From Flavobacteriales bacterium (lineage in GTDB: Bacteria > Bacteroidota > Bacteroidia > NS11-12g > UBA9320), in the NCBI GenBank assembly GCA_020635355.1, contig JACJZW010000012.1, positions 40,836-104,835 of the forward strand: 64,000 nt of DNA, written 5' to 3'. The position numbers and the translations under genes are program-made. The notes beneath the pieces are model-generated. The model did not search any database. It saw only the letters and a list, made by a program, of their open reading frames with translations, and had not been told where the DNA came from. How positions within the stretch are numbered: the first letter of the stretch is position 1; every line of letters begins with the position of its first letter. Positions 1-64,000 of the stretch are shown piece after piece.

Positions 1-1024
1 TGATCAACCGGCTCGATTAGACTTTTTCAATGAGCGGCTCTATTACCACGAAGTCAGTGTTTCAGATTATCCGCTGTTTCGCTATCCACCCTACGAGATT
101 GCACTCTCCAGTAAAATTGTTGACACGGTAATAAATGCCGGTCTCGACGTTTTGCACGTTCACTATGCCATTCCCCATGCCGCTGCCGCGGTCATGGCTA
201 AATACATTCTCAAGGAACGCGGGATCAACATTCCCATCATTACCACCTTGCACGGTACGGATATCACCCTGGTTGGGCGCGATGCCACCTACGGTCCGGT
301 GATTACCTATTCACTGAATCAATCGGATGGCATTACGGCTGTTTCACAAAGTTTGAAGAATGATACACTCGAACTCTTTCCCATTCACAACGAGATTGAA
401 GTGATCCCCAACTTTGTGGACATGACGCGCTTTTCAAAGAAGCCCAGGGAGCATTTTAAACGGGCTATCGCTCCGAATGGAGAACGCGTGATAGTCCACA
501 CATCCAACTTCAGAAAGGTGAAGCGTGTGGATGATGTGATTGAAGTATTCCGGTTAATCAACAAACAAATCCCATCACGGCTACTGATGATTGGCGATGG
601 ACCCGAACGCATTCGGGTGGAACGGGAATGCCGCGAATGCGATATGTGTGATCAGATTTCCTTCCTCGGAAAACAAGACGCCGTTGAGGAGCTGTTATCG
701 GTAAGTGATTTGTTCATCATGCCATCAGAGACCGAAAGTTTTGGGTTGGCGGCACTGGAAGCAATGGCCTGCCAGGTGCCGGTGATTTCAACCAACACCG
801 GAGGGCTACCGGAAGTGAATATCCACGGTAAAACAGGGTTTACCTGTGCCGTTGGCGACATTCAGTCTATGGCTAAATACGGTATTGAGATTCTGGAATC
901 TGATGAACAATTGAATCAATTCAAGCAGGCCGCATTGGAGCATGCCATGACATTTGATATCAATACCGTTGGTCCCCTCTACATGACTTATTATGAGCAG
1001 ATTCTTCAATCTGTGAACGCCTGA
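1..1024 (+). CDS. bshA: N-acetyl-alpha-D-glucosaminyl L-malate synthase (GT4 glycosyltransferase, bacillithiol biosynthesis), 5'-partial
   Basis: Frame 2 is open from the window edge (DQPARLDFFNERLYYHEVSVSDYPLFRYPPYEIAL...), so the listed M at 152 is internal. HVHYAIPHA, TTLHGTDITLVG and MPSETESFGLAALEAMACQVPVI are BshA/GT4 hallmarks. Confidence 0.8.
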   Translation, partial: DQPARLDFFNERLYYHEVSVSDYPLFRYPPYEIALSSKIVDTVINAGLDVLHVHYAIPHAAAAVMAKYILKERGINIPIITTLHGTDITLVGRDATYGPVITYSLNQSDGITAVSQSLKNDTLELFPIHNEIEVIPNFVDMTRFSKKPREHFKRAIAPNGERVIVHTSNFRKVKRVDDVIEVFRLINKQIPSRLLMIGDGPERIRVERECRECDMCDQISFLGKQDAVEELLSVSDLFIMPSETESFGLAALEAMACQVPVISTNTGGLPEVNIHGKTGFTCAVGDIQSMAKYGIEILESDEQLNQFKQAALEHAMTFDINTVGPLYMTYYEQILQSVNA

Positions 1025-1050
1025 TTCACTCTTCTTCTAAATTTGCGGAG

Positions 1051-1827
1051 ATGAGATTGTTCTCCCGCATTGTATTGATCATGGTGTTGCTGGCAGCCGT
1101 TGGTGTCCCTTTGGCTCAGTGTGCCGTCCAAGCCGATGCGGCATCTTCGGATAGTTGGGAAATTTTAAGACCGGATCGGCAACGATGGTGGATGTTCTTG
1201 TTTGCTGTGTTGGTCTTTTCCTTCATTGGCTTGCTTCGAAACCTGAATTCACAGCGTCATCAGTTTACTTTCTTTAGTTACGTGGTAAGTCCAAAAACGG
1301 AGAATGAACTGCTGGAGGATAATTATCAGATCGATATTTTTCAAATCATTCAAATCGGAATATCCTGCTTAATCATTGGCTGGTTCATTTCATTGTTCAA
1401 TCCATTTGACCTGAATTTTACAATGGTTGGCGAGTTTGGGAAATTCCTGTTGATCATCCTTCTGGTTGCTCTGGTCTATTCATTCAAGTATTTCGTTCAC
1501 TTTATCATTGGAATCATTCTTCAAAGTGACCGGTTGTCGAAGTTGATGGTTTTCAGTCAAAGCAACATGATGTATGCGGTTGGGCTGATTTTGTTCCCGT
1601 TGATTTTGATCCTGGCCTTCGCCCGCGAACCTGAGCTTCAACACATCTTGAAAATGACCTGTTTCGGGGTGATTGGAGTCATGTTAATCATGCGGTTTAT
1701 CAAGACTTTTCGCATCTATCTCCACCTCTTTCCGTATCGGAGGGTTTACATATTTATATATCTTTGCGCCCTTGAAATACTACCCCTGTTGGTTATGTTG
1801 ACCTACATCAACTGGGAGTGGATTTGA
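1051..1827 (+). CDS. DUF4271-like polytopic membrane protein
   Basis: ATG start and several hydrophobic helices. It lies immediately upstream of the uroporphyrinogen-III synthase gene, the usual Bacteroidota synteny for DUF4271. Confidence 0.55.
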   Translation: MRLFSRIVLIMVLLAAVGVPLAQCAVQADAASSDSWEILRPDRQRWWMFLFAVLVFSFIGLLRNLNSQRHQFTFFSYVVSPKTENELLEDNYQIDIFQIIQIGISCLIIGWFISLFNPFDLNFTMVGEFGKFLLIILLVALVYSFKYFVHFIIGIILQSDRLSKLMVFSQSNMMYAVGLILFPLILILAFAREPELQHILKMTCFGVIGVMLIMRFIKTFRIYLHLFPYRRVYIFIYLCALEILPLLVMLTYINWEWI

Positions 1828-1841
1828 ACTGACGAGAGAAA

Positions 1842-2585
1842 TTGAAAGTTAAAAGCATCTTAGTGTCCCAGCCGGACCCTGGAGATAAAAAAACTCCATA
1901 CCATGCCCTGGCTGATCGCTTTAAACTGAAGTTGGATTTTCGACCTTTTATTCAGGTCGATCAGGTGCCTGCTCGCGAATTGCGCAAGCAGCGGTTGGAT
2001 ATTCTGGATCATACAGCAGTTATTCTTACATCCAGAAATGCGGTAGATAATTTCTTTCGGATTGCCGAAGAGATGAAGGTGGAACTGCCCGCTACCATGA
2101 AGTATTTCTGTATGAACGAAGGCGTTTCGCTTTATACCCAGAAATACACGGTACTTCGGAAGCGAAAAATGTTTTTTGGTAAGGGGCGGATCCCGGAATT
2201 CCTAACCCTGGTTAAGAATCACGCCAAGGAGAAATTCCTGTTCCCGTGTTCCAACATCCGTGCGGATGTAATTCCCGACTTTCTGGAGGAGCACAAGATC
2301 AAGTATACGGAGGCCATTATGTACAAAACGGTTAACGCGGATTTGAGCGATTTGGCCGATGTGTACTACGACATTATCTGTTTCTTTAGTCCGGCGGATA
2401 TCAAGAGTTTGTTCGACAACTTCCCGGACTTTGTGCAAAACAACACACGGCTTGCAGGATGGGGAAAGACCACCCATCAGGCCATTGAAGAGGCTGGTTT
2501 AACTAACAATATTCCCGCTCCGTCACCCGATGCACCAAGTATGGTAGCAGCATTGGAAAACTACATTCTTCAGGTAAACGCCTGA
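1842..2585 (+). CDS. hemD: uroporphyrinogen-III synthase
   Basis: 247 aa with a TTG start. The N-terminus (ILVSQPDPGDKKTPYHALADRFKLKLDFRPFIQV) and length match Bacteroidota HemD-family proteins. Confidence 0.7.
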   Translation: MKVKSILVSQPDPGDKKTPYHALADRFKLKLDFRPFIQVDQVPARELRKQRLDILDHTAVILTSRNAVDNFFRIAEEMKVELPATMKYFCMNEGVSLYTQKYTVLRKRKMFFGKGRIPEFLTLVKNHAKEKFLFPCSNIRADVIPDFLEEHKIKYTEAIMYKTVNADLSDLADVYYDIICFFSPADIKSLFDNFPDFVQNNTRLAGWGKTTHQAIEEAGLTNNIPAPSPDAPSMVAALENYILQVNA

Positions 2586-3787
2586 TCTGAAGTCCGCATT
2601 CTGCGTAACAATAGACATCTCGTAACCCGATCCCAGTTGGTGTAGAAGTACAGGTGATACTGTCCACCATCTTTGATGCCCAACCGTTTGCGAATGGTTT
2701 GAACGGATTCGGGGAAATCGCGTTTGGTGATCATGACCTCATGAATGCCTCTGGTTGACAACGCCTTCCGAATTCCCTTCCAATTCACGTCAAGTTGATC
2801 CACTACCTCGAACCATTTGCCCGGGGAATTGAGAACAACATCATTAGCCGTATATAGGAAACTGTGTTTGCCCAGTTTTAAAAGGGAATGACGTTGTGCA
2901 TACTCATCTGCCAACCCCGCTTTAATCAAAGCCGACCCCGGTTCAAAGACGAGGTGCTGATCAACACAATGAGCCGGTAGTGGAGGCTCTTTCCTGCCTG
3001 ACGATGAAAACACCTGCTCGCCTGAAGGATCCAAATTCACCGCTGTAATACCATTGGGTAAAGCTGAGGTTCCAACAACGGCCATAATCTCCTTTACTTC
3101 ATTCAACTCGCTGATCACCGCCAAAGAAGTTAACAGAGGGATTTGTCGGCGCAGTTCCGTGAGATCCACCATCGGACTTAATTTCAGAGCCAGCGTTTGG
3201 GACTTTGACGTAAGTTCATCCAAACGGCTAAGTACATTGGGTTCGCAATCGGCTAATCCATGTACCCGCTGCGATCCGGGTCGGCGATCCGGATCAATGA
3301 AGATCAGGTCTACTTCGCGGTTTAAAGATGTCAGTGCATCGTCAAATGTTGAGTGAAGGATAAGGTGATTGGTGCGGCCCAAACGAGTGGAATTGAATCG
3401 AAGAAGTTCAACCAGTTCCGGGTTTACCTCAACCGAGTAAACGGATTCAAATTGATGCGAGAGAAAGGTGCCGTCAACACCCAGACCGGCGGTCATATCC
3501 CAGGCTTCTTTGCCGTGAAATAAAGAGGATCGGTACTCGGCAACCCGCTGAGAACTGCATTGTTCATAGGCGCGCTGCGTTAGGGCGCATCGGGCATCTA
3601 CCCATCGAGGTATTTTGCGTTGAGCTTTCTGATAGATGGATAGTATCGAAATGGCGGTTGGAAGGTCGAGGTCAAACCGATTTCTCAATCGTAGGGCCAT
3701 CTCATCCAATCTCAGGTGAGTACCGGCATCGATAAATTCCACCCATTGCGGGTGTTCGAGGGTGAGGATTATTTTATTTCTTTGCAC
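2570..3787 (-). CDS. class I SAM-dependent methyltransferase with a THUMP-like C-terminal region
   Basis: 405 aa with SAM-binding motif I (WDMTAGLGVDGTF) and a later LIFIDPDRRP motif. The start is GTG, so it is uncertain. The 3' end overlaps hemD convergently by 16 nt. Confidence 0.6.
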   Translation of the reverse strand: MQRNKIILTLEHPQWVEFIDAGTHLRLDEMALRLRNRFDLDLPTAISILSIYQKAQRKIPRWVDARCALTQRAYEQCSSQRVAEYRSSLFHGKEAWDMTAGLGVDGTFLSHQFESVYSVEVNPELVELLRFNSTRLGRTNHLILHSTFDDALTSLNREVDLIFIDPDRRPGSQRVHGLADCEPNVLSRLDELTSKSQTLALKLSPMVDLTELRRQIPLLTSLAVISELNEVKEIMAVVGTSALPNGITAVNLDPSGEQVFSSSGRKEPPLPAHCVDQHLVFEPGSALIKAGLADEYAQRHSLLKLGKHSFLYTANDVVLNSPGKWFEVVDQLDVNWKGIRKALSTRGIHEVMITKRDFPESVQTIRKRLGIKDGGQYHLYFYTNWDRVTRCLLLRRMRTSDQAFT

Positions 3788-3843
3788 TAACCAAAAAAGG
3801 TGAACCGTTGTACTTCAAAGGTGTTCACTAAAAAAGGAAAATT

Positions 3844-3963
3844 ATGAAAAAGGTCATTGGCATTGTATTGATTGGATTCTTCGTTGTGGCATTGCTCTCT
3901 TCGTGCGGTTCCAGACGGAAAGACGGATGCCCAAACAACTTCAGCATCACGCTGAGTCTATAA
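3844..3963 (+). CDS. small lipoprotein (39 aa), absent from the supplied ORF track
   Basis: ATG at 3844 and TAA at 3961-3963. It translates to MKKVIGIVLIGFFVVALLSSCGSRRKDGCPNNFSITLSL, with a canonical signal peptide and lipobox (LLSSC). It sits in the gap between two minus-strand genes. Confidence 0.5.
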   Translation: MKKVIGIVLIGFFVVALLSSCGSRRKDGCPNNFSITLSL

Positions 3964-3975
3964 GAACCAGCCAAA

Positions 3976-4386
3976 CTAACCGGAATATCGAAATTCCACC
4001 GCTTGTTCAATTTCAGGATGAAGGCTAAGTGCCACCGGGCAGGTACGTGCGGCGTGTTCTAAAATTTTCTTTTCCCGATCTGAATATTCTTTCCCACCAA
4101 ACTGAATGGAGATGGCTATCCGACTGATTCGTCTTGGATTAGACGCCATGGTTTTGGTGACTTCCGAATGAATGGAGCCCAGCGGAATGTCATTTTTCTC
4201 GGCATGAATTCCAATTAGGGTGAACATACAACAAGCCAGTGAAGTGGCTGTTAAATCCGTTGGGGAGAATTTCATTCCCTTGCCATTGTTATCCACTGGG
4301 GCATCTGTCTCCAATGTTGATCCTGATTTTAAGTGTGTGGCGAGGGTTCTAAGGTTGCCCTGATAAACCACGGAACTGGTCGTCAT
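3976..4386 (-). CDS. OsmC family peroxiredoxin
   Basis: 136 aa. It carries the two conserved Cys contexts (TSLACCMF and ARTCPVALSL) typical of the OsmC/Ohr fold. Confidence 0.8.
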   Translation of the reverse strand: MTTSSVVYQGNLRTLATHLKSGSTLETDAPVDNNGKGMKFSPTDLTATSLACCMFTLIGIHAEKNDIPLGSIHSEVTKTMASNPRRISRIAISIQFGGKEYSDREKKILEHAARTCPVALSLHPEIEQAVEFRYSG

Positions 4387-4441
4387 TCAGATGGGATTAA
4401 TTGGTGAAACAATCCGTGCAATTTGCTAACTTTACCGTTGC

Positions 4442-5191
4442 ATGTCAACCAGACGCCTCATTTTTTTCTTCGCACTCACGGTTACCTACTTTCTCGGGAT
4501 GTCGGTTGCCAGTGCCCAATGGAATCGGGTTACTCCTGGTAAACAATGGGGAGTGGGGATGGTTTTGCGAACAACAGGTGTTGGCTTGACCTTCAACCAG
4601 GAATACAAACTCAATCAAAAAGGTCGGAGAATGCTGGCCTATGCCGAGTTAGTTACGGTGAAGCACCCGTCAGAGATCAAGATTGTCAATCAGGGAGCAC
4701 AAAGTCCAACTCCGTATGTCTACGGTAAATTGTATCACACATTTATGAGCCGCCTAGGGGTGGGGATGAATCAGTCCGTTATCTCCCGCACCGCATCCAA
4801 CGCCATTGGTTTTTCGGTAGAAGGTTACGCAGGCCTTTCGGTGGCCTCCCTTCGTCCCGTGTACCTGGATGTTATGACGTATCAGGCCAATGATAAAACC
4901 CCGATTATTCGCAGCCAACGGTACGATCCGGCCACCCACACCAATCAAGCAGACATCGTGGGGTACTCACGTCAGGAAAAAGGTTGGAGTGAAATTGAAA
5001 ACCGACTGGGAGGAAACCTGACATTGGCAGCCCGTTTGGATTGGGGGCGCAGCCACATCGGAAAGCAAGTGGGAGTAGGGGTTATGGTTGATTATTTTCC
5101 ATCCGATTTGCCCATCATGGCTACCAGTCCAAACGCAAACCTTTTTGCTACGCCGTTCGTTCGGTTCATGTGGTACTTTTCAAGGGGTTAG
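4442..5191 (+). CDS. hypothetical secreted or outer-membrane protein
   Basis: N-terminal signal peptide (LTVTYFLGMSVASAQ). Alternating hydrophobic beta-strand-like pattern with an aromatic C-terminus. No family recognised. Confidence 0.45.
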   Translation: MSTRRLIFFFALTVTYFLGMSVASAQWNRVTPGKQWGVGMVLRTTGVGLTFNQEYKLNQKGRRMLAYAELVTVKHPSEIKIVNQGAQSPTPYVYGKLYHTFMSRLGVGMNQSVISRTASNAIGFSVEGYAGLSVASLRPVYLDVMTYQANDKTPIIRSQRYDPATHTNQADIVGYSRQEKGWSEIENRLGGNLTLAARLDWGRSHIGKQVGVGVMVDYFPSDLPIMATSPNANLFATPFVRFMWYFSRG

Positions 5192-5288
5192 CCAGTTCTC
5201 AAGTGAGCGAGCCCACTTGTTAATTAAGGGTTGTCAGAACGGATTAGACTGATAAATTTGCACATTGTACCCTCAGGAAGATTTTGGA

Positions 5289-7982
5289 ATGAATATGAAA
5301 AAGAAGATTTATGTTGGAGGTTTGATCATTGCAATCGGGACAGTGGCCGCCATTGGCTTGCTGAAACCATCCCAGGAGCAGATCTATCAGCCCAGAACCA
5401 TCCAGGATGAACAGCCGATGAGCATCCACCCGATGCTGGAGTATCTGCACGCCATCCGAGCCAATCAAATTACAGGAGAAATTGATCCGATGGATGTGGC
5501 TAACGCCCGTCAGGATATCCAACAGTTCAGAAAGTTTAATAAAGCCTCGTTCCCATTGAACTGGTCCGCTGCAGGACCCGACAATGTTGGAGGTCGTACG
5601 CGTGCCGTGATTGTTGATCGAAACGACAACAACATCCTTTATGCCGGAGGCGTGATGGGCGGTATCTTCAAGTCAACCAACAAGGGTGCTTCCTGGTATC
5701 CGGTTGATGATAAGTTTGAGAGCATGGCGGTGTCTACCATCTGCCAAACCAAAAACGGCGATGTGTTCTTCGGTACAGGAGAATCCTTTACCGGAAGCGG
5801 GGGACAAAAAGTTTACACCATGGGTTTCTCCGGTAACGGGATCTATCGTTCCACTGATAATGGCAAATCATTTTCCCGCATTGCCTCTACATCCGGATTA
5901 ACCTATGTAAATCGTTTGGCGAGTCATCCAACCAAAAATTATGTATTGGCGGCAACCAGTACCGGGTTGTATGTGAGCAACGAGTCTGATCCTACTCAAA
6001 CCTGGACACAGATTCGTCCGGGAAATGCCGAGGACGTAACCTTTGATAAAAATGGAAACGCCTTCGTTTACATTACTAATCGGGTTTACCGATCTACCAA
6101 TCCAACTGATAATTCATCCTATACTCAGGTAACAGGTCTTCCGTTGGCTAATTCACGTATGGCTATCGCCGCTTCACCGTCTGACCCTAACTATGTATAT
6201 GCAGTGGTAGTTGGAACGGTAAGTATTGACGGAACACAAGGGGCATTTACTGTTTCTGGCGGGTTGATTGGTATCTTCCAATCCAAAGACAATGGACAAA
6301 ACTTCTCACAAATCGTAGGAAAAGCGAGCGCGTTGTTCGCACCGTTTACCAACCAGTCACTTCAGAGTGCACAGGGAAATTACGATCTGGCTCTTGGTGT
6401 TCACCCCTACAACAAGGAGCGAATCTTTGTTGGAGGCGTAGAATTTGCTGAATGGACCGAGGCAGGAGGGCCCATCATTGTGGGTAATACCTTCAATTCT
6501 CCGTTCAATCCATTGGGTATTCATGCCGATAAACATTGGGTAACCTTTGATACCGTTTCCAAGCCAGCCATTATGTATGTGGCTACGGATGGTGGTATCT
6601 CTAAAACTACCAATGCAGACTTAAACCGATACATCGATATTAACAACGGCTATCAAACCACTGCATTCTACGGAATTGCGGCAGGAGTTGATGGCTCTGT
6701 GATGGGGGGAACTCAGGATCAGGGTGGATTGTATGTAAATGGAAAAGGAAGTACGCCTCAGGCAGGTGTGCGCATCAATGGGGGCGACAACTATCAATGT
6801 GACGTTTCTAAAATTGATTCCCGTATCCTCTTCATGCAAGCCTATTATGGTTTGATGGGTCGTACACTAAATGCCGGTGGAAGTTTTTCATCCATCTGGG
6901 ATCCTCGTATTAAGGAATACTTTGTTGATAAAACTGAGCCCATCAGCCGGGTGAATAACATCGTTAACACACCGCTGAAATTGTGGGAAGACCGAGACAG
7001 CATGAAGAGCCGATTGTTCTTTGGTATGGACAACGAAATGTGGATGGCCAATGGTGCCTCTACAACGGCTATTCCTCAGTGGTTCCGAATTGCCAATTTA
7101 GGGGTTGATCCTTACAACGTTGATTTTACTCCTGATGGTGGAACCTTGTACATCGCTGGTTTTGGTGGATCCAGAATCTTCCGATTGGATGGATTAAATG
7201 ATGTGACCTGGGACACTACCATGTATCCCGGAAATACCATTCCTTCTGAGCTTAAACTTACCGACATCAAATCCAATTTGCCATCCAGAACCATCACCAG
7301 CATTGAGGTGGATGACAACAACAAGGATCGGGTAATTGTGACCATGGGTAATTACGGAAACTCGTCTTTTGTTTACATAACCGAAGATGCAACATCAGCT
7401 AGTCCAACCTGGCGTTCCATACAGGGCAACCTGCCACGTTTCCCCGTGTATGATGCAGAAATCAGTACGGTTGATCCGGACATGATTATGCTCGGAACAG
7501 AATACGGTATTTACGCCTGTACGAACGGAACGGCAACTACCCCAACCTGGGTGGAAAACAACGATCAATTCCCATTGGTGCCAGCGTTTGATCTGTATCA
7601 GGTGGAAGCCAAGAAGGTTGATGGCGCCAATGCATGGCGAACCGGTCCAATGCTCTACGCCGGTACGCACGGTAGAGGGATCTTCAAATCGAGCAATTTG
7701 CTCACCAGCTTCCGTCCGGTTAATCCAATGGACATCATTCGCTTATACATCTACCCTAATCCAGGTTCTGAATTTGTAAAAGTTCAAATGCCGGGAACAG
7801 TGAAGGGAGACGTGAAACTGACCATTCTGAGTATGAGCGGTCAGGTTGTGAAATCGCAGGACCTGCGTTTGAGCAGTTCTACCATTGATCTGAATGTAAG
7901 CGATCTGAACCGTGGTAATTACATCGTTCAGGTGGAAGGTGAGAACTTCAAGGGAACATCGAAGTTTGTCAAAATGAATTAA
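5289..7982 (+). CDS. Asp-box (BNR/sortilin-like) beta-propeller protein with T9SS type A C-terminal sorting domain
   Basis: Repeated S-x-D-x-G-x-S/T-W/F boxes (STNKGASWYPV, STDNGKSFSRI, SKDNGQNFSQI). The C-terminus (LYIYPNPGSEFVKVQ...GNYIVQVEGENFKGTSKFVKMN) is a T9SS CTD. The ATG at 5289 or 5295 is preferred over the TTG at 5265. Confidence 0.75.
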   Translation: MNMKKKIYVGGLIIAIGTVAAIGLLKPSQEQIYQPRTIQDEQPMSIHPMLEYLHAIRANQITGEIDPMDVANARQDIQQFRKFNKASFPLNWSAAGPDNVGGRTRAVIVDRNDNNILYAGGVMGGIFKSTNKGASWYPVDDKFESMAVSTICQTKNGDVFFGTGESFTGSGGQKVYTMGFSGNGIYRSTDNGKSFSRIASTSGLTYVNRLASHPTKNYVLAATSTGLYVSNESDPTQTWTQIRPGNAEDVTFDKNGNAFVYITNRVYRSTNPTDNSSYTQVTGLPLANSRMAIAASPSDPNYVYAVVVGTVSIDGTQGAFTVSGGLIGIFQSKDNGQNFSQIVGKASALFAPFTNQSLQSAQGNYDLALGVHPYNKERIFVGGVEFAEWTEAGGPIIVGNTFNSPFNPLGIHADKHWVTFDTVSKPAIMYVATDGGISKTTNADLNRYIDINNGYQTTAFYGIAAGVDGSVMGGTQDQGGLYVNGKGSTPQAGVRINGGDNYQCDVSKIDSRILFMQAYYGLMGRTLNAGGSFSSIWDPRIKEYFVDKTEPISRVNNIVNTPLKLWEDRDSMKSRLFFGMDNEMWMANGASTTAIPQWFRIANLGVDPYNVDFTPDGGTLYIAGFGGSRIFRLDGLNDVTWDTTMYPGNTIPSELKLTDIKSNLPSRTITSIEVDDNNKDRVIVTMGNYGNSSFVYITEDATSASPTWRSIQGNLPRFPVYDAEISTVDPDMIMLGTEYGIYACTNGTATTPTWVENNDQFPLVPAFDLYQVEAKKVDGANAWRTGPMLYAGTHGRGIFKSSNLLTSFRPVNPMDIIRLYIYPNPGSEFVKVQMPGTVKGDVKLTILSMSGQVVKSQDLRLSSSTIDLNVSDLNRGNYIVQVEGENFKGTSKFVKMN

Positions 7983-7985
7983 TAG

Positions 7986-8693
7986 ATGTCGATTCAGACA
8001 CATCAAAAAACCCGCTTCAAACAAGCGGGTTTTTTATTGCGCCTCAAATGGGTCGTATCCTATCTGTGGCCGATTGGCTTTCCACATCACAAACTCAATC
8101 AAAAAGGACTCTACCTTCAATGGTATCGGGGAGAGCTTCAGTTGTTTACGACTAAAGCCACCTATTCATTTGGGTCACTTCAATGGGCGTTCAAGCGACT
8201 TTTTGCGATGACATCCTTACCGTACCATTCGGTGAAGGATGTGCTGATTCTGGGATATGGCTTGGGCGGTGTTGCCGATTTGATTCAACAGAAAACCAGC
8301 ACATGTTCGATAATCGGGGTTGAGCTTGATCCGGATATAGCAGAGGTTGCGGAAGCCTGGTTTGATCGTCCGAACGTTAACCTCATTGTTCAGGATGCCG
8401 CTGATTTCGTGAAGGAATGTGAGAATCGCTTCGATTTAATCGTCATTGATGTCTATCACGACCTGGATGTGCCGCAATCCATACAGCACGTTTCTTTTTT
8501 AAGCGCGTGCGCCAACCTGCTTAACCCCGGAGGCGTAGTAGTGATGAATAAGGTGGTGAATTTTCCACTTCATGAAGAAGAACGATTGCAACTTCTGCTG
8601 GATTTGGGGAAATGTTTCAGGCAGGTGGAAGATGTTCAGAGCACCAATCTCAATCACATGTTGGTAGCAAAAGCAGCCAAAGTGGCGCAATAA
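7986..8693 (+). CDS. spermidine synthase-like SAM-dependent methyltransferase
   Basis: VLILGYGLGGVADLI...IIGVELDPDI...DLIVIDVY motifs. The listed ATG overlaps the upstream terminator, so the true start may be the TTG at 8037 or later. Confidence 0.55.
   Translation: MSIQTHQKTRFKQAGFLLRLKWVVSYLWPIGFPHHKLNQKGLYLQWYRGELQLFTTKATYSFGSLQWAFKRLFAMTSLPYHSVKDVLILGYGLGGVADLIQQKTSTCSIIGVELDPDIAEVAEAWFDRPNVNLIVQDAADFVKECENRFDLIVIDVYHDLDVPQSIQHVSFLSACANLLNPGGVVVMNKVVNFPLHEEERLQLLLDLGKCFRQVEDVQSTNLNHMLVAKAAKVAQ
8005..8036 (+). terminator. rho-independent terminator after the Asp-box protein gene
   Basis: ACCCGCTT-caaac-AAGCGGGT stem-loop (8010-8030) followed by TTTTT. Confidence 0.7.
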
Positions 8694-8790
8694 TTTTAGG
8701 AATTGTAAATTAAGCTGACAGGGTGGCTGATTTTTAGATGTAAATTGAAGTGGTATATCAATTGACCACATCGATGTAAAAATTACAGAG

Positions 8791-9234
8791 ATGACAGTTA
8801 CAAAGTACAAACCTTCGACTCATTTGCTCCGAGATGTATTCTTTCCAAAGGGATTTGATTCCATGATGAATTCGTTTTTGCAGGAGACAGATGAAAACCT
8901 TCAAACATCCTTTTTCCGTCCAAGTGTAGACGTTGTGGAACATGAGGAGAATTACGAAATTCATGTGAGTATTCCTGGTGTTAAGCGGGACGACATCACT
9001 TTGGATGTTCAACGAAATCAACTGATTGTTTCAGGTGAGCGTAAGCAAGTTACCGAGAAAAAGGAAGCCAAGTATCACACCGGAGAAATTCGGTATGGCA
9101 AATTCTCACGCACCTTTTACTTGCCTGATGATGTGAATCACAATGCCATTGAGGCCAAGTTTGAAGATGGTGTGTTAAACATTCAAATTCCAAAAGCCGA
9201 ACAGGCCAAACCAAAGACCATCAAGATTAAGTAA
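8791..9234 (+). CDS. Hsp20/alpha-crystallin small heat-shock protein
   Basis: 147 aa. The alpha-crystallin domain reads PSVDVVEHEENYEIHVSIPGVKRDDITLDV...FSRTFYLPDDVNHNAIEAKFEDGVLNIQIPK. Confidence 0.9.
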   Translation: MTVTKYKPSTHLLRDVFFPKGFDSMMNSFLQETDENLQTSFFRPSVDVVEHEENYEIHVSIPGVKRDDITLDVQRNQLIVSGERKQVTEKKEAKYHTGEIRYGKFSRTFYLPDDVNHNAIEAKFEDGVLNIQIPKAEQAKPKTIKIK

Positions 9235-9258
9235 GGGTCGTATTTCATATATATTCAC

Positions 9259-9288
9259 GAGCCGGTACGCCATTGTGCCGGCTTTTTT
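9259..9288 (+). terminator. rho-independent terminator after hsp20
   Basis: GAGCCGGTAC-gccatt-GTGCCGGCTT stem (with wobbles) followed by a T-run. Confidence 0.6.
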
Positions 9289-9310
9289 GTTAATATGCGT
9301 GAGGCGGGAT

Positions 9311-9946
9311 ATGGATCGGATAAAAACAAAAATTCATCAGTTGATCGAATTCGGCGAGTCCGAGACGATGGATTTTAAGCAAAGTGTAAATGATGCAGCT
9401 AAAATTGCCAAAACGATCGCCGCATTTGCCAACGGAAAGGGAGGCGTGCTCCTAATTGGTGTAAAGGACAACGGAACTATATCCGGTGTCAACACGGAAG
9501 AGGAGTGGTACATGTTGGATATGGCGGCGAAGATGTATTGCCGGCCAACTGTTGAGCTGCGAAAGCGTGAATGGGTGATTGAAGGAAAGGGCGTGTTGGA
9601 GTGTATTGTTGATCAAGGAAAACAGGGGCCTTATTATGCGTTGGGAGATGATCAAAAGTGGTGGGTATACCAGCGCGTGAATGACAAAACCCTGTTAGCT
9701 GGACACATCGGAGTAGAGGTTATGAAGCGTGCCTCCTCTACGCATGGAAGTTTGATTGAATACAACGACGCAGAAAGATCGTTATTCGCCTACCTTTCTA
9801 CCGAAGGTGAAATCACGCTCAAGGGATTTCAAAAACTGGCCAGAATTAATCGGTGGAAGGCATCCCGTATCTTGATCAACCTAATCAGTGCCGGCGTTGT
9901 GGTATACAACCGGTCAGAAAAAGAAGAATATTTCACCCTGAATTGA
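9311..9946 (+). CDS. AlbA_2 (Schlafen-like) putative nucleic-acid-binding protein
   Basis: ESETMDFKQSVNDAAKIAKTIAAFANGKGGVLLIGVKDNGTISGV is the AlbA_2 signature. The ATG at 9311 is preferred because the listed start at 9275 lies inside the hsp20 terminator. Confidence 0.6.
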   Translation: MDRIKTKIHQLIEFGESETMDFKQSVNDAAKIAKTIAAFANGKGGVLLIGVKDNGTISGVNTEEEWYMLDMAAKMYCRPTVELRKREWVIEGKGVLECIVDQGKQGPYYALGDDQKWWVYQRVNDKTLLAGHIGVEVMKRASSTHGSLIEYNDAERSLFAYLSTEGEITLKGFQKLARINRWKASRILINLISAGVVVYNRSEKEEYFTLN

Positions 9947-9968
9947 CCCATCAGGCTAATTTTGCATC

Positions 9969-10658
9969 ATGAAATTTGGCGTTGTAATTTTCCCCGGCTC
10001 AAACTGTGACATGGATTTGATTCATGTTCTGACGGATGTTAGCGGACAAAAGGTCGAAGAGCTTTGGCATAAAGACACCGACCTCAAAGGCTGTGATTTT
10101 GTCTTTTTACCCGGTGGATTTTCTTACGGTGATTATCTCCGTAGTGGAGCCATTGCCAAGTTAAGCCCGATTATGAAATCGGTTCAGGAGCATGCTGCGA
10201 AGGGCGGATTTGTAATGGGTATTTGTAACGGATTCCAAATTTTATGTGAATCAGGTTTGTTGCCAGGAGCCCTGCTTCGAAATGAGGATCAGCTCTTTAT
10301 TTGCGATAATGTTTACCTGCGAACCGAAACCAATAATGCAGCGGTTACCCGTGGTTTGCCATCCAATGCAGTGGTTAAAATTCCTATCGCACATGCCGAG
10401 GGTAGATATTACGCCGATGACGCAACCATCCAGTCGCTGAAGGACAATGATCAGATCCTATTCCGGTACTGCGAAGAAGATGGAACCACCTCAACTTCGT
10501 CCAATCCGAATGGATCGGTTGAAAACATTGCCGGTATTTGCAATGCCAGAAGAAATGTTTTCGGAATGATGCCTCACCCGGAACGTGCTGCGAGTGAATA
10601 CCTCTTTAATAAAGATGGACTCGCCATGTTTGAAGGCATTCTCAGCGCAACCGTCTGA
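9969..10658 (+). CDS. purQ: phosphoribosylformylglycinamidine synthase, glutaminase subunit
   Basis: MKFGVVIFPGSNCDMD, the GICNGFQIL nucleophile elbow and a C-terminal MPHPER motif. Confidence 0.9.
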   Translation: MKFGVVIFPGSNCDMDLIHVLTDVSGQKVEELWHKDTDLKGCDFVFLPGGFSYGDYLRSGAIAKLSPIMKSVQEHAAKGGFVMGICNGFQILCESGLLPGALLRNEDQLFICDNVYLRTETNNAAVTRGLPSNAVVKIPIAHAEGRYYADDATIQSLKDNDQILFRYCEEDGTTSTSSNPNGSVENIAGICNARRNVFGMMPHPERAASEYLFNKDGLAMFEGILSATV

Positions 10659-10773
10659 AACCCAGACACACCCCATATTTCTTAACTTGTACTTAATATT
10701 AGACGCTGTTGGTAGCTCAATTCGCGTAATGGGTTGATTTTCTTCAAATTTGACTCATAAATAAACGTTAAAG

Positions 10774-11283
10774 ATGCAATTGGAATTGGGAATGTACCGG
10801 ACAACAAAAGGGTTTAAGAATAATCATAAGTCCACCGAGTTAGTGTGTGAGAATTGCAAAGCGCATTTTCTTGCCAATCGAAGAAACGCGCGATTTTGCA
10901 GCTCCAGTTGCCGCTCACAGTTTTGGTTGAATAAGAACGATAAGAAGGTGATTACGCTTGCCGTTCCAGCCGACATCGATGAAAACTACCTGAACGAAGT
11001 GCGTCAGATGCTTCTTAACTATAAGAAGAAGGACAAAAACGCACCGGCCATATCCGCCAACAGCCGGTCTGAAGCCACCACTCCTATAGTTAAGGCAGCC
11101 CAACCCATTCGAGAGACCCGTTTATTTGAACATGTTGCTGACCTTCAGAATTACCTTGAAGATGCTGGGTACGACGATTATAAAATCCCCAAAATCGACA
11201 ATGGAATTTACTACGACGAGGGGTTAACCATCAAGAAAACCGAAGAGGGCTGGGAAACCAGAATCACCCAAAAAGCGGGATAA
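10774..11283 (+). CDS. hypothetical protein with an N-terminal zinc-ribbon
   Basis: CENCKAHF...FCSSSCRSQFW gives a CxxC...CxxxC pattern. No family recognised. Confidence 0.4.
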   Translation: MQLELGMYRTTKGFKNNHKSTELVCENCKAHFLANRRNARFCSSSCRSQFWLNKNDKKVITLAVPADIDENYLNEVRQMLLNYKKKDKNAPAISANSRSEATTPIVKAAQPIRETRLFEHVADLQNYLEDAGYDDYKIPKIDNGIYYDEGLTIKKTEEGWETRITQKAG

Positions 11284-11285
11284 AC

Positions 11286-12350
11286 CTATTCGTAGGTAAG
11301 CTTTACGCGGCTGCTGGTAGGATGTGATTGACACGTCAACACGTATCCTTCATCAATCTCCGCATCACTTAAACCTTCACGCTCATCCATGCGAACGGTG
11401 CCTTCGTGCACTTTTGCCCGACAGGTGGTGCAAACGCCTACCGTACATGAAAATGGGGGATCCATACCAGCTTCCTGGGCGGCTTCCAAAATGGTTTGAT
11501 TCGGTTTAACCGTCACGTCCATTTCATCACCAAACAGGTCAATGGTCACAATCTTTTCACTTCCATCGTCTTCCACAACAGTGGATTTTGCCTCATCTGA
11601 TTTTACCGCAGCAAAATATTCGAGGTGAATATGCGATCCGGGAATCCCCATATTCTCCAGGCTTGATTTTACCAACTGCATCAATCCGCCAGGTCCACAG
11701 ATGTAATATTCTGCTTCAGCGATACGGGTTTCATTCATTTTCACCAGCTGATTGACCTTCATCTCATTCAGCATGCCTTTCAAACCGGTCCACTCCGGTC
11801 CGGCTTCATCCAAAACATGGATGATTTTGAAACGGGATGCATAGGTTTGTTCGAGAGTGTCCAGGGCTTCGCGAAAGATGATGGAAGCCTCATCGCGGTT
11901 GGCATAGATCAACGTAATCTTACTGTTGGGCTCTTTTAACAGAACCGACATCAGAATAGACTTTAATGGAGTTATGCCACTACCTCCGCCAAACAGTATA
12001 AAATGGCGTTGAGCCTGATCATTCAGGTCAACGGTAAAATTTCCCATTGGAGGCATGGCTTCAATAAGATCCCCCTCCTGTAATTGTCTGTTGAGAAAGG
12101 TACTCATGCGTCCATTCTCTACCTCCTTAACCGCAACGGTTGGCATATCGTCAACGTACGGACTTTCACATACGGAGTATGACCTACGAATTTCTTCACC
12201 GTTGATGGTGGCATGTAAGGTCAGATATTGTCCGGCCCGATAGGTGAACAGATTTTTAAGCGGTGGGGGAACCAGAAATCGTATTTGAACGGCTTCCGGA
12301 GTCTCCCGGATAATTTTATCAACTTTAAGTCGGTAGAATCCAGCTGGCAT
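11286..12350 (-). CDS. PaaE/PaaK-like ferredoxin-NAD(P) reductase with a C-terminal 2Fe-2S ferredoxin domain
   Basis: FAD motif RSYSV, NAD motif FGGGSGITP, and a plant-type ferredoxin Cys cluster (CTVGVCTTC...C). No other paa genes are in the window. Confidence 0.75.
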   Translation of the reverse strand: MPAGFYRLKVDKIIRETPEAVQIRFLVPPPLKNLFTYRAGQYLTLHATINGEEIRRSYSVCESPYVDDMPTVAVKEVENGRMSTFLNRQLQEGDLIEAMPPMGNFTVDLNDQAQRHFILFGGGSGITPLKSILMSVLLKEPNSKITLIYANRDEASIIFREALDTLEQTYASRFKIIHVLDEAGPEWTGLKGMLNEMKVNQLVKMNETRIAEAEYYICGPGGLMQLVKSSLENMGIPGSHIHLEYFAAVKSDEAKSTVVEDDGSEKIVTIDLFGDEMDVTVKPNQTILEAAQEAGMDPPFSCTVGVCTTCRAKVHEGTVRMDEREGLSDAEIDEGYVLTCQSHPTSSRVKLTYE

Positions 12351-12358
12351 AATGATTT

Positions 12359-13375
12359 TCAGACATCAACAGATGCCGCATTTACAAGTTTGTTTTCGTA
12401 TAAATATTCGGCGATTTGAACTGCGTTGGTTGCAGCACCTTTTCGAAGGTTATCACTCACCACCCACATATTCAGGGCATTTTCTTCACTTTCGTCCCGT
12501 CTGATACGGCCTACAAAAACCTCGTTTTTCCCGCGGGCGTAAAATGGCATCGGGTAGATGTTGTTTTGAACGTCGTCCTGCACCACCACACCCGGCATAC
12601 TGCCGATGTCCTGTCGCACCGTTTCCAGATCAAAACTCTTCTTCAAACGAACATTGATGGACTCAGAATGCCCTCCCGATACCGGTACACGAACAGCGGT
12701 GGCCGTGATTCGGAGAGAAGGATCGCCTAAAATTTTACGCGTTTCGTTCACGAGTTTCATCTCCTCCTTAGTGTATCCGTTTTCCGTAAACACATCACAA
12801 TGTGGAAGACAATTCTTATCGATCCGATATGGGTATGGGCCTTCGGCCGATTGCTGATCGTTTGCGCGTTCATAATCCATTTGATCAACGGCAGCATAGC
12901 CGGTACCCGAAACCGATTGATAGGTGGATATCACGAGGCGATCGATACCATACTTGTCCTGCAAGGGTTTCAACGCCATTACCATCTGAATGGTTGAACA
13001 GTTTGGGTTGGCTATGATAAAGTCAGTTTCCGTTAACTCGTTGGCGTTAATTTCCGGAACGATGAGTTTGTGATTGGGACTCATTCTCCAGGCGGATGAA
13101 TTATCGATCACAAATACAGAACGCTCAGCAAAGCGGGGTGCCCACTCTAATGACGATTCTGAACCCGCAGAAAAAATGGCTATATCGATGTCGCGATTTA
13201 TGGCATCTTCCAGCGTAGTGCATGTGTACTCCTTCCCACGCAACATCACCTTCTTGCCGGCCGACTTCTCACTGGCAACCGGTATCAGTTCAGATACGGG
13301 AAGCGTACTGTTTTCCAATACGGCGAGCATTTCAGTTCCAACCATTCCGGTTGCTCCGACAAGGGCTATTTTCAT
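12359..13375 (-). CDS. asd: aspartate-semialdehyde dehydrogenase
   Basis: MKIALVGATGMVG Rossmann N-terminus and the active-site context NPNCSTIQ. 338 aa. Confidence 0.9.
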   Translation of the reverse strand: MKIALVGATGMVGTEMLAVLENSTLPVSELIPVASEKSAGKKVMLRGKEYTCTTLEDAINRDIDIAIFSAGSESSLEWAPRFAERSVFVIDNSSAWRMSPNHKLIVPEINANELTETDFIIANPNCSTIQMVMALKPLQDKYGIDRLVISTYQSVSGTGYAAVDQMDYERANDQQSAEGPYPYRIDKNCLPHCDVFTENGYTKEEMKLVNETRKILGDPSLRITATAVRVPVSGGHSESINVRLKKSFDLETVRQDIGSMPGVVVQDDVQNNIYPMPFYARGKNEVFVGRIRRDESEENALNMWVVSDNLRKGAATNAVQIAEYLYENKLVNAASVDV

Positions 13376-13431
13376 AGGGTTTTAAATTTCGTGCAAAGAA
13401 AACGCTTTCCGTTCAAAGGATCAGCGAAAGA

Positions 13432-14292
13432 TCAGATATCAAGCACCTCAGCCTCTTGTTTCCAATTGGAGGTGCGGCCCATGGCGTTAACAATGCGCGC
13501 CAAATCAGGTAACATTTCCTCAAATTGATCGAGATAGAGGGATTGTGGCCCGTCCGATAAGGCTTTTTCGGGATGATCGTGAACTTCAATCATTAACCCG
13601 TCAGCACCTGATGCAACAGCACTCATGGAGGCCGGTTTAATCAGATCCCGATTGCCAGTTGCCTGTGAAGGGTCGGCCAATACCGGTAGATGCGACAATT
13701 CCTTGGCCAGTGCAATAGCAACCGTGTCCAGGGTATTTCGTGTGGAATCGTCGAATGTCCGTATTCCGCGTTCGCACAAAATAACCTGTTCATTGCCACC
13801 GAGCAACAGATATTCAGCAGCCAAAAGCCACTCCTCAACCGTGGCATCCATTCCCCGTTTGAGCAGGATTGGTTTACGTGTTTTACCCAGCTCTTTAAGG
13901 AAATGGTAATTTTTCATGTTCCTTGATCCCACTTGCAGGATATCGGCGTAGGGATACACAGTTTCCAATAGACTAAGATCCATGACTTCGGTTACCACAC
14001 CCAGCGAATACCGATCGGCCACGTTTCGCATCAATTTCAATCCGGGTTCCTTCAGACCCTGGAAACTGTAGGGCGATGTTCGTGGCTTGTAGGCACCACC
14101 ACGCAACAACCCAACGCCAAGCTGACTTATGGTTCGCGCAATAACCTCAATTTGTTCTTCGGATTCTACGGCACACGGACCGGCAATCATGACAACTTCG
14201 TCACCTCCGATTCGGATATTTCCAACGTCTACAATTGTAGATGAGGCTTTGGATTTTCTAGCCGCCAGCTTATATGACTGGTTTGAATTCAA
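13432..14292 (-). CDS. 3-deoxy-7-phosphoheptulonate (DAHP) synthase, type I-beta
   Basis: IAGPCAVESEEQ, LRGGAYKPRTSPYSFQGL, ILQVGSRNMKN and LADPSQATG motifs. The start is TTG with no nearby ATG, so it is uncertain. No fused chorismate mutase domain is evident. Confidence 0.85.
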   Translation of the reverse strand: MNSNQSYKLAARKSKASSTIVDVGNIRIGGDEVVMIAGPCAVESEEQIEVIARTISQLGVGLLRGGAYKPRTSPYSFQGLKEPGLKLMRNVADRYSLGVVTEVMDLSLLETVYPYADILQVGSRNMKNYHFLKELGKTRKPILLKRGMDATVEEWLLAAEYLLLGGNEQVILCERGIRTFDDSTRNTLDTVAIALAKELSHLPVLADPSQATGNRDLIKPASMSAVASGADGLMIEVHDHPEKALSDGPQSLYLDQFEEMLPDLARIVNAMGRTSNWKQEAEVLDI

Positions 14293-14329
14293 GTCTCAAA
14301 CTTTTTGCAAATAAAACACCATCTTTTCA

Positions 14330-15715
14330 TTAAAGTTTGGTGTACGTGACTTTCAATCGGATGTTTTTCTCCGTTTGATTGTTCTTCGTATCCAGAACCA
14401 ATCGGGATGGGGTAATGGGGTTGTCAGAAGGGATGATCACATACAGACCACGGTTATCCATGTTGCCATTTAAAACAGCATCATCCAGCAATCCCTGAAG
14501 GTGTCGGTTAAGATGGAAGGTGTAGGTACGTCCATCGGAGTTTAACTCCCCACCATAATTGGTGTAACCACTCCAGGCTGAGCTTGGTGGTGCGATCAGA
14601 TCAATCAAGTCCAGGATAAGTTTGTTGGACCCTGTACCATCGGCATTCACCGGTTGAAGCAACAGCAATCTCTCCGGAGCTGGATAGGTCTCTGTAGCGG
14701 AACCATTGGCAACGGTGAGGGTAAGCTTTGCTTCATTGATCAGAATCTGTTCACCATTCTTAACCAATTCAAATAAGTCTGGGATTTCAATCTTAATCTT
14801 ACTCATACCCATGGATTGCAGGTACGTTTCATCGAAATGCGTTCCTGGTGAGTTGAATTGATTGGTGAGGTTTGCAGATGGATCACTGATGGTATAATGC
14901 ATCATTCGCTCCGATTGATCCGTAATTGGAAATTCTTTTTTCAGTGTATCACTGAAGTACACCGATAGCTTACTGAGACTTGAATTCAAGTCAAGTGGAG
15001 AAATATAACCCGATCCGGAGCTGAGACCGCTGGAACGCGGAACGAGCGCAATTCCATTGAGGAAATTTAGGAAAGACTCATTGCTACCATAGGCGCCGGC
15101 AGTGAAGAACGACTCACCAAATGCCTGACTCAGTTTGATGCGAATCAGACCTCGTTCTTTTTGAAGTGTTCCGTTTTCGTTAAACCAGGTGGTGTCATCC
15201 GGGTTGAGTTTGCCGGTGTATGTTCCCAATAAGCTTCCAACAGCTGGCTGATAATTGGAGTAGTATCGGTTATCTTCATTTAACAGTTCCTGAAGTTGAA
15301 ATACATCAACGGTCACGTTGGAATTAACATCGCCGTATCCGGGTATGTCACCATCAAGTGCAATGGAGAGCACAACAGAATCCAGCGAGGGATTGGTTCC
15401 AAAATCGATGTTGATTTCCTGAAGCAGGCACTGGGTATACACGCTGGAAGAGGTCGTGCCAAACACCGGATCATTGATCGCTCCCAAAATGGTAGAACTC
15501 AATGAATCCACGCGGATGGAATCTTCGCGTACAGCATAGGTTCGGATTTCAAATGAATCCGTAACCTGTCCTTTGAATTGATCTGTGTTCGGCAAAAGGT
15601 CGAAGCCTATTTCATCTTCATACTTTTTGCAGGAGGAGAGTGTAGCGCAGAGAGATAAAAAGAAGGCTGCCACATGGACAGCCTTGAAGTTAGTTTTGCG
15701 CCAGAATGTTGTCAT
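14330..15715 (-). CDS. DUF4270-like lipoprotein
   Basis: The internal ATG at 15715 gives MTTFWRKTNFKAVHVAAFFLSLCATLSSCKK, a signal peptide plus lipobox. It lies downstream of the glycogen-synthase-like gene, the usual DUF4270 synteny. The longer listed ORF overlaps that gene. Confidence 0.6.
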   Translation of the reverse strand: MTTFWRKTNFKAVHVAAFFLSLCATLSSCKKYEDEIGFDLLPNTDQFKGQVTDSFEIRTYAVREDSIRVDSLSSTILGAINDPVFGTTSSSVYTQCLLQEINIDFGTNPSLDSVVLSIALDGDIPGYGDVNSNVTVDVFQLQELLNEDNRYYSNYQPAVGSLLGTYTGKLNPDDTTWFNENGTLQKERGLIRIKLSQAFGESFFTAGAYGSNESFLNFLNGIALVPRSSGLSSGSGYISPLDLNSSLSKLSVYFSDTLKKEFPITDQSERMMHYTISDPSANLTNQFNSPGTHFDETYLQSMGMSKIKIEIPDLFELVKNGEQILINEAKLTLTVANGSATETYPAPERLLLLQPVNADGTGSNKLILDLIDLIAPPSSAWSGYTNYGGELNSDGRTYTFHLNRHLQGLLDDAVLNGNMDNRGLYVIIPSDNPITPSRLVLDTKNNQTEKNIRLKVTYTKL

Positions 15716-16508
15716 AGAATTCCGTGTATTCTTCGGCAATATTATCGCCCCGGTGTTCGAGGACTGGCTTGGTACCATCGTTCTGGAGATGACTGGCAAC
15801 CTGAGGATCCAGTGTGTCCGCACAGTTAACAATGGCGTCTGAATGCGTGATGGCTCCAATGTACAAACTAGAGCAATCGCCGTTTTCAAATGGTTTCATG
15901 TGCTCGTCTGTAATGTGGTTCAGACTCGCTTTACGGGTGAAGTCATTACCAAGTGAGTCTTGATATTCCTTGTTGAATACGCTGTAAACAATTTTCGCAT
16001 TCTGGAATACCGGCTCATCGCGATAAATGGTTTTGAGGTAAAGTGGAATCAAACTGGTCATCCAACCGTGACAGTGAATTATGTCCGGGTACCATCCAAG
16101 TTTCTTTACCGTTTCAAGAGCCCCTTTGCAGAAGAAGATGGTTCGCTCATCATTGTCCGCAAAGAATTCATCATTCTCATCGCTGTAAACATGCTTGCGG
16201 TGAAAGTAATCCTCGTTGTCAAGGAAGTACACCTGCATCTTTGTGCTTGGGATTGACGCGACCTTAATGGTCAGTGGGTTGTCGTTGTCATCAATGGTAA
16301 TGTTCATTCCAGACAATCGAACAACTTCATGAAGTCGGTTACGACGTTCGTTAATAACTCCAAATCGTGGTACAAGAATCCTCACCTCATTGTCCTGCTC
16401 CTGAACAGCCTGCGGCAGCATGCGTGCAATGTCCGACAAAGCGTTACTTTCCAAAAAAGGACTCATTTCCGAAGAAATGAATAATACTTTCTTCTTGTTG
16501 TTTTCCAT
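15690..16508 (-). CDS. short glycogen/starch synthase-like protein (GT5 N-terminal domain only)
   Basis: KVLFISSEMSPFLE N-terminus and a HCHGWMTSLIP motif. It is 272 aa and divergent from panC, as in many Bacteroidota. Confidence 0.7.
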   Translation of the reverse strand: MENNKKKVLFISSEMSPFLESNALSDIARMLPQAVQEQDNEVRILVPRFGVINERRNRLHEVVRLSGMNITIDDNDNPLTIKVASIPSTKMQVYFLDNEDYFHRKHVYSDENDEFFADNDERTIFFCKGALETVKKLGWYPDIIHCHGWMTSLIPLYLKTIYRDEPVFQNAKIVYSVFNKEYQDSLGNDFTRKASLNHITDEHMKPFENGDCSSLYIGAITHSDAIVNCADTLDPQVASHLQNDGTKPVLEHRGDNIAEEYTEFYDNILAQN

Positions 16509-16604
16509 AAAAGAGTGTGATTACTAATGCTTGTGCAAAGATACCGCCTAAAATCCGCACATTTGCCCCCGGCACAACTTGTATTTCTAATATAATTTTC
16601 GTAC

Positions 16605-17465
16605 ATGAAGGTGTTCAAGTCCGCTCTATTGCTGCATTCAGAGCTCGCCAATCAACGGAAAATGGGTCGATCAATCGGCTTCGTTCCTACCATGGGGGCA
16701 CTGCATGAAGGCCATCTTGCTTTGGTAGAACGCGCCAGGGAGGGAAATGATACAGTGGTGTGCAGCATTTTTGTCAATCCACGGCAATTTAACGATGCTC
16801 AGGACCTGCAAGCCTACCCAAGGTCAATAGAGGACGACATGGAGAAGTTGATGGCGGCTCAGGTGGATATATTGTTCCTTCCAGAATACGCAGATGTATA
16901 CGGAGCGGATGATGTACATGAAACGATAGATCTGAACGGTTTGGATCATGTGTTGGAAGGGAGGCAGCGCCCGGGTCATTTTCAAGGTGTGGCTCAGGTT
17001 GTCAAGCGTTTCTTTGAACAGGTTCAACCCAACCGAGCCTATTTTGGCCAGAAGGATTTTCAGCAAACGGTGGTGATTCGTCGGCTCCTCAATCTGCATT
17101 TCCCGGATATCCAGCTAGTGGTTTGCCCCATTATTCGCGAATCCAACGGTTTGGCCATGTCGTCGCGAAATGAACGGCTAAGCACAGATGGGCGTAACAA
17201 GGCCGGTTTTATCTTTCATACCCTTTTGAGATTGCGGGAACGATGTCATTTCAAAAGCCTTCAGGAGTCACTGGAAATTAGTCGTGACTACCTTCAATCA
17301 AAAAAGGGAGTCACATTGGAATATTTAGAGGCTGTGGATGGACTTACTATGAAAACTGTACAGGATCTGGAGGATGCCTCCAACATCGTGGCCGTTGTTG
17401 TGGTACAATTTGAAGGCGTTCGATTGCTGGATAACATCATCCTCAAAAACGCTGCCGGGAACTAA
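16605..17465 (+). CDS. panC: pantoate--beta-alanine ligase
   Basis: GFVPTMGALHEGHLALV (HIGH-like motif) and FGQKDFQQ motifs. 286 aa. Confidence 0.9.
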   Translation: MKVFKSALLLHSELANQRKMGRSIGFVPTMGALHEGHLALVERAREGNDTVVCSIFVNPRQFNDAQDLQAYPRSIEDDMEKLMAAQVDILFLPEYADVYGADDVHETIDLNGLDHVLEGRQRPGHFQGVAQVVKRFFEQVQPNRAYFGQKDFQQTVVIRRLLNLHFPDIQLVVCPIIRESNGLAMSSRNERLSTDGRNKAGFIFHTLLRLRERCHFKSLQESLEISRDYLQSKKGVTLEYLEAVDGLTMKTVQDLEDASNIVAVVVVQFEGVRLLDNIILKNAAGN

Positions 17466-18768
17466 ACGATCTGTCCGGTCCGTCCAGCACCCATTCAGAT
17501 CGCCTGAACGGATGCCATGATGCTTTAGCCATGTTATAGGTTGGGTCAATCATATCTTGAGCTTCGCGATAATTCAAGCTCACCCTGGAACGCACATAGA
17601 TCTCTGCCTCATCACCATAAATACGCTTCAAGCGTTGACAATACTGCCAGATTAAATCCGGGTGAGTGGGCAGCATGCCGGCCTGGTGCTCTGAAAGATC
17701 GGCCTGATGATCGTGGAATGTTCGATTTCCGTCTTGATCCACAATGGTGAACCGGATGTAGCCGGATTTGGATCGAAGCATCATCCGCCAGCTCAATCGG
17801 TGGCCTTCCTCTGTCCAAAGCACATCGCCCGGAATAAGATGATGTCTCAGTGGTAAGGCAATTTGAAGTAGAAAGAATAAACTGTAAAAGATGAGGATCA
17901 AACGAGTATTTCCGGTTGGCCGAGTGGTGCTTGATAGGTTGGGCTTCAAACGAAATCGTTTGGTCAAGACAGATTCCGGATAGAAAAAAACCGCCGATGC
18001 GATCATCATATATGGAAAGGTCCCGATTTGAAAGGTGATGGAATTGGTCACATGAAAGAATATGCCTATCACAAAGGCAGCGTTGCGGGTAGGTTTATAT
18101 ATTAAGGCGGGAATCACTAGAAAATCAAAGGCTATTCCGCCCCACGCCACCAGATACTTCGTGTAGGCCCATCTGTAAAATCCACCAATCACTGGAAAAT
18201 CGTGTTTGGGTTTGAACCACTCCTCGATGAGAACACCATGCAGCCAATCTGGGTAAAGTTTCGCCATGGCAGCATAGGTATAAACAATGAAGAGTAGGGC
18301 AACGAATTGATAGTGATATATGCCGGGTATCGAATTGGTGCGCTTAGCTGATCCTTTTCTGGAATCCAGACTGAGATTGACAACTGCCGGAGAAATCGTC
18401 ATCAGGATGCAGATCAATCCCATCAAGTAATGATGATTGTTGTAACTCACCTTATGCATTAGATAGGTCCACCACCACAGTACCGTGAAGAGGCTCATCA
18501 TCCACCGGTACTTCCATCCCAGGGTAATGCCAACGGCCAACAGGCCCATCACGATATATATCCCATATAGGTGATAACCCGGTGAACAATTCATCCAGTC
18601 AAACCCAATAAAATTAAATGAAGCCACAGGAGGGGTGATGAACAATAAATGGGTATAACCCACCAGGATAGACCCAAAACATTCCACTATGAGAACTATG
18701 CCAAATAGAATTCTCCAAAGCGACAATGGAATAGAGGATACGGGCTTAAAAAGGAATTCTCGGATCAT
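17443..18768 (-). CDS. HTTM domain protein (vitamin K-dependent gamma-carboxylase homologue)
   Basis: Polytopic N-terminal region. A WTEEGHRLSWRMMLRSKSG segment resembles the GGCX YSWDMMVHSR region, and a lumenal-like C-terminus follows. Confidence 0.6.
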   Translation of the reverse strand: MIREFLFKPVSSIPLSLWRILFGIVLIVECFGSILVGYTHLLFITPPVASFNFIGFDWMNCSPGYHLYGIYIVMGLLAVGITLGWKYRWMMSLFTVLWWWTYLMHKVSYNNHHYLMGLICILMTISPAVVNLSLDSRKGSAKRTNSIPGIYHYQFVALLFIVYTYAAMAKLYPDWLHGVLIEEWFKPKHDFPVIGGFYRWAYTKYLVAWGGIAFDFLVIPALIYKPTRNAAFVIGIFFHVTNSITFQIGTFPYMMIASAVFFYPESVLTKRFRLKPNLSSTTRPTGNTRLILIFYSLFFLLQIALPLRHHLIPGDVLWTEEGHRLSWRMMLRSKSGYIRFTIVDQDGNRTFHDHQADLSEHQAGMLPTHPDLIWQYCQRLKRIYGDEAEIYVRSRVSLNYREAQDMIDPTYNMAKASWHPFRRSEWVLDGPDRSFSSRQRF

Positions 18769-18860
18769 GGTTATCAGTAGTCCGAAGTACGTGATTTCAA
18801 GTCAGATTTTCACGCTAGCGTACGTGTCCCTATGGCTTTGTGCTTGAACGTATAGGACAT

Positions 18861-18894
18861 AAAAAAGCCTGCCATCCAAGAGGAAGGCAGGCTT
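18861..18894 (-). terminator. rho-independent terminator after the sod gene
   Basis: On the minus strand, AAGCCTGCC-ttcctcttggat-GGCAGGCTT is followed by TTTTTT. Confidence 0.7.
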
Positions 18895-18915
18895 GGTTAA
18901 GTTAATTTCTGACGG

Positions 18916-19515
18916 TTATTTGGCAGCGGCCAATCGGCGTGCAACTTCATCCCAGTTTACGACATTCCAGAATGCGGAAATGTAATCGGGGCGACGATTC
19001 TGATAGTTCAGGTAATACGCGTGCTCCCATACATCCAGTCCGAGGATGGGAGTGCCCTTGCAGCCAGCACCCATGATCGGGTTGTCCTGGTTTGCTGTAG
19101 AGCATACACACAGTTTTCCATCGCACCAGCACAACCAGGCCCATCCGGATCCGAATTGAGTAGCTGCGGCGTTTGAAAAGGCTTCTTTAAAGGCGTCAAA
19201 ACTTCCAAAGGCCGAGTTAATTTCATTGGCCAGATCACCTGTTGGTGCTCCGCCACCGTTTGGTGACATGATGGTCCAGAACAACGAGTGGTTATAGTGC
19301 CCACCGCCATTATTTCGAACGGCACCATTGTCGTGATGGTTGCGTAAAAGGTCTTCCAATGACTTGCCTTCCATATCGGTTCCTTCAACCGCAGCATTCA
19401 ATTTTGCTACGTAACCGGCATGGTGTTTTCCATGATGAATCTCCATGGTACGGGCATCAATATTTGGTTCAAGTGCGTTGTGCGCATAGGGAAGCGCAGG
19501 TAGTTCAAATGACAT
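18916..19515 (-). CDS. Fe/Mn superoxide dismutase
   Basis: [28 protein letters not shown] and DVWEHAYYL metal-ligand motifs. 199 aa. Confidence 0.95.
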
Positions 19516-19618
19516 AGTGTTTTGTTTTAAGTTGACAAATTTAGGTTAGAAAAGTGCTTTTCATACCTTACACTTAACTTGCCCTATTGTTTGAAAATAG
19601 TGTATTATCATTTGTTAT

Positions 19619-20200
19619 ATGGATATCGATAACATCATTCAAGGAAGGCGATCCAGCTTTCCTGCCCAGTATTCGGGCGATAAAATCCCTGAGCGTGTGG
19701 TGCTCCATCTGCTTGAAAATGCCAATTGGGCCCCCACCCATTATCATACAGAACCATGGCGATTTAAAGTTTTTGCCGATGGCGGACTGAATAGGCTTAT
19801 GGATGCCTTGGCCGCTATTTACAAAGAGCGGACCCCTGAAGAGGCCTTCTCACAGGCAAAATTTGAAAAATATACCGATCGCAAATCGAAGGTTTCACAC
19901 GCCATAGTTATTGTGATGAAGAAAAGTCTCCGTCCGGATCTTCCGGAAGTGGAGGAAGTGTGTGCCACAGCTTGTGCCGTTCAGAACATGTGGCTAACCC
20001 TTGCCAACTACCCTCAATACGGAGGGTATTGGAGCACCGGTCATTTGGTCTATACCGATGAGTTTCGCGAGTTCCTGCATCTGGAGGAAGACGAGATGTG
20101 TCTGGGAATTTTTTATTTGGGAAGTCTCCGTGAAGATGCTCGCGAAATTCCGGGTAGGCGCGGAGATTGGAACGAAAAGGTAAGCTTTCAGTACAACTGA
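19619..20200 (+). CDS. nitroreductase family protein
   Basis: RRSSF...LLENANWAPTHYHTEPWRFKVF N-terminal nitroreductase signature. 193 aa. Confidence 0.7.
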   Translation: MDIDNIIQGRRSSFPAQYSGDKIPERVVLHLLENANWAPTHYHTEPWRFKVFADGGLNRLMDALAAIYKERTPEEAFSQAKFEKYTDRKSKVSHAIVIVMKKSLRPDLPEVEEVCATACAVQNMWLTLANYPQYGGYWSTGHLVYTDEFREFLHLEEDEMCLGIFYLGSLREDAREIPGRRGDWNEKVSFQYN

Positions 20201-20201
20201 T

Positions 20202-20549
20202 ATGAGTCAACTGAATCGATTTTTAGAGCACACGATCTTCTTCAAAACCATTTTGTCCTTTCTGAAGGATCGGGAATACCGGGGGTTGATCTACATCACG
20301 TTGTTTGTATTGGTGGCCGGCACCATTGTCTATCACTATATGGAAGGATGGAGATGGATTGATGCACTTTACTTTTGTGTCATCACGCTTACCACAGTTG
20401 GTTACGGGGATTTTTCACCTCAAACCGATGGTGGGAAGCTCTTTACCATTTTTTACATCATCGTGGGTATCGGCATCATTTTGAGCTTTATTGATGCGCT
20501 ATACACCCATTTTAATCGGCATACACTGGAACGGAGGAATAAACGATGA
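20202..20549 (+). CDS. minimal two-TM potassium channel
   Basis: TLTTVGYGD selectivity filter flanked by two hydrophobic helices. It is 115 aa with no cytoplasmic gating domain. Confidence 0.8.
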   Translation: MSQLNRFLEHTIFFKTILSFLKDREYRGLIYITLFVLVAGTIVYHYMEGWRWIDALYFCVITLTTVGYGDFSPQTDGGKLFTIFYIIVGIGIILSFIDALYTHFNRHTLERRNKR

Positions 20550-20998
20550 GGGCCTTAATTCAGCGCGTGAGTGCGGCGTCTGTTCGGGTGGATGGTGAGA
20601 CCATAGCTTCCATTGATTCGGGCATGGTGGTACTATTGGGAATAGGGGATGAAGATGACACCACCGATCTCGATTGGTTGGTGGGTAAGGTGGCACGATT
20701 GCGAATCTTTGACGACGAGGAAGGAGTGATGAACTGGTCATTGAATCCGGAGCATCATCAAGTAATTGTGGTATCTCAGTTTACCCTGCATGCGTCTACG
20801 AAGAAGGGAAACAGACCATCCTACATTCGGGCTGCACGTCCTGAAAAGGCCCAACCAATGTACCTGGAATTTGTGCGTGCCTTGACTCATGAATCCGGTT
20901 GCACGGTTCAGATGGGCTCATTTGGAGCCAACATGCAGGTTGACTTGGTGAACAACGGACCAGTTACGATTTGGATTGATTCGAAGAATCGGGAGTGA
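20546..20998 (+). CDS. dtd: D-aminoacyl-tRNA deacylase
   Basis: MRALIQRVSAASVRV N-terminus, SQFTLHA and a C-terminal NNGPVTIWIDS motif. Its ATG overlaps the channel gene stop (ATGA). Confidence 0.9.
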   Translation: MRALIQRVSAASVRVDGETIASIDSGMVVLLGIGDEDDTTDLDWLVGKVARLRIFDDEEGVMNWSLNPEHHQVIVVSQFTLHASTKKGNRPSYIRAARPEKAQPMYLEFVRALTHESGCTVQMGSFGANMQVDLVNNGPVTIWIDSKNRE

Positions 20999-22229
20999 TG
21001 GAGAGGGTATCCAGAATAATTTGAACGGTTTGTGCTTTCGAACCAGTTCGTTCCTGAACGTAGTTCCTCGCTTTATTACCGGAAGATTGACGCAGAGTGG
21101 CGTCTTCTATCAAGGAAATCAATTCTTTTTGTAATTCATCCTCGTTTGAAAACACGTGAAGTGCGCCTACTTTTTTCAGTCCCATCGCCTCAGGAAAGCG
21201 CTGGATATTCGGTCCGGTGAGAATGGGCAATCCAAAGGTGGCGGCTTCCAGTATGTTGTGCAGTCCTTTGCCAAAGGCACCACCAACCACCGCTACATCA
21301 GCCTGGGCATATAATCGAGCCAGTAAGCCAATTTGATCCACGATTAAAACAGAAGATACGGTGTCGTGATTAGCCGTCCACCTCTGAGGATCAAAGGCTT
21401 TGAACTGTTCCATTAATTGATGAATATGCGGTTCAGATACATCATGCGGAACCAATACCAGGTTGGCGCTGGAGCCCAATGAAGCCCATATCCCGGCTAA
21501 AAATCCTTCCTCATCAGGCCAGGAACTTCCCGCAATGATGGTTGGCTTGCCGGTGATAAGTCGGCGTAGCAAATCACCACCGGTTTCCACGGACTGGCAT
21601 CGTTCCCACACCCGATCAAATCGCAGATCGGGAGCAACAGTTACATGATTATTAGGAATGCCGTTTCGATATAAGGTGTGCGCCGATTCATCATTCTGAA
21701 CGGTGAAGTGATGGATGGATTTTAATGTTTTCAGGAAGATTCTCCCCAAACCGGTGAACGGCCATCTTCCGCGTGGAAACAAGGCGTTAATCATGAGAAC
21801 CGGAATGTCACGCTTCGCGCAAATTCGAATCAGGTTGAACCACAGATCATAGCGCACGAAGACTACCGCAGCAGGTTGAAGTTCATTTAAAAAGGAGGTT
21901 AGTTTACGCGTCGAGTCAAACGGTAAGTAGCATTTGGCATCTGCTAAGGAGTCAATCCGTGCATACTCATATCCGGATGGGGAGAAAAAGCTTACCACCG
22001 TATAAAATTGATCGCGAATCCGTGGATCAGCTAAAACAGGTACGGCCATCTCATATTCACCCAGCGAGGCACAATGAACCAACAGAGTGGGTTTATTGAT
22101 TGGGCCATTTGAAAGGGGTGGCGCTGACCTTCGGCTCCGAAGAAAATGATCGAGTTTGCGGTTGAAGATGGCAGCCACCTTCAGGAGGAAAACCCCGATG
22201 TGAATGATCAGGTTATAGACCTGCCACAT
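20964..22229 (-). CDS. waaA: 3-deoxy-D-manno-octulosonic acid (Kdo) transferase
   Basis: 421 aa. N-terminal membrane helix, HCASLGEYEMAVPV motif and a GT-B C-terminal VGGAFGKGLHNILEAATFGLPILTGP motif. Confidence 0.8.
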   Translation of the reverse strand: MWQVYNLIIHIGVFLLKVAAIFNRKLDHFLRSRRSAPPLSNGPINKPTLLVHCASLGEYEMAVPVLADPRIRDQFYTVVSFFSPSGYEYARIDSLADAKCYLPFDSTRKLTSFLNELQPAAVVFVRYDLWFNLIRICAKRDIPVLMINALFPRGRWPFTGLGRIFLKTLKSIHHFTVQNDESAHTLYRNGIPNNHVTVAPDLRFDRVWERCQSVETGGDLLRRLITGKPTIIAGSSWPDEEGFLAGIWASLGSSANLVLVPHDVSEPHIHQLMEQFKAFDPQRWTANHDTVSSVLIVDQIGLLARLYAQADVAVVGGAFGKGLHNILEAATFGLPILTGPNIQRFPEAMGLKKVGALHVFSNEDELQKELISLIEDATLRQSSGNKARNYVQERTGSKAQTVQIILDTLSITPDSSNQSKS

Positions 22230-22231
22230 AA

Positions 22232-23017
22232 TTAATCCGTGAAGTACTGCTCTTCCTCCGGGCGCTTGGTGTATATCGGAAGGGTAATTCCCACGCGTAA
22301 GCCGTTCAGAAGATCGGTTCGTTCCGTATTGTCGTGTTCCCGAATATCGAATTGTGTGGTTCGCAAGCTGGATGTAAACGCCTGTTGAGCCATAAATCCG
22401 ATGTTGAAATTGATCTGCTTTTTGGGATCCAAATGCTGATAACCAATAAACTGATTAAACATCAATCCACCTGAGAGTCGGTCGTACCCTTTTTCATAGT
22501 CTCCCGTTACCTGTGGTACCTTGGCAGTAGACGCATACACATCTATGCGGTGGTACATCGCCCCAACGCCAACCTGAATCAATATACCTGAGTTCTTGTT
22601 GAGTTTGGAAACCGGAAAGAGGCGGCCACCTTCAATAGCCATGCAGTGAACACGCTCATTTAAGCGGATCACCGAATACAAGCCATCCTGATCAATAATT
22701 TCACCGCTGGGACCGGTGAGCGAGTCAAAAATGTCCTGAGCGGCGGGTTGAATGTTCCGGCCGAAACCCCATGAGTAGGAACCACCGATCATCCAGCCTT
22801 TCTCAAATTTGAATTTGCAGTCGACCCCGATACCGCTGTTCCAACCAAACCGATCAGCCATATCAGCTCCCGGCACATAAAAACCGTAGTTTACACTGAT
22901 GAGATAACCCTGTTTGGCCTCGAACGGTTTCTTGACTTTTTGAGCGGATAAATCACCCGATTGAATAAAAGCGCAAAGTAGAAGAAGGAGGATTCGTTGA
23001 GTGAAATGATTTAACAT
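22232..23017 (-). CDS. hypothetical outer-membrane beta-barrel-like protein
   Basis: The ATG at 23017 gives a signal peptide (MLNHFTQRILLLLLCAFIQSGDLSAQ). The body is Gly/aromatic-rich with alternating strands. It lies 3 nt downstream of waaA. Confidence 0.4.
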   Translation of the reverse strand: MLNHFTQRILLLLLCAFIQSGDLSAQKVKKPFEAKQGYLISVNYGFYVPGADMADRFGWNSGIGVDCKFKFEKGWMIGGSYSWGFGRNIQPAAQDIFDSLTGPSGEIIDQDGLYSVIRLNERVHCMAIEGGRLFPVSKLNKNSGILIQVGVGAMYHRIDVYASTAKVPQVTGDYEKGYDRLSGGLMFNQFIGYQHLDPKKQINFNIGFMAQQAFTSSLRTTQFDIREHDNTERTDLLNGLRVGITLPIYTKRPEEEQYFTD

Positions 23018-23100
23018 AATAAAAACGTACGGCAAATAACGCCCATAGCGATGATACGGTAAAGTTTTGATTAAGTTTGCAGCCCAATAAGGATACCCAG

Positions 23101-24219
23101 ATGAAGATTCAAATGGTCGACCTTCATGGTCAGTACCTTAAAATCAAAAAAGATGTTGATCAGGCCATTCAAGGGGTTATTGACTCAACAGCTTTCATCA
23201 ATGGGGGAGAGGTCAAGGAATTTGCTCAGGAACTGGCCGAATATCTCAACGTAAAACATGTGATTCCTTGTGCCAATGGCACAGATGCGCTTCAGGTAGC
23301 CTTCATGGCTCTGGGGCTGAAACCCGGTGACGAAGTCATTGTTCCGGTGTTTACCTATGTGGCTACGGCTGAGGTCATTGCTTTATTGGGATTGAAGCCG
23401 GTTATGGTAGACGTTCACCCGGATACCTTTAACATTGATGTAGACCAGGCACGATCAAAAATTTCGGCAAATACGAAGGCGATTGTTCCGGTGCATTTAT
23501 TTGGGCAATGTGCCGATATGGATGCCGTGATGGAGCTGGCCAATGAGTTCAACCTTTTTGTGGTTGAAGATACCGCTCAAGCCATTGGAAGTGTCTATAC
23601 GTCGAAGGACGGAAGTACAACCAGTGCCGGTTGCATCGGACATTTTGGAACGACGTCGTTTTTCCCGTCTAAAAATTTAGGTTGTTTTGGGGATGGCGGC
23701 GCCATCTTTACCAATGACAGTGACCTGGCCGAGCAGGCCCGGGTGATCTGCAACCACGGACAACGCATAAAATATCACCACAGCATTATCGGGGTTAACT
23801 CCCGTTTGGATACCCTTCAGGCAGCCATCCTTCGGGTAAAGCTTCGCCATTTGGATAGCTATTGTGCCGCTCGTCAGGAACTGGCTGCTTTTTACGATGA
23901 AGCATTGAAAAATGATGATCGGTTTGCCACTCCCGTTCGAAGTGCTCAATCCACCCACGTTTTTCATCAATACACGATGAAGTTGCGGGAAGATATCAAT
24001 CGGGCTGAACTTCAGGAATACCTACGCCAAAACGGTGTGCCGTCCATGGTGTACTATCCGGTGCCACTCAATGAGCAGGAAGCTTTTGCCAGTGATGGGA
24101 ATTATCCGGTGAGTAAGAACTTATGTGAACGGGTGCTGTCCATTCCCATGAGTACTGAAGTGACTCCGGAACAACGGAATTATATTGTAGAAACTCTAAC
24201 CAATTTTATACAGTCTTAA
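23101..24219 (+). CDS. DegT/DnrJ/EryC1/StrS family aminotransferase (WbpE-like)
   Basis: CANGTDALQ, FTYVATAE, TSFFPSKNLGCFGDGGAIFTND (PLP lysine context) and VNSRLDTLQAAIL motifs. The ATG at 23101 is preferred over the TTG at 23077. Confidence 0.85.
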   Translation: MKIQMVDLHGQYLKIKKDVDQAIQGVIDSTAFINGGEVKEFAQELAEYLNVKHVIPCANGTDALQVAFMALGLKPGDEVIVPVFTYVATAEVIALLGLKPVMVDVHPDTFNIDVDQARSKISANTKAIVPVHLFGQCADMDAVMELANEFNLFVVEDTAQAIGSVYTSKDGSTTSAGCIGHFGTTSFFPSKNLGCFGDGGAIFTNDSDLAEQARVICNHGQRIKYHHSIIGVNSRLDTLQAAILRVKLRHLDSYCAARQELAAFYDEALKNDDRFATPVRSAQSTHVFHQYTMKLREDINRAELQEYLRQNGVPSMVYYPVPLNEQEAFASDGNYPVSKNLCERVLSIPMSTEVTPEQRNYIVETLTNFIQS

Positions 24220-24220
24220 C

Positions 24221-25534
24221 ATGAAAATTGCAGTAATCGGTACAGGATACGTCGGACTTGTTTCCGGAACTTGTTTTGCTGAAACCGGAAACCATGTAAC
24301 CTGCGTTGATATTGACGAGCGCAAGGTTAACTCCCTGCGCAACGGCAAGATCACCATTTATGAGCCGGGTCTTGAAAAACTTTTTGAGCGTAACCTGAAA
24401 GAAGGCCGACTTCACTTTACTACTAAAATTGAAGACGTTATCGATGATGTAAGCATCATATTTCTGGCCCTTCCAACCCCTCCGGGTGAAGATGGTTCAG
24501 CCGACCTTTCCTACGTATTGGGTGTAGCCGATCACCTGGGTAAGATCATGAAAGATTATAAGGTGCTGGTGGACAAAAGCACCGTTCCTGTGGGAACGGC
24601 AGATAAGGTTCACGCAGCCGTTGCCGCCAATTACAAAGGTGATTTCGACGTAGTTTCCAATCCTGAATTCTTGCGTGAAGGGGTGGCCGTAGACGACTTT
24701 ATGAAGCCGGATCGGGTAGTGGTTGGATGCAGCTCTGAGCGCGCTGAAAAGCTGATGACCGAGTTGTATGCTCCTTTTGTACGCCAGGGTAATCCAGTAA
24801 TCTTCATGGATGAGAAATCGGCTGAGCTTACCAAGTATGCCGCCAACAGTTTCCTCGCAACCAAGATTACCTTCATGAACGAGATCGCTCGGGTATGTGA
24901 ATTGGTGGGAGCTGATGTAGACAAGGTCCGCAAGGGTATTGGTACCGACACTCGTATCGGAAACCGATTCCTGTTCCCGGGAATTGGCTATGGTGGATCA
25001 TGTTTTCCTAAGGATGTAAAGGCCTTGGTAAAAAGTTCATCGGAGGTAAACTACGATTTCCAGATTCTCAACGCGGTTGAGAAAGTGAATGAAGAGCAAA
25101 AAACCTACCTTATTCCTAAAATCAAAGCCTACTTCAACGGTGATGTTTCCGGTAAGCATTTTGCGATCTGGGGACTTTCCTTTAAGCCGAATACGGATGA
25201 TATCCGCGAAGCACCTGCCTTGTATCTAATTGATGAATTGGTAGCTTCTGGTGCCACGGTAACCACGTTTGACCCGGAAGCCATGGAGAACGTTAAAGGG
25301 GTTATCGGCAATAAAGTTGCCTATGCAGAAACCATGTACGACGCTTTGGATGGCGCAGATGCCTTGATCATTGCCACTGAATGGGCCGAGTTCCGAAATC
25401 CAAATTTTGATCGGATTGGTGACGCATTGAAGTCAAAAATTATTTTTGATGGTCGAAATGTCTTTGGAAGTGAAAAGATGAAGGAATTGGGCTACATCTA
25501 CTTCTCCATCGGCCGACAACCGATTACAGCATGA
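24221..25534 (+). CDS. ugd: UDP-glucose 6-dehydrogenase
   Basis: [17 protein letters not shown]-terminus and the GGSCFPKD catalytic Cys motif. 437 aa. Confidence 0.9.
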
Positions 25535-26511
25535 CCAGAAAACGCATTCTCATTACCGGCGCAGCCGGGTTTTTAGGATCACATTTGTGTGATCGATTCA
25601 TTAAGGAAGGGTATCACGTAATTGGGATGGACAATCTCATTACGGGTGACATGAAGAACATCGAGCACCTTATGCCGCTCGAACATTTCGACTTTTATCA
25701 CCACGACGTTTCCAGATACATTCACATCCCGGGAGAGCTGCATTACATTTTACACTTTGCTTCTCCTGCGAGTCCGATCGATTACCTAAAAATTCCTATT
25801 CCTACCCTGAAGGTAGGTTCGTTGGGAACACATAATTGTTTGGGATTGGCACTGGCTAAAGGCGCACGTATGTTAATTGCTTCCACATCGGAAGTTTACG
25901 GTGATCCGGTGGTACATCCTCAGAATGAAGATTATTGGGGTAACGTTAATCCGGTTGGTCCTCGCGGTGTGTATGATGAAGCCAAGCGTTTCCAGGAAGC
26001 CATGACCATGGCATACCACACCTTTCATGGCGTAGAAACCCGCATTGTACGCATCTTCAACACCTATGGTCCACGGATGCGACTGAATGATGGACGGGCA
26101 TTGCCGGCTTTCATTGGTCAAGCATTGCGAGGAGAAGATATTACCGTTTTTGGCGATGGCAGCCAAACGCGTTCCTTCTGTTATGTAGATGATTTGATCG
26201 AGGGAATCTACCGGTTGTTGATGAGCGATTATGCGCAGCCTGTGAACATTGGTAACCCGGATGAGATCTCCATTCTTGACTTTGCAAAGGAAATCATCTC
26301 CCTTACCGGTACGGATCAAAAGATCGTGTTCAAGCCGTTGCCTAAGGATGATCCGAAGCAACGCAAACCGGATATTACCCGGGCGAAGGAAATTCTCGGT
26401 TGGGAACCCACGGTAGACCGACAGGAAGGATTGAAAAAGACGTATGCCTATTTCAAGAGTCTTCCGGAAGAGGATCTGTACAAATACGCCCATCCACGGG
26501 ACTTTAAGTAA
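25531..26511 (+). CDS. UDP-glucuronate decarboxylase (UDP-xylose synthase-type SDR)
   Basis: [14 protein letters not shown] and the YDEAKR catalytic motif, with overall similarity to UXS. Its start overlaps the ugd stop by 4 nt. Confidence 0.85.
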
Positions 26512-26526
26512 TCAAGACCAACTGTC

Positions 26527-27114
26527 ATGAATACGGAACAATCATATTTTGCACATGAGACGGCCGTTATTGATGACGGTTGTACCATTGGTGCCGGAAC
26601 CAAAATTTGGCACTTCTCTCATGTGATGTCAAACTGTGTTCTTGGAGAAGGATGTAACATCGGTCAGAACGTAGTTATATCTCCCGAAGTAGTTTTGGGA
26701 AACAACGTCAAGGTACAGAACAACGTAAGTATTTATACCGGGGTAATCTGTGAAGACGATGTTTTCCTGGGCCCCAGTATGGTATTTACCAATGTTATTA
26801 ACCCAAGAAGTGCGATAAATCGTCGAGGTCAATATTCCCGAACCACGGTAAAAAAGGGAGCCAGCATTGGTGCAAACGCCACCATTGTGTGCGGCAATGA
26901 TTTGGGGGAGTACTGCTTCATTGGAGCTGGAAGTGTCGTGACCAAAGAGGTTTTGCCATTTGCGTTGATCGTGGGTAATCCGGGCAAACAAATTGGCTGG
27001 ATGAGTATCTACGGGCATCGACTGGAATTTGATGCCAACGGCTTGGCGACGTGTCCTGAAGGTGGTGAGCACTATTGTTTGGCAAATGGGAGAGTAACGC
27101 TGGTCAATGAGTGA
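26527..27114 (+). CDS. left-handed beta-helix N-acetyltransferase (WbpD-like)
   Basis: Hexapeptide repeats (IGAGTKIWHFSHV, LGEGCNIGQNVVI and others). 195 aa. Confidence 0.75.
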   Translation: MNTEQSYFAHETAVIDDGCTIGAGTKIWHFSHVMSNCVLGEGCNIGQNVVISPEVVLGNNVKVQNNVSIYTGVICEDDVFLGPSMVFTNVINPRSAINRRGQYSRTTVKKGASIGANATIVCGNDLGEYCFIGAGSVVTKEVLPFALIVGNPGKQIGWMSIYGHRLEFDANGLATCPEGGEHYCLANGRVTLVNE

Positions 27115-28123
27115 GATTTTAGTTACTGGAGGTCTGGGCTACATTGGTAGTCATACCGTAACGTGTTTATCCGAAGCGGGGTATGATGTTGTGATCATCG
27201 ATAATCTGTCCAACTCTATGTTAGATACACTTGATACCCTTCGGGAACTGTGTTCGGGTACCATTACCTTTTATGAGGTTGAAATGTGCCGTCAGGAGGA
27301 GTTAAATGCCGTGTTTGAAAAGCATCCGAATCTGGCTGGTGTTATCCATTTCGCAGCGTTGCTTCAGGTGAATGAATCGGTGCAACAACCGGTTCGGTAT
27401 TACCGAAATAACCTGGATTCTACGTTAAATCTGATCGATGCCTGTGCGCAGTTTAAGGTATCATCGGTGGTATTCTCTTCGTCTTGCACAGTTTACGGTC
27501 AACCTGAAATGATTCCGGTAGACGAATCAGCTCCCATTGCCGAAGCGGAATCACCCTATGGCAGTACCAAGATTATGTGTGAACGCATCTTTCGGGATGC
27601 CTGTGAGGTGTTGAACTTGAATGTGTTAAGCCTTCGATATTTTAACCCTATAGGTGCGCATCCATCAGCTAAAATTGGCGAGGTGCAGCACGGTGAACCG
27701 CATCATTTGGTTCCCTATATCACTGAAACCGCTATTGGAAAGCGGGAAGTCTTAAAAGTGTTTGGAAGCGATTACGATACCCGGGATGGGTCGTGCATAC
27801 GCGACTACATCCACGTCATGGATATTGCCGAGGCCCATGTTGCGGCCATTGGGAATCTCATTGATGGGAAAACAACCGGATTTGATCCCATCAATTTAGG
27901 AAGTGGGACCGGTCAAACGGTTATTGAGATGATCACAGCTTTTGAAGCCGCAACCGGACTATCCGTGCCGTATGTGCTGGCCGATCGGAGGCCCGGAGAT
28001 GTAGAAAAGGTTTATGCCAATATTGGTAAGGCCACGTCTGTCTTGGGATGGAGGCCAACACGCGGATTAGAGGAGACCTTGAAATCGGCCTGGGTTTGGG
28101 AGCAGCGTCAGCCGGCTAATTGA
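27107..28123 (+). CDS. galE: UDP-glucose 4-epimerase
   Basis: ILVTGGLGYIGSH and the YGSTK catalytic motif. 338 aa. Confidence 0.85.
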   Translation: MSEILVTGGLGYIGSHTVTCLSEAGYDVVIIDNLSNSMLDTLDTLRELCSGTITFYEVEMCRQEELNAVFEKHPNLAGVIHFAALLQVNESVQQPVRYYRNNLDSTLNLIDACAQFKVSSVVFSSSCTVYGQPEMIPVDESAPIAEAESPYGSTKIMCERIFRDACEVLNLNVLSLRYFNPIGAHPSAKIGEVQHGEPHHLVPYITETAIGKREVLKVFGSDYDTRDGSCIRDYIHVMDIAEAHVAAIGNLIDGKTTGFDPINLGSGTGQTVIEMITAFEAATGLSVPYVLADRRPGDVEKVYANIGKATSVLGWRPTRGLEETLKSAWVWEQRQPAN

Positions 28124-28673
28124 GCTGAGGATCAATGGGGGCATTGCTCAAATGCCGATACTTCCCACCTAATTTATCGATCAATTTCTTCCACAACCAA
28201 AGGGAATCTTCCTGAGGACTAAATATCTCATCGGCTTCAATATCCGAAACCACCCAAGCTTCGTCGTCCAACTCGCTGCGTAATTGACCTTCGCCCCATC
28301 CTGAATACCCAAGATAGAAATGCATGTGTTCTTCCAATTCCGGGTTCAGACGAAGCAACCGGAGTGCTTCATTGATGTCACCACCCCACCAGATACCGCG
28401 TCCCAATTGAAGGGAATCGGGTACCACCTGTCCGAGGTTGTGTAGGAAATGGAGCGTATTGAGTTCAACTGGTCCGCCTTGATACACCATGGCACCCGGA
28501 AGCGATTCATCCTTCAGCAACTTGTTTAACCGAATGTCGGTGGGTTGATTCACCACAAAGCCCAGGGTGCCGTGATCATTGTGTTCGGTCAGAAATACAA
28601 CCGTACGCATAAAGTTGGGATCCTGTAAAAAGGGATCTGAAATAAGTGCTGATCCGGGTTTGGGTTCTTTCAT
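28116..28673 (-). CDS. YqgE/AlgH family (UPF0301) protein
   Basis: The ATG at 28673 gives a 185 aa protein, MKEPKPGSALISDPFLQDPNFMRTVVFLTEHNDHGTLGFVVNQP.... The longer 410 aa listed ORF is an out-of-frame run through the Nramp gene. Confidence 0.8.
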   Translation of the reverse strand: MKEPKPGSALISDPFLQDPNFMRTVVFLTEHNDHGTLGFVVNQPTDIRLNKLLKDESLPGAMVYQGGPVELNTLHFLHNLGQVVPDSLQLGRGIWWGGDINEALRLLRLNPELEEHMHFYLGYSGWGEGQLRSELDDEAWVVSDIEADEIFSPQEDSLWLWKKLIDKLGGKYRHLSNAPIDPQLN

Positions 28674-28678
28674 GTGGA

Positions 28679-29920
28679 TTAAGTCATCATGAGATATACA
28701 TAGTAGGCAATCAGACCAATAAGCAGAACAATTCCGATCCAGGCGATGAGTCGTTTGGGAGCCGACCAAAACGAGGCATCTGTATGTTTGTGGACCAGCA
28801 TCATCCCAAGAATGGCGATTACCGGTGCAGTTAAGAACGAAATTACGGTGGCAATGTTCACCATTTGTTTCATGCTTCCGATGTGCCGGGCAAGTAAATA
28901 GACGGATCCCACCGCAATGATGGCCATGATACCATATCGCAAGGTGTTTGATTGTTTCTCTGATGAGATGGCGTTTGGGTTCCAAACACGAATGGCTTCC
29001 GTAAGGACACGAGGTACCGCATCCAGGCACGTTAAGGTGGTGCTGAACATGGTGGTAAAGGCGGCGATCGCAATGATCCAATAAGCCCAGGTGCCAAGGC
29101 TGGTAGAATACATATCGATCAATTGGCCGGCATAAACGGCACCTTTGTCCGACAATTCCTGACCGGTACCATAAATCACATTTGCCCCGAGCATCAGAAA
29201 GCAAACGGCAAGTGCAGCCGTTCCCCAAAACCCAACTTTGAAGTCGAACAAAGTTTGCCCGAGGGTTGCTTTCGTTCCCTTGGAACGGTTGCTCTCTTCG
29301 CTCCACAGCGAATGCCAGATGGAGATGTCCAAGGGGGCCGGCATCCAACCCAGAAAGGCAATTAGAAAGAGAATGTGGGTGGAATTAGCTGGATCAAACA
29401 CCGTCATGAAATCTGAAGATTTGTCGATATCCGCATAAAAGGATGCAATGAACGCAACGATGGTGGTGATGGCTAGGATGATCATGATAACCTTCATGAG
29501 GTTATCCAGCAGACTAAATTTATTGATGGCCAAAATCCCAAAACAAATCACCAGGAGAAGCGCGCTCATTTGCCAGGGGGCAATCGAAATATTCAGTATT
29601 TTATTGGCAAGCCCGGCCGTCACAACCGTAACAGCGGCTTGAATGGTGAACATGGTCGAAATAGTCAGGAGGATAACCAAGGCCAAGGCCCATTTTCCTA
29701 AACGGGCATATCCCTGCAGTAAATTTTCACCTTTAATGGCGGTGTATCGGGGACCTAGTTCGAAGAAAGGGTATTTGAAGATGTGAGCCAGGAGAATCCC
29801 AAGGATCAGAATCCAACCATATTGCGCCCCGGCTTTGGTGGACTGCACGATGTGGGAGACACCAATGGCAGCACCGGCGTACAACAATCCCGGTCCAAGT
29901 GCCTTGAGTTTTGAAAGCAT
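28679..29920 (-). CDS. Nramp family divalent metal transporter
   Basis: 413 aa and polytopic. The N-terminus reads GPGLLYAGAAIGVSHIVQSTKAGAQYGW. Confidence 0.8.
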   Translation of the reverse strand: MLSKLKALGPGLLYAGAAIGVSHIVQSTKAGAQYGWILILGILLAHIFKYPFFELGPRYTAIKGENLLQGYARLGKWALALVILLTISTMFTIQAAVTVVTAGLANKILNISIAPWQMSALLLVICFGILAINKFSLLDNLMKVIMIILAITTIVAFIASFYADIDKSSDFMTVFDPANSTHILFLIAFLGWMPAPLDISIWHSLWSEESNRSKGTKATLGQTLFDFKVGFWGTAALAVCFLMLGANVIYGTGQELSDKGAVYAGQLIDMYSTSLGTWAYWIIAIAAFTTMFSTTLTCLDAVPRVLTEAIRVWNPNAISSEKQSNTLRYGIMAIIAVGSVYLLARHIGSMKQMVNIATVISFLTAPVIAILGMMLVHKHTDASFWSAPKRLIAWIGIVLLIGLIAYYVYLMMT

Positions 29921-29980
29921 GAGGCTAAGATAGCGGATTCGGAGAATTCTGAATGGGATTTGGACGGAATGAGTCCGATC

Positions 29981-31441
29981 CTAGCGTTGATCAATAAACA
30001 ACTTGTCATACTCCTTCCCGGCAATCGTTTCAATGATGAGGGTGTACATACCGGTGGCAACCTGGGGGAGAAAAATTCGGTGAGAGGTGGTGGAGCAGTC
30101 GATTCGCTTTCCGGCAACATCAATCAGATATGCTTCCTTCATGGGTGTATGTGCACTCGGAAGGTGGATGACGTCATTGGCTGGATTGGGGTAGACTGAA
30201 TAGCGTTTAAACGTCGGATTAGGCACCGAAGTGAATCGCCAATCGCGTTCTCCTAGTTCACAGGCGCCGGGGATTTTTAGATAGGTGCAATAAATTTCAT
30301 CCTGTCTCACCGCACCAATTCCAACCAAATAATGGGCTTTGTAATAATCGAAAATCGGTGGAATCCCGATGGTAGGTAACGAGTAAATGGTGTCGTTACT
30401 TACTTCAAAGTATTCAGATCCGCCACCATAATCAACCGCATTAAACGTGTATCGGTCACAGGTGAAATATCCTCCCAAGGGGTTGAGGGATACGAGCCAT
30501 CCATTTTGATTGTCTGGGATAGTAATTCTACCTGGTTGCGGATTAATTATAGCTGAGGTGTCCTTCGTTTTAAAGGAAATCAGACCTTTGTCTTCGTGGT
30601 GAATTGGATCATGACCTGGTCCAACCGTAGTGGATCGATAGCTGGTAGAATATTTAATGGTATTTCCATTCGTCCCTAAAAAGGAATCACGTTGATTAAA
30701 CTGAATCCGATCCGGTTCATTCCGAAAACTACCCGTTGTCTCAAACACGGTGCCGGGGGTGCAAGTGAATACCTCAAACTCGGTCATTTCCCGATACGTT
30801 TGCCAATGAACTGATGCCAATGAATCAATCGGAATGTGGCGGTAGAGCAGGTCATAAAACACCGGTGAAGAGGTTAATCCAAAGGTTTTTTGAATCTTGA
30901 CGCTGAACGATTTGCTTGATCTGGTAGCAGTAGAAAATGCGGATAGCCCAATGGTCAGGATGGAATCACCATTGTGATTTTCAAGTGATTTAAATTTCCC
31001 TGTGAGGGTAATGGCGTCATTTTGAAAGATGGTCCATTCCATGGCAGGAAGGAATGTTTTTTGGAACAGGAGGGTATCGGCAGGTTGGTGTTTATGCTGA
31101 AAAATCAGTTCTACACGATCATCCGTTTCCATGATCTGATTTCCATAGTTGGAATTGCCCAGTAGGATATAAGCCACCCAGGCATCCGTTCGGGTTGGCG
31201 GATCATATATCGTATCCACCAATGAGAAATTAGCCAGGTTGATCAGGGCGGTATCACCGTGTTGTTCAAAATCTCGAAAATCGATGCCGGTATAGCGATA
31301 GCTGTGCTGAATGGGATTTTGATAGATCCGCAGACTATCCTTTGGGAACCAGGTCCAGTTTTGAGCACTTGATTCAAGCGCCCATCCACTCAGTAGAATG
31401 AGCGATGTTAGTCCAGTAACCAGGCGATACGATCTTGTCAT
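29981..31441 (-). CDS. hypothetical T9SS type A cargo, tandem paralogue A
   Basis: Signal peptide, then QNWTWFPKDSLRIYQNP. CELGERDWRFTSVP is followed by a YPNPANDVIHLP...MYTLIIETIAGKEYDKLFIDQ CTD. Confidence 0.6.
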   Translation of the reverse strand: MTRSYRLVTGLTSLILLSGWALESSAQNWTWFPKDSLRIYQNPIQHSYRYTGIDFRDFEQHGDTALINLANFSLVDTIYDPPTRTDAWVAYILLGNSNYGNQIMETDDRVELIFQHKHQPADTLLFQKTFLPAMEWTIFQNDAITLTGKFKSLENHNGDSILTIGLSAFSTATRSSKSFSVKIQKTFGLTSSPVFYDLLYRHIPIDSLASVHWQTYREMTEFEVFTCTPGTVFETTGSFRNEPDRIQFNQRDSFLGTNGNTIKYSTSYRSTTVGPGHDPIHHEDKGLISFKTKDTSAIINPQPGRITIPDNQNGWLVSLNPLGGYFTCDRYTFNAVDYGGGSEYFEVSNDTIYSLPTIGIPPIFDYYKAHYLVGIGAVRQDEIYCTYLKIPGACELGERDWRFTSVPNPTFKRYSVYPNPANDVIHLPSAHTPMKEAYLIDVAGKRIDCSTTSHRIFLPQVATGMYTLIIETIAGKEYDKLFIDQR

Positions 31442-31447
31442 GAGATG

Positions 31448-32875
31448 CTAGTGTTGGATCATTAGTTTGTTGATATATACTCCATCAGCCGCTTCCACCC
31501 AAAGGGTATAGATTCCGTTGGAAACAGATGGGAGTTCAATGCCGCTGGAGGAGTGATCACAAAACAGGATTTGTCCGGTAGGGAAAATTAATTTAATGGC
31601 GGTAATGGGAGGAAATTGATCCGGTAATTGAACGCTGGTGGAGGCTGGATTCGGATGAACCACTAACTTGTTGATGACAGGTTGAGGCACTGAAGTAAAT
31701 CGCCAATCGCGTTCTCCCAGTTCACATTCACCGGGAATTGAAAGAAAATGCCAGTTCAGAGTTGAATGATAACTATTGATGGTTTGACTGCTATTGATAA
31801 CACCCACTCCGTGCATATATTCAATATGCCAATCAACAATTTCACCTAGCGTTGGTTGTTTGAGAAGGGTATCACCTGTACGTGTAAAAAAGTATGACCC
31901 TCTCACATCATTTACAAGTACAAATCTCTCACACAAGTAGTAACCGCTGGAGGTTCGCAGACTACGATTCGGGTCATTTAACAGTTTACCAGGAATCGGG
32001 TTGTAAATTGTTGTGTCCGTAGTGTAGTTAAAACGGAAGATTGAATCATTGTGAAAAAAGGAATCCTGAACTGAGTGTGGATAGGGTGAATATTCCACAT
32101 GTTGCGTGATCGCTCTAATGTCTATATTGTGAATTTCATTTGATTGTTCAAAGTGCGAGAATGAATCTCGTTCATACCAAAACGCGTAGGTCGGGTATCC
32201 TGATATTAATAATGAGCGTGTAAATTCTACAATCCTTCCACTAATCGGTCGGGTAAAACTGGAAGTACTCATTTCTTTGTAGGTTCTGAGATTTGTGGTG
32301 CTGAGATTTTCAAAACCATCAGGATGGCGAATTAAATTATATAAAATGGGTATTTGAAATATGCCTTGCTTTTTAGAGATTTTAATGTCAAACATCTTGA
32401 ACGAGTTGGTTTTTTTGTTCTGACAGGTCATTTGATAAATACGAACGGAATCACCCTCTTGCTCAATGGAACCACTAAGGTGACAAGTTACCTTTAACCA
32501 ATCATTCTCCATGCACGGCAATTCTTCATTTATTGGTGCCAACTGGTGAAAATAAAAGGTGTCATGGTCAATGGATCCGCCACCAAAGCACACCAGTACG
32601 TGATTATCAACTACAATAATCTCAGACCCGAAATCAGAGTTTCTGTGTATGAAATATCTGTCTGGTGAAAGTGTATCTAATCGAGAATGATCACTCAGAT
32701 CAAATATGACGGTATCACCTGAATTTCGATGATTTCGGAGGTCGATTCCAGTATAAATTTGATCATCAAAAGGGTTGAGATAAACTCTCAAACTATCCTT
32801 CGGAAACCAATCCCAATTTTGTCCAAAGGATTGAAATCCAATGGAAACAAAAAGGGCTATGAGAATGGATCTCAT
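31448..32875 (-). CDS. hypothetical T9SS type A cargo, tandem paralogue B
   Basis: Signal peptide, then QNWDWFPKDSLRVYLNP. CELGERDWRFTSVP is followed by a HPNPASTSVQLP...IYTLWVEAADGVYINKLMIQH CTD. Confidence 0.6.
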   Translation of the reverse strand: MRSILIALFVSIGFQSFGQNWDWFPKDSLRVYLNPFDDQIYTGIDLRNHRNSGDTVIFDLSDHSRLDTLSPDRYFIHRNSDFGSEIIVVDNHVLVCFGGGSIDHDTFYFHQLAPINEELPCMENDWLKVTCHLSGSIEQEGDSVRIYQMTCQNKKTNSFKMFDIKISKKQGIFQIPILYNLIRHPDGFENLSTTNLRTYKEMSTSSFTRPISGRIVEFTRSLLISGYPTYAFWYERDSFSHFEQSNEIHNIDIRAITQHVEYSPYPHSVQDSFFHNDSIFRFNYTTDTTIYNPIPGKLLNDPNRSLRTSSGYYLCERFVLVNDVRGSYFFTRTGDTLLKQPTLGEIVDWHIEYMHGVGVINSSQTINSYHSTLNWHFLSIPGECELGERDWRFTSVPQPVINKLVVHPNPASTSVQLPDQFPPITAIKLIFPTGQILFCDHSSSGIELPSVSNGIYTLWVEAADGVYINKLMIQH

Positions 32876-32906
32876 AGCCCGAAGATAAATTTATTCAAAG
32901 GAAGAT

Positions 32907-33989
<1,083 letters not shown>

Positions 33990-34079
33990 TCAAAATTCCG
34001 AGATCGCGAAACGTTGTCTTGGAATGAGTAACACCGATAAGCGGAAGATGGTTTTCCATCAGAAGCTTCAGCGAAGGAT

Positions 34080-34171
34080 GGCCCCTTCCAACCTCACGGT
34101 TGACAGGGACGCTGGGTTTTTCACCCTGTCGGGTGACCAGCCGGGAGGCTGGCGGAAAGAGGGGTTCGATT
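34080..34171 (+). pseudogene. decayed tRNA-Glu-like remnant, truncated in the T-loop
   Basis: It shares the 27 nt GAAGCTTCAGCGAAGGATGGCCCCTTC (upstream flank plus acceptor 5' arm) and the 16 nt AAAGAGGGGTTCGATT with the intact tRNA-Glu 428 nt downstream. The D and anticodon region is expanded and diverged. The 3' T-stem and acceptor are missing. Confidence 0.5.
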
Positions 34172-34195
34172 GAGAATGACCAAACGAGACGTGAA

Positions 34196-34396
34196 ATGTA
34201 TTTTGTTTACGTTCTTAAAAGTTTGAAAGATGGGTCCACCTACATTGGTATGACAACGAATCTGGAAAGAAGAGTTGTTGAACATAATGAGGGAAGAACA
34301 AAGTCCATCAAGCATAAAGTTCCATATACGCTTCATTATTATGAAGCTTATTTGGATAAGACAACCGCAAGGAAGAGAGAGATTAAGTTGAAGTAG
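34196..34396 (+). CDS. GIY-YIG nuclease family protein, cut short by an in-frame TAG
   Basis: MYFVYVLKSLKDGSTYIGMTTNLERRVVEHNEG is the GIY...YIG...R...E...N signature. After the TAG at 34394-34396 the frame stays open for 24 codons (SGYEKEKLFERL...) to the TGA at 34469-34471. Confidence 0.7.
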   Translation: MYFVYVLKSLKDGSTYIGMTTNLERRVVEHNEGRTKSIKHKVPYTLHYYEAYLDKTTARKREIKLK

Positions 34397-34507
34397 AGCG
34401 GTTATGAAAAAGAAAAGTTGTTTGAACGCTTGTTTAGAGCGGAAAACACAGAAAATACTGCCGGTGAGTGACGGATGTTTGGAACATCTGAAGCTTCAGC
34501 GAAGGAT

Positions 34508-34579
34508 GGCCCCTTCGTCTATCGGTTAGGACGCCAGGTTTTCATCCTGGAAAGAGGGGTTCGATTCCCCTAGGGGCTA
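34508..34579 (+). tRNA. tRNA-Glu (anticodon UUC)
   Basis: A manual cloverleaf gives acceptor GGCCCCT/AGGGGCT (one G-U pair), D-arm GTCT/GGAC, anticodon arm CCAGG-TTTTCAT-CCTGG and T-arm AGGGG-TTCGATT-CCCCT. CCA is not encoded. Confidence 0.85.
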
Positions 34580-34589
34580 CTTAAGGAGA

Positions 34590-34618
34590 AGTGTCGTCAA
34601 CATTGGCGACACTTTTTT
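34590..34618 (+). terminator. rho-independent terminator after tRNA-Glu
   Basis: AGTGTCG-tcaacattgg-CGACACT stem followed by TTTTTT. Confidence 0.6.
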
Positions 34619-34680
34619 CGTTTAATGCCTTTTGGGTCTCAAATTAACAACGAGTTGTGAGAATCCTTTTAGCGACATAA

Positions 34681-35328
34681 ATGTTCGAAATTTGGGATAT
34701 TGGGGGTGGGCAAATTTTGGGGGTGATTTCCAACATTGCGTGTGGTATGGGAAAGAACACAATAGTTTTTTCAGAAACAGGAAAAAATTTTAACAGTATG
34801 CAGGATTACCCACTATTCATGCCATCGGAAGAATTGGCATTGAAAGGCGCAAAAAATTGGAATAAAGCAGATAAACAAGAATATTTTGATTGGTTTATTA
34901 AGATTAAATCCGAAAGAGTGAGTCACATGTTAAGGTATATTGACTTTTGTCCTTCAGGTGATCGTTATGTGGATTTAGGTCAGATAAATCTAAAAGTATA
35001 TGAACTTTTATGTGAAAGTGATTTTCACGATGTCAGAGAAGTCGATGGTGGTAAAAAACTAAACAACACAGGCTTTGCACTAGTTACTGATTTTGGAATT
35101 TATTTCTCGATGTTGCTCGAACAGAATAGTGATAAACTAAAATGGGTCATTGCAAAAGGATCTAAGAGCTACCATAGCTACAATCTTCCAGTACTAACAG
35201 GGTTTAGCAATGGCGAGTATGACTTTATTTTCTTAGCTATCAGTAAATTTGGATATGCCCTGAATCATTTAAAGGCGCCTTATGATTGGGTAGCCTTTTT
35301 GAAAGAGATGGAATCAAGATCGGAATAA
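34681..35328 (+). CDS. hypothetical protein (orphan, AT-rich)
   Basis: 215 aa ORF that is visibly AT-richer than its flanks. No signal peptide and no recognised family. The start may instead be the internal ATG (MQDYPLF). Confidence 0.4.
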   Translation: MFEIWDIGGGQILGVISNIACGMGKNTIVFSETGKNFNSMQDYPLFMPSEELALKGAKNWNKADKQEYFDWFIKIKSERVSHMLRYIDFCPSGDRYVDLGQINLKVYELLCESDFHDVREVDGGKKLNNTGFALVTDFGIYFSMLLEQNSDKLKWVIAKGSKSYHSYNLPVLTGFSNGEYDFIFLAISKFGYALNHLKAPYDWVAFLKEMESRSE

Positions 35329-35401
35329 GGAGGTCCAAACTTGGAAGAACATAGGAACCATCAAAACCATCTCAAACCAGTGAAAACGCAAAAACCGGTA
35401 A

Positions 35402-35551
35402 TCAAAGGTCTTTCAAATCCCTGCCTACCGGCAGGCAGGCTTTAACACTTGGAGCCCGGAAACAATATTGGATCTTAGCTCTTGTGGTACGGGTATGTAT
35501 CTGGTGAGGGTGGTGGGAAATGACTTCTCGTATTCCAAAGGATCATTCTGA
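35402..35551 (+). pseudogene. remnant of a T9SS type A C-terminal domain
   Basis: A 49-codon open frame with no start ends in ETILDLSSCGTGMYLVRVVGNDFSYSKGSF*. This matches the last strands of a T9SS CTD (compare GNYIVQVEG and GIYIIRFSS elsewhere in the window). Confidence 0.45.
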
Positions 35552-35700
35552 ACAAATAACATTTCTTTTCTAACTGTGGTCCGTCTTCTTTTTTGGTGGA
35601 GGCGGACCTTTTATCTTGGGGCATGTGAGACGTCAGCAAATCTTCGGTGTTCCTTTTTCTCTGATTTTGAAGTATTATTACCGTTCAGGAAATACCCTAG

Positions 35701-36915
35701 GTGCCCTATTCTGAACATACTATAACCCGTACCTGTAGTCTATTTTTTCGGATCAGGCTCTTGCTGATTCCACTATTCCTGTTTGCTCATGGTTGTTCCC
35801 TCCATGTGGAGGATAACGCTAAACCATCCGCCCTATTGACTTTCGGAAATACCGAACAACTGAGTAAACCCTGGATATCGGCTACCACAGACAATCACTT
35901 CATCGTGGGTATCCCTTCCTGGCATAACGGGAATATCCAGGCGAGAATCGTGTGCATTGATACACAGGGAACAGTTTTGTGGGATCGATTCCTTGGAACG
36001 GATCAGGACGACTTTTTTCAAAGACTGTTTATCGATCGAGACGGCAATATTTTGGTGGTGGGAACCACTTTGGGTGCAGATGATTCTGCCACGTACCAGA
36101 AAAACAGAGATGTATTCTACCTGCATTATCTCACACCTCAAGGACAGACCATCTGGGAAAAAATCATACCTGCGCGCTTCTGGAATAACTTCTATTCGGG
36201 CAACGATGTTGTAGGTGTTCAGCAGGACAAGAATGGTGACTTTCTGATTTCGGCGTTTTACAGCAATGAGTTTCTTGTGATGCAAAACTGGGAATTGGCT
36301 TTTTTCGGCACCCTAGCCGTAGTGAATTCAACCGGTGATCTGGTGGATTTGTATGTACACGGCAACAACCCATTCTACGCACCCTTTGGAACATCCAAAG
36401 GATATGGGGTGTTCTCCACCTCCGTCAACGGAGTTGGCATCATTGATTTTGACCGAAATGCCTCGTATCGGACACCGGAGGATACTGAATTTCCGAAAGT
36501 AGATGAAGTTGAATGGAATTGGGCTGATCCGGAACCCTTCGAACTTGACGTATGGTCTGTTCAAACAGCTCCGGATCAATGGCAATTTGTGGTAGTAAAA
36601 GAAGAAGGCCTTGTAAAATTTGATTATGATGCCGGTTCCGGAATCATTCAGCCGAGTGCGTTGGAAATCAATTCACAAATGGGTTCAGGATTCCCTATTG
36701 CGGCCACGTCAAACCACAACAAATTCTTCGTGGCATACTCCAACGGAACCATTTATCAGCTCGACAACTCGTGGGAAGTTGAGAAAAGTTTTCAAACCAA
36801 CTGGAAGATTCTTACTTTGAGCTCCTCGCCAAGCGGACATACTGCGGTGGCATTTCAAATGGATGAAATCATTCAAGTGATGATATACGATGCATATGGG
36901 AAAGCTATTCGGTAA
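35701..36915 (+). CDS. hypothetical lipoprotein, beta-propeller-like
   Basis: GTG start. Signal peptide with a weak lipobox (LFLFAHGCS). Recurring DGNILVVG and NGDFLISA type strands. Confidence 0.5.
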   Translation: MPYSEHTITRTCSLFFRIRLLLIPLFLFAHGCSLHVEDNAKPSALLTFGNTEQLSKPWISATTDNHFIVGIPSWHNGNIQARIVCIDTQGTVLWDRFLGTDQDDFFQRLFIDRDGNILVVGTTLGADDSATYQKNRDVFYLHYLTPQGQTIWEKIIPARFWNNFYSGNDVVGVQQDKNGDFLISAFYSNEFLVMQNWELAFFGTLAVVNSTGDLVDLYVHGNNPFYAPFGTSKGYGVFSTSVNGVGIIDFDRNASYRTPEDTEFPKVDEVEWNWADPEPFELDVWSVQTAPDQWQFVVVKEEGLVKFDYDAGSGIIQPSALEINSQMGSGFPIAATSNHNKFFVAYSNGTIYQLDNSWEVEKSFQTNWKILTLSSSPSGHTAVAFQMDEIIQVMIYDAYGKAIR

Positions 36916-38125
36916 ACACATGCATCTCCAGGGAATTGTATCCCTGATGCTGTTGCTATTCTTTGGTGCCTGCTCCTCCGATGAGGAGAACCTGTCTGCC
37001 ATTCGCTATCTTGAATCCAGCACGTACATTCAATATCTTGATGTTGGTGCCGATGATAACATTGTGTGCATTGGTGCGGCGCAAAAAGGTGCCTGGTTGG
37101 AACACACCGGATACCTGTTCGATCGTCAGCTCAATTTAAGGAAGCGTATTGTTATCACCGATTTGCCGGGTTATGATGGATCCTTACATTTCAAAAGTCT
37201 GGAAAATGATGGATGGATCGTATCCAGTATCGTCAATAAAGACAAGCATGGAAAGATAACTATTCACAGAACGGATCCGGATTTCAACATTCAGCAATCG
37301 GTACTTCTGGCCGAAAGATCTCTTGAACAGGAATCACAGGTGTTTGGAGCTGTCTATGACATACTCCAACTGAAAAATGGCGACATCGGCATTCTATGGA
37401 ATGAAAGTGTGGAGAACGCACCATATATCGAAGAGAGCCACATCCGCATGACCCGAATGTCTCCGGATCTGGAAGTACTGTGGACCTTTGAAGGCTCTGA
37501 CACCAACGTCACTTTGCCAGAACTCTCACCGTGGTCCCTGACAGCAATTGAGCTATCTAATGGCAATATTGCTTACAGTCATAACCTGTTTGGGCCGCCA
37601 CCCAGTGAAGCAAATCTTGTGTATGGGTGTCTCAATCCGAAGGGTGAATTAATCTACCAGAAATTCATCACAAACGAGCCTCTTGATTATGTTACCTCCA
37701 TCCACGCGGGAAAGAACGATGAGGTGTTCGTATCAACCACCTCTGGCTTTAATTTGCGTGGAACACCTGTTTTGCGACCATATTTTCTTGGGTTCGAAGG
37801 CCAATCCGGTAAATGGATCGGATCAAGAACGTTATCCAACGATATACTGACCATTGATCAAACAGGATCCACCCCATTCCGAGATCGATTTGGGATGTTC
37901 TTTTACGCGTTCGATCTGAACAAGGTGTTTTGGGGTGAATTGAATTCGGACATGGAATTCAGGAAAGTGTTCTACCCTACCTTACCGAACCTGGAATATG
38001 TGCGTATCAATCATTTACGAACCAAGGAAAATACCATCATACTGGCGCTCAACTATCGCCACAACGAAACGAACCGCATGGAATTGATGGAGTGCGACCT
38101 GGAAGGAAACCTGGTGACTAGATAG
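36890..38125 (+). CDS. hypothetical lipoprotein, beta-propeller-like
   Basis: ATG start and signal peptide with lipobox (LLLFFGACSS). Recurring NDGWIVSS and NGDIGILW type strands. It overlaps the preceding gene by 26 nt. Confidence 0.55.
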   Translation: MHMGKLFGKHMHLQGIVSLMLLLFFGACSSDEENLSAIRYLESSTYIQYLDVGADDNIVCIGAAQKGAWLEHTGYLFDRQLNLRKRIVITDLPGYDGSLHFKSLENDGWIVSSIVNKDKHGKITIHRTDPDFNIQQSVLLAERSLEQESQVFGAVYDILQLKNGDIGILWNESVENAPYIEESHIRMTRMSPDLEVLWTFEGSDTNVTLPELSPWSLTAIELSNGNIAYSHNLFGPPPSEANLVYGCLNPKGELIYQKFITNEPLDYVTSIHAGKNDEVFVSTTSGFNLRGTPVLRPYFLGFEGQSGKWIGSRTLSNDILTIDQTGSTPFRDRFGMFFYAFDLNKVFWGELNSDMEFRKVFYPTLPNLEYVRINHLRTKENTIILALNYRHNETNRMELMECDLEGNLVTR

Positions 38126-38157
38126 GTTACGGTGGTTGCCTCACATCAGCCCAGTGT

Positions 38158-38517
38158 ATGAAAAGCCAGCAAGAACAGAGTCCCGATGAGTGCAAAGAGT
38201 TTTTGGCAAATCATAGTGACTATCAAAACTTGCACACAAACAACTATATGAAAATAGGTCTGTCCCATACATTTAGCAACTTGGTACTATCCTTTTTGAT
38301 CGTATCTGCCATCGGCTGTAACCTATGCGGAGCGGATTCGGTTGAAAATTGATTTGTTGTCCAATTCCTGGTAGCCGGTGAGGAGTATGAAGAGTATTAC
38401 TGTGATCAGTCTAACCATTATTTTTTCGAAGGATGGATATGTTCCACCTATGATGTAGAGATATCTCTCAATGGTCAAGATGAATTCTATAAAAAGTTAA
38501 TGAAACTGCCTCGTTAA
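38158..38517 (+). pseudogene. possible decayed small gene, a 64-codon ORF continued in frame past a TGA
   Basis: After the TGA at 38350-38352 the same frame stays open for 54 more sense codons in an AT-rich stretch. No family recognised. Confidence 0.25.
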
Positions 38518-38709
38518 GAATAATATTATCTTGTCCATTCATTTCTCCAACAACGTCAACGGTATAACTAAATATCATGGCCTACCTTGTTGAAAGTGGT
38601 ATATAACCGCCTTTATTTATATGATTCAATAGAATCGTAATTCTGGCGCGTTTGAACGTTCAAAACCATTTGATTTCGGTCTATCATCGTTTTAAGTGCA
38701 ATGGGAAAT

Positions 38710-39468
38710 TTACTGAACCTCTAGTATAATTGGTGACAAGGATCTGATTCCATCCGGCCCTTTGGCACGAATCATATCAATGATGACACGATCACCAGAT
38801 TCACACTGTTGTACCATATCTTTTATTTGACGGTCTATCATATTACCATAAACCTTTTTACTAATAACAGAATCTTTCTGACGTAAATCCAAAACAAATT
38901 GGTATTCTGAAATTTGATAGGACACCCCTTCCAATACAAAACCACTCCCGAGGCTAGCAAAGACCTGCATTTGAGCTAAAAGTGCTGCTTTGGGAACCGG
39001 TATCCCATTGTTTTCAATGGCTCCCCAATGTACCTCAGGTTTCGGGATTGGCCGGACTCTAAAGCTTCTTGTACCAAGTATGATTCTGGAACTATCATTC
39101 AGTACCCGGTATATCCTGAATATGGCCGTACCTCTGTCCCAAACTTTAATCCGATACGAGATTCCCGTATCATGTTGAATGACACCTTTGACACCTTCGA
39201 GTTCTACAAAAAGTTCGGATGATGCTATTCCAGGGATAGCAATAGAAATGGGATTGAAAACTCCCATATACAGTACATCCATAGCATCTGCAGAGACCAC
39301 CACATTGCCGGAGTCAAGATTTTGGGAATTGTCATTAGCAGATGTATCAACGGTAATAGTATAACTAACCTGACCCTTTAAGGTCGGTGCTAAGATGATT
39401 AATAATGCCACCGTTAATGATGTCAGACCAATATGACGTGGGTGTAGTCCGAGGTGTTCAATTCCCAT
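38710..39468 (-). CDS. GldM C-terminal domain paralogue with an N-terminal membrane anchor
   Basis: It has VSADAMDVLYMGVFNPISIAIPG, FRVRPIPKP and a SGDRVIIDMIRAKGPDGIRSLSPIILEVQ ending. These parallel the GldM C-terminal pattern (SADKMNV.YRGV.NPIS, FR.K.IP.P, GD.V.I..I......G....L.......E.Q). One N-terminal TM (LTSLTVALLIILAPTL). The long N-terminal GldM region is absent. Confidence 0.65.
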   Translation of the reverse strand: MGIEHLGLHPRHIGLTSLTVALLIILAPTLKGQVSYTITVDTSANDNSQNLDSGNVVVSADAMDVLYMGVFNPISIAIPGIASSELFVELEGVKGVIQHDTGISYRIKVWDRGTAIFRIYRVLNDSSRIILGTRSFRVRPIPKPEVHWGAIENNGIPVPKAALLAQMQVFASLGSGFVLEGVSYQISEYQFVLDLRQKDSVISKKVYGNMIDRQIKDMVQQCESGDRVIIDMIRAKGPDGIRSLSPIILEVQ

Positions 39469-39587
39469 AGTTGATTGTTGTTTAAATAGGATTGGTCAAT
39501 TTAACAAATCATTTTCAAGAGGTTTAAGCGGTCTGAACTACCAACAGGTTTGTCAGAACGGATATGATCCGCACTTAATAATTCAAA

Positions 39588-41993
39588 TCACAACCTGTTA
39601 CGCATGATCAGAAAACCAACTAACGTCAGGACAATAAGGATGGATATCACCCCAAGGTAATTGAATTTTTTAGGAAGTTGGTAGCCACTGCCGAAGTGGG
39701 TTAACCCCGCCCAAAAGAATGGGTGTTTGTGCCGGTTGGTGATTTCCGGATCTTCGATATACCGACGTTTGGCGTTTTGCAATGCCAATGAACTTTCCTG
39801 ATGATCATGGAGGTTGTTAACAAAGTAATTCGTTAATCGATCCGTTGATAGCTCATTTAACTTCCATAAGGATTGAACCACATTTGTAGAACCGGCTACT
39901 TTAAATGCCCATGCTACACCTGTGATTCCTTCCCCGTTGAATCGCTTGCCTAAACCAACTTCACAAGCCGTGAGCAAGCATAAATTGGATTGAACGGATG
40001 ATTCCATTATTTCATCTACAAAAACCGGTTTGTCGTAGAGGTGAATATATGAAGAACGGTAACTGGAGTCATTGGAGATTCCATGTGTGTGGAGGTGTAG
40101 AATGTTGGTGTTTACATGGGCGGTTAGCAGTTGATGAGAAGTGGCTTCCTGGTTGATGTAGGATTCACCGTTTAATAACCGGGCCGTCGATGTTATCCGA
40201 TTAACGCCCAATTGGAGATTTGGGAGTTTGGTGGAATGGATGTAATCACTGGTGAAACCACAATAGGTAGTAGTGTAATTCGTGATGGAAGAATTTAACC
40301 GTGTGTTTAGTGAAAAATCATAACTAACTGTGCAGCGCCTGATCAAATAGGGCAAATCCCCCCAGTTTTTGCCTGATAAATCCGTTGATAGGGCATCGAA
40401 CTGAATGTATTGCAGGACTCCATCGGGGATAATGATCAGTTTTCTGATGGGTTTATGACCCCTTAAATACGGCTCAACCAGACTTGAAAATAGTTTGTAA
40501 CCAATGCGTTTGTAGTCATTTAACGAGGACGACGGGTTGCTGGCAAGCTGGTGAAATGTTGTGGAAGATTCGGGACTAAAGTCGTTCAATTCATGCATCG
40601 AAACCGAAACATGATCAATGACAAAAACAAAGAGTTGATCACCGTAAATCGAATATTCCAGAATCAATTCACCTTGATTTAAACTGTTCTGTACTTGCTC
40701 AATGTCATGCGAACCAAAATTCTGTGATCCGTCCAATCCAATGTGATGTTCCAAAGAGTCGAGTTGGGACCGGATGTGGGATGAGGAAGTGACATCCCCC
40801 TTATCCCGAAAGTCATAGAGCTGCTTGTTGAGGTCATACCAGAAGGCCAATGTAGGCTCCGGTATGGATGTGTTTTTAAACTTTTTCGAAAGCGATAACC
40901 GTTCGTTCAATACGTTGGATTTGGCGTTATCGGCATAGGTTAATGCTTTCAGAACGTATTTGGTATCTTTACTTTTTAAGAAGAGTGCGTAGGATATCCT
41001 GACACCAAGTTCCAGATTTTCACGTCTGATTTCGTCTATAAAAAACTTGGAGTTGGTGAACTGATATTCGGCGTGAAAATACTGTGCCAGCGATTCGGCC
41101 TTTGTTACCCATTTTAAGGCAAGGTTGTCTTTTTTCAATCGATGGTATACACGTGCCAACAGGTTGTAGGCCGAAAGTAAATAGGCCTCCTTGTAGGAGG
41201 CATCTCCGGCAACGTAAAAATTTAAAAAATCAGTTAGGGTTTCTTCAGCTTTGATCGGTTGGTTGAGATCCAGATACAATTGCGATAAGCGCACCATGGC
41301 GTGCATGCCCTTCCTCGAACCAATTTTCCGTGCATATCCTAGACAATCCAGGTAGGCATCAATGGCCTGTGTACGGTTACCGATACCTTCCAGATAGATC
41401 GCCCGGTTAAATTGATAATACATGGAAAGCTCATCGATTGCCGGATTGGCTGGATTATTCAGTTGTGCCTGTTGCAAGTCAAGGTAGTACTTCGATTTGT
41501 TGTACTGCCCCATGTAGGTATAGGTCGATGAAAATCCGTCATAGAGATCAACCAGACATTCCTGTTGGTGGAACTGTTTAGCCAACTTTATACCGTTTTC
41601 CAGGCTTTGAATGGCAAGTGGATATTCCTGTTGATTTTGATGATACACCGCCCGGTCGATATAGCACCACACCAAGTCGTAGTACGCTTGGGTAGAATCA
41701 TAGTGGAGAGTGAGGTTGGCATTGATTTTTAACGCATTGTCGAAGTCACCAATTCGGGCATAGTCTTGTCCAAGATAATAAGCCACTTTATCAATTATCC
41801 AGTGCTCATTCATGCCTAAGCGGGTTGCTTCCGATAGGCAATAGGTGCGAAATGCGATTCGCTTTGGAATATCAATACCCAGGGAATCCAGTCCCTTGTT
41901 ATAGTGTGATTCGAACGTAACTGAATCAACACCAGTGACGCAGTTTGCTGCGGTAAAACAAAAAGTTATGGCTAGAGCCAGAATTAATCGCAT
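39588..41993 (-). CDS. TPR-CHAT protease with signal peptide and C-terminal transmembrane tail anchor
   Basis: Signal peptide MRLILALAITFCFTAANC, then TPR-like repeats over roughly aa 60-330. The CHAT His/Cys dyad contexts are ILHLHTHG and LLTACEVGLG...GEGITGVAWAF. The C-terminus is LGVISILIVLTLVGFLIMRNRL. Confidence 0.8.
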   Translation of the reverse strand: MRLILALAITFCFTAANCVTGVDSVTFESHYNKGLDSLGIDIPKRIAFRTYCLSEATRLGMNEHWIIDKVAYYLGQDYARIGDFDNALKINANLTLHYDSTQAYYDLVWCYIDRAVYHQNQQEYPLAIQSLENGIKLAKQFHQQECLVDLYDGFSSTYTYMGQYNKSKYYLDLQQAQLNNPANPAIDELSMYYQFNRAIYLEGIGNRTQAIDAYLDCLGYARKIGSRKGMHAMVRLSQLYLDLNQPIKAEETLTDFLNFYVAGDASYKEAYLLSAYNLLARVYHRLKKDNLALKWVTKAESLAQYFHAEYQFTNSKFFIDEIRRENLELGVRISYALFLKSKDTKYVLKALTYADNAKSNVLNERLSLSKKFKNTSIPEPTLAFWYDLNKQLYDFRDKGDVTSSSHIRSQLDSLEHHIGLDGSQNFGSHDIEQVQNSLNQGELILEYSIYGDQLFVFVIDHVSVSMHELNDFSPESSTTFHQLASNPSSSLNDYKRIGYKLFSSLVEPYLRGHKPIRKLIIIPDGVLQYIQFDALSTDLSGKNWGDLPYLIRRCTVSYDFSLNTRLNSSITNYTTTYCGFTSDYIHSTKLPNLQLGVNRITSTARLLNGESYINQEATSHQLLTAHVNTNILHLHTHGISNDSSYRSSYIHLYDKPVFVDEIMESSVQSNLCLLTACEVGLGKRFNGEGITGVAWAFKVAGSTNVVQSLWKLNELSTDRLTNYFVNNLHDHQESSLALQNAKRRYIEDPEITNRHKHPFFWAGLTHFGSGYQLPKKFNYLGVISILIVLTLVGFLIMRNRL

Positions 41994-42021
41994 AAAAAAA
42001 GAGTCCGATAATACGAACTCT
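41994..42021 (-). terminator. intrinsic terminator or attenuator abutting the CHAT start codon
   Basis: The minus strand reads AGAGUUCG-uauuau-CGGACUCU (8 bp, one G-U pair), then UUUUUUU, then directly the ATG at 41993. Confidence 0.5.
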
Positions 42022-42030
42022 TTCTATTTT

Positions 42031-43494
42031 TTACCTCGATCCGAGTTTGGGCTTCCTTTTTCTCAGCAGCCTAAACAGGATAAATCCGACTAGGACACCG
42101 CCAATGAGGGTAAGAACTACCCAAATAATTGGCGGACCAGGAGGTGGCGGAGGAGTTACGGTTTCACAACTTTCCTGGTCACATATTCGATCGGCATATT
42201 TGGATGCCTTTCCCCTGGTGTGATCTTCTAGAAAGCATAATTGATCCCCAATTGGAATAATCATAGGCTGTGTGTAAATGATATTCTCATCATCAAATTT
42301 GATTTCCGCTTTATTACACAGGCAATAACACGTGTCCCGGTTTTCACCTGACATGGAATAGTCGATTGAATTAACAGGGCTGATGCTGGCTTCAAATTCA
42401 ATCCATCCTTTCGTGCTTTCAACCGAATAGTTATTCGGAGATGCCGTACCGTGAAGTAGGGCGCTGGTACCATTACCGCCAATTGTCCATTCATGATAAT
42501 AATTGTTTGACGCAGAGGCTGGTTGATACGATGGTGTCAGGTGATTGAAGTTTGGGGAATAACTGAACGAATTCGGGATCATGGTAAGATACTCGGGTAG
42601 TTTGTCCCGAATCAGAATCTGGGTAGCATCTCCAACATCGGTATTTTGAAAATGAATTCTATATCGGACGCGAGTTTCTTGGGAGAGGGCTGCCGTGGCA
42701 GTGGTGACGTTGATGAAGGGGATGTTGGCCACTTTAAAGTTGGGGTCGTATGGCCCGGCTGTGATGGCAACACTGGTTGAAGAAGGCGGACACTTGATGG
42801 AATCTCCTGTAGTGGTCAATCCACAGGTTGCCAGATCATCGATATTACCTGAGACATCAAATTTGACAATGGCATAGGCATTATTGGATTGCATGGTCCA
42901 CGACTTGTCGAAGGTAAGCTGGTTGGGAGATGACCCTATAGATGAGAATTGATTCGAATATAACAACACAGGATTACTCAACGTTTGAGAGTAGGTGATG
43001 CTGTATGAAACAATGCCTTCCTGTCCGCAGTTGGGCAACGGAACAATCAGGTAAACATCTTTCCCAAATTTGGGTTCAGGGAGGTAGCGTATGGTGTGGT
43101 TGGAAATGGTTACCGGAGGACAATTGGAGGTGCATGCCGGAACATTTAACACCTGACAGTTTACCGAGATGGTTGGTGTAGACTCGGGCTTTTTCCGTGG
43201 TACCAGCACCAGGGTCACATCGTGTGTACCTGAAGTAGCAAAATGAAAAATTGGTTCTTCTTCACTGCTGATGTTACCTTCATCGGTATACCACATGTAC
43301 TCATATCTTTCCGCATTTGGATCGGTGGAGTATTCGTACAGATTTGGAGGGGTGATTTTGAATTGATACCCTCCGTTCATGGGCGTGAATTCAATTGAAG
43401 GAGGAGGTGGTGGTGGATCCCCAAATGAACTGAAGGCGCCGAGAAACATCCCCAGAAATACCAGGTATGTACGGACAAAGAATGATGATTTCAT
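42031..43494 (-). CDS. PKD-like / conserved-repeat envelope protein with C-terminal TM tail anchor
   Basis: The ATG at 43494 gives signal peptide MKSSFFVRTYLVFLGMFLGAFSSFG followed by PPPPPPS. A PKD-like segment (YMWYTDEGN...FATSGTHDVTLVLVP) and a DUF11-like segment (YRIHFQNTDVGDATQILIRDKLPEYL) follow. The C-terminus is PPPPPGPPIIWVVLTLIGGVLVGFILFRLLRKRKPKLGSR. Confidence 0.55.
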   Translation of the reverse strand: MKSSFFVRTYLVFLGMFLGAFSSFGDPPPPPPSIEFTPMNGGYQFKITPPNLYEYSTDPNAERYEYMWYTDEGNISSEEEPIFHFATSGTHDVTLVLVPRKKPESTPTISVNCQVLNVPACTSNCPPVTISNHTIRYLPEPKFGKDVYLIVPLPNCGQEGIVSYSITYSQTLSNPVLLYSNQFSSIGSSPNQLTFDKSWTMQSNNAYAIVKFDVSGNIDDLATCGLTTTGDSIKCPPSSTSVAITAGPYDPNFKVANIPFINVTTATAALSQETRVRYRIHFQNTDVGDATQILIRDKLPEYLTMIPNSFSYSPNFNHLTPSYQPASASNNYYHEWTIGGNGTSALLHGTASPNNYSVESTKGWIEFEASISPVNSIDYSMSGENRDTCYCLCNKAEIKFDDENIIYTQPMIIPIGDQLCFLEDHTRGKASKYADRICDQESCETVTPPPPPGPPIIWVVLTLIGGVLVGFILFRLLRKRKPKLGSR

Positions 43495-43587
43495 ATTTGA
43501 TGTTTTGGTTAAGTAAATAGCGGTAACACTCAAATATAGATAGAATTGCCTGATATTAGGAGAGTTACCAAATAGGTTGCAGAATGA

Positions 43588-45726
43588 TCAGAGTTTAATG
43601 AATTTCATGGACGTTACCTTGGGTCCACTGCTGAACCGGATGATGTATATTCCTTCTGAAAGGGCGTTCACATCAATGCTATGTTGTCCGGAGGGTGCCT
43701 TACCTGATGCGTGAATCACACCCTGAATATCTGTAATCTGAAAGTTGGCCTTCTCGTTCAGGTCCAACAACAGAATGTCCTTTACCGGATTTGGGTAGGC
43801 CTTAATCTGTAATGCCGGAACAGGTTGTTTGATTCCTGAAACCTCCATGGATCGCTTCCAGATACCACAATCGGTACCAGCGTATATGAAATCACCATCA
43901 AAAGCAAAGGAGCGAACATTAATCTGATTGCAGTACCATTGGTTATTCTCATCTTTAAAACCCTGGTTAAAGGTGAACCAGTGTGCACCATTATCCTCCG
44001 ATATCAAAACGCCGGCACCTTCTGTTCCCGCGTACACATGGGCGGCATCATGGGTTATCGCATACACCGGTTTATCCAGAAAGGCGGAGGTACTTGATGT
44101 AACCCAGTTTGCACCGTTGTCCAATGAGTGATATAAAACAGGCAAGCCGGATATATTACCGGCAAAAAGCGCATCGCCGTTTCCATCAATGGTCTGAATA
44201 TAATCTGACGAGGAAACCATGGTGTTGGAGGTAAGGGTCCAGTTGACGTTATCCACGTCGGTTTTCCATACGCCTTCCCCGTACGTTCCAGCATACAGTG
44301 TGTTGCCATCAACAAACAACGACCTGATGTGATTTTCCTGTAATCCGGTGTTGAAGTTGGACCAGGTGGCTGAACTGATGTTGGTCAACGATGAAACATA
44401 GATGCCATCACCTTGTGATCCAATGTAGATTTTATCACTGTATACCGCAAGATCCCGTATGTCTGAAGTGGAATTGAAATTAGTAGGGGTTATGTCTGTC
44501 CAGGATGCCCCCATATCGGCAGATTTGTACACACCTGCGTTAGAACCTCCGGTGCCAATGAACAGATTACCATCATGTGCCACCATTGAATACACCCTAG
44601 GGTTTGTTAATCCACCGTTTCGCTGAGTCCACGAAGCACCTTGATCCGCAGACATATACACTCCACCGTTGGTGGCTCCTGCAAAGATCGTGGTGCCGAT
44701 GGTTTCAAGCGCCCAAATCGAACCGTTTGGTGGTGTGCTGGTTTGAACCCACTGTGTTTGGAGCTCCTCATAACTGACCGATTCCCAGTGATAGGCAAAT
44801 AGTTTTTCCTGATTGTGGTCATACTCTATTCCGTACAAGTTGTCTGAGGTATTGGCCAGACCAACATCAATTTTATTATTCTGGTTTCCGTTTGACATGT
44901 CAAGATGAACCACGGAATATTCTCCCGGGCTTCTGCGGTACAGATAGATAAATTCCTGGTTCACTTCATCAATGGTTCCGCTACCATCAGCGGATGCATC
45001 CGTTGTTCCTGTTCCAATGGTAGTGAAGGCGGCAGTTTCCGGGTTGATCTCGATGAGATGGTATTTCCCGGTACCGTTATCCTGCAGGAATCCGTACAAG
45101 GTACCGGTAGAATTATCGTAATCAATGTGCATGATATTCTGACTGACCGTCCCGGTGGCCAGGGATATGGTTGAGTTGTAGATAATTGTCCCATCCGAAA
45201 CATCGATCGAATAGAGGATGGGAGACGAACCGGAATTAGGAGCGATAAACGTAAACACTTGATTGGTTTCATCAAAGGCGCTTGGGTTTCCAACGTACAC
45301 GGCAGAACTTGGAATTGAATTGCCGATGCGTGCGGTGGATCCATTTACCTGATTGATGGAAACCAGATATTTTACCCCATTCGGATTGTCCTGTTCAAGT
45401 CCATACAACGTGTTGGTTGCATTGCTGTATTGGAAGGTGCTAATGGAAATACCCAACGGAGGGTTGTATTGGGTGCTGCCATCTGAGGTATTCACAGAAT
45501 ACAGTCGTATGCCATCGTCACTGGAGTTTGAACTGTTTAGAATAAATCTTCCATTGTTTTGATCAAAGGTCCGTTCATTGGGATAGATCCAGGTGAGTCC
45601 TTCTACCTTCGGACCCGTTTTGATGATGGTTTCGTTTGCGAGGTCAAATTCAATTACAAATTCGCCTTGTCCAAAAACGGACAAGCTTAACATTAAGCAA
45701 ATTGAGAGTTGAGTGAGCTTTTTCAT
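43588..45726 (-). CDS. Asp-box beta-propeller protein with T9SS type A C-terminal sorting domain
   Basis: Signal peptide and a repetitive N-terminal half (YSVNTSDGST, YSIDVSDGTI, LDMSNGNQ). Asp boxes include SADQGASWTQ, SADMGASWTD, SLDNGANWVT and SEDNGAHWFT. The CTD reads YPNPVKDILLLDL...GIYIIRFSSGPKVTSMKFIKL. Confidence 0.7.
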   Translation of the reverse strand: MKKLTQLSICLMLSLSVFGQGEFVIEFDLANETIIKTGPKVEGLTWIYPNERTFDQNNGRFILNSSNSSDDGIRLYSVNTSDGSTQYNPPLGISISTFQYSNATNTLYGLEQDNPNGVKYLVSINQVNGSTARIGNSIPSSAVYVGNPSAFDETNQVFTFIAPNSGSSPILYSIDVSDGTIIYNSTISLATGTVSQNIMHIDYDNSTGTLYGFLQDNGTGKYHLIEINPETAAFTTIGTGTTDASADGSGTIDEVNQEFIYLYRRSPGEYSVVHLDMSNGNQNNKIDVGLANTSDNLYGIEYDHNQEKLFAYHWESVSYEELQTQWVQTSTPPNGSIWALETIGTTIFAGATNGGVYMSADQGASWTQRNGGLTNPRVYSMVAHDGNLFIGTGGSNAGVYKSADMGASWTDITPTNFNSTSDIRDLAVYSDKIYIGSQGDGIYVSSLTNISSATWSNFNTGLQENHIRSLFVDGNTLYAGTYGEGVWKTDVDNVNWTLTSNTMVSSSDYIQTIDGNGDALFAGNISGLPVLYHSLDNGANWVTSSTSAFLDKPVYAITHDAAHVYAGTEGAGVLISEDNGAHWFTFNQGFKDENNQWYCNQINVRSFAFDGDFIYAGTDCGIWKRSMEVSGIKQPVPALQIKAYPNPVKDILLLDLNEKANFQITDIQGVIHASGKAPSGQHSIDVNALSEGIYIIRFSSGPKVTSMKFIKL

Positions 45727-45771
45727 TGTACCATTTAAAATTGTTATACTGTGCTTTTACTGAATGGTACA
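45727..45771 (-). promoter_or_regulatory. 9-bp perfect inverted repeat abutting the start codon of the 43588-45726 gene
   Basis: TGTACCATT (45727-45735) and AATGGTACA (45763-45771) are separated by a 27 nt spacer. On the mRNA the proximal arm ends at the A of the ATG. Confidence 0.45.
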
Positions 45772-45890
45772 TCTGCAGACAAAAACATAACATGAGTTGT
45801 GTCTTTACGGGTGGCTCGTTGTGCATGAAAGAATTTTTCTCTTACTCCAATGCGCATTAATTTGTTAGAAATTTTTGTTCTGAAGTACAA

Positions 45891-46475
45891 ATGTTCAGGA
45901 AGCGGCAGAAAATAGATGATGACACGCTGGTGTCATGGATTCGGATTGGTGAATCACGCTTGAACGATGCCACAAGGCAACTTATACTTGAGTACGGACC
46001 TAAGGTGAAATCCTATCTTGAGAAACTCAGTAACAGTCGGGAAGAATCCGAAGATGCCTTCTATGAAGGACTGGCTGCGTTACTGTTAAATGTTCGTAAC
46101 GGAACGTACAAAGGACAAAGTAGTCTGGGGACCTACCTAACCTCTATTTGTAAGGGTATTTGGTTTAAAAAGTATAAGCGAATGATGGTACATCAGAAGT
46201 GGGAGGAATCCGAAATGGCAGAAGGTCAGGTGATTTATACAGAAACGGTCTTGACAAAGGAACTTCGTCATAATCTGGAATTTCTGTTGGATGGACTGAA
46301 GGATAAATGCAGAGAAGTCCTGAACTTGTGGGCTTACAGTTACTCTATGTCGGAAATCGCCCAAATGCTTGCATACAGCAGTCCACAAGTTGTCATGAAT
46401 AAAAAAAACTTGTGTCTGAAGGAGTTGAGAAAAATCCTTGCTGACAATCCTAAAGTGGCCGAACTTTTTGACTAA
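45891..46475 (+). CDS. ECF-type sigma-70 family RNA polymerase sigma factor
   Basis: 194 aa. Region 2-like EDAFYEGLAALLLNV...LGTYLTSICKGIWFKKYKR and region 4 HTH CREVLNLWAYSYSMSEIAQMLAYSSPQVVMNKKNLCLKELRKIL. Confidence 0.8.
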   Translation: MFRKRQKIDDDTLVSWIRIGESRLNDATRQLILEYGPKVKSYLEKLSNSREESEDAFYEGLAALLLNVRNGTYKGQSSLGTYLTSICKGIWFKKYKRMMVHQKWEESEMAEGQVIYTETVLTKELRHNLEFLLDGLKDKCREVLNLWAYSYSMSEIAQMLAYSSPQVVMNKKNLCLKELRKILADNPKVAELFD

Positions 46476-47203
46476 TGGAAGAACGCTGGACACAACTAAT
46501 TGAACGTTTTTTCGACAACGCATTAAGCGATGCCGATGCGATTGAGTTTGATCAACTTTTCGAAAATGATGAAGCATTTAAGAAAGAGGTCCTGCTAACC
46601 GAGCGTGCCATAAAGGTCACAAAACTCAATGCTCAAAAAGAACTCACTGATAAAATTCGAGCCTTGGATCATTCACTTCGGTCACGATCCGGAACTTCAT
46701 GGATACGCGCAGCAGTGGCAGTGATTATAGTTGGATTCGTTGGTCTGGTGTTTTATGCTCAACGGTTTAACAATGACAACCTTTATAGTAGCAGTTTTTC
46801 ACCGTTAGCTGATGAAATTACCAATTTAGACGACTCAATCACGGATTTGGAACAGGCCATTTCGTTTTATAACCTTTTCGATTACAATGAAGCAGCATAT
46901 CGGTTTAAGTCTATTATGGATACTGATCCGGATAATCAAACGGCTGCTTTTTATTATGGCAATTGTTTGTTGCTCATGGATGATTATCAAAATGCGCTTG
47001 GAGTTTTCGAATCATTAAATGACATGTATTATTGGGAGGGGCAATGGTATCTGGCTTTAACCTATTTGAAGTTGAACCAGGAAGATAAGACGAAAGAAAT
47101 TTTAAGTCGAATTGTTCGTGAGTCAGATGATGAGGCCATCATCAACCGTGCATCTCATCTTCAAAAATCCCTAAATAGCCCGCTTAGAAAGTTAGCCTTC
47201 TGA
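46475..47203 (+). CDS. putative anti-sigma factor: cytoplasmic N-domain, one TM, periplasmic TPR domain
   Basis: Its start overlaps the sigma gene stop (TAATG). TM helix WIRAAVAVIIVGFVGLVFYA, then TPR-like repeats (YNLFDYNEAAYRF, FYYGNCLLLMDDYQNALGVF, WYLALTYLKLNQEDKTKEIL). Confidence 0.6.
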   Translation: MEERWTQLIERFFDNALSDADAIEFDQLFENDEAFKKEVLLTERAIKVTKLNAQKELTDKIRALDHSLRSRSGTSWIRAAVAVIIVGFVGLVFYAQRFNNDNLYSSSFSPLADEITNLDDSITDLEQAISFYNLFDYNEAAYRFKSIMDTDPDNQTAAFYYGNCLLLMDDYQNALGVFESLNDMYYWEGQWYLALTYLKLNQEDKTKEILSRIVRESDDEAIINRASHLQKSLNSPLRKLAF

Positions 47204-47318
47204 GCCTTTGCTCATTGGCAATTATTTTGATTTCCAGGATTTTTCCCGGCCTTGACGCACTGCCCTCCGTGTTGACCCGATATCCATTTTTAATTTTCAT
47301 GTTAGGTTTTGGTAAACC

Positions 47319-47403
47319 AATGGTACAAAGCTGTAAAAACCATTCAAATCAGGAGTAAATCCTCAGTACTCAGATTGAATGAAGAACAACTTAAAGTACC
47401 ATT
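47319..47403 (+). promoter_or_regulatory. 8-bp inverted repeat of the same word abutting the start codon of the 47404-49440 gene
   Basis: AATGGTAC(A) at 47319-47327 and GTACCATT at 47396-47403 are separated by a 68 nt spacer. The proximal arm ends one base before the ATG at 47404. Confidence 0.45.
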
Positions 47404-49440
47404 ATGAAAAAAACAAGAACAGTATTAGGAGTATTATTTCTGCTAAGTACTTACCTCTCGTCAAATGCGCAGCAAAAGTCTTTAGATGGCTTTACACCTG
47501 GGCTTCCGGGACATTCGGTAACCATTTATACGGGTCCATCATTTCCAATTGGTAAGTTCAGAGAGTTTGCGAAGTTGGGCCTTAATCTTGGTGTCTCCGC
47601 TGATTATGCCCAGTCTGCACATTTTGGCTGGGGGCTAGACATTAACCGCCAAATCAATTCGTTTAAATGGCCAAATTCCTACCTCAATCTTCCCGAGACG
47701 GGAACAGGACCCAATTATACAATTACTGCGGTTCAAAGTAGAAGCGGTTGGGCAACCACCACCTTGGGTATTGGACCGTGGTGGCGATTTACACCATCTG
47801 CGTCTTCATCGTTTTCCTATACTCTTTATACTAAAGCTGGGGTAAGCACGGTAAAATCACCAAGTGCGTCATCTACCTTAAATTATGTCAACATTCAATC
47901 CGGATTGTTATTTAATATGCCAGCACAACGCAAGACCGCATTTGGAGTAACAACGGGAGCACGGTTCTATTTTGGTGTGGGTCAAAATCTGAATTTCTTT
48001 ATCAACCCACAGTATGTCTATACGTCTGCCAAGATAATCTATGAGTATCGAGATCTCACAAATGCATATCCCAGAGGTTCGTTTAATGCGGGATTGGCTT
48101 TGGAGTCACCGATGGTGGAGGAGTATGTTACTCCAAATTATTTCAACCTCAATGTTGGTTTAACCTATACGCCTAAGGCCAAAAATCGAAAACCAGCAGC
48201 ACTCGTGCTGAAGTATCCAGAAAACGGTGCCGTATATCAGGCGGGAAAGCCGTTTAAACACTTTAAGTGGAAACATGTGAATCCCCAACCTGGTGTTCCG
48301 GCCATGTACAAAGTAGTGGTGACCTCATTATCCCGAAATCCTCAATCGTTTACCGCCTACACATCCAGCTCTCAGGTTTCGTTTGAAGAAGTTTTTAAAG
48401 GAGCAAAGATGGACGGGAAATATACCTGGACGGTTACCGAGGTTAATTCGGGGTTGAAGTCAACACCATTCACGCTTAAGACAATTCAATCAGGTTTGGA
48501 TATTCAACTTCAGAACATTTCATGTGTGGATCCGGCTTTCGATAACCAGGGAAAGGTGCATTACACCGGACAAGTGCTGCTGAGCAATTCTGCCAACAAT
48601 ACCGGTGCGATCACCATAGAAAACACCCCGTTTATTCTTCAGAATCTGGATGGGACGTCACCGGTGAATGCCACTTTTGTTGCTTGTCCAGGTACAGGAA
48701 CCGTGTATCAACCCGGTGTGTTGAACCCCAATACTTCAGTTACCGCTTGCATCGCTTTCACTCGTCCAATAGGTGCGTCACAAGCATTGGTGGAAGTGAT
48801 GTATCACAATAATAATGCACCGGCAATCAGCATGAATGAAGTGTCTTTGGATAGTTTGCCCAACTGCGTATGCACCATGTGTGATGATTGGAAGATTGAT
48901 GTGACAAAGGCTCAGGTTTCTGCTATCGCGAGTGATCGGGCAAATGCCTCCATTACCCAGGATATCACCATCTCAGGTTCGTCCAATATTAAAAAGTTGA
49001 AAGCCGAAATCATTTATATGAACCAGGACGTAAATTATCCTGATTGCTACACATGTACCAAACATGATGATCAGATGGGGCTTTTCAGCCGGTTTGGCAA
49101 TTCAGGAATGATAACCACTCAATCATCCAAATGGCAAAACGATGGCATGGGCGAGTTGTTTGACGAGAATCAGGATGACTATGGCAACAGCTTTACATGG
49201 TGTGCAAGTGATCCGGATGGGGTAGATTTTTCTTCAAGTCAACGGCTCAAGCTGCTCATAAATCTACCTGGAATCCGGGGTTTGGATTGTTGCACCGGCA
49301 CGTACACCGTGTGTGTGCGATACACCTTCACAGATGTCCAATGCAAGTCATGTTCCTATGTGCGATGCTACTCACTGAAGTCCGATCTTAAGTCAGGTGA
49401 GGTATCCGAAACATCCGAGGATCAAACTCCAAAGAACTAG
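47404..49440 (+). CDS. secreted protein: N-terminal OMP-like beta-barrel region, Ig-like middle, Cys-rich C-terminal module
   Basis: Signal peptide (LFLLSTYLSSNAQQ). Roughly aa 30-255 show amphipathic strands ending in aromatics (FGVTTGARFYFGV, NFFINPQYVYT, YFNLNVGLTYTP). The C-terminal module carries NYPDCYTC and CC-x6-C-x9-C-x2-C-x4-C. Confidence 0.5.
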   Translation: MKKTRTVLGVLFLLSTYLSSNAQQKSLDGFTPGLPGHSVTIYTGPSFPIGKFREFAKLGLNLGVSADYAQSAHFGWGLDINRQINSFKWPNSYLNLPETGTGPNYTITAVQSRSGWATTTLGIGPWWRFTPSASSSFSYTLYTKAGVSTVKSPSASSTLNYVNIQSGLLFNMPAQRKTAFGVTTGARFYFGVGQNLNFFINPQYVYTSAKIIYEYRDLTNAYPRGSFNAGLALESPMVEEYVTPNYFNLNVGLTYTPKAKNRKPAALVLKYPENGAVYQAGKPFKHFKWKHVNPQPGVPAMYKVVVTSLSRNPQSFTAYTSSSQVSFEEVFKGAKMDGKYTWTVTEVNSGLKSTPFTLKTIQSGLDIQLQNISCVDPAFDNQGKVHYTGQVLLSNSANNTGAITIENTPFILQNLDGTSPVNATFVACPGTGTVYQPGVLNPNTSVTACIAFTRPIGASQALVEVMYHNNNAPAISMNEVSLDSLPNCVCTMCDDWKIDVTKAQVSAIASDRANASITQDITISGSSNIKKLKAEIIYMNQDVNYPDCYTCTKHDDQMGLFSRFGNSGMITTQSSKWQNDGMGELFDENQDDYGNSFTWCASDPDGVDFSSSQRLKLLINLPGIRGLDCCTGTYTVCVRYTFTDVQCKSCSYVRCYSLKSDLKSGEVSETSEDQTPKN

Positions 49441-49463
49441 TTAACCAATTAAGCAATTACAAA

Positions 49464-51074
49464 ATGAAACATACATACATCAAGCACGGAGTTTTAAGAA
49501 GACTACCGTTGTTAATCGGATATATTCTGTTGAATGCAGGTTTTACCCAAGCAAAGTGTTACCAGGAAGCTGCGAGTTGTGATACCATCGAAAATTTTGA
49601 ATCCTATCAAGGAAATCAACCCGGGAGTTGGACTGGCATCAATCACAGCGGAATCCGAACGGTCAAGCGGAATGGGAGCACCGCATTAAATGCAGTTGAT
49701 GGAAGCGGAGCGTCATGGTTATACAACAATCAGATTTTTCCTAAAAATCTGGTTGCTGACCGACGCTGTGAATTTCGATATGATGTGGAATACATTGCGG
49801 GCAGTTCCAATAGCCTCACGACCTCCAGAAGTATTACCATTTACAACGGTCCGGACCCTGCTAATTCCAGTTTTAAAGCGAGTTTTGTGCTCAATACGGC
49901 CAATCAGGTTGTTTCAGGTAGCGGACCTCATACCATAGTAGTGCCACTTGAACTTGCAGATGAGACCACATTGACCCTACCTTCTAATTCATTCGGATCA
50001 TGGTACATCTCGCCCGGCGGAACATACACGCTGACCCAAATTCAGGCATTTAACAGTTGTATACAGAACACCACCGGACTGGCATTCTTTCTGGATGAAG
50101 GGGCCAATCCAGCAGAACAATGGTGGTTTGATAATTTTACCATTTGCACGTGTGAGGCACCATGTTCGGCTAGCACCTGCTGCCAGACCAATCTTGATAT
50201 TTACAATGCTGCCGGGACTCCCAACCCACTTCCAATCACCCAAACCGTTGTGAATGGTACCGTCGTGTCCATGGCTCAGGAAACTTACGTCGTGCATAAG
50301 GATGCCGTAATGCCAATAACGGAAATGCGTGTGGTTGTCACCGACATCCAATTCGTAACGAACTATGAAGGGTGTGTTCAATGTATGAACCAACCCCTTC
50401 AATGGGGCACATTAATGGGAGGCAATAAGGTAATTGGGGAAAAAGGTCTTTACCTTCAGGAATCAGTCCCCAATACAGGTAATAGCGGGCAATCCGATGG
50501 TAACTTCAGGGAAGTTGCTTGGTCTAGTTCCAGAGGAGCTATGCTCCAATCAGGGGATCAAGTTGAGGTGCGATATATCTTACCTCCGGCATCGGATATT
50601 CCGTGTTGCGCAACATCCGTGAAGATTTGTTCTAAAATCGTCTGGAAAGATGCCAATTGTAACATGTGCGAGGTGCCTACTTGTTCTGTGATTGATCTTT
50701 CTACGAAGGATGTCGGGGAATCCTGTGATTGTAAAGACGGGACCAAATTTGTTTTCGTTCGCGGATTGAATAATTCCACTCCAACGGGCAGCCGGATTAT
50801 AAACTGCGGATCTACCATTTCAGGTAAAATGAAAGGTGGAAGCCTCACCTTTACAGGACCGGTCGTGAGTTGTTCTCCAGCCAATTGTAGTGCTCATTAT
50901 AAATGGGAAATACTAAAGGATGGGAAGGTGCAGCAATCTGGAACAGGTAGGAATTTTAGTTACGACTTCAAAGGACTCTCAAGGCGAAGTGAAAAGTACA
51001 CCATTCGGTTTTCACCTGATTGCGGTGGAAAGAATTGTTCGGCTTGTGAAATCAATTTGAATCTATCGCGATAA
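49464..51074 (+). CDS. secreted Cys-rich protein sharing a module with the preceding gene product
   Basis: Signal peptide (LPLLIGYILLNAGFTQA). It carries NYEGCVQC, then IPCCATSVKICSKIVWKDANCNMCEVPTC with the same Cys spacing as the upstream protein. More Cys pairs follow at the C-terminus. Confidence 0.5.
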   Translation: MKHTYIKHGVLRRLPLLIGYILLNAGFTQAKCYQEAASCDTIENFESYQGNQPGSWTGINHSGIRTVKRNGSTALNAVDGSGASWLYNNQIFPKNLVADRRCEFRYDVEYIAGSSNSLTTSRSITIYNGPDPANSSFKASFVLNTANQVVSGSGPHTIVVPLELADETTLTLPSNSFGSWYISPGGTYTLTQIQAFNSCIQNTTGLAFFLDEGANPAEQWWFDNFTICTCEAPCSASTCCQTNLDIYNAAGTPNPLPITQTVVNGTVVSMAQETYVVHKDAVMPITEMRVVVTDIQFVTNYEGCVQCMNQPLQWGTLMGGNKVIGEKGLYLQESVPNTGNSGQSDGNFREVAWSSSRGAMLQSGDQVEVRYILPPASDIPCCATSVKICSKIVWKDANCNMCEVPTCSVIDLSTKDVGESCDCKDGTKFVFVRGLNNSTPTGSRIINCGSTISGKMKGGSLTFTGPVVSCSPANCSAHYKWEILKDGKVQQSGTGRNFSYDFKGLSRRSEKYTIRFSPDCGGKNCSACEINLNLSR

Positions 51075-51113
51075 CCCGATCAAGAGCAGCTTTCCAATTA
51101 TTGGGTGAAGATC

Positions 51114-51150
51114 ATAAAAAATCCCTTCAACGGAGTTGAAGGGATTTTAT
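51114..51150. terminator. bidirectional rho-independent terminator between convergent genes
   Basis: AATCCCTTCAA-cggag-TTGAAGGGATT is an 11-bp perfect stem, flanked by an A-run upstream and a T-run downstream. Confidence 0.8.
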
Positions 51151-51199
51151 CGTTATAGGGTTAAAGGCTAATAATTCCGTTGGGAGAAACTCTTCATTA

Positions 51200-52357
51200 T
51201 TACAGCGTTCCCCGCTTGGCTTGTTCAGCTTCGATGGATTCGAACAAGGCCTGGAAGTTTCCTTTCCCGAAGGACTGCGCGCCTTTTCGTTGGATGATTT
51301 CAAAGAAGAGGGTTGGTCTATCCGTAAGGGGTTTGGTGAAGATCTGTAGGAGATAGCCTTCGTCGTCCCGGTCCACCATAATACCATGTTTTTTAAGCAA
51401 TTCGAGGTCTTCGGCTATTTCGCCCACCCGGTCGGCTACGGTGTCATAATACGTACCCGGAACATACAGAAACTCAATTCCTCGTTTGTTCATCTCACTC
51501 ACGGTAAAGACAATATCATCGGTTGCAACGGCGATGTGCTGACAACCGGGGCCGTTATAAAAGTCCAGGAACTCCTCCACCTGAGATTTCTTAATGCCTT
51601 CTGCCGGTTCATTAATCGGGAATTTAATCCGACCATTTCCATTCGTCATCACCTTGCTCATCAATGCGGTGTATTGAGTTGAAATGTCCTTATCATCAAA
51701 TGTGATCAAATTGGCAAAACCCATTGTTTCAGCGTAGAACTTGGCCCACACATTCATCTCGCCCCAGCCCACATTGCCCACCATGTGGTCAATGTATTTT
51801 AATCCGCATGAAGTGGGATTGTAATGGGAGTTCCACTTTTCGAATTGAGGAAGAAAGACACCGTTATAGTTTTTGCGTTCAACAAAGACGTGTATAGTAT
51901 CTCCATATGTCCGGATGGCGGAGCGAACAACGGTTCCGTCGTTGTCGGATTCCTCATACGGCTCAAAGTATGAATCCGCTCTCCTGCGGGTAGTTTCTTC
52001 CCATGCTTTCCGGGCATCATCAACCCAAAGGGCAATGGTTCTGACCCCATCTCCATGTTTGCTGATGTGCTTGGCAACTTCACTTTCCCTGCCATCGGGC
52101 ATTGGAGTGGTAAACACTAATTTGATCTTATCCTGAACCACTACGTAGGATGTGCGGTCACGCAATCCTGTTTCCAATCCGGCGTATGCCAAAGACTGAA
52201 AGCCCAGGGCTGTCTTGTAAAAGTGTGCAGCTTGTTTGGCATTGCCAACATAATATTCAACGTAATCTGTCCCAAGAATGGGTAGGAAGTCGTCGGCTTC
52301 GGGGAAGATTTTTTCTAATCCGTAATTGAAGTTTTGTACGGTTTTCAAGTCTTTCAT
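51200..52357 (-). CDS. hppD: 4-hydroxyphenylpyruvate dioxygenase
   Basis: 385 aa. The two-barrel VOC architecture, GTDYVEYYVGNAKQAAHFY, the QHIAV metal ligand context and a C-terminal FFEIIQRKG...GNFQALFESIE motif. Confidence 0.9.
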   Translation of the reverse strand: MKDLKTVQNFNYGLEKIFPEADDFLPILGTDYVEYYVGNAKQAAHFYKTALGFQSLAYAGLETGLRDRTSYVVVQDKIKLVFTTPMPDGRESEVAKHISKHGDGVRTIALWVDDARKAWEETTRRRADSYFEPYEESDNDGTVVRSAIRTYGDTIHVFVERKNYNGVFLPQFEKWNSHYNPTSCGLKYIDHMVGNVGWGEMNVWAKFYAETMGFANLITFDDKDISTQYTALMSKVMTNGNGRIKFPINEPAEGIKKSQVEEFLDFYNGPGCQHIAVATDDIVFTVSEMNKRGIEFLYVPGTYYDTVADRVGEIAEDLELLKKHGIMVDRDDEGYLLQIFTKPLTDRPTLFFEIIQRKGAQSFGKGNFQALFESIEAEQAKRGTL

Positions 52358-52368
52358 AGCTGATATAA

Positions 52369-53538
52369 TTAAGCGGGGGTCATTTGCGCCCAGGATTGAT
52401 AATACGAATTGACTTCTAGTTTGAGGGCCTCCTCGGTGATGGATACCGGATTAAATGGATCAATCATAACGGCCAGTTCTCCGGTTTCTTTTTGACCGAT
52501 ACTTCGTTCAATGGCGCCCGGGTGAGGTCCGTGGGGAATGCCACCTGGATGCAGAGTGATTTGTCCTTTTTGTATGTTATTTCGGCTCATAAAATCGCCA
52601 TCAACGTAATACAGAAGCTCATCGGCATCTACGTTACTATGGTGATAAGGAGCGGGAATGGCATCTGGATGGTAGTCGTACAAGCGTGGAACAAAGGAGC
52701 AGATCACGAAGTTGTTGCCTTCAAATTGTTGATGAATTGGCGGAGGCATGTGAATCCGACCCGTTAGTGGTTCAAAGTCGAATATGGAGATCGCATACGG
52801 ATAGTTGAAGCCATCCCATCCAACTACATCAAACGGATGATTCTCATAAATATAGGAATACATGATTCCCTTCTTTTTGATGTATATTTTGAATTCCCCT
52901 AATTCATCATGAGTTTCAAGGTTTTGGGGAAGTTTGAAGTCCCGTTCGCAGAAAGGGGAGTGTTCCAGCATCTGCCCAAAGTGGTTGCGATAACGTTTGG
53001 GTGTTAGTATGGGACTGAAGCTCTCCACCAGAAGCAATCGGTTTTGAGTGGTGTCAAAGTCGATTTGATAAATGGTTCCACGCGGAATAATGAGGTAATC
53101 CCCGTATTCAAAGCGAAGACTCCCGTACATGGTTTTAAGCATTCCGGATCCTTCGTGAACGAAGATCATTTCATCTGCATCCGCGTTTTTGAAGAAATAG
53201 TCGGAAGAAAATGATTCCGGAGCAGCGAGGCCGATGTGCATGTCGTTGTTGACGAATAGAGTCTTTCGACTTTTAAGGTAATCGGCTTCTCGTGGTAGGT
53301 CAAACCCTTTGAAACTCATGGCGCGCATATTGTCCTCCAGCGCAACTTTTGGACGAACATTTACCGGTTCATCGAATTGTTTTACGCAGGTTGGAGGGTA
53401 GTGGTGATAGAGCAGGGACGACATACCTGCGAAACCAGCCGTGCCAAAAAGTTCTTCCTGAAAAAGGCTTCCATCTTTTTTTCGGAAGGTGGTGTGTCGT
53501 TTATGGGGGATCTTGCCGAGTGCGTGATATCTGGGCAT
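52369..53538 (-). CDS. hmgA: homogentisate 1,2-dioxygenase
   Basis: The ATG at 53538 gives MPRYHALGKIPHKRHTTF. Cupin core with HHSNVDADELLYYVDG and LHPGGIPHGPHPG motifs. Confidence 0.9.
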   Translation of the reverse strand: MPRYHALGKIPHKRHTTFRKKDGSLFQEELFGTAGFAGMSSLLYHHYPPTCVKQFDEPVNVRPKVALEDNMRAMSFKGFDLPREADYLKSRKTLFVNNDMHIGLAAPESFSSDYFFKNADADEMIFVHEGSGMLKTMYGSLRFEYGDYLIIPRGTIYQIDFDTTQNRLLLVESFSPILTPKRYRNHFGQMLEHSPFCERDFKLPQNLETHDELGEFKIYIKKKGIMYSYIYENHPFDVVGWDGFNYPYAISIFDFEPLTGRIHMPPPIHQQFEGNNFVICSFVPRLYDYHPDAIPAPYHHSNVDADELLYYVDGDFMSRNNIQKGQITLHPGGIPHGPHPGAIERSIGQKETGELAVMIDPFNPVSITEEALKLEVNSYYQSWAQMTPA

Positions 53539-53728
53539 TGCAGCGTCTTTTTGTTCGAGGTTGATGTACGCGTGCAAAGGAAGTCCGGTGGCTACTCAAA
53601 AAAGATGATGAGGTGTTCGGCAGAATATGATTTTGGTCAGGACAATCGAACGAATGATAGATCCCGATGTTCATGAACATCGATTCACTCAATTGAATGG
53701 AAATGGTTCGACTCCGATATATGAACGT

Positions 53729-55114
53729 CTATTTCAAGACGTGCACTACACCCGAGAAATGATTTTGCCGTCCACTGATGTTCGCGGGGTAGCCAAGTTC
53801 AATCGTATAAAAATAAACTCCCATGGGTACCCAGTTGCCTCGATACCAACCCGTCCATTTTTCATTTATGTCAAACGTCTCAAAGAGCTTTTCCCCCCAA
53901 CGATTGTACAGGCACAGGTGATAGCTGGTGATTTCACAATTGGTGATGGGATAAAAGCTTTGATTGAGATTATCGTGATTTAATGTGAAGGCATTTGGGA
54001 TGAATACCTGGCACAAGCAATTTTGTGTGTGTACATAAACGGAATCAGTCTTGGTGCATCCATTGTTAAGTGATGCTGTGACATAATAAGTCGTTGGCTG
54101 CGAAGGTGTTGTAGTTGGGCTCGCAGAAGATGGATCTGAAAGTTGATCTTCAGGCCACCACACATACGATTCGGAACCTGTGGCTTTGAGCTGAACCTCG
54201 TCACCTAGACAAATATCTATGATATGTTCTTCTACCTTCAGATTCGGTAATGTAAGCACCTGTACATCAAAGGTGTCCGTGTGCTCACAAAGCGTGTCAT
54301 CTGTATAGGTGTGGATATACCGGATCGAGGAGTCCGGAGAACTGATCGCAAGCGAAGGCGTATCGAACGTTAACCAACGCTGCGTATTCCATTCATGGTT
54401 GGAGCCGCCTGGTTCAATTGGAAATTGAATGGAGTCACCGCGGCAAACGGAAAACGTTTCGTGTTGGCTTTGAATACAGGGTTCCGGTATGGTGACACAC
54501 CTCAATTGAACATCATCAATCCCGAAGTCATTCCCACCACTTTCAACAGCAAAATTCACAATGTAAAAGCCCACTGTATCGGTTACTGGTGCTGTATAGC
54601 TTCCGGTATATTGAGTCCACGGGGTAAGTTTACCAATTCGGCCTGTTGAAAGGATGATAGGGCCGGTAGCACTATCTGTCCTGATTTCAAAGAACGATGT
54701 TGCCCCTGAATATTTGCCATTCACATTGGCGTTAATGAACCAAACGGAGAATTCGTAAATACCATCTTTAATCACTTGTACGGATTGATGCCAAACCACC
54801 ACGGTATCGGTAGAGCCATCGCCCATCAGAACATTTGTTCCGCCACCTGGAGTATGATCCGAAACGCCGCCCCAGTATCCACCATTCCAAGGTTTACCGG
54901 TCTCATCAATGAAGATCCATCCGGGGCCTTCAACCCTTGGGACACAATCCAATTTCATGTCCGACTGAAATCCCACTGTTCTGCAGTTAACGGAATCAGT
55001 TTGCTTGAAGTCACCGTTCACAAACAAGTTGTTGCAATCGGGTTGGGCCTTAACCACACTGATTGAACAACACAGAAGTACTGTGATTAAATGTTTGAGA
55101 TGGCGGAGGTTCAT
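53729..55114 (-). CDS. T9SS type B (gliding motility-associated) C-terminal domain protein
   Basis: Signal peptide and a CBM-like N-terminal domain. The C-terminus reads VFIPNAFTLNHDNLNQSFYPI...LYNRWGEKLFET...GVYFYTIEL...FSGVVHVLK. Confidence 0.75.
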   Translation of the reverse strand: MNLRHLKHLITVLLCCSISVVKAQPDCNNLFVNGDFKQTDSVNCRTVGFQSDMKLDCVPRVEGPGWIFIDETGKPWNGGYWGGVSDHTPGGGTNVLMGDGSTDTVVVWHQSVQVIKDGIYEFSVWFINANVNGKYSGATSFFEIRTDSATGPIILSTGRIGKLTPWTQYTGSYTAPVTDTVGFYIVNFAVESGGNDFGIDDVQLRCVTIPEPCIQSQHETFSVCRGDSIQFPIEPGGSNHEWNTQRWLTFDTPSLAISSPDSSIRYIHTYTDDTLCEHTDTFDVQVLTLPNLKVEEHIIDICLGDEVQLKATGSESYVWWPEDQLSDPSSASPTTTPSQPTTYYVTASLNNGCTKTDSVYVHTQNCLCQVFIPNAFTLNHDNLNQSFYPITNCEITSYHLCLYNRWGEKLFETFDINEKWTGWYRGNWVPMGVYFYTIELGYPANISGRQNHFSGVVHVLK

Positions 55115-55227
55115 GAAATTTGGTTATATAGAAGAAGTCCGTTAGGACGGAATGGTTGCTTCATTATAATGATTTGTAAAGATTCTTTCGGATTGCAAGG
55201 CTAAGAGCGGGAGGTGATACAAACCAG

Positions 55228-57525
55228 TTATCGAATCAGGGTTACTGTACCGCTTAATTTTTGATAATCCTTGCATTTACTACCTATTTCTGCCATCCAG
55301 AAGTAGGTTCCGGGAGGAAGGTGGTATCCGTCTACTGTTCCGTCCCATGCCACATCCTCATTGGGTCCAACTTGATAAACTTGTTCACCCCAGCGATTAT
55401 AAATCCGGAAGTAGGTGCTGGAAAAGTTGGAGATGGGGATAAAGAATAGATCATTAGTATGGTCATTTCCAGGTGTAAAGACATTGGGGATGAATAAATC
55501 CGCCCCGGATAGTTCGGAATAGACGATGGTAGAGTCTTCATCATAGCAGCCCAGAGAGTCCTCTATATGGATCAAATAAGTACCGGTGGTTTGAATCCAA
55601 ATTTGTCGGGTTGAATCCGTCACGGTGCCCTGCCATCTGTAAGTGTATCCTTCCGGGGCTTCCAAAATGAGGGGATCGTTTGGGCAAAGCCGATAGGCAG
55701 AATCAAGATGTACGGACGGATTTGGGGTGGGGTCAACCTGAATGGTGTCTGTAAAGGAACAGCCAGACGTGTCTGTTATAAACACGATGTATGTTCCGGG
55801 GGAATAAACCGTTCTCCTGGCATTTGTACTTGAATCTTCCCACAACCAGGAGGCAAATTGCGGATGGAATGTAGAGAGCTCTATACCATTGGGATTATTG
55901 CATATGATGGTGTCCGGGAAAAGATCCAACGAAGAAATGGACGGTTTAATAGTGATGATTCTGGTAGACGTATCAGCAATGCACGGTGATTGGGTGATCA
56001 GTCGGATTGGGTAATCCCCCGGTTGTTTAAACGACTTAACTACGGCAGCCCCAGATGCCGATGTGGAGTCGCCAAACTGCCATGAATAAGTGAAATTGGA
56101 CCGATTGTGACATGCCGTAAAACGAATATCAGCGCCTGCTGTTAACTCCTTGCAGGTCAGGCTCACGGGCTCAAACGATGGCTCACAATCCAGGTCAACC
56201 AGCGACACTCCGGCAGCATAAGCATATGATTCTGCACTTCCCAGGCCAATGGCATAGGCCAGAAAACCACAACCTTCCGTGATTAATTGGTACGATCCTG
56301 CGGGAACCTTGAAGGAGGAAAAGGCGTACGAAGAATCGGCAGAAAGGATTGAGAAATTTGTGACCGGGGTGCCGTTTAGGGTGATGGTTGAGGTATCTGA
56401 TGTGCGGGTGACCACGTGAATGAAACTTTCGGCAATGGCATAATCGTCAACTGTGAAGAAAGTAATGGAATCCAACAGCATCTGTTCGTTGGGATTGATC
56501 ATGATCACGGACGGATCACCATTCTTGCTGTTACTACAACCGTTATTTGCGGTAATGGTAAAAATTCCAACGGACACAGTTTTATTAGATTCAATGATCG
56601 TAGGAGATGTATAGACAAATTCATGAACATCTCCCGCTTGAAGGGTTACCGCGGTTGAGTCGTTTAGGTTGACGGTGGTATTGTTTGAGTTTGCCAGAAT
56701 ACGAGCCACATCCTTTCCAGATGTTGGGGTTGGTAAAAGGATTTAAGACTTCCCCCAAGTGGGTACCGGAAACATCTGTTCGTAGAGTGGATCTGCATTG
56801 GTTCCACATAAAATTTGTACCCATACATGTCCCCCAAATACCGATATAGGTTTGTCGGATCCGAGGGATCGTACTTGAGTGCCGGTCAAGTCATCGCCCA
56901 GTGCATCAGCCTGAACCATGAATATGTCGCCCTGATTGAGGTTTACCGTGTATGGTTGATTGGCCTGACGGCCTTGGCTGGTGTTACAGGAAGGAGTGAT
57001 CTGTACGGTTGTACCATTCTTCGTTGCCACCACAATAAATTCTGATTTTCTGAGGGCATTGCTTTTGGTTTGGGTGGGATAGGACATGATGCGATAATCC
57101 GTCCCGATGGACGTAATCGGAAGGACTAGGGATGCTTCACTCCGTGCATTATGGATGGTTCCGGCATACACCGAAATTGGACGTACGGAGGTTACATGGA
57201 TGCCTCGATTGAGTACCTGTTCCTGTGCAGTGATTGTTGCATCGTTTGACGGCAGTGAGACCTTGGTGACCTGACCATTTATGGTAGAGAATGTCTTGGA
57301 ATAGCCGGTTCCGGGTATCTCTACCGTACCGTTAGTGGGGCTGTTAGATGATAGGTAGATGATGTATTCTGCGGAGGCGAGGTCATAGAATTCCGGGAAT
57401 GCCAGCCAGAAATCGGTTCCGGAATTGGTAAACTTTTGTGCGTGAGCGTGACTCCAGACACATAGGCATCCAATCGATAGAAGAAGTGTGTTCCAATATC
57501 GTATGTTGCCGAACTTCATAAGCAC
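55228..57525 (-). pseudogene. IgGFc-binding-like / PKD / T9SS type B CTD protein split by a single in-frame TAA
   Basis: ORFs 56743-57525 and 55228-56709 are in the same frame. The only interruption is the TAA at 56743-56745, and the junction reads PVPTWGKS*ILLPTPTSGKDVARILANSNNTT. The C-terminus is LFIPNVFTPGNDHTNDLFFIP...IYNRWGEQVY...GTYFWMAEI...LSGTVTLIR. Confidence 0.7.
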
Positions 57526-57648
57526 ATTGCACGTCGAGGTGTTTTGTACGTTAAAGGTAGGTTATTCGTTTGATTTTCAATTAAGTGAAGACCAAGCGAA
57601 ACTGTTTCAATTCCAAGAAGCGTGAAAAACCGAACTAGTTGCCTACTT

Positions 57649-59880
57649 CTATTTAAAAGTGAGTACCTGATCAACTGGAATGCGTTGAGACATTTCTGCC
57701 CGAGGGGCGTAGGATAATTTGCAGAAGAACACTGTAAATTCACCTTCTTTTAAGCCAAATAATTTTGACCATTCCATGGAAAGATTATTCAGCAAAGACT
57801 TTTCATCTTCGGAAAAGAAGTGAGTTTCACCCAGGTGGTGTCTAATAATGAAATAACTCAGTGCGGCGAAAGGGTGAACTGCAACATTGTGAGATGATAA
57901 TTTTAACCAAAGTTGTTGAACCAATTTTCCGGCATTGTAAAACGCCTCAGGTGTTAAATCTGAAATACTGATATAGGACAGTGCGGAAGAATCGAGTATT
58001 TGCTTTTTTGTTAAATCGCCCAATGCTTTACCACCAATCCTTTTTACAAATGAAGCTACATTCCAACTGTTTGCGATGTTAAATCCAATACGTTCTTTTG
58101 GAGTTAGGTCGAACAAATCAAGTTCAACGCCCCATGGTCTTTGAATCGCCGATTTTTTGTCCCACCTAATTTCATCCATAAGTTCGTCGTACAAATATTT
58201 ATTTAGAAAACGTATGACATCAGCTTCAGCAAGTAAATCAGATACTTTTTCAATAATTTTTTTATCTGAAAGTATCGTTACCTTTGACGCCAATTTGGTA
58301 GAGTTAAGGTCATTTATTTCGTCAATGATGTTTTGATTAATTTTCTGCCCATCGCTCTTGTTTCGATTCGTCTGTCGCCGGCATATTTCGTTGTATAGCC
58401 CGCTCGTATCTGTGAAAGTATTTGAGTTATTGGGTGTTAATTCGAATATTTTACAATGATCTGTGTTGAAGTTATTTTTCTCAACTACTTTAATATTGTG
58501 GTGCGAGCATGAAAGTTTCAGGTTCATTGCTGAACACCCCAGCGCCAAATATGCACCCCATTGATTAATATCAGTATAGGGGCTATATCTGGATTCGTCC
58601 ATGAAAAGAAATAATTGACCATTGTCAAATTCCCACTTCCAAGGTTGAGAATTACCCCCAGACGGTGCAAGAATTGCGTCGGAAATGAGCTTTTTGATAA
58701 GTTCACGAGTAATATTATTGGAGTCAATCGAAACGGTGGCTAACTCAGGGATCGAAGCCTTGTCAGAAGATAATGAGGTTTCTACATGACGAATTATCGG
58801 TAATTCTTGAGTTGATCCTTGGGTGATCAGTGTCTCAACATCTAGAGAATATCTGCCGGATGAACAATGCGTACCAAGCAAAATCCTTCGTGCAACATCG
58901 GTAGTCATGCCACTTCCATATGTTACAGCAGAGGAAAGTTGCGGCCAACTTCGAATGGATTCACCAACTTCAATTAAACTGCCCTTAAGTCTTGTCGACA
59001 TCTGAGTCTCATCAATAATACTATACAAGTATGGTATCTTCTCGTCAGTGGTCAAATTCCTGAGGGCGTTGAGATCGTCCACCTGGATTAGTCCATGGAA
59101 GATTTCTCGTTCGGGTTCCAAATCAAACCGTTCAATATCCAACAAACCCATGTCGCTGGTGTCCATCATCACTGGGATTCCGAGTTCTTTACATTTGATT
59201 CGAATATTGAACTTTTCATAAAATCCGTCACACTCCTCAATACATAAATCCAGTTTCGATGGATGATTCAGGAAGTGTTCTATGTTATTGTCTGTAATGC
59301 CGTCATGATAACAGACCACCTTAATGAAAGGGTCGATTTCTGCAATTGCCCGTGCTGCAATCACGGTTTTAAGCATGCCTATTTTGTCAATGCCCGCCTT
59401 TATGCGATTTAAATTGGTGAGCTCAAGTGTGTCAAAATCAGCGATTCGTAACTCACCACAAATGCGCTCTGAAGCAATAGTGAGTGCAATGGATTGCCCA
59501 ACAGATAAGCCAACTATGCCAATGACTTTTTGTTCGAGAAGTTCCTGCTCTTCATTGGTAATCTTATATCGATTTCGAATTGTTCGCAATTGAATGAATT
59601 CGGACTTGGGCATGGTGTGAACCAAATTGCCTGACCAAGGATAGTATATCCAGAGACCAAAGTGCTCTGGATTACTCGTTCCCAGTATCTCGTCCTTTTT
59701 GACTTGAATAAAATCTGCCGTAAGATCATCCTTCGGATACTTCATTTTGATGAATTCCATCAACTGTCCGTCAAGCTGATCCACCAGATTGGATGACGAT
59801 CGGATTGAGGTATAAAAGGTTTTATCCTCTTCTATCGTTAGATCAAGTATCCGCGGCTTGTACTCTAATTCCTTTTCCAT
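57649..59880 (-). CDS. Rv1355c-family protein (ThiF/E1-like adenylyltransferase domain fused to nitroreductase-like domains)
   Basis: 743 aa. It has WIYYPWSGNLVHTMP, then the E1 Rossmann segment VIGIVGLSVGQSIALTIA...LRIADFDTLELTNLNRI. The C-terminal part has a nitroreductase signature (AILAPSGGNSQPWKWEF). The gene is visibly AT-richer than its neighbours. Confidence 0.65.
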   Translation of the reverse strand: MEKELEYKPRILDLTIEEDKTFYTSIRSSSNLVDQLDGQLMEFIKMKYPKDDLTADFIQVKKDEILGTSNPEHFGLWIYYPWSGNLVHTMPKSEFIQLRTIRNRYKITNEEQELLEQKVIGIVGLSVGQSIALTIASERICGELRIADFDTLELTNLNRIKAGIDKIGMLKTVIAARAIAEIDPFIKVVCYHDGITDNNIEHFLNHPSKLDLCIEECDGFYEKFNIRIKCKELGIPVMMDTSDMGLLDIERFDLEPEREIFHGLIQVDDLNALRNLTTDEKIPYLYSIIDETQMSTRLKGSLIEVGESIRSWPQLSSAVTYGSGMTTDVARRILLGTHCSSGRYSLDVETLITQGSTQELPIIRHVETSLSSDKASIPELATVSIDSNNITRELIKKLISDAILAPSGGNSQPWKWEFDNGQLFLFMDESRYSPYTDINQWGAYLALGCSAMNLKLSCSHHNIKVVEKNNFNTDHCKIFELTPNNSNTFTDTSGLYNEICRRQTNRNKSDGQKINQNIIDEINDLNSTKLASKVTILSDKKIIEKVSDLLAEADVIRFLNKYLYDELMDEIRWDKKSAIQRPWGVELDLFDLTPKERIGFNIANSWNVASFVKRIGGKALGDLTKKQILDSSALSYISISDLTPEAFYNAGKLVQQLWLKLSSHNVAVHPFAALSYFIIRHHLGETHFFSEDEKSLLNNLSMEWSKLFGLKEGEFTVFFCKLSYAPRAEMSQRIPVDQVLTFK

Positions 59881-60034
59881 TCTTTACGTACATGTACAGG
59901 GCACGTTGTACACTGAGCCAATTCGTGGCAAATGTAAGGGGGTTCCTACGCACCTTGATAAAAAGATGATCACATTAGGTAGATGACATGAACACTATTT
60001 GTGAATAAATACGACTGGTCCATGAAATCTTGGA

Positions 60035-60961
60035 TCATTTCTTGGGCTGATCCTTTTGAATCACCTTGGTAGCCGTAGCGATAATGCCAGCAATATCGGA
60101 TAAATCTGAGGGTATAATCATTGAATTATTGGTCTGGGCAAGCTTGCCAAATTCACTTAGGTACTGTTCAGCAATGCGGAGGTTAACCGCGTCAACTCCG
60201 TTCTCTGAACCAATTGATTGCGCAATTGCCTTAATACCATTAGCCGTAGCCACAGCCACAGCTTCAATTTCGGAAGCCCGCCCTTCTGCCTCGTTAATCC
60301 GACGCTGACGTTCGCCTTCCGAGTGTTTAATTTTTTCCTGTTTTTCTCCCTCAGCACGATTGATCTGTGCCTGTTTCTCACCTTCAGATTCGGCTATCGT
60401 TGCACGTTTCTCTCGTTCTGCCCGCATCTGCTTTTCCATGGCATCCTTGATGCTCTGAGGTGGTGTGATGTTTTTGACCTCATATCGAGCTACTTTAACG
60501 CCCCAGGGGTCACTGGCTTTGTCCACGGCATCAACAATACTTACATTAATGGCATCACGCTCCTCAAACGTGGTGTCCAACTCCAGCTTGCCAATGACAG
60601 AACGCATAGTGGTTTGGGCGATTTGAATCGAGGCAAACTTATAATGATCAATACCATAGCTGGCCTTTACCGGATCAATAACCTGTAGATACAGTATACC
60701 GTCCACTTCTACCGCAATATTGTCTTTGGTAATACACGTTTGTGAGTCCACATCAATTGCTTGTTCCTTTAGCGAATGTTTGTAGGCAATGCGGTCAATG
60801 AAGGGAACGATGATGTGAAAGCCGGCATTCAAGGTCGATGAATATTTACCCAATCGTTCCACCAAATACGCTTGCCGTTGTGGCACAATGCGAATGGTAC
60901 GTACCAATAGAATAAAGAAAAAGAGGGCTGCGCCTAAAAGAATGTAAGTTTGAATGTTCAT
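60035..60961 (-). CDS. SPFH/band 7 (stomatin-like) protein
   Basis: N-terminal TM, RIVPQRQAYLVERLGKY, an SPFH core and a Glu/Lys-rich coiled-coil tail (REKRATIAESEGEKQAQINRAEGEKQ). Confidence 0.85.
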   Translation of the reverse strand: MNIQTYILLGAALFFFILLVRTIRIVPQRQAYLVERLGKYSSTLNAGFHIIVPFIDRIAYKHSLKEQAIDVDSQTCITKDNIAVEVDGILYLQVIDPVKASYGIDHYKFASIQIAQTTMRSVIGKLELDTTFEERDAINVSIVDAVDKASDPWGVKVARYEVKNITPPQSIKDAMEKQMRAEREKRATIAESEGEKQAQINRAEGEKQEKIKHSEGERQRRINEAEGRASEIEAVAVATANGIKAIAQSIGSENGVDAVNLRIAEQYLSEFGKLAQTNNSMIIPSDLSDIAGIIATATKVIQKDQPKK

Positions 60962-60964
60962 GAA

Positions 60965-61423
60965 TTAGATATTAGTCTTTTTGGTTACAAATAATTTAAT
61001 GCTCTCTTTGGAGGTGATTTCTATCACATCACCCACACGGAGTTGCTCGTCTGATTGAATGCTCCACACGGTACCACGGAATTCTATCTGACCAGATTTA
61101 CCGTCTTCATTTACCTTGGAAACCCGTGCCGTTTTACCAATAAATTCTCCGCTAAGGGACTCATCCTTCTCCTCGGTGTCACTGAAGAAACGCTGCTTGA
61201 GCACACTTCTGAATACCAGTAAACTGAGTATGGATGTGGAAAGAAAGACCACCACCTGGGCGGTAATGGAGATGTCTGCTACATAACAAATACCGGATGT
61301 GATCAGCGCACCAAGCCCAAAAAATAGTATCACCAAACCAGGGACAAATAATTCAGAGAGCGCCAAAAGAATTCCCAGCATCAACCAGAAGGCAGCCGGA
61401 TTTTGTAAGAGAGTTATTTCCAT
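60965..61423 (-). CDS. NfeD family membrane protein
   Basis: 152 aa with N-terminal TM helices and a C-terminal OB-fold-like segment (GKTARVSKVNEDGKSGQIEFRGTVWSIQSDEQLRVGDVIEI). It lies 3 nt upstream of the SPFH gene, the classic pairing. Confidence 0.8.
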   Translation of the reverse strand: MEITLLQNPAAFWLMLGILLALSELFVPGLVILFFGLGALITSGICYVADISITAQVVVFLSTSILSLLVFRSVLKQRFFSDTEEKDESLSGEFIGKTARVSKVNEDGKSGQIEFRGTVWSIQSDEQLRVGDVIEITSKESIKLFVTKKTNI

Positions 61424-61665
61424 AGCGAGGGTAAGTTACGACGAATTGCGTTGAACTCGTCTGTAAATCTATTACGGAAATCATCCTTTGGAAGTTACAT
61501 CCCACAAATGCGGGGTGCAAATGTCTTCATCCATCGACGTTTTGAACAGCACCAATTGGCTCGGATTGTCAATCGGAAACGTGTTTTGACGTCGAAAACC
61601 GGACATCATACAGCGGTTCTGGACTTGGGTGGTTGGTGGTCAACAGGTCATTCACGGGAATTCTA

Positions 61666-64000
61666 TCAATCTACCAGGATTGGGAATCGAGCCACTTGAT
61701 GTGGGAGATGGCAAATCAAGTAATAAATCCCCGGGGCCACATCAACCAGTTGAATAGCAAGCCCTCCGTCCTCATTTTCCCCAATAAATGGCACCTCCTG
61801 ACCAAGTTGATTGGTCAACGTCAAATTGAGCTGATTAACCTCACCTTGCAGATGAAATGTCCCTGAATTGGGGTTTGGGAAAATTGTATACCTCAATCCA
61901 TTCAATTCTTGAACACCAACCAAATCCTTGAGGGTTATCGTATCGGACACGGTTCCACAGGAATTAGTCACCCGCACCCAATAGGTTCCGAAATTGTGAA
62001 TGTTTACAGATGACTGTGTTGACCCCGTACTCCATAGGTAGGTCGCGTCTTGGTGGTAGGCATTCAGAACAATGGTAAAAGGACGTTTTAAAAGCGTGTC
62101 GTTACCAATGTTTACCACCGGTGTTGTAATGATTTTAGCAAACGTGTTTACGCTATGGTTTTTGCATGCCTTGGGATGGATGATGACGGAATATGGCCCA
62201 GGCTCCGAAATAATCAGAGAGTCAGCGGTGCTGTTATCAGACCATTGGAAAGTGGCCCCTGGATGTGAAACTCGAAGGGTGTCACTCACTTGATCACAAT
62301 AGAAGGAGGTATCCAACCACTGAATAGTTGGTGTGTGATCGAAGAACAGATAAATCGAGTCGGAAAGCACCATGCAGGAATTTTTCGCCACCAGGTTATA
62401 TCGGCCTGTTTGAGTCGCATAAATGCCTGATCCTTTTTCATTGGTGTTCCATTGATACTGTACACCCTGGATTGATTGAACATCTCCAATAAAAAGGCTA
62501 TCCAAATCACATGCGTACTGATCAGCTCCGAGATCGATACCGAAAAGTGAATCGCACTGAACCATAAAACTATCTCGATCAAAACCACAGAAATTGCGAA
62601 TCTCACCCCAATATGGGTTACTTGATTGAATTGCGAGTGCGCTCACGGAATCGTTTGTACTCCACAAATAGGTGGTATTCTTATAACCTGGATTGTTGGT
62701 ATCCGTAAGCGTAAATATGGTGGAATCCAAGCTACAAATGACGGTGTCACGTAAAGGATTTATCTTCGGGATTTGAACCGCCATCAACTCAGTAGAATCC
62801 AAATGCCGGCACCCATCTAATGTTACCACATTAACACGAAGTAATTTTGATCCGGATGAGAGATTAAAGGTGATAGAACTACTATCCGATGTTGCTGAAC
62901 CAAATTCCCAGAACACCGATTTAATCCGTTCTTCACCGATGAATGAAATGGAGTACGTATTAAATGACGTGGCACAGATTTCTTCATTGGTCTGAGGCAG
63001 CAGTTCAACTTTCCCGGACGTAAAAAGTGTGTCGTACTGATAGGTTATGCAGGCGTCATTGTCAGATGATTGCTCGATCACAAATATTCCCTGCTTATAG
63101 AATACCAGGGTGTCATCCAAATAGGTGGAATGGGTTCCTCCGGATCGCACGAATCGATGATTTGCCGTGTCCTGTATAACCTTGCCTGCGCTGTCCAAAA
63201 TGCGGTATGTCACTTTCGAAGTGGTTTCTTTAATCTGTGTGCCATCAATGGAATATGTTCCGCAGGAAATTTGTTCCCTCTTGAATATGGATTTAGGTTT
63301 CTGGCGAACAAAGAGATTTACTCTGCGCATATAGGTGCCGGGGAAAGGGCAATTGTTATCGGTTGCAACCACGGTAAACCGATATGGAGTGGATCGCGCC
63401 ATTCCTGAATCCGGTTGCCATGCAAAGGTCCCGGATTGAAAGAGGGAGGTGTCATTATCGGTTGAAAAGCTATACCCTGGAATGCTTGAAAAAACCGAAA
63501 TCCGAACGGTGTCTGGATCTGGCTTGGGCGCTGGAGGTGGTGGGGTATAGACTTGATCGGATGATTGGATATTTAGTTCAAAGGAATCGCCTTCACAAAC
63601 ACTATATGACGCATTCAAATCCAATTGGGGTAGGTTGTTGTCCAGACATTGACCCACAACCATCAGGTTCTCACGAATGGTAATACCTACCTTTTGATAC
63701 GCACCAGCTGTATCTTTTCGCCATTCGGTGACTTCTACTACCATGGGGGAAATGTCCCCGCAATTGGTAGCGGTGAAGACGGTGAATCCATCAGTTGGGT
63801 CAATATAGAATCCACGTGGAGGAATGGTGTTGGGATTTGTGGTTCCGGATCCACCAGGATTGTACACTTTAACGGGGGTAGATGCGCTATAACCGGTATT
63901 CCAACTTGCCGAGGTGGAATAGCCGGTTTTGGGTGAGATCAGTGCATAGCTGAGGGAGTCGCCATCGGGATCATCGGCACCGTTGTCCAGGTAGTAGGAA
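61666..64000 (-). CDS. large T9SS type A cargo (adhesin-like), 5'-partial
   Basis: The frame stays open upstream of the listed GVG start to the window edge (SYYLDNGADDPDGDSLSYALISPK...). The C-terminal CTD reads YTIFPNPNSGTFHLQ...GIYYLICHLPHQVARFPILVD. Confidence 0.7.
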   Translation of the reverse strand, partial: SYYLDNGADDPDGDSLSYALISPKTGYSTSASWNTGYSASTPVKVYNPGGSGTTNPNTIPPRGFYIDPTDGFTVFTATNCGDISPMVVEVTEWRKDTAGAYQKVGITIRENLMVVGQCLDNNLPQLDLNASYSVCEGDSFELNIQSSDQVYTPPPPAPKPDPDTVRISVFSSIPGYSFSTDNDTSLFQSGTFAWQPDSGMARSTPYRFTVVATDNNCPFPGTYMRRVNLFVRQKPKSIFKREQISCGTYSIDGTQIKETTSKVTYRILDSAGKVIQDTANHRFVRSGGTHSTYLDDTLVFYKQGIFVIEQSSDNDACITYQYDTLFTSGKVELLPQTNEEICATSFNTYSISFIGEERIKSVFWEFGSATSDSSSITFNLSSGSKLLRVNVVTLDGCRHLDSTELMAVQIPKINPLRDTVICSLDSTIFTLTDTNNPGYKNTTYLWSTNDSVSALAIQSSNPYWGEIRNFCGFDRDSFMVQCDSLFGIDLGADQYACDLDSLFIGDVQSIQGVQYQWNTNEKGSGIYATQTGRYNLVAKNSCMVLSDSIYLFFDHTPTIQWLDTSFYCDQVSDTLRVSHPGATFQWSDNSTADSLIISEPGPYSVIIHPKACKNHSVNTFAKIITTPVVNIGNDTLLKRPFTIVLNAYHQDATYLWSTGSTQSSVNIHNFGTYWVRVTNSCGTVSDTITLKDLVGVQELNGLRYTIFPNPNSGTFHLQGEVNQLNLTLTNQLGQEVPFIGENEDGGLAIQLVDVAPGIYYLICHLPHQVARFPILVD

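Follow-up and report, generated by a model that had tools for sequence, protein, structure and literature searches.

Does a membrane-tethered, caspase-like protease control a sigma factor at the envelope of Bacteroidota? In type III-E CRISPR systems the Craspase, consisting of Cas7-11 and the TPR-CHAT protein Csx29, links a TPR-CHAT protease to a sigma factor, as Csx29 cleaves Csx30, which is bound to an ECF-like sigma factor. The stretch of DNA analysed here, 64 kb in length and hereafter referred to as the window, raises the question anew: a gene for a TPR-CHAT protein with export and anchor signals lies close to genes for an ECF-type sigma factor and a putative anti-sigma factor. The initial annotation had grouped these and the adjoining genes into a single envelope module of eight genes. 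All eight open reading frames were recovered with the same coordinates, and searches with Pfam/NCBIfam-type family models agree with the labels they had been given:

38710..39468, minus strand: paralogue of GldM domains 3-4, 252 aa (GldM_3rd 45.8 bits, GldM_4th 44.8 bits)
39588..41993, minus strand: TPR-CHAT caspase-like protease, 801 aa (Pfam CHAT and TPR)
42031..43533, minus strand: DUF7619/PKD-like/DUF11-repeat exported protein, directly upstream of CHAT
43588..45726, minus strand: T9SS cargo with BNR/Asp-box-like propeller, 712 aa, first gene of the minus-strand operon
45891..46475, plus strand: ECF-type sigma factor, 194 aa (TIGR02937, Sigma70_r2)
46475..47203, plus strand: anti-sigma-like protein, 242 aa (TPR_6/TPR_19 matches, predicted transmembrane segment)
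47404..49440, plus strand: outer-membrane beta-barrel fused to Ig-like, Cys-containing domains, 678 aa (AF2, Foldseek)
49464..51074, plus strand: Cys-rich exported protein, 536 aa (Cys count, pairing with the 678-aa gene)

Membrane segments were predicted by hydropathy scan and are present in all four proteins that had been described as anchored in the inner membrane, namely the CHAT, PKD-like, GldM-like and anti-sigma-like proteins. A conserved topology, with the bulk of the protein predicted to be periplasmic, pertains to the CHAT and anti-sigma-like proteins.

Conservation of three of the eight genes

A locus search with CHAT alone returned a single distant locus, and the sigma alignment was used instead. 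With this alignment as query, 189 relatives were found among species-representative genomes, and 76 non-redundant Bacteroidota loci (denoted by L and a number) were gathered with the sigma factor alone as query. The TPR-type anti-sigma gene and CHAT occur together in 44 of the 76 loci, at a sigma-CHAT distance with a median of 980 bp and a maximum of 5 kb, nine loci contain the anti-sigma gene only (six of these on contigs that end early), and 19 contain neither. Thus CHAT is found within 5 kb in 44/53 loci with this anti-sigma type versus 4/23 without it (Fisher p = 8e-8, 76 loci). Among the four CHAT loci lacking the anti-sigma gene, three contigs end right after sigma and L030 has at this position a 250-aa gene that did not cluster with the anti-sigma family; conversely, L020, L032 and L079 possess this anti-sigma type and no CHAT, despite at least 4.6 kb on both sides. 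In relatives the genes are kept together at identities of 55% (sigma), 37% (anti-sigma), 31% (DUF7619) and 33% (CHAT).

Bacteroidota are rich in TPR proteins and, according to the ECF classification paper (PMC7826278), whose main text nowhere mentions CHAT, in ECF sigma factors, with a mean of 22.5 per genome, so that abundant TPR-CHAT genes and ECF sigma pairs might have become neighbours by coincidence. Such an origin is contradicted by the conservation statistics, considering that the association persists from 58% down to 23% sigma identity and across several orders, and we regard it as extremely improbable. The tight co-occurrence across Bacteroidota instead supports the functional link that had been proposed between CHAT, the sigma factor and the anti-sigma-like protein. 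The eight-gene module was on the other hand not borne out, as clustering of all neighbour genes identified the sigma, anti-sigma and CHAT families as the only ones conserved family-wide. Furthermore, the CHAT gene is convergent with the anti-sigma gene in many clades, placing it outside the sigma operon while still adjacent, an arrangement easier to reconcile with a partner than with a mere output of the sigma factor.

The loci were also inspected for single-chain fusions of the type known from Myxococcus DdvA, described below, and none was found: the candidate in L026 consists of an anti-sigma N-terminus and a TonB-receptor-like ORF, and that in L068 carries cytochrome c.

The sigma factor and the anti-sigma-like protein

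The sigma factor matches TIGR02937 with 56 bits over residues 26-181 (cut-off 42.9) and Sigma70_r2 with 24.9 bits (cut-off 24), and is small with only the sigma-2 and sigma-4 regions, as in ECF (group 4) members of the sigma-70 family. Homologues at 46-58% identity were aligned (alignment A1), and the protein belongs to a distinct subfamily from Bacteroidota, in which region 4 carries the conserved motif QVVMNKKNLCLKELR.

The downstream gene starts within the sigma stop codon, with which its start codon shares 1 nt. Its orthologues (32-37% identity) invariably reside directly 3' of sigma, an arrangement conserved in 63 loci and congruent with a cognate, co-transcribed anti-sigma factor, a function that we infer for the product of 46475-47203. 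The protein is predicted to comprise about 75 residues in the cytoplasm, a single membrane segment at residues 77-95 (nt 46703-46759) and, in the periplasm, some 140 aa of TPR domain; the membrane segment and the TPR domain are conserved among relatives, and conservation of the juxtamembrane linker is only moderate. The N-terminal pattern IExYLxGxLSxxExxxF is reminiscent of a zinc-less anti-sigma domain, and neither Cys nor His is present at the positions corresponding to the HxxxCxxC zinc motif (alignment A5). Weak zf-HC2 matches were obtained for 7/18 members of the anti-sigma family (best E 0.003); the N-terminus of the window protein gave no match to anti-sigma family models, zf-HC2 included, and nothing relevant in a profile search of the PDB.

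A sister sigma subfamily is devoid of CHAT, and its anti-sigma bears a periplasmic trypsin-like protease domain of its own (L049, Trypsin_2, E 1e-21). Thus, a periplasmic protease seems integral to this sigma/anti-sigma lineage.

The TPR-CHAT protein

The CHAT domain (PF12770) is recognised with 129.4 bits and an E-value of 2e-37 (cut-off 24), and spans residues 496-769. It is preceded by a signal-like N-terminus and approximately 11 TPR-like helical hairpins, and followed by a C-terminal transmembrane helix with a basic tail. The signal peptide of the initial annotation was recovered by hydropathy as a signal-like segment at residues 4-22, and the C-terminal helix at 779-797 (nt 39603-39659). 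Both ends, basic tail included, are present in nearly all CHAT homologues, pointing to a predicted periplasmic location. As the C-terminal helix begins fewer than 10 residues past the CHAT domain, anchoring through it would place the catalytic domain next to the membrane. The protein was also considered as a lipoprotein and this was rejected, since Asn precedes the Cys and there is consequently no lipobox.

The catalytic residues were located as follows:

40086..40088, minus strand: codon of catalytic His636 (LHLHTHG)
39966..39968, minus strand: codon of catalytic Cys676 (LLTACEVG)

The His/Cys dyad context claimed from the sequence is real and intact, with both residues invariant in 55/55 distinct CHAT ORFs adjoining this sigma family. 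These proteins share only 20-35% identity elsewhere, and the preservation of the dyad and its surrounding motifs hence argues for retained catalysis; the CHAT protease is probably active and correctly placed, as judged from conservation and predicted topology. The same preservation weighs against a non-proteolytic role, in which CHAT would serve as a co-anti-sigma factor or scaffold whose TPR array binds the anti-sigma TPR domain or a ligand and gates a conventional site-1 protease. Such a role would be compatible with the periplasmic TPR arrays of both proteins, tethered to the same membrane, and with the bulky TPR-CHAT part of DdvA, which sterically blocks RseP, but we judge it improbable given the retained catalytic motifs.

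An AF2 model of the CHAT protein (pLDDT 83.6, pTM 0.78) was compared with known structures using Foldseek. Csx29 ranked first by structure (E 1e-13, TM-score up to 0.59), and separase as well as DdvA (8rw5/8rot, E 1e-10) were also retrieved, congruent with a TPR-CHAT fold of the separase/Csx29 type. Searching the PDB by sequence, with either the CHAT family or the domain as query, yielded only generic TPR proteins and weak Csx29 matches (E 0.01-0.2).

Exported proteins encoded next to the trio

Immediately upstream of CHAT there is in every case a gene for an exported product, the identity of which depends on the clade: a T9SS cargo, a tail-anchored DUF7619 protein, a subtilisin or a double-glycine-leader peptide. 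In the window this position is taken by the DUF7619/PKD-like gene, with a likely start at the ATG at 43494 (487 aa, as in the public record). Its product matches the DUF11 repeat TIGR01451 with 29.3 bits (cut-off 24), and PKD_3 and DUF7619 weakly, under the Pfam cut-offs. Hydropathy reveals a segment at residues 16-34 and a transmembrane segment at 469-487. The DUF7619 family exists in two forms, ending in a T9SS sorting domain or in a Cys-rich segment and a C-terminal transmembrane helix; in the window protein, which has a signal-like N-terminus, the sorting domain is replaced by a Pro-rich linker, a transmembrane segment and a basic tail. L002-L012 and L091 have orthologues (31-33% identity) in the corresponding place, and conservation of this gene is limited to the nearest clade.

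The propeller protein, encoded further upstream, has a T9SS type A sorting domain (Por_Secre_tail/TIGR04183/PF18962, 45.8 bits, cut-off 23), identifying it as T9SS cargo, and weak BNR, Reg_prop and F510_1955 matches. Downstream of CHAT, at a distance of 119 nt, the GldM-like gene encodes a protein with an N-terminal transmembrane segment (residues 12-30) that reaches 72.7 bits against TIGR03517 (cut-off 180) and covers model positions 322-513 of 524. It is hence a C-terminal paralogue rather than a full four-domain GldM/PorM protein. Homologues of the GldM-like and propeller proteins were found neither in the 87 fetched loci, iterated local HMMs included, nor in L091 and L093, and by these searches both genes are lineage-specific. 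Membership of the GldM-like gene in the system is thus unsupported by conservation.

On the plus strand, the AF2 model of the 678-aa protein (pLDDT 72.9, with block means mostly of 75-95 over residues ~38-255) substantiates the proposed barrel fusion, as residues ~38-255 match OmpW, OmpA, NspA, Ail and OmpX and are followed by Ig-like domains. The 536-aa protein deserves its Cys-rich label, with 25 Cys (4.7%), and shares a Cys-rich domain with the C-terminus of the 678-aa protein. Neither protein matches any family in the family-model searches, and iterated local HMMs of the two found nothing in the 87 loci; the 678-aa family was recovered only by a large protein search. A homologue of the 678-aa protein (P0064, 41% identity) lies inside the sigma/CHAT cluster of another genome, L091, and segments homologous to the 536-aa protein directly follow the 678-aa homologue on its 3' side in L091 and L093. 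Judged by these homologues, the two genes recur as an accessory pair, in one case within a related cluster.

A shared DNA motif and the candidate regulon

The motif TGTTAK-N15/16-GTAC(T)AA precedes the sigma gene and both flanking operons, at the following sites:

45767..45791, minus strand: GTTATGTTTTTGTCTGCAGATGTAC, 40 nt upstream of the ATG of the propeller gene (operon of propeller, DUF7619 and CHAT)
45864..45888, plus strand: GTTAGAAATTTTTGTTCTGAAGTAC, ending 2 nt before the sigma ATG
47301..47326, plus strand: GTTAGGTTTTGGTAAACCAATGGTAC, 77 nt upstream of the 678-aa gene

Five matches exist in the window, three of which fall in the three intergenic regions of the cluster, and the 13-mer CATGTTAKGTTTT has exactly two copies in the 64 kb, upstream of the 678-aa gene and of the propeller gene. 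The motif is equally placed before sigma in L003, L010, L013, L014, L015, L017 and L091, lies 20-24 nt upstream of the DUF7619 gene in L002, L003, L007, L010 and L091, and in L091 also precedes the operon of the OmpA/678-aa homologue. Its orientation always matches that of the gene, in the window as well as in the independent genomes. No such motif was found upstream of the GldM-like gene, and a generic promoter and terminator scan returned counts no different from shuffled sequence. We consider the motif a putative promoter element of the sigma factor; at the sigma gene itself, with the motif ending 2 nt before the ATG, a transcription start at normal distance from the -10 element would fall inside the ORF. 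The motif-bearing genes encode surface, outer-membrane or T9SS proteins, and the module appears to control neighbouring surface-protein genes.

The presence of CHAT within a motif-bearing operon in the clade of the window means that it could simply be an output of the sigma factor, i.e. a periplasmic maturation or quality-control protease for its exported neighbours, with the anti-sigma factor sensing something else. CHAT is indeed the last gene of a motif-preceded operon and always follows a gene for an exported protein (window, L003, L007, L008, L010 and L091), and the product of the upstream partner gene is invariably exported. However, these partner genes are non-homologous between clades, whereas the adjacency of anti-sigma and CHAT is constant. 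Where CHAT is convergent, as in many clades, no sigma-type motif is seen upstream of it; a housekeeping-like box, TATCTT[TG], is enriched there instead (17/50 loci versus about 3 expected). The CHAT-less sister subfamily moreover fuses the protease to the anti-sigma itself. Together with these observations, we find it rather unlikely that CHAT is a mere output.

The candidate regulon also bears on a role in defence, where TPR-CHAT would recognise a phage or competitor protein and turn on a defence regulon in the manner of DdvA/DdvS. This closest characterised analogue controls a CBASS-CRISPR island (PMC11506125), and a coupling between CHAT/caspase proteins and ECF sigma factors is a prediction for conflict systems (PMC8195603) and was shown for the type III-E Craspase. 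In the window, however, the eight proteins gave no match to PADLOC defence models except for one weak generic TPR match, no repeat or CRISPR-like array was detected across the 64 kb, the genes flanking the cluster are housekeeping genes, and the motif-bearing genes encode the surface, outer-membrane and T9SS proteins above rather than known defence effectors. A sensor of invaders is therefore, to our judgement, a poor candidate with a small chance of being correct.

A tethered protease as proposed regulator of the anti-sigma factor

The initial annotation had named three outcomes that would speak against a proteolytic switch: a lack of co-occurrence outside this genome, a missing dyad, and neighbours lying outside the regulon. 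As far as sequence can tell, all three turned out in favour of the idea. Gene content, conservation, dyad, predicted topology, fold and shared motif, established by computation, are best explained by a conserved three-part, envelope-spanning signalling module of Bacteroidota in which tethered CHAT controls the anti-sigma factor, a reading in which we place about even confidence.

In such a module, the approximately 75 cytoplasmic residues of the anti-sigma factor would hold the sigma factor, while CHAT would be exported via its N-terminal signal-like segment and kept at the periplasmic face of the inner membrane by its C-terminal helix. Upon a periplasmic cue, the tethered CHAT would cut, or otherwise inactivate, the periplasmic part of the anti-sigma factor; we infer cleavage of the site-1 type. 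Intramembrane proteolysis would follow and free the sigma factor, which may then transcribe the motif-bearing units, i.e. its own operon, that of propeller, DUF7619 and CHAT (possibly including the GldM-like gene), and that of the barrel and Cys-rich proteins. The exported product encoded directly upstream of CHAT is a candidate ligand or substrate. More tentatively, CHAT may be a dedicated site-1 protease triggered by this cognate exported product, whether a T9SS cargo in transit, a tail-anchored DUF7619 protein or a double-glycine-leader peptide.

Relation to known systems

The established scheme of regulated intramembrane proteolysis is that of RseA, cut by DegS and then by RseP. The window trio resembles it in two respects: the single-pass anti-sigma factor has a periplasmic domain, and the candidate site-1 enzyme is a periplasmic protease tethered to the membrane. 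This candidate, encoded by the locus itself, differs from DegS, a PDZ-containing serine protease, in being a caspase-like Cys enzyme with an array of TPRs as sensor. The likeness to the Craspase is the TPR-CHAT protease, whose target there holds an ECF-type sigma. That system is cytoplasmic, activated by an RNA guide and encoded with cas genes, whereas the window is without an array and, as the initial annotation correctly noted, without cas genes, no cas-like match being found among the eight proteins, and its CHAT protein has export and anchor signals.

To our knowledge, a connection of a periplasmic TPR-CHAT protein to an ECF sigma factor has been studied only in the case of DdvA. No characterised system with such an architecture had been recognised at the outset; the closest one is nevertheless Myxococcus DdvA/DdvS, to which the window trio seems related, as an uncharacterised version with its parts split. 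DdvA is an anti-sigma factor that carries a TPR-CHAT domain in the periplasm, proposed to be its own site-1 protease that clips the membrane-adjacent linker before RseP acts, cleavage still being a hypothesis, and DdvA-like proteins have been reported only from Myxococcota and one Comamonas species (PMC11506125). Common to both are an ECF sigma under a single-pass anti-sigma factor, an inner-membrane-tethered periplasmic TPR-CHAT with a His-Cys dyad (in the window as predicted), a similar fold and the same proposed logic of CHAT as site-1 protease ahead of intramembrane cleavage. Unlike in DdvA, anti-sigma and TPR-CHAT are encoded by two genes, both in the window and in each of the 58 loci with CHAT, CHAT is anchored by a C-terminal helix, and the anti-sigma factor has its own small TPR domain and no CHCC zinc site. 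The host phylum is Bacteroidota, and the regulon appears to be of the surface/T9SS rather than the CBASS/CRISPR kind.

In the conflict systems predicted by Kaur et al. in 2021, comprising caspase, EACC2, ECF sigma and TPR (DUF1822) components, genes for an ECF sigma, a TPR protein and a protease of the caspase superfamily are likewise associated, and protease-triggered transcription was proposed (PMC8195603). These differ by their EACC2 coiled-coil/TRADD-N contexts and variable effectors; no such domains were detected here, and the proteins of the window are predicted to be periplasmic and membrane-anchored.

Implications for Bacteroidota

In DdvA, the protease proposed to make the first cut is part of the same polypeptide as its substrate. 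In the split form the presumed protease and its presumed substrate are two proteins, making a cleavage test straightforward, and tractable hosts may exist, as the module is present in MAGs assigned to genera with cultured members (Mariniphaga, Reichenbachiella). The candidate promoter and regulon of surface/T9SS proteins are likewise defined and testable. If correct, the model would provide the first function for a large unannotated class of Bacteroidota TPR-CHAT proteins. Viewed alongside the sister subfamily and its trypsin fusion, it suggests that this sigma lineage is generally designed around a dedicated periplasmic protease, whether separate or fused. Should the exported product encoded upstream of CHAT be the trigger, the module would constitute a circuit for tuning the cell surface that is coupled to secretion or senses a self-signal, a pathway widespread in Bacteroidota.

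Genes of the cluster and their surroundings

All eight open reading frames that the initial annotation had placed at 38710-51074, and regarded as a single envelope module, were recovered exactly at the coordinates given there, and family searches upheld the labels it had assigned to them.

The eight genes of the cluster, with the outcome of the family searches
38710-39468 (-), GldM-like gene; matches GldM domains 3 and 4 only (model positions 322-513 of 524), below the equivalog cut-off
39588-41993 (-), TPR-CHAT protein; CHAT, 129 bits
42031-43533 (-), PKD-like/DUF7619 gene; weak PKD_3 and DUF7619 matches, one DUF11-type repeat
43588-45726 (-), propeller gene; T9SS type A sorting domain, weak BNR/propeller matches
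45891-46475 (+), ECF-type sigma factor; TIGR02937, 56 bits
46475-47203 (+), anti-sigma-like TPR protein; start codon overlaps the sigma stop codon
47404-49440 (+), 678-aa gene; without any family match
49464-51074 (+), 536-aa gene; without any family match

The membrane topology proposed earlier was likewise reproduced by a hydropathy scan of the window proteins, with an N-terminal helix in the GldM-like protein, a signal-like N-terminal stretch and, at the C-terminus, a helix with basic residues behind it in both the PKD-like and the CHAT proteins, and a single helix at residues 77-95 of the anti-sigma-like protein. The description of the 678-aa protein as a barrel fusion was borne out by an AF2 model, in which the well-predicted N-terminal beta-domain matches OmpW, OmpA, NspA, Ail and OmpX and is followed by Ig-like domains.

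The flanks of the cluster are of a housekeeping nature, comprising GAPDH, a tRNA-Glu(TTC) upstream (34508-34580) and, directly downstream, the tyrosine-catabolism genes for 4-hydroxyphenylpyruvate dioxygenase and homogentisate 1,2-dioxygenase (51200-53577). Two further contigs, L088 (assembly GCA_020437705.1) and L089, encode a CHAT protein identical to that of the window and have the same 4-hydroxyphenylpyruvate dioxygenase flank. Three more T9SS cargo genes lie outside the cluster (29981-31441, 53729-55114 and 55228-56709). Por_Secre_tail is the sorting domain of one of them, and the other two have CHU_C sorting domains together with PKD, Ig-like or IgGFc-binding domains.

Conservation of the sigma factor, anti-sigma factor and CHAT protease

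Full-length orthologues of the window CHAT protein are few (33-35% identity), and NCBIfam holds no model for it. The contigs carrying these orthologues repeat four genes, a sigma and anti-sigma pair divergent from a DUF7619 gene and then CHAT, with identities to the window proteins of 55%, 37%, 31% and 33%, respectively. In a search independent of CHAT, the sigma family was aligned (alignment A1) and the loci of the best 80 of 189 relatives were fetched from species-representative genomes; sigma identity ranged from 58% down to 23%, and the taxa included Saprospiraceae, Chitinophagaceae, Prolixibacteraceae/Mariniphaga, Bacteroidales, Flavobacteriales, Cyclobacteriaceae and others. Protein families were then defined by clustering all ORFs against each other and by iterated local profiles. 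Only three are conserved across the fetched loci: the sigma factor (86 loci), this type of anti-sigma factor (63) and CHAT (58).

Regarding the neighbourhood conservation that the initial annotation had put forward as a check, sigma, anti-sigma and CHAT genes co-occur in 44 of the 76 non-redundant Bacteroidota loci, the remainder holding the anti-sigma type only (9), CHAT only (4) or neither (19; Fisher p = 8e-8 for co-occurrence of anti-sigma type and CHAT). The contigs end early at six of the nine anti-sigma-only loci, and directly after sigma at three of the four loci with CHAT only; at the fourth, L030, sigma is followed by a 250-aa gene that falls outside the anti-sigma family in the clustering. 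The median distance between sigma and CHAT is 980 bp, which corresponds to the length of the anti-sigma gene alone.

As to the accessory genes, DUF7619 is restricted to the nearest clade, and no homologues of the GldM-like and propeller genes were found in any of the fetched loci. The 678-aa and 536-aa genes, the products of which have a homologous Cys-rich domain in common (in the C-terminal part of the former), occur as a pair, found again in two further genomes (window 47404-51074; L091:10001-14617; L093:10001-14115). In L091, where sigma is 57% identical, the pair sits within the sigma/CHAT cluster; its neighbour in L093 is a HisKA_3/GerE two-component system, not the sigma/CHAT module. 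The initial interpretation is partly borne out: what is real and conserved is the trio with its predicted envelope topology. The full set of eight is not conserved as a unit. Duplications were also observed: a Bacteroidetes MAG (L010:5759-17648) holds two complete tandem copies of the unit CHAT, DUF7619, sigma and anti-sigma, each with a different DUF7619 form, and a Saprospiraceae locus (L001) has two CHAT and two sigma genes within 13 kb.

Anatomy of the protease and the anti-sigma factor

The CHAT dyad, previously judged intact in the window protein, is retained in 55 of 55 distinct CHAT proteins adjoining this sigma family, within the motifs hLHhxxHx (His) and hLSACxxG (Cys). Nearly all of the homologues also display the signal-like N-terminus and the C-terminal helix followed by Lys/Arg, an arrangement that under the positive-inside rule predicts a periplasmic location for the bulk of TPR-CHAT regardless of whether the N-terminal segment is cleaved. 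As the CHAT domain ends less than 10 residues before the anchor, the active site would lie near the surface of the membrane. AF2 modelled the window protein with confidence (pLDDT 83.6, pTM 0.78), the best structural matches being separase, Csx29 of the type III-E Craspase and DdvA, an anti-sigma factor of Myxococcus.

In the anti-sigma family, one helix at about residues 75-105 (172-190 in one clade) is followed by approximately 140 residues of predicted periplasmic TPR. The N-termini have the common pattern IExYLxGxLSxxExxxF and resemble zinc-less anti-sigma domains, but the matches to domain models are weak. One locus, L026, has a 983-aa ORF after the sigma gene (10585-13536), the first ~95 residues of which, including a TM helix, are like the anti-sigma N-terminus; further along it has a CarboxypepD_reg domain (from ~243), a Plug domain and the barrel of a TonB-dependent receptor. 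This ORF represents either an unusual fusion or an artefact of assembly or ORF calling.

A shared motif in the intergenic regions

Common to intergenic regions in the nearest clades is a bipartite, asymmetric motif, TGTTA(K)nTTT-N11-13-GTAC(T)AA, which always has the orientation of the downstream gene. The simple pattern GTTA-N17/18-GTAC has 5 matches in the 64 kb of the window, a count close to the approximately four that chance would give. Three of these matches belong to the cluster, whose three intergenic regions have one each: the first is 2 nt ahead of the sigma ATG, the second 40 nt ahead of the propeller gene and the third 77 nt ahead of the 678-aa gene. The exact 13-mer CATGTTAKGTTTT is common to two of these sites. 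The motif is absent upstream of all three T9SS cargo genes outside the cluster. In L091, an independent genome, it lies upstream of sigma, of the DUF7619 operon, of a 195-aa gene, of the operon of OmpA and the 678-aa homologue, and of a 1083-aa gene, and in L013-L018 it is found ahead of sigma and ahead of an operon whose last gene is CHAT.

Judged by sequence, we read this motif as the cognate ECF promoter, in which case the flanking operons would be regulon members, and the neighbouring genes plausibly are. The notion of one module would then be partly rescued at the level of regulation, though not as a conserved gene unit. The geometry at the sigma gene is peculiar: the motif ends 2 nt before the ATG (window 45864-45893, GTACAAATG), a layout repeated in at least seven other loci, and with the GTAC box so near, a start site at normal distance downstream would, if GTAC is a -10 element, fall within the reading frame. 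This could be accounted for by a leaderless transcript of unusual geometry, by a shorter isoform of sigma, for which candidate starts are a GTG at codon 14 and, in many relatives, a Met near codon 15-16, or by a non-promoter role at this position.

A different element, TATCTT[TG], is located upstream of, and near, the CHAT start codons in 17 of 50 distinct loci (for example L017, L039, L056 and L082), many of them from one clade, an approximately six-fold enrichment. It resembles the Bacteroidota housekeeping -7 promoter box, and the enrichment suggests that CHAT often has its own constitutive promoter.

Exported partners and the role of the protease

In the main rival explanation, CHAT matures or degrades the product of the gene just upstream of it. 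This product is always an exported one but varies by clade. In the nearest clade the partner is DUF7619 (window 42031-43533; L008:4925-6376; L002:1768-3144; L010:13776-15236), ending either in a T9SS sorting domain or in a Cys-rich stretch, C-terminal membrane helix and basic tail; both forms stand next to each other in L002 and L091. Other partners are an LRR-subtilisin T9SS cargo, a GEVED or SdrD_B cargo and, in Prolixibacteraceae/Mariniphaga, a ~75-aa peptide whose leader is of the double-glycine type (..EMNNLRGG) and whose core, PPLPPSGGEDFPI, is conserved. The peptide gene (L081:14580-14867, minus strand) is divergent from a C39-peptidase ABC exporter (L081:15185-17401, plus strand) and HlyD-like gene, with the same layout in L043, L055, L056, L064, L067 and L087, and the peptide may be a signal or substrate of the module. 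Such partners could just as well act as the trigger ligand of the switch.

Two observations favour a regulatory role over pure output. In many clades CHAT and the anti-sigma gene converge, which places CHAT outside the sigma operon and yet always adjacent. Moreover, a sister sigma branch without a CHAT gene has an anti-sigma protein of ~355-378 aa with its own predicted periplasmic, trypsin-like serine protease domain (Trypsin_2, E 1e-21; family f15, L049:10526-11602, also L053, L063, L072, L078 and L086), so that protease and anti-sigma factor are fused there instead of being two genes.

No description of the Bacteroidota trio was found in the searchable literature. The initial annotation knew of no characterised system with this architecture; a fused characterised analogue does however exist, DdvA/DdvS (PMC11506125). 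DdvA of Myxococcus is an anti-sigma factor with TPR-CHAT as its periplasmic domain, and its authors propose as a hypothesis that CHAT clips the juxtamembrane linker in trans, whereafter RseP would finish the process (PMC11506125). The window locus would work alike but is not a member, as anti-sigma and TPR-CHAT are not fused here. The likeness is looser to Craspase (Csx29, Csx30 and an ECF-like sigma factor), the window locus being without cas genes and not cytoplasmic, and to DegS/RseP proteolysis of anti-sigma factors, the candidate site-1 enzyme here being a caspase-like Cys protease; it belongs to neither system. A defence role like that of DdvA finds no support in the gene content. The model with the best support is a split version of DdvA/DdvS, in which the anti-sigma factor and TPR-CHAT, here two separate proteins, would be tethered to one membrane face, and CHAT, we infer, would cleave the anti-sigma factor.
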